Origin: a virus
Lineage: Duplodnaviria; Heunggongvirae; Uroviricota; Caudoviricetes
Reading direction: 5' to 3' (one strand)
Virus record (IMG/VR): IMGVR_UViG_2609459830_000022
Length of the DNA: 16,063 nt
The notes under the pieces are model-generated. The model did not search any database. It saw nothing but the letters and a program-made list of their open reading frames with translations, and was not told the origin of the DNA. A program made the translations under genes and the position numbers. Positions within the stretch are counted from its first letter, which is position 1; each line of letters starts with the position of its first letter. This document shows positions 1 to 16,063 of this stretch, one piece after another.

Positions 1-1461
1 ATGAAAAAATTACTGCGTCTTTTTTTCCCGCTCTCACTGCGGGTACGTTTTCTGTTGGCAACGGCTGCGGTAGTACTGGTGCTTTCGCTTGCCTACGGAA
101 TGGTCGCGCTGATCGGTTATAGCGTCAGTTTCGATAAAACTACGTTTCGGCTGTTACGTGGCGAGAGCAATCTGTTCTATACCCTTGCGAAGTGGGAAAA
201 CAATAAGTTGCATGTCGAGTTACCCGAAAATATCGACAAGCAAAGCCCCACCATGACGCTAATTTATGATGAGAACGGGCAGCTTTTATGGGCGCAACGT
301 GACGTGCCCTGGCTGATGAAGATGATCCAGCCTGACTGGCTGAAATCGAATGGTTTTCATGAAATTGAAGCGGATGTTAACGATACCAGCCTCTTGCTGA
401 GTGGAGATCATTCGATACAGCAACAGTTGCAGGAAGTGCGGGAAGATGATGACGACGCGGAGATGACCCACTCGGTGGCAGTAAACGTCTACCCGGCAAC
501 ATCGCGGATGCCAAAATTAACCATTGTGGTGGTGGATACCATTCCGGTGGAGCTAAAAAGTTCCTATATGGTCTGGAGCTGGTTTATCTATGTGCTCTCA
601 GCCAATCTGCTGTTAGTGATCCCGCTGCTGTGGGTCGCCGCCTGGTGGAGTTTACGCCCCATCGAAGCCCTGGCAAAAGAAGTCCGCGAACTGGAAGAAC
701 ATAACCGCGAATTGCTCAATCCAGCCACAACGCGAGAACTGACCAGTCTGGTACGAAACCTGAACCGATTGTTAAAAAGTGAACGCGAACGTTACGACAA
801 ATACCGTACGACGCTCACCGACCTGACCCATAGTCTGAAAACGCCACTGGCGGTGCTGCAAAGTACGCTGCGTTCTCTGCGTAGTGAAAAGATGAGCGTC
901 AGTGATGCTGAGCCGGTAATGCTGGAGCAAATCAGCCGCATTTCACAGCAAATTGGCTACTACCTGCATCGTGCCAGTATGCGCGGCGGGACATTGCTCA
1001 GCCGCGAGCTGCATCCGGTCGCCCCACTGCTGGACAATCTCACCTCAGCGCTGAACAAAGTGTATCAACGCAAAGGGGTCAATATCTCTCTCGATATTTC
1101 GCCAGAGATCAGCTTTGTCGGTGAGCAGAACGATTTTGTCGAGGTGATGGGCAACGTGCTGGATAATGCCTGTAAATATTGCCTCGAGTTTGTCGAAATT
1201 TCTGCAAGGCAAACCGACGAGCATCTCTATATTGTGGTCGAGGATGATGGCCCCGGTATTCCATTAAGCAAGCGAGAGGTCATTTTCGACCGTGGTCAAC
1301 GGGTTGATACTTTACGCCCTGGGCAAGGTGTAGGGCTGGCGGTAGCCCGCGAAATCACCGAGCAATATGAGGGTAAAATCGTCGCCGGAGAGAGCATGCT
1401 GGGCGGTGCGCGGATGGAGGTGATTTTTGGTCGCCAGCATTCTGCGCCGAAAGATGAATAA
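1..1461 (+). CDS. phoQ: Sensor histidine kinase PhoQ (complete, 486 aa)
   Basis: Full-length ORF with ATG at 1 and TAA at 1459-1461. Two N-terminal hydrophobic segments flank a periplasmic domain with the acidic patch EDDDDAE, followed by HAMP, the H-box ([10 protein letters not shown]) and a C-terminal ATPase domain (DDGPGIP, GQGVGL). The sequence is recognised as enterobacterial PhoQ. Confidence 0.97.
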
Positions 1462-1583
1462 ATATGTCCTTTTATCACCACAGCAAGGCAACCCATTGAT
1501 TTAATTAAACAATCCACACTGCAAAAAGTGCTAAAAACAGCAGATTGACTACACTATTAACTACACCGTTCGGTGCACTGTAT

Positions 1584-1611
1584 GAAACAACGTGGAACAA
1601 ATAGACACAAG
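1584..1611. repeat. Phased TTGTT/AACAA repeat cluster, site A (3 units at 10-bp spacing, AACAA on plus strand)
   Basis: gaaacaacgtggaacaaatagacacaag. The reverse complement reads TTGTGTCTAT TTGTTCCACG TTGTTTC and is near-identical to site D (14521..14543). Confidence 0.6.
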
Positions 1612-1951
1612 AAATATACAGGCGGGTAATCTTTCCAGGGGGAAGCGCACCAATTCATGAGGGGCGTTAATGTCGATATGGGGATCCCCATAACGGGGCT
1701 ACCGGATTTTTTTTCCGGTTAACTGTTAATCAGGCTGGTGGGTTTTACCTGTTCGGTAGGTGTTATGATTATCGTAATACCTTTCCCCCAGTGGGGTAAA
1801 AGCTCCAACCGTAACGATGTTCGTTGTGGTTGCCTTGATGGTCTGCGTGGTCATTATGACCATTCAGAATATGAAGGGTGACGCTTCCGACTTCCTCAAA
1901 TTGAGGTTTCCGAAAATATCAGCGGGTTAGCGATTAATCTGACCATTAATT

Positions 1952-1974
1952 AAACTACGAAAATTTCGTAGTTT
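1952..1974. repeat. Perfect 11-bp inverted repeat separated by 1 nt (aaactacgaaa a tttcgtagttt)
   Basis: Read directly from the sequence. It lies about 90 nt downstream of the last minus-strand late gene (stop at 2063) and has no flanking T-tract, so it is not a canonical intrinsic terminator. Confidence 0.5.
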
Positions 1975-2062
1975 GTGAATATATTCCGGCCTTCTGGTTA
2001 ACAGTCCTCAGATGTGAGGGATGTAGCCAGCGCAATTTTGCGTTATCGGGAATATCAGCAAG

Positions 2063-2344
2063 TTACCGCCGTAACCGCTCCGGCTTCTTCCAGTGGTACG
2101 TGATTTTCTCCTTCTCCCGATACAGTTCAACGCGGCGATTGTAGGCCAGCATTTCCAGAACGCGGATCCGTATGTCGCGCATATCCGCATCATTAAGCTG
2201 GATACCATCACGGCGCATCACCTCAGCAACAACACGCGCATAATTTTCGGCTGTCACGCTGTCCGGCTGCGTGGTCTGTTCGTCAGCCTGCTGGCTGATT
2301 CCAGAGACGCGGCGGATTAATCGCAGTATTTCGGCTTCTGTCAT
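2063..2344 (-). CDS. Hypothetical protein (93 aa), last gene of the packaging operon
   Basis: ATG at 2344 preceded by GAGGT Shine-Dalgarno at 7 nt spacing, 14 nt downstream of the TerL stop. No recognisable motif. Confidence 0.5.
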   Translation of the reverse strand: MTEAEILRLIRRVSGISQQADEQTTQPDSVTAENYARVVAEVMRRDGIQLNDADMRDIRIRVLEMLAYNRRVELYREKEKITYHWKKPERLRR

Positions 2345-2357
2345 GCTGCTGACCTCA

Positions 2358-4019
2358 TTACACCCCGCTAAATTCTTCCAGTTTCTGGCGGTGGCTGTCG
2401 CTTATATCAAAAGCAAAATCCTCATGCTCTGCCTGGAATGTACCAAACGCCATCAGCGCCGCTACGCTCGGGTCTATCTTGTTCGGTGATTTTTTCTTGT
2501 TCGGCTTGATATTGGCGTTCGCGTCACTCTGCATCACGACGTTACTCATCGACCAGGACAACACCGGATCGCCACGATGCACAATCACCCTGCGGTTAAC
2601 AAAAACTTCGAACGATTTCGCCGCCGGACTGAATCTGAGGTAGGTTTGCGGGAACGGCTCCACCTCAAAACCTGCCCCCTGTAATTGCGTTCTGAGATGC
2701 GTGGCGTTCCACGTATCAAAGCCCACCAGCCTGATATTAAATTTCTCCGCGTCCTGCATGATGTCATCTCTGATCCGGTCGTAATCAATGCAGTCGCCAG
2801 GCGTTGTGCGTATCCAGCCTGCTTTAGCCCACTGACGATAGATGGCGCGGTTTTTATTGGCGGGGTTCTGTAGCTGAAATTCCGGCAGATAGTGACGGGA
2901 AACCAGCATAATGGTTTTACCGACCGGAAAGGCATAGCACACGCTGGAAATATCGCTGGTTGATGATAAGTCCAGCCCCGCGTAACACTCCTGGCCGTGT
3001 AAATCTTCCTCCGTGAACGTTCCGGCACACTCAGCCCATGCGCCGTTACCCATCCACGGGGTAGTCCCCTGACACCAGATATTAAATCGCTTTGTCATCA
3101 TCTCCACCCACTGCGACGGAATACCCCGCGCTTTCTGGATGGTTGAGGCCAGTTTTTCACGATCCACGGAAACATCGATGTTAGGGTTAGCCTTTATCCA
3201 CATCGCCGGATCATCAACCTCGTTTTCGTCGTCCAGCTCGTAAATCAGTACAAAAATTGAATCGTTGACCTCTTCGCCGTCCAGGATCTGGCAGCAATAA
3301 TCATAGTGCTGCTTACAGGCTGAAACGACGTTACTGCCCGATGTAGTAATGGCAAATAACAGCCCTTCGGGACGTGCGCCCATCCCCAGCTCAAGCGCGG
3401 AATAAACGCCGTTATCGGGGTGTAGGTGGTATTCGTCCACGATGGAAAGGCTGGGGTTTGTTCCCTCGATGGTTGCCGCTTTTGCTGCCAGCGGCTTTAA
3501 CAGGCTGTTGCTTTTCGGGTGCATCACCTTGTGGGCCTGAATATTCACCCGCCTGCGTAACGGTCGGGATAAAAGGCACATCTGACGCGCATCATCAAAA
3601 ACGATCCGCGCCTGGTCACGGCTCACCGCTGCGGTGTAAATATCCTGCTGCCCGTTCTCCATAATCAGAAACCAGTTAGCCAGAATCGCGGCGGTCGTGG
3701 ATTTCGCATTTTTGCGCGGCACTTCGATAAAGGCGCTCGTATATTTGCGCCGTCCGGTGGCCTTAACCTTAAAGCCGAGGATGCACGCAAAGGCGAACTG
3801 CTGCCACGGCTCCAGCTCAATGGGGCTACCGCGCATTGCGCCTTTTACGTGCGGGCACACCCTGGAAAAGGCAATAAACCGCTCCACAACCTCACGATCG
3901 AACGTGTAAAGGGGGCTTTCAAGGTCCGAAAAGTACCGTTTAACGGCCTGTTTCAGCCGTTTACAGGCCGGAATTTTGCCCGTTTTTACGTCTTCTGCGT
4001 ACTTATTCCAGGCGGTCAA
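2358..4019 (-). CDS. Terminase large subunit (HK97/Terminase_1 type), 553 aa
   Basis: Length and overall pattern typical of phage TerL with an N-terminal ATPase region and C-terminal nuclease region. The start is TTG at 4019 preceded by a GAGGA Shine-Dalgarno, overlapping the TerS 3-prime end by 17 nt. Confidence 0.88.
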   Translation of the reverse strand: MTAWNKYAEDVKTGKIPACKRLKQAVKRYFSDLESPLYTFDREVVERFIAFSRVCPHVKGAMRGSPIELEPWQQFAFACILGFKVKATGRRKYTSAFIEVPRKNAKSTTAAILANWFLIMENGQQDIYTAAVSRDQARIVFDDARQMCLLSRPLRRRVNIQAHKVMHPKSNSLLKPLAAKAATIEGTNPSLSIVDEYHLHPDNGVYSALELGMGARPEGLLFAITTSGSNVVSACKQHYDYCCQILDGEEVNDSIFVLIYELDDENEVDDPAMWIKANPNIDVSVDREKLASTIQKARGIPSQWVEMMTKRFNIWCQGTTPWMGNGAWAECAGTFTEEDLHGQECYAGLDLSSTSDISSVCYAFPVGKTIMLVSRHYLPEFQLQNPANKNRAIYRQWAKAGWIRTTPGDCIDYDRIRDDIMQDAEKFNIRLVGFDTWNATHLRTQLQGAGFEVEPFPQTYLRFSPAAKSFEVFVNRRVIVHRGDPVLSWSMSNVVMQSDANANIKPNKKKSPNKIDPSVAALMAFGTFQAEHEDFAFDISDSHRQKLEEFSGV

Positions 4020-4359
4020 GCTCGTCCTCTTCTTCTGTTTCCGGTGGATTTTTACGGCGGCTTATCGGGTCAAAACCGAGCAAAGAGGCCATTTTTATCA
4101 TCACTCTTTCAGCGTCGGATTTTGCGCTTAATGCGGGGTTTCTGCTCTCGCCGCCCTGACTGTTAACAATGCTGAACCCGCGCGCCGCAAGGTCTGCAAC
4201 GGCTTTCCGGTAAATGGAGTAATTGACGCAATACAGTTCCAGATTACTCCAGTCGGCGGGAGTCAGGTCACCCCGTTCCGCAAGCTGCCGCGATTTTTCC
4301 CGCCACTGCTTCACGGCGATATCATCCAGGTAGGCGGGGGCTTTCGGTGGTCTTGCCAT
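4003..4359 (-). CDS. Terminase small subunit, P27 family (118 aa)
   Basis: Sequence pattern (DLTPADWSNLELYCVNYSIYRKA ... LLGFDPISRRK) matches the P27-family phage TerS. ATG at 4359, TAA at 4003-4005, positioned directly upstream of TerL. Confidence 0.82.
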   Translation of the reverse strand: MARPPKAPAYLDDIAVKQWREKSRQLAERGDLTPADWSNLELYCVNYSIYRKAVADLAARGFSIVNSQGGESRNPALSAKSDAERVMIKMASLLGFDPISRRKNPPETEEEDELDRLE

Positions 4360-4399
4360 GCTTATTTTTTCGCCAGATTATTTTTCAAAAAATTCCCGT

Positions 4400-4480
4400 G
4401 CATAAAAATTTGAGGAGGCGTTCGGTTCCCGGCGGGGTCGGGTTTGTCCTGAAAACGCCCCCCACCCCGTCATACAGCCT
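4400..4480. other. Candidate cos / packaging-initiation region between HNH and TerS
   Basis: A 289-bp non-coding gap sits between the HNH stop (4649) and the TerS start (4359). It contains a G/C-rich segment (ccggcggggtcgggtttgtcct ... cgccccccaccccg) flanked by A/T-rich sequence. The HNH-cos-TerS-TerL arrangement is the standard layout in HK97-like cos phages. Confidence 0.4.
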
Positions 4481-4648
4481 CATCAGCGATTGCGGAAACA
4501 TTCCATAACCTCGCGGTCACGGTCGTTTAATCGCGTCGCTGTGATGCGTTCTGCGCGTCCTGATGCTTTATCTTTATGCCCTGTTTCCTGTGCCTTCCAT
4601 GCGTCACGCTGCCTTATCAGTCCACGGATAAGGCGGTTTTGTTCCCGC

Positions 4649-5089
4649 TCATTCATCAGCGTCATACATCCAGTTATTGCGGTTAGCGGCCCGTTCTTCC
4701 TCTTCACGAAATCCACCTGCGGCACGCTTGCTTTTTGTTGCCGGATCAAGCCATTTCGTTTTCTGGTTATGACACGCCTGGCACAATGGCTGATGGTTCC
4801 ATTCGGGCCAGAAGAGAACATCATCACCGCCATTAATCGGGATAATGTGATCCACCACCACGGCGGGCGTATATATCCCCTTCTCAAGGCATCGCACGCA
4901 TAACGGGTTTTTACTCAGATACATGGCGCGGTATTTGTCCCACTGTCTGGAGTACCCACGCGCGCGGCGGTGTCCTCGTCTGGCATCCTCTGCACGCCAT
5001 GCCGCCCGCCTGTGCTCCTCACACTTGCCGGACTTCACGCGCCTGTTACAGCCTGGTTCTGTGCATCGTCTTAATGGTTGCCACGGCAT
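4649..5089 (-). CDS. HNH endonuclease (146 aa), packaging-associated
   Basis: Cys pairs (CTEPGC, CVRC, CQAC) plus the D-H ... N ... H motif (VVVDHIIPINGG ... WNHQPLCQACHNQK). ATGA overlap with the upstream connector gene. Confidence 0.85.
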   Translation of the reverse strand: MPWQPLRRCTEPGCNRRVKSGKCEEHRRAAWRAEDARRGHRRARGYSRQWDKYRAMYLSKNPLCVRCLEKGIYTPAVVVDHIIPINGGDDVLFWPEWNHQPLCQACHNQKTKWLDPATKSKRAAGGFREEEERAANRNNWMYDADE

Positions 5090-5385
5090 CAGTACACCCC
5101 CACATCACGGTAAGCCGTCCAGAGTGCGCCTATCGTCATGGGTACGTGTGTTTTTGCGTTATCCGCGACAATCTGGCGATTCTCATACAGGTGAGCGATA
5201 AACATCATGCAGCCAATCTTTATGGCTGGCGTGAACCCCAGCCCGTCATCAAAGCGCCTGCCTATGTGTATCTGGCACGCCTCAAGCGATGCGGCAATGT
5301 ATCCGCTGATTAACTGGTCTTCCTCGTCGCCATCGATGCGGCAATGGAGTTTCACTTCTTCCAGGGTGATAAGTTCTTCTGTCAT
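5089..5385 (-). CDS. Head-tail connector protein (gp6-like), 98 aa
   Basis: N-terminal LITLEEVKLHCRIDGDEEDQLISGYIAAS pattern typical of the Phage_connect_1 family. ATGA overlap with the upstream adaptor gene. Confidence 0.72.
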   Translation of the reverse strand: MTEELITLEEVKLHCRIDGDEEDQLISGYIAASLEACQIHIGRRFDDGLGFTPAIKIGCMMFIAHLYENRQIVADNAKTHVPMTIGALWTAYRDVGVY

Positions 5386-5720
5386 TTTTCCGCGCCCTCA
5401 CGACAAAGAATTTCAAGGCGTGTCCTGGCGGCATCCGGCAGCGGCTGCCCGATGATATTCAGTACACGCCCCGCCAGCGGCCCCGTATTGACCTTTATCC
5501 GGCTGGTGGCGTTGATGTCCTTCCGGTACCGTATCCAGATCCTTACCGTACCAATCGCCAGCTCTGCACCCGATGAAATGGCCTCCTTGCTGCTGACCAT
5601 GTTCACGCTTGCCCAGAGTGTGTGACCGTCCTCCCACGTTTCGAGTATTTCGCCCGTCATGGCTCTGGTCTGTTTCAGGGTCTGAATCGTTACCCTGTCA
5701 CGCAGTCGCCCTATGTTCAT
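5382..5720 (-). CDS. Head-tail adaptor / head closure protein (112 aa from ATG 5720; alternative ATG at 5762)
   Basis: RVTIQ ... ETWEDGHTLWASV ... pattern of phage head-tail joining proteins. The ATG at 5720 overlaps the portal stop (ATGA coupling). Confidence 0.68.
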   Translation of the reverse strand: MNIGRLRDRVTIQTLKQTRAMTGEILETWEDGHTLWASVNMVSSKEAISSGAELAIGTVRIWIRYRKDINATSRIKVNTGPLAGRVLNIIGQPLPDAARTRLEILCREGAEK

Positions 5721-6928
5721 TCCGGTTTTTCTCCCTCGCTGATTTTTACTTCCTGTTTCCATGCCTGGCTGAACTCATCACCACCATCACGCGGAGACAA
5801 CCCTTCTCGTTCGCGGGCTTCGTTCGGGCACATAACACCGGATTTGATGCCTCGCTCATAGGTGGCAAAGCGTTCGCCAGGAGTGGCCCGTAACAGGTCC
5901 GCGCTGTCAAACTCCACCTGATACCGGATACCAGGTACAGGTGAGGCCACCAGCAGGGCGTTTTTTATCTGCTGCTCAAAGTTCGCCAGCCACGGGCGCA
6001 TCGTCATGGTGAGAAATGCGCGGCTTGCCTCGCTGAAATTGCTGTAGGTGCTGTTGCTGTATTCCTGCAAAAAAATCGGCGAGACGTTGAACATTCGGGC
6101 GATGTCTTCAATGGTGAAGCGACGGGAGGCCAGCCATTCAGCATCCTGATTACTCATGCCCAGCTGCTGATAGCTCATACCCCCTTCAAGGATGGGCGTT
6201 TTTCCGGCGTTTCTGGCCCCTTTATAGCGTTCCAGTGCGGCTAATGCCTGTTTGCCTTTCACGCCGTCCAGCCATTCGCCTGACGTGATAACCCCTGCCG
6301 CCATCATGCCATCACGCATCACGCTCGCGCCGTGGCGTTGTTGGGCCAGCCCAAGCCCCAGCGATTCGCGGCAGATGGTTACAGGTGAGCGCCCCATAAA
6401 GCCGTCATCCGTGGAGTAACGAAGGTGAAGTACTTCCCACGGTAAATAGTTGCGGGTGTTTCCGGTGTAGGCGTCAGTGATGCAATAGCGCCAGTTATGC
6501 TCACCTGTCTGCTCCACGTTCACCGACTGCGGCGGGTAAGGATGCAAAGCGATCGGAAAACCATCACGCCCCCACTGAATCACCGCATAAGCATTACCGT
6601 TTAACAGGCAGTGGCGGATCATCATTCGCTTAAACTGGTAGGGGGTCTGCCATGCGTTCGGGCGCTCGTTGAGGATGTGATCGACCGGATGAGAATCAAG
6701 CCACTCGCGGGCCTCCTTCCCCTTCTCATTGCGTACCAGGTACAGGTAACACGGCATGGTAGCCACCGCCTCAGAGATGACCGTGACGGCGTTCATGACG
6801 GCGGGCAGTGATTCCGCTGTCCCCGATGATACGTACTCACCCGCCCCCGTGTTCGATGTGCCAGCCAGCGCCATAAACTCATCAAGCGTCATGCTGCGCT
6901 GCTCTTTTTTTCTTCTGAAAGGCCACAT
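5717..6928 (-). CDS. Portal protein, HK97 family (403 aa)
   Basis: Size and sequence pattern of HK97-type portal. ATG at 6928 preceded by a GGGGGTG Shine-Dalgarno, 1 nt after the protease stop. Confidence 0.9.
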   Translation of the reverse strand: MWPFRRKKEQRSMTLDEFMALAGTSNTGAGEYVSSGTAESLPAVMNAVTVISEAVATMPCYLYLVRNEKGKEAREWLDSHPVDHILNERPNAWQTPYQFKRMMIRHCLLNGNAYAVIQWGRDGFPIALHPYPPQSVNVEQTGEHNWRYCITDAYTGNTRNYLPWEVLHLRYSTDDGFMGRSPVTICRESLGLGLAQQRHGASVMRDGMMAAGVITSGEWLDGVKGKQALAALERYKGARNAGKTPILEGGMSYQQLGMSNQDAEWLASRRFTIEDIARMFNVSPIFLQEYSNSTYSNFSEASRAFLTMTMRPWLANFEQQIKNALLVASPVPGIRYQVEFDSADLLRATPGERFATYERGIKSGVMCPNEAREREGLSPRDGGDEFSQAWKQEVKISEGEKPE

Positions 6929-6929
6929 A

Positions 6930-7502
6930 TCACACCCCCGCTAAATCCACCCACCAGCGGCGATTATCCGCACGCGGCATTTTTTCGGGGTGCTGCTCAT
7001 ACAGGGAACGGCGGGCCAGCTCCACGCCGGAATCGGGGTAAGCCGGTACCGATGTAACGGTAATTTCGTACAGTTCCGCCACCAGCACGGTGCGCACGCA
7101 TGGATCTGTTGTGGTATCCCATACATCCTTACGGGAGCGAAAGCCAAAGCTCATCCCCGAGATGTCCCCACGCTTAACCAGTTCGATAACGTCGCGCCCT
7201 GTACTGGTATCCGGTGGGGTCAGTTCAAAGCGTAACCCTGTTTCGTCCTCTTCCAGTTTCAGCGTGCCGGAACGGGTGCGCCCCAGTAACATGCTGTGGT
7301 CATGCTCATACAGGCCGCGAACGTCATTACCCGCCGCAAGCCACTCAGTAAACGCCCCCCGCTGGAATTTTTCGTAAAACTCCCCCCATAGCAGTTCTGA
7401 AAGCTTATCCCAGCGAACAACGTAGCCCGTCAGCGTACCGGCTCCGCTGGTAGTGATTTCCGATGACCGGATTTCCATACTCTTCATAATTTTTTCACCC
7501 AT
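6930..7502 (-). CDS. Prohead protease, HK97 family (S78); true start may be ATG 7487
   Basis: HDHSMLLGRT and GDISGMSFGF motifs characteristic of HK97 prohead protease. The first ATG (7502) lacks a Shine-Dalgarno; the second ATG (7487) has GGTGA upstream. Confidence 0.88.
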   Translation of the reverse strand: MGEKIMKSMEIRSSEITTSGAGTLTGYVVRWDKLSELLWGEFYEKFQRGAFTEWLAAGNDVRGLYEHDHSMLLGRTRSGTLKLEEDETGLRFELTPPDTSTGRDVIELVKRGDISGMSFGFRSRKDVWDTTTDPCVRTVLVAELYEITVTSVPAYPDSGVELARRSLYEQHPEKMPRADNRRWWVDLAGV

Positions 7503-7532
7503 AAAACACTAAAGGGGCTTTTAAGCCCCTTC
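7503..7532 (-). terminator. Intrinsic terminator-like hairpin between the major capsid and protease genes
   Basis: Minus-strand RNA reads AAGGGGCUU-AA-AAGCCCCUU (9-bp arms) followed by UAGUGUUUU, immediately after the capsid stop (7542-7544). Confidence 0.5.
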
Positions 7533-7541
7533 TGTATGCTG

Positions 7542-8699
7542 TTAATCGTCGTCCTGTGGCAGTTCCAGAATCTTGATCGCGTTCGAATCCACCACGCCAC
7601 CGCCTAAATATTTCTGCGTGAAAATTTTGATAAAGCCCGGCTCTGTCAGGTTGTCCGGTCTGGTGCGCACGCCCGTTTCATGATCAACGATGTAATAACC
7701 GCGTTTGAAGTCACCCAGGGCGATAACGTTATCCGGCATAAATTCCAGATACTCCACCGGAAGCCCCAGCAACGTATCAGGATCACCCGCCTGTAAACGG
7801 TCGCGCCAGATGTAATCGCCGTTCGCGTTCTTCACCTTCTGAAGTTTTGCCGCCGTCGTGGAGTTAACCACCCAGACCGCGTTTTTGCGGTATTTTTTAC
7901 GTAATGCAAATTTCAGGTCGATCAGCGGGTCCGCAGATGTCCACGCCAGAGATTCGGAAGGTTTAATTACCTGCAACGTACCAAAATCACGCTCTTTGTC
8001 GTTCTTCTCTGCACGGGGTACGGATAAAAAACCTTTTGCTTTTTTGTCACCGTCGCCCACAACCAGATCGCTTTCTTCGGTTTCCGTGAAGGTGTCGCCA
8101 ATCTCACCCGTCAGCCATGAAAGGATGTCCACATCGGAAAAATCCACGATTTCCTGTGTGGTGCGCGGGTACGCATAGACCGGATACAGCTTAATGCTCA
8201 CCTCGTTAATCTGCGGGGTGCTGGTCTGTTCGCGTGCCTTACCCTCTTCACCGTGGTTAACGGTCGCACCGCCAGCGGAAACAAGCTGCTTAAACTCGTT
8301 GCTGCTGATTTTCTTCACGGTACAGATGCGGCGCATGGTGGATTCATCCGTCAGCATTCGCATGATTTCGGTGTTCAGTTCAGGGATAACGGTATAACCA
8401 CCATCAGCGGGAACGCCTGTACTTAATGCGCGGGTTTCACCTGTCAGAATGTAGTTGCGGAGTTCTGCGGGGTCAGTGGTCTGACTGCTTTTACCTGGCT
8501 TGCTGCGCTCTTCGTCTGCAATGGCTTCAAGGCGGGAAATGTCTTTATCGAGGGATTCAGCTTTAGCGCGTAATTCGTCAAATTTTGCGCCCTCAGCATC
8601 GTTAAGACTGCGGTTTTCTTTTTCCGCGTTCTCCAGCATGTCGCGCATCTGATTTTTAATGGCGGTTTTCTGCTGGCGTAATTCGATTATTCTCGGCAT
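7542..8699 (-). CDS. Major capsid protein, HK97 fold, with N-terminal coiled-coil scaffold (delta) domain; 385 aa from ATG 8699
   Basis: N-terminal charged helical region (IIELRQQKTAIKNQMRDMLENAEKENRSLNDAEGAKFDELRAKAESLDKDISRLEAIADEE) followed by a typical HK97-like capsid body. The upstream extension to 8747 in the ORF track starts at GTG and runs through a hairpin, so ATG 8699 is preferred. Confidence 0.9.
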   Translation of the reverse strand: MPRIIELRQQKTAIKNQMRDMLENAEKENRSLNDAEGAKFDELRAKAESLDKDISRLEAIADEERSKPGKSSQTTDPAELRNYILTGETRALSTGVPADGGYTVIPELNTEIMRMLTDESTMRRICTVKKISSNEFKQLVSAGGATVNHGEEGKAREQTSTPQINEVSIKLYPVYAYPRTTQEIVDFSDVDILSWLTGEIGDTFTETEESDLVVGDGDKKAKGFLSVPRAEKNDKERDFGTLQVIKPSESLAWTSADPLIDLKFALRKKYRKNAVWVVNSTTAAKLQKVKNANGDYIWRDRLQAGDPDTLLGLPVEYLEFMPDNVIALGDFKRGYYIVDHETGVRTRPDNLTEPGFIKIFTQKYLGGGVVDSNAIKILELPQDDD

Positions 8700-8736
8700 A
8701 AAAAAAGTCCTGGGATTAAGTAAGGAACTCCAGGAC
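8700..8736 (-). promoter_or_regulatory. Stem-loop plus U7 immediately 5-prime of the capsid start codon; the stem contains the only AGGA Shine-Dalgarno-like motif
   Basis: Minus-strand RNA: GUCCUGG (16-nt loop) CCAGGAC UUUUUUU AUG. Stem arms at 8707-8713 and 8730-8736, T7 at 8700-8706. Confidence 0.5.
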
Positions 8737-8913
8737 GCGGCAAACACTCAACCGTTTTTCATAAGGAAATCAGCAATCGCACCGATCGTTTTCCCGCCTG
8801 GTAATGAATATTGGCGAGAACATTAACAGGCGGAAAAGTGGCCCCAGCGTCCTGGCACCACGGGCGAGAATAATCATGATTCAGTTCGGGTAAAATATGC
8901 CGATCCGCTCAGT

Positions 8914-8940
8914 GAACAACGTGGAACAACCACGAACAAA
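8914..8940. repeat. Phased TTGTT/AACAA repeat cluster, site B (3 units, AACAA on plus strand)
   Basis: gaacaacgtg gaacaaccac gaacaaa. The reverse complement TTGTTCGTGG TTGTTCCACG TTGTTC matches site C (14754..14803) at 24 of 25 positions. It lies about 215 bp upstream of the capsid start. Confidence 0.65.
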
Positions 8941-8950
8941 TAATTTACAA

Positions 8951-8980
8951 AACATGACAAAAAGCCGGATTGCTCCGGCT
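8951..8980 (-). terminator. Rho-independent terminator after the PerC-like gene
   Basis: Minus-strand RNA: AGCCGGA-GCAA-UCCGGCU followed by UUUUUGUCAUGUUUUG, beginning 7 nt after the TAA at 8987-8989. Confidence 0.7.
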
Positions 8981-8986
8981 GTGTGA

Positions 8987-9259
8987 TTATCTGTCCTGGT
9001 AATTTCGCCATATTTCATCACCAGCACCATCCATACCCATTTCGGCATAAGTGCGATCGACCGCCTTTTTCAGGTCTCCGTAATTATCCGGCGGCTCCGG
9101 TGGCCTCTGTGCCTTCCTGGAACATTCCAGCCGTCGCATCGTGATATGATGCCGTTCCTTGTCTGTCTCCACCAGTAGCATGACTTCACCCCATCGCGCC
9201 GCCGCCCTCCGGTAAAAGCCTTTCGCCTCGAGTTCTTCCGCTATGCGGTCATGTACCAT
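8987..9259 (-). CDS. Small regulator, PerC-family-like (90 aa)
   Basis: ATG at 9259 preceded by GAGGGGGGGA Shine-Dalgarno. The motif EAKGFYRRAAARWGEVM resembles the PerC/Pch family of small transcriptional activators; the assignment is from memory of the family motif, not a search. Confidence 0.45.
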   Translation of the reverse strand: MVHDRIAEELEAKGFYRRAAARWGEVMLLVETDKERHHITMRRLECSRKAQRPPEPPDNYGDLKKAVDRTYAEMGMDGAGDEIWRNYQDR

Positions 9260-9269
9260 CGTCCCCCCC

Positions 9270-9680
9270 TCAGAACGGAATATCATCACCGTAAGGGTCA
9301 TCGCCTCCCACTGGTGGCTGATTACCCTGTGTGCCAGTGGTCTTGCGTCGGCTCCCACCAGGACGTGCCGCCCGGGCACTGATTACGCTGTCTGCAATAA
9401 CCTGATAACCCTGCCGCGTTTCCCCGTTCTGTCCGGTCCACTGGCTGACCTGCATGTTACCCGCCACGGTCAGGAGTTCACCCTTGCGGTGCCTTGCCAG
9501 TGCTTCGGCCTGTCTGCCAAATGCCAGGTCGGATAACCACATCGTCGCCGTTCCGTCATCTGCCTGGCTGCACGGAAGGGGGACCGCCATACTCGCCATC
9601 GTCATTTGTGTACCCTTGCTGGTGGTCTTTAACTGCGGGTCAGCCACCAGCCGCCCGTAAGCTGCAATTTGTGCTGTCAT
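9270..9680 (-). CDS. ssb: Single-stranded DNA-binding protein (SSB-like), 136 aa
   Basis: OB-fold-like N-terminal region, Gly/Pro-rich linker and the acidic C-terminal tip DDIPF diagnostic of SSB. GAGGTGG Shine-Dalgarno before ATG 9680. Confidence 0.8.
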   Translation of the reverse strand: MTAQIAAYGRLVADPQLKTTSKGTQMTMASMAVPLPCSQADDGTATMWLSDLAFGRQAEALARHRKGELLTVAGNMQVSQWTGQNGETRQGYQVIADSVISARAARPGGSRRKTTGTQGNQPPVGGDDPYGDDIPF

Positions 9681-9689
9681 ATTGCCACC

Positions 9690-9995
9690 TCAGTGAAGCG
9701 ATCCGGCGTTATTCTTTTTCATCTCTTCCATCATTTTTTCAGTGAGCATTACGCACTGAAAACCCATGTTTTTGATGTCTACGGGCTTCATGCCTTTATC
9801 AGTGGATATCACAGGAAGAATATCCTGATACACATCGCGGTCAGGGTAACTAAGCACACAAAGCGCCCATGATGCCACGGGTGAGGATCCTTCGTCTGTT
9901 TCAACCCACCAGCCTGGTGTAGCTGCGCTTATTTGCAGAATCGTGATCAGTCCGTTGTGCTTGTAAAGTTTTTCACCAAATTTTGGTTCGCTCAT
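9690..9995 (-). CDS. Hypothetical protein (101 aa)
   Basis: ATG at 9995 with GAGAGGTGG Shine-Dalgarno and ATGA overlap with the upstream gene. No recognisable motif. Confidence 0.5.
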   Translation of the reverse strand: MSEPKFGEKLYKHNGLITILQISAATPGWWVETDEGSSPVASWALCVLSYPDRDVYQDILPVISTDKGMKPVDIKNMGFQCVMLTEKMMEEMKKNNAGSLH

Positions 9996-10243
9996 GATTC
10001 CACCTCTCCGGTTTTAACGTTGATGGTTGTTACCTGTTCCGCTTCGGCAATCTCCCGTTCTGTCAGCGTGGCAAAGTTTGCCGCCGCCGTGGTCATGAAT
10101 GCGCTTATCAGGTCGGGATGTTCCTTCGCGTATCCTTCCCGCGTGTGGCGGTCTATCGTTCTGATTGCCACCTTTAAGGTGTGCTCAGTCATGTCTAACG
10201 CTTTATATTTTGGCTCTGTTCTGTCTCTGCGTTTTTGGGTCAT
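9992..10243 (-). CDS. Hypothetical protein (83 aa from ATG 10243; ORF track extends to GTG 10273)
   Basis: ORF immediately downstream of the iteron region. Start choice is uncertain: ATG at 10243 and ATG at 10192 are both possible. Confidence 0.4.
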   Translation of the reverse strand: MTQKRRDRTEPKYKALDMTEHTLKVAIRTIDRHTREGYAKEHPDLISAFMTTAAANFATLTEREIAEAEQVTTINVKTGEVES

Positions 10244-10253
10244 TTCTCGCAAC

Positions 10254-10447
10254 CTCTCACTTTTTCGCCTCACTTTTTCAAGCGTCTCACTTCGTCGCAG
10301 CTGGGATTTTCGGTTTTTCTATGTGTGTGTTTCATAAGTATTTTTTTACCCCTCACTTTTGAGGATGTATACAGGTCGAAAAGTGAGGGAGAGCAGGCTA
10401 ATTTTGGCCCTCTTTCTATCCACCTCGCTTTTGCTCCTCACTTTTAT
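10254..10447. repeat. Iteron cluster, putative replication origin (7 copies of CTCACTTTT, one inverted, flanking an A/T-rich core)
   Basis: Copies at about 10256, 10269, 10286 (imperfect), 10352, 10379 (inverted), 10424 (imperfect) and 10437. The A/T-rich stretch is at 10300-10350. The cluster sits immediately 3-prime of the primase-helicase gene (stop 10444-10446). Confidence 0.7.
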
Positions 10448-11844
10448 AGCGGTGCTACATCATCCCCATCGATACGAATAACCCCATCTTTTTCCAGCTT
10501 GTACAGCCAGCGCCGGAAGTTTTTCATTTCATACCCCAGCTTTTTCATGTCATCACGTAACAGCGGGATCGTGCACTTGTCGCCGTTCTGTGTGCGTGAA
10601 CGGATGCACCCCCATAGCGCGGTATGGTTTTCCGTCTTGTTCCCTGCCTCCTCGATGCGCTCCAGTTCAACAGGAGGGCGCGGATCATCCACCACCACCA
10701 GCGACGTGATTAATTCACCGTCAGCGTCGGTAAAAAGCTCCACCACGCGTAAGTCATATGCGGCTTCTTTGAGTTCCTCCGCGTCCTTCATTTTGGTGCA
10801 TGAGATAACCAGCGCTTCGCTTCCTGCGTCCTCCCTGCGTATCCGGTATTCAGCATCCAGCGAAGCACGAAATGCACTGGAACCGCGCGCGCCTTTCGTC
10901 TCATCCTTGCCGGAATGGTGAACCACCAGCACCGTGGCCCCTGTGCGTCGTTTCAGTTCGTCACAACCACGGATAAACGCCCCCATATCACGGGAATCAT
11001 TTTCATCATTCCCACCAAAGCAACGCGCCAGCGTATCCAGAATAATCATGCGTACAGGTTTACCCGTTTCCCGCTCCACCTGACGGGCAGCGATAACCAT
11101 TTCATCAACATCAAGCGGGGCAGCCGGAAAGATGGGGCGGTTTACCAGATACAGATTTTTCACCTGCTCATCGTGCACAACCTCCCAGGCTTTTACACGA
11201 CGCGGAACACCTATACCGCCTTCACCGACCACATAGAGAACCGCACCATGTGCAACCCTGCGGCCTCCCCACTGGCGACCAGTGGCAACATGGCACGCCC
11301 ACGATCCGGCAAGGAATGATTTATAGGACCCGCTAGCCCCGTATATGCTGCATAGCGATACCGCCGGAATAATCCCCTTAACCACGTAATCCAGTTGCGT
11401 GTCGTATCCGGTAGATCCAACGCTCATCGGTAGCGTGGTTTTTCGCTGGTGGTTTTTTTCTTCCGCCGGCTCTTTCCCACGCACCCGTTCCAGGTATTCG
11501 CGCCAGTTCTCCCGCATATGGCTGTGCATCCCTTCGGGGTAATAATTCGCATCAGTTACACCCGCCGCCGCCAGCTTGTGCGCAATGGCATTAATATTTG
11601 ATGGCCTGATGTGGCCTGCCTTGTACAGCCGGACACAATAGCGCCCCTCGTCGATGATTCTCAGGTCTGCCAGTTCATCCAGTTGATCATCAGCCAGCAC
11701 AACGGGAGGCACATTATCGCCAGCCAGTCGCCCGTCCTGTTCCTGCCACTGTTTCGCATGTGCCCAGGCATCACTACCCGCAAAAATAATGACTTCGGTC
11801 ATCTTGTCGTAAGGCTGTTTTTTTAAGTTCGGTGCGCTTTTCAT
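10444..11844 (-). CDS. Replication initiator: Toprim-like N-domain + RecA-like (RepA/AAA_25-type) ATPase + C-terminal winged-helix; PICI pri-rep-like
   Basis: P-loop-like IYGASGSYKSF, RepA-like segment ILDTLARCFGGNDENDSRDMGAFIRGCDELKRRTGATVLVVHHSGKD, N-terminal VIIFAGSDAWAHA Toprim-like segment. Followed by the iterons. Confidence 0.78.
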   Translation of the reverse strand: MKSAPNLKKQPYDKMTEVIIFAGSDAWAHAKQWQEQDGRLAGDNVPPVVLADDQLDELADLRIIDEGRYCVRLYKAGHIRPSNINAIAHKLAAAGVTDANYYPEGMHSHMRENWREYLERVRGKEPAEEKNHQRKTTLPMSVGSTGYDTQLDYVVKGIIPAVSLCSIYGASGSYKSFLAGSWACHVATGRQWGGRRVAHGAVLYVVGEGGIGVPRRVKAWEVVHDEQVKNLYLVNRPIFPAAPLDVDEMVIAARQVERETGKPVRMIILDTLARCFGGNDENDSRDMGAFIRGCDELKRRTGATVLVVHHSGKDETKGARGSSAFRASLDAEYRIRREDAGSEALVISCTKMKDAEELKEAAYDLRVVELFTDADGELITSLVVVDDPRPPVELERIEEAGNKTENHTALWGCIRSRTQNGDKCTIPLLRDDMKKLGYEMKNFRRWLYKLEKDGVIRIDGDDVAPL

Positions 11845-12140
11845 TTCTTGCCCCTGAATCCGTTAACCATGGTTTTCAGCTTCTGGATGTTTGCCCGTGC
11901 CCTGGCGTTGCTGGTGGGCACGTTATGCGGCGCGGTCTGTACCAGAGAAAAATCACGCCGGAACTGATAAACAGGCATCACGCAATCATATTCGTAACCT
12001 TCACGGCGGTAAGTTACGCACCGTCCCGCCACGCCCTTAATCATTACCGTGCCGCCGTACTGGTCGCGGTAAATATCACCGCGCATAAATTTAGGGTGAG
12101 TGTTGCCACTGGCAGTTAAGCCAGAATATTTAAGTTTCAT
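11841..12140 (-). CDS. Hypothetical protein (99 aa), translationally coupled to the primase-helicase
   Basis: ATG at 12140; its stop overlaps the primase start (ATGA). Confidence 0.5.
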   Translation of the reverse strand: MKLKYSGLTASGNTHPKFMRGDIYRDQYGGTVMIKGVAGRCVTYRREGYEYDCVMPVYQFRRDFSLVQTAPHNVPTSNARARANIQKLKTMVNGFRGKK

Positions 12141-12145
12141 TATTT

Positions 12146-12379
12146 TTATTCTCCGGTGTGCTGTTCGTTATATCTGTCGTGCAATGTCTCTATTTCCTGC
12201 AACTCATTTATTACAGGCTCAAGAAGCGTTATTAATGATGTAATAATCCGCGTTTTTTTTGCATTACGTTCATTATCGCCAAAGGATTCAAGGCACATCC
12301 GCAATATTTCGTACATACCTTCAGCGTAAGCAAGGGCACTAAATGCGCGGTCTATTGTTTCAAGATAAATATCACGCAT
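12146..12379 (-). CDS. Small hypothetical protein (77 aa), member of a tandem paralog trio
   Basis: ATG at 12379 with GGGGA Shine-Dalgarno. Shares the MRD start and an EI-R ... I--LI pattern with the next gene. Confidence 0.45.
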   Translation of the reverse strand: MRDIYLETIDRAFSALAYAEGMYEILRMCLESFGDNERNAKKTRIITSLITLLEPVINELQEIETLHDRYNEQHTGE

Positions 12380-12380
12380 A

Positions 12381-12602
12381 TTAATCCCCGTCCGTTGTTT
12401 TTCTTAAAACAGCTTCTGTCACGAAATCAGCATAGTTAGCGGCAATATCAAGAATATTTAGCCCTGTACCTCTGTGCTCATCAGTGCAAAGAAAGAAAAA
12501 AGCCACCCGCATAATTTCAGATATTGACGAAAGCGCATCAGCCGCATCATCAGGAACGCCGGAAAATTCTTGTTTCAGGGAATTAAAACGATCATCACGC
12601 AT
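12381..12602 (-). CDS. Small hypothetical protein (73 aa), paralog of the 77-aa and 80-aa neighbours
   Basis: ATG at 12602 immediately preceded by a G9 homopolymer on the coding strand (C9 at 12605-12613 on plus). Confidence 0.45.
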   Translation of the reverse strand: MRDDRFNSLKQEFSGVPDDAADALSSISEIMRVAFFFLCTDEHRGTGLNILDIAANYADFVTEAVLRKTTDGD

Positions 12603-12817
12603 AACCCCCCCCCATTTTCACAATCAGCAACAAGAATATTTTTAGCGTCATTCAGCGACCGCGTTGCGATGTATCGGATACATTCCAGGGCGAACGTTGT
12701 CCGGTCTTTCTGTTCTTCTCCCTGCGCAAGCTCTGCCGTGCATTCAATATCAATAAGCGCGTGCATCAGCGTAGTGAGCGCGGCGGCGGCTGCGTCCGGT
12801 GTGGTTTTATTGCACAT
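12575..12817 (-). CDS. Small hypothetical protein (80 aa from ATG 12817), third paralog
   Basis: ATG at 12817 preceded by a strong AGGAGG Shine-Dalgarno. Segment TPDAAAAALTTL resembles VPDDAADALSSI of the 73-aa gene. Its C-terminus (GGG) reads through the G9 tract. Confidence 0.4.
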   Translation of the reverse strand: MCNKTTPDAAAAALTTLMHALIDIECTAELAQGEEQKDRTTFALECIRYIATRSLNDAKNILVADCENGGGLCVMIVLIP

Positions 12818-12980
12818 GGCACACCTCCTGACGAATACGGGCGACAAAAATCAGATGTGCGTGCGGCAGCTGTGCACGTGCTTCGCGCTCAGTGGCAGCG
12901 GTAACGGTGAATATTGCAATACTGTCTGTCAGGCACTGCATAAAGCGCCAGACAAAATAAGGGCGTGTGAATACAGCCAT
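12807..12980 (-). CDS. Icd-like small protein (host cell-division-inhibitor-like), copy B, 57 aa
   Basis: ATG at 12980 with TAGGAGCC Shine-Dalgarno. Motif FVWRF ... TAATEREARAQLP ... LIFVARIRQ is shared with copy A. Family assignment is from memory of the conserved motif. Confidence 0.45.
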   Translation of the reverse strand: MAVFTRPYFVWRFMQCLTDSIAIFTVTAATEREARAQLPHAHLIFVARIRQEVCHVQ

Positions 12981-13266
12981 GTGAAAGGCTCCTACAGTAA
13001 TTTTAAGGAGTCTCGCTACTACGCTGTCAAACATGGTGGCGAGACGTAACAGGGTTGACAGACTGGCACTGTAGAGACCAGCGAGCGCAAAGGCTCCCCC
13101 GTTACGCCCCGCCATAATGCGGGTATGGGTAGGTTTACGGACACAAAAAAACCGCATATCGGAATGTAAGCGGCTGTCCGCTACAGTATTCAGGCTGTCA
13201 AACCCGGTCGCCATGTGGGCGACGGGGGAAGCATACAGCCCCGTGATAATTTTTTGCAAGCGGTTT

Positions 13267-13464
13267 TTACGCATGATGTGACCCCTGACGAATACGGGCG
13301 GCAAATACAGCAACACAACCTGACGGGCAACGGCTACGCGCTTCGCGTTCCGTCCAGGCGGTTACGTGGATGATTTGAGATTCTCCGGCACTCAGTGCCA
13401 GAAAACGCCACACAAAGGCCGTTTGTGTGTGTACAAGGTGTGGTATATGATTTACGGCAACCAT
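13267..13464 (-). CDS. Icd-like small protein, copy A, 65 aa
   Basis: ATG at 13464 with TAGGAGCC Shine-Dalgarno. Motif FVWRF ... TAWTEREARSRCP ... AVFAARIRQ. Confidence 0.5.
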   Translation of the reverse strand: MVAVNHIPHLVHTQTAFVWRFLALSAGESQIIHVTAWTEREARSRCPSGCVAVFAARIRQGSHHA

Positions 13465-13537
13465 AACGGCTCCTAGTTTACGTTGTTGGTTAGAAGCCCT
13501 GCGAGTGGTAATGACACTTGCGGGGCTTTGCTTTTTT
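13458..13537 (+). ncRNA. Candidate small cis-antisense RNA overlapping the start and Shine-Dalgarno of Icd-like copy A
   Basis: Plus-strand promoter-like TTGTGT (13423-13428), 17-nt spacer, TATGAT (13446-13451). Plus-strand-specific terminator at 13496-13537. No plus-strand ORF lies in between. Confidence 0.3.
13496..13537 (+). terminator. Rho-independent terminator, plus-strand specific
   Basis: 12-bp stem gccctgcgagtg / cacttgcggggc (two G-U wobbles on the plus RNA, which are C-A and U-C mismatches on the minus RNA), 7-nt loop, then TTTGCTTTTTT. Confidence 0.6.
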
Positions 13538-13553
13538 AAGTGCTCTTGTGTTA

Positions 13554-13600
13554 AGGTGACCACCTAACAATGGAAAGGCTAATTCAATAGGTGACCACTT
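13554..13600. promoter_or_regulatory. Two operator-like palindromes AGGTGACCACCT (13554-13565) and AGGTGACCACTT (13589-13600) in the divergent control region
   Basis: Inverted-repeat arms AGGTG/CACCT with centres 35 bp apart. The second overlaps the Shine-Dalgarno and TTG start of the RHH gene. A TTGACA hexamer on the minus strand (13605-13600) lies between them. Confidence 0.5.
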
Positions 13601-13790
13601 GTCAACAATCAAACGCGATAAAAGCCCTAAAGGGGACGGGCAATCCCCACAATTCAGAATGCGAATTTCTCCAGAGCTAAAAGAGCAATTCGACAAAGAA
13701 GCACAGAGCGACGGCATAAGCCTAGCCAACTGGCTTAAAGAGTTGGGGCGCACTGAACTAAAGCGGCGCGGCATAGAACCCAAAGGATAA
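13599..13790 (+). CDS. Arc/Mnt-like ribbon-helix-helix DNA-binding protein (63 aa, TTG start)
   Basis: SPQFRMRISPELKEQFDKEAQSDGISLANWLKELG matches the beta-strand / helix A / helix B pattern of P22 Arc (PQFNLRWPREVLDLVRKVAEENGRSVNSEIYQRV). Start must be upstream of the PQF strand; TTG at 13599 has AGGTGA 4 nt upstream. Confidence 0.55.
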   Translation: MSTIKRDKSPKGDGQSPQFRMRISPELKEQFDKEAQSDGISLANWLKELGRTELKRRGIEPKG

Positions 13791-13847
13791 AAACTATCAG
13801 CGCCGTGGTGTGAGGTATTACGGCGCATTGCTATGCAGGACAACACA

Positions 13848-14021
13848 ATGACCGATAAAGAATTGACCAAAACATTATCACCGGCACGGAAAAGACGGCG
13901 CAGAAAGATAGAGCATGAATCAGAAAGATTCGCGCCATGTGCTTTTGCCCTTGAGCAATTCCTTAAAGAGTATAGGGAAAAGCGCTCATTGCAGGTATGG
14001 CAACGAACTGAACCAGACTGA
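13848..14021 (+). CDS. Small basic hypothetical protein (57 aa from ATG 13848; ORF track starts at ATG 13833)
   Basis: ORF downstream of the RHH gene in the same plus-strand unit. AGGA 8 nt before ATG 13848. Arg/Lys-rich N-terminal half. No recognised family. Confidence 0.3.
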   Translation: MTDKELTKTLSPARKRRRRKIEHESERFAPCAFALEQFLKEYREKRSLQVWQRTEPD

Positions 14022-14115
14022 TTGCATTGCCCACCAGCCTGATAGCGGCTATCATCCCCGTGCTTATGTTTGGGATCACATACACATAAGGCGCAGCGGG
14101 TTATCTGTTCAGAAA

Positions 14116-14144
14116 GGCGGCTCCATTTCGGGGCCGCTTTTTTT
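14116..14144 (+). terminator. Rho-independent terminator closing the plus-strand RHH unit
   Basis: ggcggctcc-atttc-ggggccgc followed by T7. The stem has one G-U wobble on the plus RNA that is a mismatch on the minus RNA. Confidence 0.7.
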
Positions 14145-14290
14145 ATGCCTGAAAAACCCCAATTTTGTGGTTTTCCAGTCTCACCAGGGCGAACGAATCC
14201 CCGCCCACGTTCTGGCGTATATTCAATCTTCATGGTTATAGCTCTGTGTTCAGATGATTGATGTGTGGCGGCTGCGTGCCGCCAGCGTGA

Positions 14291-14479
14291 TTAATGAACT
14301 GCCTTGCAGCTATCCTTCCAGGCCAGAACCTCGGATAAAGACCAGCCAACGGAACGACCGCCAAGTTTACGACGTGATGGGAATTGTCCGGCCTTTTCCA
14401 GGCGGTAGCGACACGTACGGCTAAGGCCGGTTAGTTTTTCGCATTCTTTTTCACGTATAAACCGATCAGTGCTTAACAC
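14291..14479 (-). CDS. alpA: AlpA-family phage/island regulatory protein (62 aa, GTG start)
   Basis: LTGLSRTCRYRLEKAGQFPSRRKLGGRSVGWSLSEVLAWK matches the AlpA helix-turn-helix family pattern. A G7 tract serves as the Shine-Dalgarno. Located directly after the integrase gene, as in P4-like and PICI elements. Confidence 0.8.
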   Translation of the reverse strand: MLSTDRFIREKECEKLTGLSRTCRYRLEKAGQFPSRRKLGGRSVGWSLSEVLAWKDSCKAVH

Positions 14480-14520
14480 TATTGCCCCCCCTTTCGTTTC
14501 TTAAAGAGTCATCAGGTGTC

Positions 14521-14543
14521 TTATTGTGTCGTATTGTTCCCGC
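14521..14543. repeat. Phased TTGTT repeat cluster, site D (2 units, TTGT on plus strand)
   Basis: ttATTGTGTCgtATTGTTCCcgc, near-identical to the reverse complement of site A. It lies 45-65 bp upstream of the alpA start. Confidence 0.55.
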
Positions 14544-14753
14544 TAGAGTGATGAATGGCAAATATTGAGGATGTATGATTTACAGAAAATGAAACAGTAA
14601 GAATAAAATCTTTTAAATTCATGTTAATACAAAGGCATAAAATATTGTTTCATGCCTTTTTTCTCGCTCTTTAAAGAGTGATTCGCTAGTGTATAAAAAA
14701 CCAGTGACACATTAAAAATCAGCCACTTATAAATCTGTATGCTTTTTCGCCTC

Positions 14754-14803
14754 TTGTTCGTGGTTGTTCCACATTGTTGCTCATTGTTGCACGTTGTATC
14801 TGT
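14754..14803. repeat. Phased TTGTT repeat cluster, site C (5 tandem 10-bp units)
   Basis: TTGTTCGTGG TTGTTCCACA TTGTTGCTCA TTGTTGCACG TTGTATCTGT with exact 10-bp register, in the int-alpA intergenic region. Confidence 0.65.
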
Positions 14804-14812
14804 TCGCATATA

Positions 14813-14828
14813 CAGTATGCGCATACTG
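14813..14828. repeat. Perfect 16-bp palindrome cagtatgcgcatactg
   Basis: Read directly; located 18 nt downstream of the integrase stop and adjacent to repeat site C. Confidence 0.6.
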
Positions 14829-14845
14829 AAAAAACACGAAAAAAA

Positions 14846-16063
14846 TTATTTTCTTCTGGCTACTGGTAGCGTGGTTACGTTTTCATGTGTTCCCGCCAGT
14901 ATCCCTAACCGCTCCGTCCACATATCCAGCGCATTGCGTTTAGCATCCAGATAACGGGAATGATTATAAACTCGCTGCATTCCTGGCATCTGGTGGCCTG
15001 TAAGCTGCTCCACGACATGCGGATCAACGCCTAAATCGTTCAGCATGGTTGTAAAGGTGCGCCGGATGTCATGCAGTGACCAGTGAGGATGATTAAGCCT
15101 CCTGTGCGCTAATCTTCCATACTGCGATACGCTGGCCTCCTGTTTCACTTCCCCCAGCAATAAGCCCGTGTGCCTGTTCTGCTCCACCAGCTGCGTGACG
15201 AACGGCAGGATCGCTTCCGGTATGGGCCGGAATATTGCGACCTTCGTTTTGCTGTGCTCCTTCGGAACGGTCCATAGCATTTCCGTAAAATCCCACTCCC
15301 CGATCTCCGATAACCTCAGTTCTACCGTTCTGGCTCCGAAGACAATCAGGAGGCGGATTAACGCGACGTAGTAAGGGGAGAATATTTTTTTGTCCAGTGC
15401 CTGCAATAATTCGCCAAGTTCTTTGTTACTTAAGACACGTTCGCTTATATCCGGTTTTTTCCCAACGTCCGCCACGTTCAGATCGTCCAGAACGTTGCTG
15501 ATTGCATAGCGCCGCCTACGGCAGAACTTAAGCGCCTGTTTGCACGCCTGTAGCACGAATCCGGCAGTAACAGGCGTTCGCTTTGCCACCTGGTCAAAAC
15601 AGGCCAGCCAGTGCCGTAGCTCGCATTTATCCAGCGGCATAGCACCAATCTGCTGTATTACGTGATTATTAAGTCGCCTTTTCAGGGCGATATAATCCAC
15701 GCGGTTTTCCTTTACGTAATACTCAAGCCAGTAGGTGAGCGCATCGCCAACCGTTACCGGCTTTAACGCTTCCTGTACGGTGTAATTAAGCTCATGACGT
15801 GGATTTTTCCCCTCTGCCAGCCATGCGCGACACTGGGCGGCTTTTTCCCTGGCTGATTTCAGGCTCAGATCAGGATAACTTCCCAGCTTAATGCGTTCGG
15901 GTCGTGTCTCCCTTCCCGTTCCGGCCCTGTATGTGAAATACCAGGTCAATTTCCCTGATGTTAAATATTTCACGCTCAGGTTTCCGCCATCACTATAAAA
16001 CGTGTTTTTCTCCGCTGGCTTACCATGAAGTTTCCTTAGCAAGGTATCGCTCAGTTTGTTCAT
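14846..16063 (-). CDS. int: Tyrosine recombinase / integrase, P4-type with N-terminal arm-DNA-binding domain (405 aa)
   Basis: N-terminal FYSDGGNLSVKY ... WYFTYR arm-binding-type domain. Catalytic region with GARTVELR, HDIRRTF and the HSRY tyrosine. ATG is the last 3 nt of the window (16061-16063). Confidence 0.93.
   Translation of the reverse strand: MNKLSDTLLRKLHGKPAEKNTFYSDGGNLSVKYLTSGKLTWYFTYRAGTGRETRPERIKLGSYPDLSLKSAREKAAQCRAWLAEGKNPRHELNYTVQEALKPVTVGDALTYWLEYYVKENRVDYIALKRRLNNHVIQQIGAMPLDKCELRHWLACFDQVAKRTPVTAGFVLQACKQALKFCRRRRYAISNVLDDLNVADVGKKPDISERVLSNKELGELLQALDKKIFSPYYVALIRLLIVFGARTVELRLSEIGEWDFTEMLWTVPKEHSKTKVAIFRPIPEAILPFVTQLVEQNRHTGLLLGEVKQEASVSQYGRLAHRRLNHPHWSLHDIRRTFTTMLNDLGVDPHVVEQLTGHQMPGMQRVYNHSRYLDAKRNALDMWTERLGILAGTHENVTTLPVARRK

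Follow-up and report, generated by a model that had tools for sequence, protein, structure and literature searches.

The window, by which we mean the whole 16,063-nt stretch of viral DNA that was analysed, carries genes for an integrase, AlpA, a RepA-like helicase, SSB, an HK97-type capsid protein, a prohead protease, a portal protein and a large terminase. Phage-inducible chromosomal islands of the capsid-forming kind, such as EcCIEDL933, have the same gene set (bioRxiv 10.1101/2022.09.08.507074), which suggests that the window is an island of the EcCIEDL933 type. The predicted early operon of this satellite runs along the minus strand in the order Icd-like A (the first gene), a1b1, C4, Icd-like B and replication genes. 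Icd-like A (13267..13464, minus strand, with its ATG at 13464..13462) encodes a protein of 65 amino acids that matches the NCBIfam model NF033153, phage_ICD_like, at 64.7 bits. Identical proteins in RefSeq are named 'host cell division inhibitor Icd-like protein', and it is from this annotation that we assume Icd-like A to be toxic. Two RNA elements known from phage P1 belong to the same sense operon, both on the minus strand: a c4-a1b1 target motif at 13187..13236 (Rfam RF03163, 46.8 bits, with the gathering score at 46.7) and a C4 antisense RNA at 13032..13119 (RF01695, 69.1 bits, with the gathering score at 45). Downstream of C4 lies the second Icd-like gene, copy B (12807..12980, minus strand, 57 amino acids), which matches phage_ICD_like at 53.6 bits.

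The subject of this article sits on the opposite strand, at the start of Icd-like A. An earlier note on this DNA, made from the sequence, had drawn attention to a terminator and a promoter there, in a place where no plus-strand gene lies upstream and all neighbours are on the minus strand. The first of these statements is borne out. The second is wrong, for just downstream come two plus-strand open reading frames with a terminator of their own. One of them (13599-13790, plus strand), starting 62 nt beyond the terminator at issue, looks from its translation and a weak HicB-family match like a YlcI/YnfO-like gene of ribbon-helix-helix type. In the genome NZ_CP157162 a 59-aa open reading frame that corresponds to it in position and strand bears a YlcI/YnfO-family annotation, a likeness drawn by position and not by alignment. 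A second plus-strand open reading frame (13833-14021) and a terminator for the pair (~14112-14145, plus strand) follow. Two repeats of the form AGGTGACCAC(C/T)T, 35 nt apart at 13554..13605, lie between the hairpin described below and the ribbon-helix-helix-type gene, and may be operators. The best candidate for the sense, early-operon promoter is TTGACA-18-TAGCCT (13576..13605, minus strand; 10.6 bits, third best in the window). Read as 13605..13576, it faces the putative antisense promoter some 110 bp away, so that the two are convergent. Related genomes in RefSeq have a 247-aa minus-strand open reading frame annotated at the equivalent of 14233..13490; we treat it as spurious because it has no family match, has a low-complexity-looking translation and overlaps the plus-strand YlcI/YnfO-type genes that RefSeq annotates elsewhere.

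Let us begin with the terminator (13493..13537, plus strand), which was identified by a terminator scan, by folding and by covariation. Its stem (13493-13507 with 13515-13529) is made of 15 pairs, eight of them G-C and three G·U, closed by a 7-nt loop (13508-13514); the tail reads GCUUUUUU, with GCTTTTTT occupying 13530-13537. Like other rho-independent terminators, it combines a stem rich in G+C with a short loop and, behind them on the transcribed strand, a U tract. That the terminator is strong and belongs to the plus strand, as the earlier note held, stands up well: this hairpin ranks first among the terminator-like sites of the whole window, and the plus-strand RNA folds at -27.0 kcal/mol (z -7.1) against -16.3 kcal/mol (z -4.6) for the minus strand, where the wobbles turn into A·C mismatches. 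The note was right about these mismatches but counted two G-U wobbles where there are three. No U tract follows the hairpin stem on the sense (minus) strand. The same asymmetry holds for the whole 83-nt candidate RNA, at -35.5 kcal/mol (z -5.3) compared with -21.5 (z -2.4) for its complement.

The predicted antisense RNA is about 78 nt long (13459..13537, plus strand). Its start we infer at an invariant A, position 13459, and its end in the U tract; a match to the covariance model R1, described below, covers the same stretch. Its predicted architecture has three elements: a 5' hairpin, then UGGUUAGA as a conserved linker, and last the terminator hairpin, which covaries and is followed by a U-rich tail. 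According to the predicted fold, the 5' hairpin spans 13459..13491 and has its loop at 13469-13480, in which the anti-Shine-Dalgarno sequence CUCCU (13470-13474) is held; the anti-start triplet CAU (13462-13464) is part of the stem. The linker, which at the DNA level reads TGGTTAGA on the plus strand and TCTAACCA on the sense strand (13487..13494), corresponds to invariant columns in an alignment of family members (A2, below). The Shine-Dalgarno sequence AGGAG (13474..13470) and the ATG of Icd-like A (13464..13462) both fall inside 13459-13537, and the predicted RNA is perfectly complementary to the 5' leader, the Shine-Dalgarno sequence and the start codon of this gene. It thus lies opposite the Shine-Dalgarno sequence and start codon of its target and covers both, which is the arrangement of a cis-antisense repressor or type I antitoxin-like RNA.

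How widely is this arrangement shared? With the Icd-like A protein as query we retrieved 80 loci from viral contigs, and the hairpin is found at the same place in 79 of them. TGGTTAGA is invariant in 79/80 of these loci, which were retrieved by the protein alone. The flanks of the hairpin, TGGTTAGA and GA[A/C]GCCC...GGGC[T/G]T[T/C], are conserved; the upper stem and loop are very different from one locus to another. Homology between loci ceases right after the T-rich tail, which marks the boundary of what we call the module. A pattern scan with the conserved flanks brought in 120 more loci (among these the invariance of TGGTTAGA is partly by construction, since the motif served as search pattern), and the 203 pooled loci comprise 101 distinct variants of hairpin and tail. 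We aligned 46 diverse copies (alignment A2). RNAalifold found in A2 a closing helix, GCCA/UGGU, around the 5' domain, together with the terminator hairpin. In this alignment 96.7% of cells at paired positions are indeed paired, as compared with 85.4% in shuffled alignments and about 40% when the partners are slid, and 77 cells are changed on both sides against 20.5 in shuffles (0/500 shuffles reach the observed value).

A2 served to build the covariance model R1. In the window R1 finds a single match, full-length, at 13457-13540 on the plus strand (67.1 bits, E 3.5e-12). Elsewhere it finds 103 matches in 100 loci and 50 more in 46 further sources, some of them tandem arrays of two or three, and wherever the adjacent gene was examined the match is antisense to it. 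In the R1 alignment, which comprises 86 distinct sequences, the paired share of cells is 97.6% (shuffles about 85.5%, slid partners about 40%). Doubly changed cells number 138, compared with 37 in shuffles, and again none of 500 shuffles reached the observed value. The family sequences are related by descent, and an alignment fitted with R1 leans towards the structure of the model; a MAFFT alignment gives the same result. Seven of the 13 pairs of the terminator hairpin change on both sides with 96-99% of cells staying paired, and the closing helix is paired in 98.8% of cells. Covariation was scored for the closing helix and the terminator only, because the 5' hairpin is out of structural register in the MAFFT alignment. 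Folds of individual sequences support the 5' hairpin instead. They give a two-hairpin RNA, and the 7-nt loop of its 5' hairpin usually contains the anti-Shine-Dalgarno sequence CUCC or CCUC; of 82 family members, 42 leave this sequence mostly unpaired and another 11 leave part of it so.

The wobble pairs tell us which strand matters. Counted over the same 86 sequences, G·U fills 235 of the cells at paired positions and A·C fills 3. Each G·U pair of the plus strand turns into an A·C mismatch when the minus strand is read, and hence it is the plus-strand fold, antisense to the first gene, that has been selected. In the 101 variants the fold in plus orientation is usually more stable by 5-10 kcal/mol and never much less stable. 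Tails are U-rich throughout the family (a mean of 5 U in 10), even though the sequence past the stem is unrelated between loci; the U tracts are interrupted in many members, which makes the efficiency of termination uncertain. The features that define the R1 family, namely aGCCA, the 5' hairpin, UGGUUAGA, the GA[A/C]GCCC...GGGC[U/G]U[U/C] hairpin, a U-rich tail and a position antisense to the start of a gene, are all present in the window.

The promoter is a less tidy affair. The earlier note described TTGTGT-17-TATGAT (13423-13451, plus strand) as near-consensus for sigma70. The sequence is there, but the description is overstated: the -35-like hexamer TTGTGT (13423..13428), 17 nt upstream of the -10, agrees with the consensus at 3/6 positions and scores 2.8 bits, and the -10 hexamer TATGAT (13446..13451), which sits inside codons 5-7 of Icd-like A, agrees at 5/6. 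The program's promoter scan of the window did not list the combination. Its position-weight score of 9.3 bits places it roughly among the seven best of 96,198 positions on both strands of the window, which is weak evidence by itself. Comparative data rescue the -10, not the -35. We drew a logo of 78 unique family sequences anchored on the conserved aGCCA and not on a search for hexamers. Relative to this anchor there is a T at -14 in 74/78, an A at -13 in 71/78 and a T at -9 in 73/78, so that the peaks of information coincide with positions 1, 2 and 6 of the -10 hexamer of the putative antisense promoter, Pas. An A stands just 5' of GCCA in 76/78, 7-8 nt after the -10; in the window this is position 13459, the likely start. 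An A at position 2, a T at position 6 and a fixed distance from the start are what a sigma-70 -10 element has; TATGAT and the family logos fit this description, with the A as the likely start.

Two further results bear on the -10. It keeps its position in modules with a first gene of another kind than Icd-like, HNH and GIY-YIG among them: of 17 unique modules of this sort, whose first genes come from nine unrelated protein families, 12 have a hexamer of TAnnAT type at the exact place and four have it shifted by 1 nt, and the positions flanking the -10 carry no information. A hexamer that stays fixed in non-Icd modules between uninformative flanks cannot be explained by protein-coding constraint or by simple shared descent. 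Also, -10-like hexamers cluster 34-38 nt upstream of TGGTTAGA, with 56% at a single position; elsewhere they occur mostly at 0-3% per position, with minor peaks 3 nt (30%) and 20 nt (16%) upstream of TGGTTAGA. A conserved -35 was found neither in the logo of 78 nor in the 17 non-Icd modules. In promoter numbering, a G at -14 is seen in 63/78 and a T at -15 in 38/78; the promoter in the window is without the TG extension. With no conserved -35 and no TG extension in the window, Pas may be weak or need activation.

By BLAST, the window's subtype of the module is present in 777 of 5,426 complete E. coli genomes (~14%). One of them is O157:H7 strain 86-24, which carries the module at 99.1% identity and has no annotated RNA feature at the match. 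Read in sense orientation, the module consists of the hairpin, TCTAACCA, a short Shine-Dalgarno hairpin and ATGGCT, and it precedes many kinds of Icd-like genes as well as HNH/NUMOD4-like, GIY-YIG-like, endonuclease VII and zinc-ribbon genes in phages and satellites. On metagenomic phage contigs it follows immediately on genes for capsid or head proteins. Neither the window module nor one GC-rich variant had a BLAST match among 50,697 phage records; with a third variant, the search of the phage records led to Pseudomonas phage PS-1, where a variant of the module (R1, 51.8 bits) is antisense to the start of a gene annotated as 'endonuclease VII' and adjoins the small terminase subunit. In PS-1 no plus-strand gene follows the module: the next gene, 13 nt past the tail, is on the opposite strand. 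R1 found no match in canonical phage P4 or in the CP4-57 prophage of K-12, so the module is not a general feature of P4. A profile search of genome contigs with the Icd-like protein alignment returned one locus, from Shigella.

Given the company it keeps, was the candidate simply another C4? The earlier note had invoked P1-type RNA control (c4-icd-ant), which is right for the locus, where C4 and a1b1 are both present, and not for the candidate itself. A scan of Rfam 15 at gathering thresholds showed no family at the module. At E<=10, with both strands of 12700-14600 scanned, only rnk_pseudo overlaps 13423-13537 on the plus strand, with 26 bits against a gathering score of 55, and a weak isrK-like match appears at 13223..13145 on the minus strand. 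The C4/IsrK family on both strands, to which the note had pointed, thus yields C4, a1b1 and isrK-like matches on the minus strand and none at the candidate. We therefore rejected its identity with C4 (RF01695) or isrK (RF01394). We also rejected the idea that it acts as C4 does, since it lies on the strand opposite to icd and is complementary along its whole length, not via two short a/b-box loops. For 16 further diverse loci, too, Rfam gave no family at the module. Nor did we find a description of the module in papers about P4-like satellites, about islands that are phage-inducible or capsid-forming, or about the small RNAs of phages, or by a literature search with the literal sequence. An integron attC-like site (GTTAGAC resembles GTTRRRY) was considered and set aside: no inverse core site is apparent by eye, and such a site would not explain the pattern of -10, start and U-tail. 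What we have is an apparently undescribed but widely conserved RNA family of a well-known kind, and one that is broader than an Icd-specific regulator.

Could all of this mean something else? The module might be a leader, attenuator or insulator for the ribbon-helix-helix-type gene at 13599-13790, with its complementarity to Icd incidental or secondary. Most contexts of the E. coli type do have a plus-strand ribbon-helix-helix-like open reading frame 8-130 nt after the hairpin pattern, and the sole promoter candidate between the terminator and the gene in the window is a modest one (7.6 bits). Part of the transcription from Pas may indeed read through to serve the downstream gene, since E. coli satellites have a gene on the plus strand beyond the terminator. 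We nevertheless think it unlikely that this is the main purpose, because the module is just as conserved in places that lack a plus-strand gene behind it (in PS-1, on metagenomic phage contigs with a capsid or head gene ending at the hairpin, in tandem arrays), homology ends at the tail, the regulators downstream are unrelated cassettes, and the stem is strong (-27 kcal/mol), with no alternative antiterminator fold apparent in the predicted structures.

A role on the sense strand, or as DNA, would account for the many unrelated first genes in whose company the leader of hairpin, TCTAACCA, Shine-Dalgarno sequence and ATGGCT is found, for its place at mosaic boundaries and for its tandem arrays, and the sense strand does still form a weaker hairpin (-16.3 kcal/mol, z -4.6). 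The hairpin would then be a structure in the 5'-UTR of the early mRNA that stabilises it, binds a protein or serves as a nut-like site, UCUAACCA being the boxA-like element, or that AlpA-type antitermination acts on; as DNA, it would be a recombination or cassette-boundary site. We consider this family of explanations very unlikely. The 235:3 excess of G·U over A·C puts the mismatches on the sense strand, where the hairpin is followed by no U tract, and the fixed TAnnnT, the invariant A 7-8 nt downstream and the U-rich tails are left unexplained. It is on the wobble asymmetry that we rejected a nut/boxA-like site or AlpA-antiterminator target on the sense RNA; the resemblance of UCUAACCA to boxA is in any case, we take it, only partial. 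Finally, a terminator-like hairpin and a few promoter-like hexamers might have come together by chance and do nothing at all. The -35 is poor, and the window as a whole has no excess of such sites (promoter-like sites 7 against 15.7 in shuffles, terminator-like sites 24 against 18.6). Compensatory changes across more than 100 variants, in mobile elements of two bacterial families, speak otherwise; covariation excludes chance, to which we give next to no credence.

We are thus brought back to the antisense strand. With a probability of roughly 70%, we conclude that ~13459-13537 (plus strand) encodes a small cis-antisense RNA, which most likely silences Icd-like A. The idea of an independent plus-strand RNA of about 80 nt over the Shine-Dalgarno sequence and start of the Icd-like gene came from the earlier note, and conservation, covariation, strand-specific wobbles and a -10 fixed in place across more than 100 variants have since given it support. 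Computation shows the conserved structure, its strand, the -10 element, the terminator and the complementarity; the production of the RNA, its two ends and a repressive role with its purpose are our inference. We imagine it to work as follows. A sigma-70 promoter, mainly its -10 TATGAT inside Icd-like A, would start transcription at about A 13459, and the RNA would fold so that its anti-Shine-Dalgarno sequence is shown in the 5' loop, followed by a short linker and the intrinsic terminator. While the satellite is uninduced, this RNA would pair with leaky sense transcripts of Icd-like A. Pairing would block ribosome binding and perhaps trigger cleavage of the duplex, so that the potentially harmful first gene is kept off. 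On induction, strong sense transcription would titrate out the antisense RNA. Transcriptional interference may add to repression, since Pas faces the likely sense promoter ~110 bp away, and with the first cistron repressed, C4 and the replication genes downstream might be expressed less as well.

By analogy, the candidate most likely acts as a cis-antisense repressor on the translation of Icd-like A, in the manner of SymR or of sar from phage P22. SymR is a cis-antisense RNA of ~77-78 nt, with a promoter in the first codons of its target, and is complementary to the Shine-Dalgarno sequence and start codon. The candidate would likewise be ~77-78 nt long, with its promoter in the first codons of a potentially harmful target to whose Shine-Dalgarno sequence and start it is fully complementary. 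SymR/SymE is reportedly (so Kawano et al. in 2007) a type I toxin-antitoxin system of E. coli. The difference is that the target here opens a long satellite operon as its first cistron, and that the module is mobile and precedes many unrelated genes; moreover, the candidate has no sequence or covariance match to any Rfam family. In the immI region of P22, ribbon-helix-helix-type repressor genes adjoin sar and the promoters are convergent. Our candidate also adjoins a gene of ribbon-helix-helix type, with putative promoters that converge, but here this gene lies downstream on the antisense strand, whereas in P22 it lies upstream on the sense strand. The sar RNA is antisense to the ribosome-binding site of ant (PMC12197685). 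Like the candidate, sar is a small antisense RNA from the immunity or early region of a phage, and it blocks translation of a gene kept off in the lysogen; the candidate differs in targeting an Icd-like gene and not an antirepressor, and the two have no sequence relationship.

The C4/a1b1/icd-ant system of P1 and P7 (RF01695, RF03163) resembles our locus in placing an icd-family gene under RNA control, and genuine C4 and a1b1 elements are in the same operon. C4, however, comes from the sense transcript and acts on short a/b boxes, whereas the candidate is on the opposite strand, is fully complementary and matches none of the C4, c4-a1b1 or isrK models. OOP RNA of phage lambda is 77 nt long and antisense to cII; it pairs at the cII 3' end and works through cleavage by RNase III. 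Like the candidate it is a short, terminator-ended phage antisense RNA with a promoter convergent with the early operon (the OOP promoter is constitutive); unlike the candidate, which covers the translation-initiation region, it covers the 3' end of cII.

There is a bolder reading, which we offer tentatively. The apex of the terminator hairpin is hypervariable and has been shuffled independently of its nearly identical flanks. Leader and antisense RNA gene together might form a mobile 'silencing cassette' that recombines in front of hazardous genes (division inhibitors and HNH, GIY-YIG and endonuclease VII nucleases) in satellites and phages, with the terminator apex as a specificity determinant. 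The apex would sort co-resident satellites into groups of RNA 'immunity' or cross-talk, alongside the C4 system of the same operon.

What would such an RNA mean for satellites? Capsid-forming and classical E. coli phage-inducible chromosomal islands have been described as AlpA-controlled, and the literature that we examined on these AlpA-controlled islands makes no mention of an RNA layer of control. If our interpretation is true, a conserved antisense RNA that covers the start of the first early gene, beside P1-type C4/a1b1 and a ribbon-helix-helix-type gene, would bring post-transcriptional control into satellite induction. R1 could serve to annotate the family; the element goes unannotated in the ~14% of complete E. 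coli genomes that have it, O157:H7 strains included. And finding the same module before phage nuclease genes suggests a general way to tame harmful genes.

The gene content of the window (1-16063) matches that of an EcCIEDL933-type capsid-forming phage-inducible chromosomal island: it encodes an integrase, AlpA, a RepA-like helicase, SSB, an HK97 capsid protein, an S78 protease, a portal protein and a large terminase. Between its two Icd-like genes, all on the minus strand, lie matches to c4-a1b1 (13236..13187) and to C4 RNA (13119..13032), the second Icd-like gene following at 12807-12980. This satellite carries, in other words, an internal RNA module of the P1-immI type. A weak isrK-like match overlaps a1b1.

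Within Icd-like A, the gene whose start faces the predicted antisense RNA, our scan picked up a terminator-like hairpin on the sense (minus) strand, CACACAAA-CGGCC-TTTGTGTG followed by GCGTTTTCTG, at 13409-13429. It overlaps the weak -35 element of the antisense promoter, and the same segment encodes the conserved HTQTAFVWRF motif. On the far side of the antisense RNA are two operator-like repeats, AGGTGACCAC(C/T)T, at 13554-13570 and 13589-13605, spaced 35 nt apart and each containing the inverted repeat AGGTG-AC-CACCT. They overlap two candidate promoters: the best one for the sense strand (TTGACA-18-TAGCCT, 13605..13576) and, at 13528-13557, that of a ribbon-helix-helix-type gene. This YlcI/YnfO-like gene (13599-13790) is followed on the plus strand by a second small ORF (13833-14021) and a terminator at about 14112-14145 (-22.4 kcal/mol, then U7). 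All three lie opposite a 247-aa minus-strand ORF (13490-14233), a RefSeq hypothetical protein in related genomes, which looks spurious.

The antisense module is also found in Pseudomonas phage PS-1 (NC_029066, about 22499-22583; 2496-2580 of our fetched locus L207), where it scores 51.8 bits with our covariance model. There gp48 ('endonuclease VII') has the module antisense to its start, the small terminase subunit adjoins, and the -10 element reads TAGACT at the expected spacing. Two module-carrying related loci hold other known RNAs on the minus strand, Rfam int-alpA (L147, 7532-7600, 43 bits) and abiF (L113, 1229-1265, 55 bits), neither overlapping the module.

Some satellites (L044, L048, L066, L068 and L008) have the module in tandem, in two, possibly three, copies. 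The copies, for example at 790-872 and 1528-1611 in L044 and at 1679-1762 and 2427-2508 in L048, are about 740 bp apart in one orientation with a small gene of their own after each, an arrangement that resembles a set of cassettes. The apex of the terminator hairpin (13500-13522 in the window) is wholly different in L003, L007, L009 and others, despite a nearly identical leader and Icd-like gene, and it assorts independently of the downstream region as well. A hotspot of recombination could account for such variability, and so could selection that favours diversity or specificity.

What the first reader, a model, noticed from the sequence alone, without database searches (positions are those of the whole stretch)
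13554..13790. Arc-like RHH protein with two palindromic operators over its own start, convergent with alpA
The protein has the Arc/Mnt beta-strand and two-helix pattern. Two 12-bp palindromes (AGGTGACCACCT and AGGTGACCACTT) sit 35 bp apart; the second overlaps the gene's TTG start and the first lies in the leader of the divergent minus-strand operon (icd-like, paralog array, primase). This looks like the element's maintenance repressor and its switch, the likely point of helper-phage de-repression.
Basis: partly seen in the sequence, partly recalled or inferred. Interest (0 to 1): 0.5.

Follow-up and report, generated by a model that had tools for sequence, protein, structure and literature searches.

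The report
Arc-like repressor switch of a cf-PICI
A 63-residue Arc-like DNA-binding protein, missed or mislabelled in public genome annotations, sits with two matching binding sites at the head of the main operon of a capsid-forming phage satellite of E. coli, and is the best candidate yet for the repressor that Gram-negative satellites of this type were thought to lack.

Summary
ORF 13599-13790 (+) is a real gene for an Arc-like ribbon-helix-helix (RHH) protein. The 10-mer AGGTGACCAC occurs only twice in the window, at 13554 and 13589, and the second copy abuts the TTG start.

The sites are pseudo-palindromes (10/12 and 8/12 self-complementary), not perfect ones.

Eighty related loci give the main evidence:
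- The two sites keep a 33-35 bp offset in 69 of 83 cases.
- Their cores change together between loci, in direct or inverted orientation.
- They change together with the residues that align to Arc's base-contacting Gln9 and Asn11.

The geometry fits two overlapping, facing promoters. The leftward -35 TTGACA is built into the repressor's start and Ser2 codons (TCA in 78/78). O2 fills that promoter's spacer. O1 covers the repressor's own extended -10.

A conserved + strand RNA hairpin suggests an added antisense RNA against the first leftward gene (Icd-like, or SymE-like elsewhere).

The module is identical in EcCIEDL933, where RefSeq annotates a 247-aa shadow ORF on the opposite strand. EcCICFT073 has a non-homologous RHH with its own repeats in the same geometry.

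Autorepressor with operators is well supported. Repressor of the main operon is likely. Being the point of helper de-repression is untested, and published work points to AlpA.

The parts
13599..13790 (+). Gene for the 63-aa Arc-like ribbon-helix-helix protein (TTG start; the SD AGGTGA lies inside O2).
   Evidence: The ORF is 60-70 aa in all 82 related loci, with a conserved N-terminus MSTIKRDKSPKG. PHROG 228 'Arc-like repressor' 5e-7. The family profile hits P22 Arc at E=0.0023, residues 11-58 to Arc 2-49. The AF2 model has pLDDT 80.8 and its top Foldseek hits are Arc (prob 1.0, TM 0.87).
13554..13565 (.). O1, AGGTGACCACCT: the fuller pseudo-palindrome (10/12). It overlaps the candidate -10 of the repressor's own promoter and lies at about +4 to +15 of the candidate leftward transcript.
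   Evidence: Its core covaries with O2 and with beta-strand residues 18 and 20 across loci.
13589..13600 (.). O2, AGGTGACCACTT: it abuts or overlaps the TTG start, contains the SD, and fills the spacer of the candidate leftward promoter.
   Evidence: The offset to O1 is 33-35 bp in 69/83 loci. O2 is direct or inverted relative to O1 in different loci.
13528..13557 (+). Candidate promoter of the RHH gene (inferred): -35 TTGCTT 13528-13533, TG 13549-13550, -10 TAAGGT 13552-13557. Predicted start about 13564.
   Evidence: The motif caTGtTAAgGT and the TTG directly after the hairpin are conserved in the locus consensus. The TG is conserved on one side of the palindrome only. There is no experimental start site.
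13576..13605 (-). Candidate leftward promoter for the icd-like/replication/capsid operon (inferred): -35 TTGACA = complement of 13600-13605, 18-nt spacer holding O2, -10 TAGCCT = complement of 13576-13581. Predicted start about 13569.
   Evidence: TGTCAA is fixed at nucleotide level: the Ser2 codon is TCA in 78/78 loci with Ser2, against 28% of other Ser codons in the same genes, and the next base is A in 83/83. The consensus is TTGACA-N18-TAnnAT. The scan tool finds it independently in L021 and L018 at 10/12. EcCICFT073, with another RHH allele, has the same geometry. In this window the -10 matches only 3/6 and the scan did not report it.
13493..13540 (+). Conserved RNA hairpin (stem 13493-13529) with a T-run. 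It is specific to the + strand and terminator-like.
   Evidence: It is more stable on the + strand in 78/78 distinct loci (mean -24.4 vs -16.7 kcal/mol; G.U pairs 343 vs 64). 13 of 14 pairs show compensatory changes, 85% of cells are paired against 37-61% in slid controls, and 0/500 shuffles reach this.
13423..13540 (+). Candidate cis-antisense small RNA (inferred): promoter TTGTGT 13423-13428 / TATGAT 13446-13451, RNA about 13458-13540. It covers the antisense of the start codon and SD of the icd-like gene, with the anti-SD CUCC in a hairpin loop.
   Evidence: The fold is -36 kcal/mol, z = -4.45. A -10-like GGTAnAnT lies about 42 nt upstream of the hairpin in loci whose first leftward genes have at least 7 unrelated N-termini. 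No Rfam family matches. No expression data exist.
13267..13464 (-). First gene of the leftward operon: an Icd-like small protein.
   Evidence: NF033153 5.8e-18. Icd-like first genes occur in many related loci and SymE-like ones in another group.
13833..14021 (+). orf62, a small basic protein of unknown function, downstream of and probably co-transcribed with the RHH gene (alternative start 13848).
   Evidence: phrog_21027 1.6e-15. A nearly identical copy follows a different RHH allele in EcCICFT073. It is absent next to the RHH in other genera.
14111..14145 (+). Intrinsic terminator of the RHH-orf62 unit (14-bp stem followed by U7).
   Evidence: -28.4 kcal/mol on the + strand (z -3.58) against -19.9 on the minus strand (z -1.37).
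14291..14479 (-). alpA, convergent with the RHH-orf62 unit.
   Evidence: PF05930 5.4e-17.

Best explanation
ORF 13599-13790 encodes a 63-residue Arc-like ribbon-helix-helix protein. It most likely binds, as a dimer per site, two copies of a 12-bp pseudo-palindrome: O1 at 13554-13565 and O2 at 13589-13600.

The sites lie in a 135-bp control region that appears to hold two sigma-70 promoters facing each other, with overlapping footprints.
- The repressor's own promoter has an extended -10, TGtTAAGGT, at 13549-13557. O1 covers half of it.
- A leftward promoter would drive the icd-like -> replication -> capsid/terminase operon. Its -35, TTGACA, is the complement of the repressor's start codon plus its Ser2 codon. 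O2 fills its 18-bp spacer. O1 sits just after its start point.

Occupied sites would therefore shut the leftward operon and limit the repressor's own synthesis (negative autoregulation), much as Arc does at Pant.

A conserved + strand small RNA, antisense to the ribosome-binding site of the first leftward gene, probably adds a translational lock on that gene.

What is shown and what is inferred:
- Shown by sequence and comparison: the gene, the fold, the sites, their covariation with each other and with the protein, the fixed TGTCAA, and the strand-specific hairpin.
- Inferred: binding itself, the promoter start points, the small RNA, repression of the leftward operon, and how the helper (via AlpA) overcomes it.
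For: Gene and fold:
- The ORF is conserved at 60-70 aa in 82 loci, while the opposite-strand shadow frame has stops inside it in 42/82.
- PHROG Arc-like repressor 5e-7.
- The profile hits Arc at E=0.0023. P17-Q18-F19-R20-M21-R22 align to Arc P8-Q9-F10-N11-L12-R13.
- The AF2 model's top hits are Arc, TM 0.87, rmsd 1.2 A.

Operators:
- Two copies, at a 33-35 bp offset in 69/83 loci.
- Eight-bp cores differ between loci, and both copies change together: GTGACCAC, GTGGCCAC, GTACGTAC, GTACACAC, GTGTACAC, GTATAGAC, GCATATAC.
- Asymmetric cores occur in direct orientation (the window) or inverted (L005, L008, L013, L014, L017, L019, L051). This argues for a duplex-DNA site, not an RNA signal.
- The cores track beta-strand positions 18 and 20: QxR, QxK, TxQ, AxQ, PxH, MxN, and M.P (motif PMLPIR, where the usual Phe is Leu). 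Arg22 is invariant.
- Own-locus match is 9.09/10, against 6.58 across classes.
- In EcCICFT073 a non-homologous RHH replaces this one together with the repeats, while orf62, alpA and the hairpin stay. The repeats therefore follow the RHH.

Promoters.

Operon end: a + strand terminator at 14111-14145.

Small RNA.

Context:
- The element is a cf-PICI.
- The module is identical in EcCIEDL933.
- Integrases lie downstream in the same orientation in 38/81 loci.
- The literature states that a global repressor in Gram-negative PICIs is unclear (PMC6092414).
Against: - There is no binding, start-site or expression data.
- In this window the leftward -10 (TAGCCT) matches only 3/6, and the scan tool did not report either promoter.
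- Fourteen of 83 loci lack the two-site pattern at the usual offset.
- The Pfam RHH (HicB) match is 0.6 bit under the gathering score.
- Published work explains induction of EcCICFT073 and EcCIEDL933 by AlpA alone. AlpA overexpression suffices for excision and replication, and no repressor is mentioned.
- EcCIEDL933 capsids are made even without an inducing phage. If the leftward operon is repressed, the repression is leaky or is bypassed.
- A centre-to-centre offset of 33-35 bp is not an integral number of helical turns, so cooperative binding between the sites is not obvious.
Confidence: 0.7

Rival explanations
1. The RHH protein binds the two sites but only autoregulates its own small operon (RHH-orf62). 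The leftward operon is controlled by other means: AlpA, the antisense RNA and the C4 RNA.
For: O1 overlaps the candidate -10 of the RHH promoter and O2 overlaps its SD and start, so autoregulation alone could explain both sites. The leftward -10 is weak in this window. Published induction depends on AlpA. A C4/a1b1 RNA layer exists in the operon.
Against: The perfect -35 TTGACA is fixed at nucleotide level inside the RHH start region in 83 loci. The scan tool finds a leftward promoter with an operator in its spacer in L018 and L021, and in EcCICFT073, which carries a non-homologous RHH. It is hard to see why this geometry would recur if the sites did not act on the leftward promoter.
Confidence: 0.15
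2. It is the antitoxin of a type II toxin-antitoxin pair (NCBI names relatives 'HicB family antitoxin'), with orf62 as the toxin. The repeats would be the usual autoregulatory operator of a TA operon.
For: Names given by sources. Weak matches to RHH antitoxin profiles: Pfam HicB 4.9e-4, RelB 0.13. A small gene follows in the same direction.
Against: The protein is the RHH domain only, with no HicB N-terminal domain and no C-terminal toxin-binding tail: helix 2 ends at residue 56 of 63. No HicA gene is present. The downstream gene is not conserved: 24/83 loci have none, and orf62 occurs only in E. coli relatives. orf62 stays the same when the RHH allele is swapped in EcCICFT073. Nothing matches in PADLOC.
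Confidence: 0.05
3. The real gene is the long minus-strand ORF 13490-14233 (247 aa) that RefSeq annotates. The small + strand ORF and the repeats (which contain SD-like AGGTGA) would be incidental.
For: PGAP calls this ORF in O157:H7, O55:H7 and MS 21-1. The repeat does contain an SD-like motif.
Against: The ORF has no family match in Pfam, NCBIfam or PHROGs. Its frame shares third codon positions with the RHH frame, which is the classic shadow frame. It has stops inside the RHH ORF in 42/82 loci, and its extent varies from 31 to 452 codons. Both + strand ORFs match protein families. A + strand terminator lies inside it.
Confidence: 0.02
4. The RHH is an accessory DNA-binding factor for recombination, replication or DNA processing (as with TraY/NikA/MobA-type or ParG/omega-type RHH proteins), not a transcriptional switch.
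For: Weak NCBIfam hits to TraJ (0.0073) and MobA (0.14). The gene lies near int and alpA.
Against: The element has no relaxase or partition genes. The sites sit exactly over promoter elements and the gene's own start, not at att or ori. The closest structures and sequences are Arc.
Confidence: 0.03

Closest known systems
Arc repressor of Salmonella phage P22 (immI region: arc, ant, sar)
   Same: Fold and size are the same. This is the best sequence and structure match, including the P-Q-F-x-x-R beta-strand. Arc represses its own promoter Pant (PMC12111858), and its operator lies within that promoter (own knowledge: between -35 and -10). The immI region also has a small antisense RNA, sar.
   Different: Arc binds one 21-bp operator as a dimer of dimers (own knowledge; PDB 1PAR). 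Here there are two separate 12-bp sites 33-35 bp apart. arc is the first gene of the operon it represses; here the repressor is transcribed opposite to its presumed target. sar acts inside the arc-ant transcript, whereas the candidate RNA here covers the first leftward gene. The host element is a satellite, not a phage. Sequence identity is only about 28%.
Stl/Rpr master repressors of Gram-positive PICIs (SaPIs)
   Same: The position is the same: next to the integrase end, and transcribed opposite to the excision/replication/packaging operon (description in PMC6092414). The presumed role is the same: keeping the island silent.
   Different: Stl/Rpr are described as master repressors lifted by direct binding of a helper protein and are much larger HTH proteins (own knowledge). 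This is a 63-aa RHH with no partner known. In these E. coli islands induction goes through AlpA.
The small opposite-strand gene of EcCICFT073 ('YlcI/YnfO family protein', WP_000190587.1)
   Same: It occupies the same slot between alpA/orf62 and the icd-like gene. The hairpin and orf62 are the same. It has its own 13-bp repeat twice, one copy in the spacer and one at the -10/+1 of a leftward promoter TTGACG-N18-TATAGT.
   Different: There is no detectable sequence similarity. The repeat sequence differs (AGGTGTGGCCCAC) and so does the spacing (23 bp start to start). The repeats lie about 55-100 bp upstream of its start codon rather than over it.
symE-SymR of E. coli K-12 (toxin with cis-antisense RNA over its translation start; own knowledge, Kawano et al. 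2007)
   Same: In one group of related loci the first leftward gene is SymE-like (NF010128, 4e-15). The candidate RNA overlaps the start codon and SD in antisense, as SymR does.
   Different: No Rfam SymR match. symE is LexA-controlled and has no RHH neighbour. In this window the target is Icd-like, not SymE-like.
P1/P7 immI c4 RNA - icd - ant
   Same: An Icd-like gene is held down by RNA. A true C4 RNA and its a1b1 target are present further into the same operon of this window.
   Different: C4 is a processed, trans-acting RNA on the same strand as its targets. The element described here is a protein repressor plus a cis-antisense RNA. C4 is absent from 18 other loci that have the RHH module.

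Membership tests
Ribbon-helix-helix (MetJ/Arc) superfamily, Arc-like branch | Sequence match to family profiles | tested here: met
   PHROG 228 'Arc-like repressor' 5.1e-7. The family profile against PDB hits P22 Arc at E=0.0023 over residues 11-58. Pfam PF05534 (RHH of HicB) scores 20.4 bits against a gathering score of 21, just below.
Ribbon-helix-helix (MetJ/Arc) superfamily, Arc-like branch | An N-terminal strand followed by two helices in about 45 residues | tested here: met
   In the AF2 model, residues 20-60 have pLDDT 89-95, with helices at 25-37 and 42-56. All top Foldseek PDB hits are RHH proteins, and the first are Arc (prob 1.0, TM 0.87, rmsd 1.2 A). The strand is not assigned in the monomer model, as expected.
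Ribbon-helix-helix (MetJ/Arc) superfamily, Arc-like branch | Dimer forming a two-stranded antiparallel sheet | not testable with these tools
   Only monomer prediction is offered.
Ribbon-helix-helix (MetJ/Arc) superfamily, Arc-like branch | The sheet reads repeated or palindromic DNA sites | tested here: inconclusive
   No binding assay is possible. Indirect support is strong: the operator core covaries with the residues aligned to Arc Gln9 and Asn11, while the residue aligned to Arg13 is invariant.
HicB antitoxin (the name NCBI gives relatives) | An N-terminal HicB domain that neutralises HicA, plus a C-terminal DNA-binding domain | tested here: not met
   The protein has 63 residues. Only the RHH part matches: residues 17-47 to the last 34 positions of PF05534.
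HicB antitoxin (the name NCBI gives relatives) | An adjacent hicA toxin gene, or any conserved partner gene | tested here: not met
   There is no conserved co-directional neighbour in 83 loci. orf62 has no toxin family match.
PICI master repressor (Stl/Rpr-like role) | Encoded at the int end and divergent from the excision/replication/packaging operon | tested here: met
   Gene order is int, alpA (minus strand), orf62 and RHH (+ strand), then icd-like ... helicase ... capsid ... terminase (minus strand). An integrase lies downstream in the same orientation in 38/81 loci.
PICI master repressor (Stl/Rpr-like role) | Represses the main operon; loss gives uncontrolled induction | not testable with these tools
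   This needs genetics in EcCIEDL933 or the present element.
PICI master repressor (Stl/Rpr-like role) | Repression is lifted by a specific helper-phage protein | not tested
   No candidate is known. Published induction is through AlpA.
Capsid-forming PICI (cf-PICI), for the element that carries the module | int, alpA and a replication gene, plus own HK97-type capsid, protease, portal, connectors, HNH, TerS and TerL, no tail genes, about 15 kb | tested here: met
   Pfam hits across the window. Gene order matches the Sp7/EcCIEDL933 locus. The region 13282-14900 is 98.5% identical to EDL933.

The most novel reading that the evidence does not exclude
This small RHH cassette is the missing master repressor and immunity determinant of Gram-negative PICIs and cf-PICIs.

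- The cassette consists of the repressor, two covarying operators over face-to-face promoters, and a cis-antisense RNA locking an Icd- or SymE-type toxic first gene.
- Its exchangeable protein/operator alleles would define immunity groups among satellites.
- Helper-induced AlpA would work by overriding it. Routes could include transcription from PalpA running antisense through the RHH unit into the leftward operon, or direct antagonism at the operators.
Probability: 0.3. Interest if true: 0.75.

Novelty: new member of a known kind. Interest (0 to 1): 0.6.

Why it matters
[quoted passage not shown] The later cf-PICI papers describe none.

What this analysis adds:
- The prototype cf-PICI EcCIEDL933 carries a conserved Arc-like repressor with matched operators exactly at the head of its main operon.
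- Public annotation hides this behind a 247-aa ORF on the wrong strand.
- The prototype classical PICI EcCICFT073 has an unrelated RHH in the same slot with the same operator-promoter geometry.

This turns the open question into a few simple experiments. It also suggests that satellites carry swappable immunity alleles.

The natural series of protein/operator pairs offers a recognition-code data set for RHH proteins. Examples are Q18/R20 with GTGACCAC, T18/Q20 with GTACGTAC and P18/H20 with GTGTACAC.

Tried and rejected
- Codon-position test for the coding strand. Rejected as uninformative, because the RHH frame and the 247-aa antisense frame share third codon positions. The three differences between the window and EDL933 are silent in both frames. 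ORF-length conservation and stop counts were used instead.
- RNAalifold on a plain MAFFT alignment of the hairpin region gave no structure, because stems of different length were misaligned. It was replaced by per-sequence folding on both strands and pair counting on 26 equal-length sequences.
- Rfam for the hairpin or candidate RNA. Only chance-level hits appeared (rnk_pseudo at 26 bits against a gathering score of 55, mir-1842), and no SymR.
- tblastn of orf62, icd and alpA from the window against the loci. orf62 was absent elsewhere, and Icd-like genes were mostly too divergent for tblastn. They were later confirmed with NCBIfam.
- PADLOC, PDB and Pfam searches for orf62 found nothing.
- Literature searches for an RHH, repressor or operator in E. 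coli PICIs and cf-PICIs, and for Icd-like genes in satellites, found no prior description. The identity and strand of 'ORF3' in the AlpA reporter of PMC6092414 could not be established from the text.
- LexA control. There is no LexA-like box near the operators. One perfect CTGT-N8-ACAG lies far away, at 14800-14815.
- The 6-codon mini-ORF ATGGAAAGGCTAATTCAATAG between the sites is not conserved: it reads ATA in EDL933.
Full report
**What is in the sequence**

The window holds phoQ (1-1461) followed by an integrated element. The element carries TerL, TerS, HNH, portal, prohead protease, major capsid protein, SSB, a RepA-type helicase and DUF4222, then small genes, alpA and a tyrosine integrase at the right end. 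This is the gene set of a capsid-forming PICI.

From 13282 rightwards the window is 98.5-99% identical to prophage-like element Sp7 of E. coli O157:H7. That includes strain EDL933, whose element is the published prototype EcCIEDL933.

The finding's statements all hold:
- A 63-codon ORF runs from a TTG at 13599 to 13790 on the + strand.
- AGGTGACCACCT lies at 13554-13565 and AGGTGACCACTT at 13589-13600, 35 bp start to start.
- The second copy runs into the start codon.
- alpA (14291-14479, minus strand) is convergent.
- The 10-mer AGGTGACCAC occurs nowhere else in the window.

The sites are pseudo-palindromes, at 10/12 and 8/12 self-complementary positions. In this window they form a direct repeat.

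**The gene is real and on the + strand**

RefSeq annotates a 247-aa 'hypothetical protein' (WP_001304194.1) on the minus strand across 13490-14233 in O157:H7 and O55:H7. It annotates a 221-aa one in strain MS 21-1.

That frame shares third codon positions with the RHH frame, so substitution patterns cannot decide between them. Other evidence does:
- The 63-aa protein has 54 database clusters across Enterobacterales, nearly all 63-64 aa, with a conserved N-terminus.
- In 82 loci fetched around relatives, the + ORF is always 60-70 codons.
- The shadow frame has stops inside it in 42 of those loci, and its open stretch varies from 31 to 452 codons.
- The long ORF matches no family. The two + strand ORFs do: PHROG 228 'Arc-like repressor' at 5e-7 and phrog_21027 at 1.6e-15.
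- A strong + strand terminator (14111-14145) lies inside the long ORF.

**Fold and family**

- A profile of the family finds P22 Arc in the PDB at E=0.0023, with residues 11-58 aligned to Arc 2-49. This places P17-Q18-F19-R20-M21-R22 on Arc's P8-Q9-F10-N11-L12-R13.
- The AlphaFold model (pLDDT 80.8; 89-95 over residues 20-60) has helices at 25-37 and 42-56. Its best PDB matches are Arc structures (prob 1.0, TM 0.87, rmsd 1.2 A). Every other hit is an RHH protein.
- The Pfam RHH model (HicB family) scores 20.4 bits against a threshold of 21.
- The family is small: 134 clusters at 50% identity with E<=1e-3 among 1.84 billion representatives.

NCBI's name for relatives, 'HicB family antitoxin', is not borne out:
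- There is no HicB N-domain and no C-terminal tail.
- There is no HicA gene and no conserved neighbour gene.

**The two sites are operators of this protein (inferred from comparison)**

Upstream regions of all loci were aligned at the start codon. The same layout recurs:
1. a hairpin;
2. a motif TGnTAnGGT;
3. a 12-bp (pseudo)palindrome;
4. about 23 nt of spacer;
5. a second copy ending at the start codon.

The offset is 33-35 bp in 69 of 83 cases, and the 10-mer matches at 9-10 positions in 65. The central 8 bp differ between groups of loci, and both copies change together.

Where the core is asymmetric, the second copy is sometimes direct (the window) and sometimes inverted (L005, L008, L013, L014, L017, L019, L051). 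That is what a site read on duplex DNA by a symmetric dimer would allow. An RNA signal would not allow it.

The core also tracks the beta-strand motif:

| Beta-strand motif | Operator core |
|---|---|
| PQFRMR | GTGACCAC |
| PQFKMR | GTGGCCAC |
| PTFQIR | GTACGTAC |
| PAFQIR | GTACACAC |
| PPFHMR | GTGTACAC |
| PMFNVR / PLFNVR | GTATAGAC |
| PMLPIR | GCATATAC |

The variable positions align to Arc Gln9 and Asn11. The invariant Arg aligns to Arc Arg13. These are the three base-contacting residues of Arc (own knowledge; PDB 1PAR).

A site matches its own upstream region at 9.09/10 on average. It matches the upstream regions of other classes at 6.58, and shuffled sequence at 6.11.

In EcCICFT073 the slot holds a non-homologous small RHH-like protein ('YlcI/YnfO family'; no BLASTP similarity) with a different repeat, AGGTGTGGCCCAC, present twice. 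Meanwhile orf62, alpA and the hairpin are retained. The repeats therefore follow the RHH allele, not its neighbours.

**Promoter geometry (inferred)**

The bases TGTCAA at 13600-13605 are fixed at nucleotide level:
- The second codon is TCA in 78 of 78 loci that have Ser there. TCA makes up only 28% of the other Ser codons of the same genes.
- The next base is A in 83 of 83 loci.

On the minus strand this reads TTGACA. The consensus of the loci is TTGACA-N18-TAnnAT, with O2 inside the spacer.

The scan tool independently reports this leftward promoter:
- L021: TTGACA-18-TAATAT, 10/12.
- L018: TTGACA-18-TAGTAT, 10/12.
- EcCICFT073: its only promoter-like site is TTGACG-18-TATAGT. It points to the icd-like gene, with one repeat in the spacer and the other over -10/+1.

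In the present window the -10 is TAGCCT (13581-13576; 3/6, but with the T1, A2 and T6 positions). The tool does not report it.

On the + strand, the conserved caTGtTAAgGT gives an extended -10, with TG at 13549-13550 and TAAGGT at 13552-13557, half covered by O1. A TTG directly after the hairpin serves as the -35.

The predicted starts are about 13564 rightward and about 13569 leftward. The two promoters would then face each other with fully overlapping polymerase footprints. O1 would sit at the -10 of one and the +4 to +15 of the other. O2 would sit in the spacer of the leftward promoter and over the SD and start of the repressor gene.

**A second, RNA layer (noticed here, partly followed up)**

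The hairpin at 13493-13529 plus its T-run is conserved as structure:
- It is more stable on the + strand in 78 of 78 distinct loci, at -24.4 against -16.7 kcal/mol.
- It has 343 G.U pairs against 64 on the other strand.
- 13 of its 14 pairs show compensatory changes. 85% of cells are paired against 37-61% in slid controls, and 0 of 500 shuffles reach this.

It is preceded by a short hairpin whose loop carries CUCC, the complement of the SD of the first leftward gene. About 42 nt upstream of the terminator hairpin lies a -10-like GGTAnAnT. That motif persists although the first leftward genes of the loci have at least seven unrelated N-termini.

The simplest reading is a cis-antisense RNA of about 80 nt (about 13458-13540) covering the translation start of the first leftward gene.

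That gene is Icd-like here and in many loci. It is SymE-like in another group. No Rfam family matches.

Further into the operon this window also has a true C4 antisense RNA (13032-13119; 69 bits) and its a1b1 target (13187-13236). These precede a second icd-like gene, as in P1 immI. This layer is not found next to the RHH in 18 other loci.

**How it most likely works**

- Shown: a conserved Arc-like protein; two conserved sites that co-evolve with it; a nucleotide-level constraint that equals a perfect -35; a strand-specific structured RNA.
- Inferred: dimers on O1 and O2 block the leftward promoter (spacer and start region, as Arc does within Pant) and the repressor's own promoter. The result is a self-limiting repressor that keeps the icd-like/replication/packaging operon off. 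The antisense RNA blocks translation of the first, probably harmful, gene if transcription leaks.
- Unknown: how induction overrides this.

For EcCICFT073 and EcCIEDL933, AlpA is required and helpers switch on alpA. AlpA overexpression alone induces EcCICFT073. After alpA on the minus strand there is only a GC hairpin without a U-run, followed by the weaker reverse face of the + terminator. Transcription from PalpA might therefore run antisense through the RHH unit into the leftward operon. This is speculation. The report that EcCIEDL933 capsids are made without an inducer shows that any repression is leaky.

**Rivals**

- Autoregulation only (0.15). This is hard to reconcile with the fixed TTGACA and the recurrence of the geometry with an unrelated RHH.
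- Toxin-antitoxin (0.05). There is no partner gene, no tail, and orf62 does not co-vary with the RHH.
- The long minus-strand ORF (0.02).
- A recombination, replication or DNA-processing accessory protein (0.03).

**Comparison and novelty**

It works like Arc at Pant, with an antisense RNA nearby as in P22 immI. It occupies the place that Stl/Rpr repressors hold in Gram-positive PICIs.

It is a member of the RHH superfamily, closest to Arc. It is not a HicB antitoxin.

As a kind of system (a small autoregulated RHH repressor with palindromic operators over promoters) it is known. As a family and in this biological place it is undescribed in the literature I could search.

This allele is present once per genome in 162 of 5426 complete E. 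coli genomes. It occurs in different PICI backbones (cf-PICI here and in EDL933, a classical PICI in MS 21-1), so the module moves between elements.

Noticed in passing
window 13032-13236 (minus strand) and 12807-12982: A P1-immI-type RNA control sits inside the leftward operon. It comprises the c4-a1b1 target (RF03163, 13187-13236), the C4 antisense RNA (RF01695, 13032-13119, 69 bits), then a b2-like GTTTGACAGCG and the SD/ATG (12980) of a second icd-like gene. PGAP annotates a frameshifted 'hypothetical protein' over the homologous stretch in strain MS 21-1.
   Followed up: partly
window 13423-13540 (+): A conserved + strand hairpin with a T-run is preceded by a small hairpin with the anti-SD CUCC in its loop and by a -10-like motif. 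It is a candidate cis-antisense RNA of about 80 nt against the translation start of the first leftward gene. No Rfam family matches.
   Followed up: partly
window 13490-14233 (minus strand); L001, L084, L085: RefSeq/PGAP annotates a 221-247-aa hypothetical protein (WP_001304194.1, WP_001329530.1) antisense to the RHH gene and orf62. It behaves as a shadow ORF, with stops in that frame inside the RHH ORF in 42/82 related loci.
   Followed up: yes
window 13833-14021 (+); L083 8243-8416: orf62 is a small basic protein (RKRRRRK; phrog_21027) of unknown function. It is nearly identical in EcCICFT073 although the RHH allele upstream of it is unrelated. It is absent next to the RHH outside E. coli relatives.
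   Followed up: partly
L083 8474-8860 (EcCICFT073): The prototype classical PICI has a non-homologous small RHH-like gene ('YlcI/YnfO family') in the same slot. It has two copies of AGGTGTGGCCCAC placed in the spacer and at the -10/+1 of a leftward promoter TTGACG-N18-TATAGT.
   Followed up: partly
L063-L066, L070, L077, L081 and others, about 130-430 nt upstream of the RHH start: In one group of loci the first gene opposite the RHH is a SymE-like toxin rather than Icd-like, with the same hairpin and anti-SD arrangement. This recalls symE/SymR.
   Followed up: partly
window 13409-13429 (minus strand): A terminator-like hairpin (CACACAAACGGCCTTTGTGTG followed by GCGTTTTCTG) lies only about 35 nt into the icd-like ORF. 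It overlaps the candidate -35 of the antisense RNA promoter. Possibly an attenuator.
   Followed up: no
window 14800-14815: A perfect LexA-box-like CTGT-N8-ACAG (CTGTTCGCATATACAG) lies between the end of int and alpA. It is the only zero-mismatch match in the window.
   Followed up: no
window 1-1461 and about 2000-16063: The element lies next to phoQ, the same chromosomal site as EcCICFT073. Left of 13282 the window diverges from Sp7/EcCIEDL933 (a RepA-type helicase here, DUF5906 primase there), so the element is a mosaic.
   Followed up: partly
window 13780-13835 (+): A GC-rich hairpin (GCGCCGTGGTG...TATTACGGCGC; -17.9 kcal/mol, z -2.8) lies between the RHH stop and orf62. It is conserved in EcCICFT073 and marks the right border of the swapped RHH allele.
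   Followed up: no
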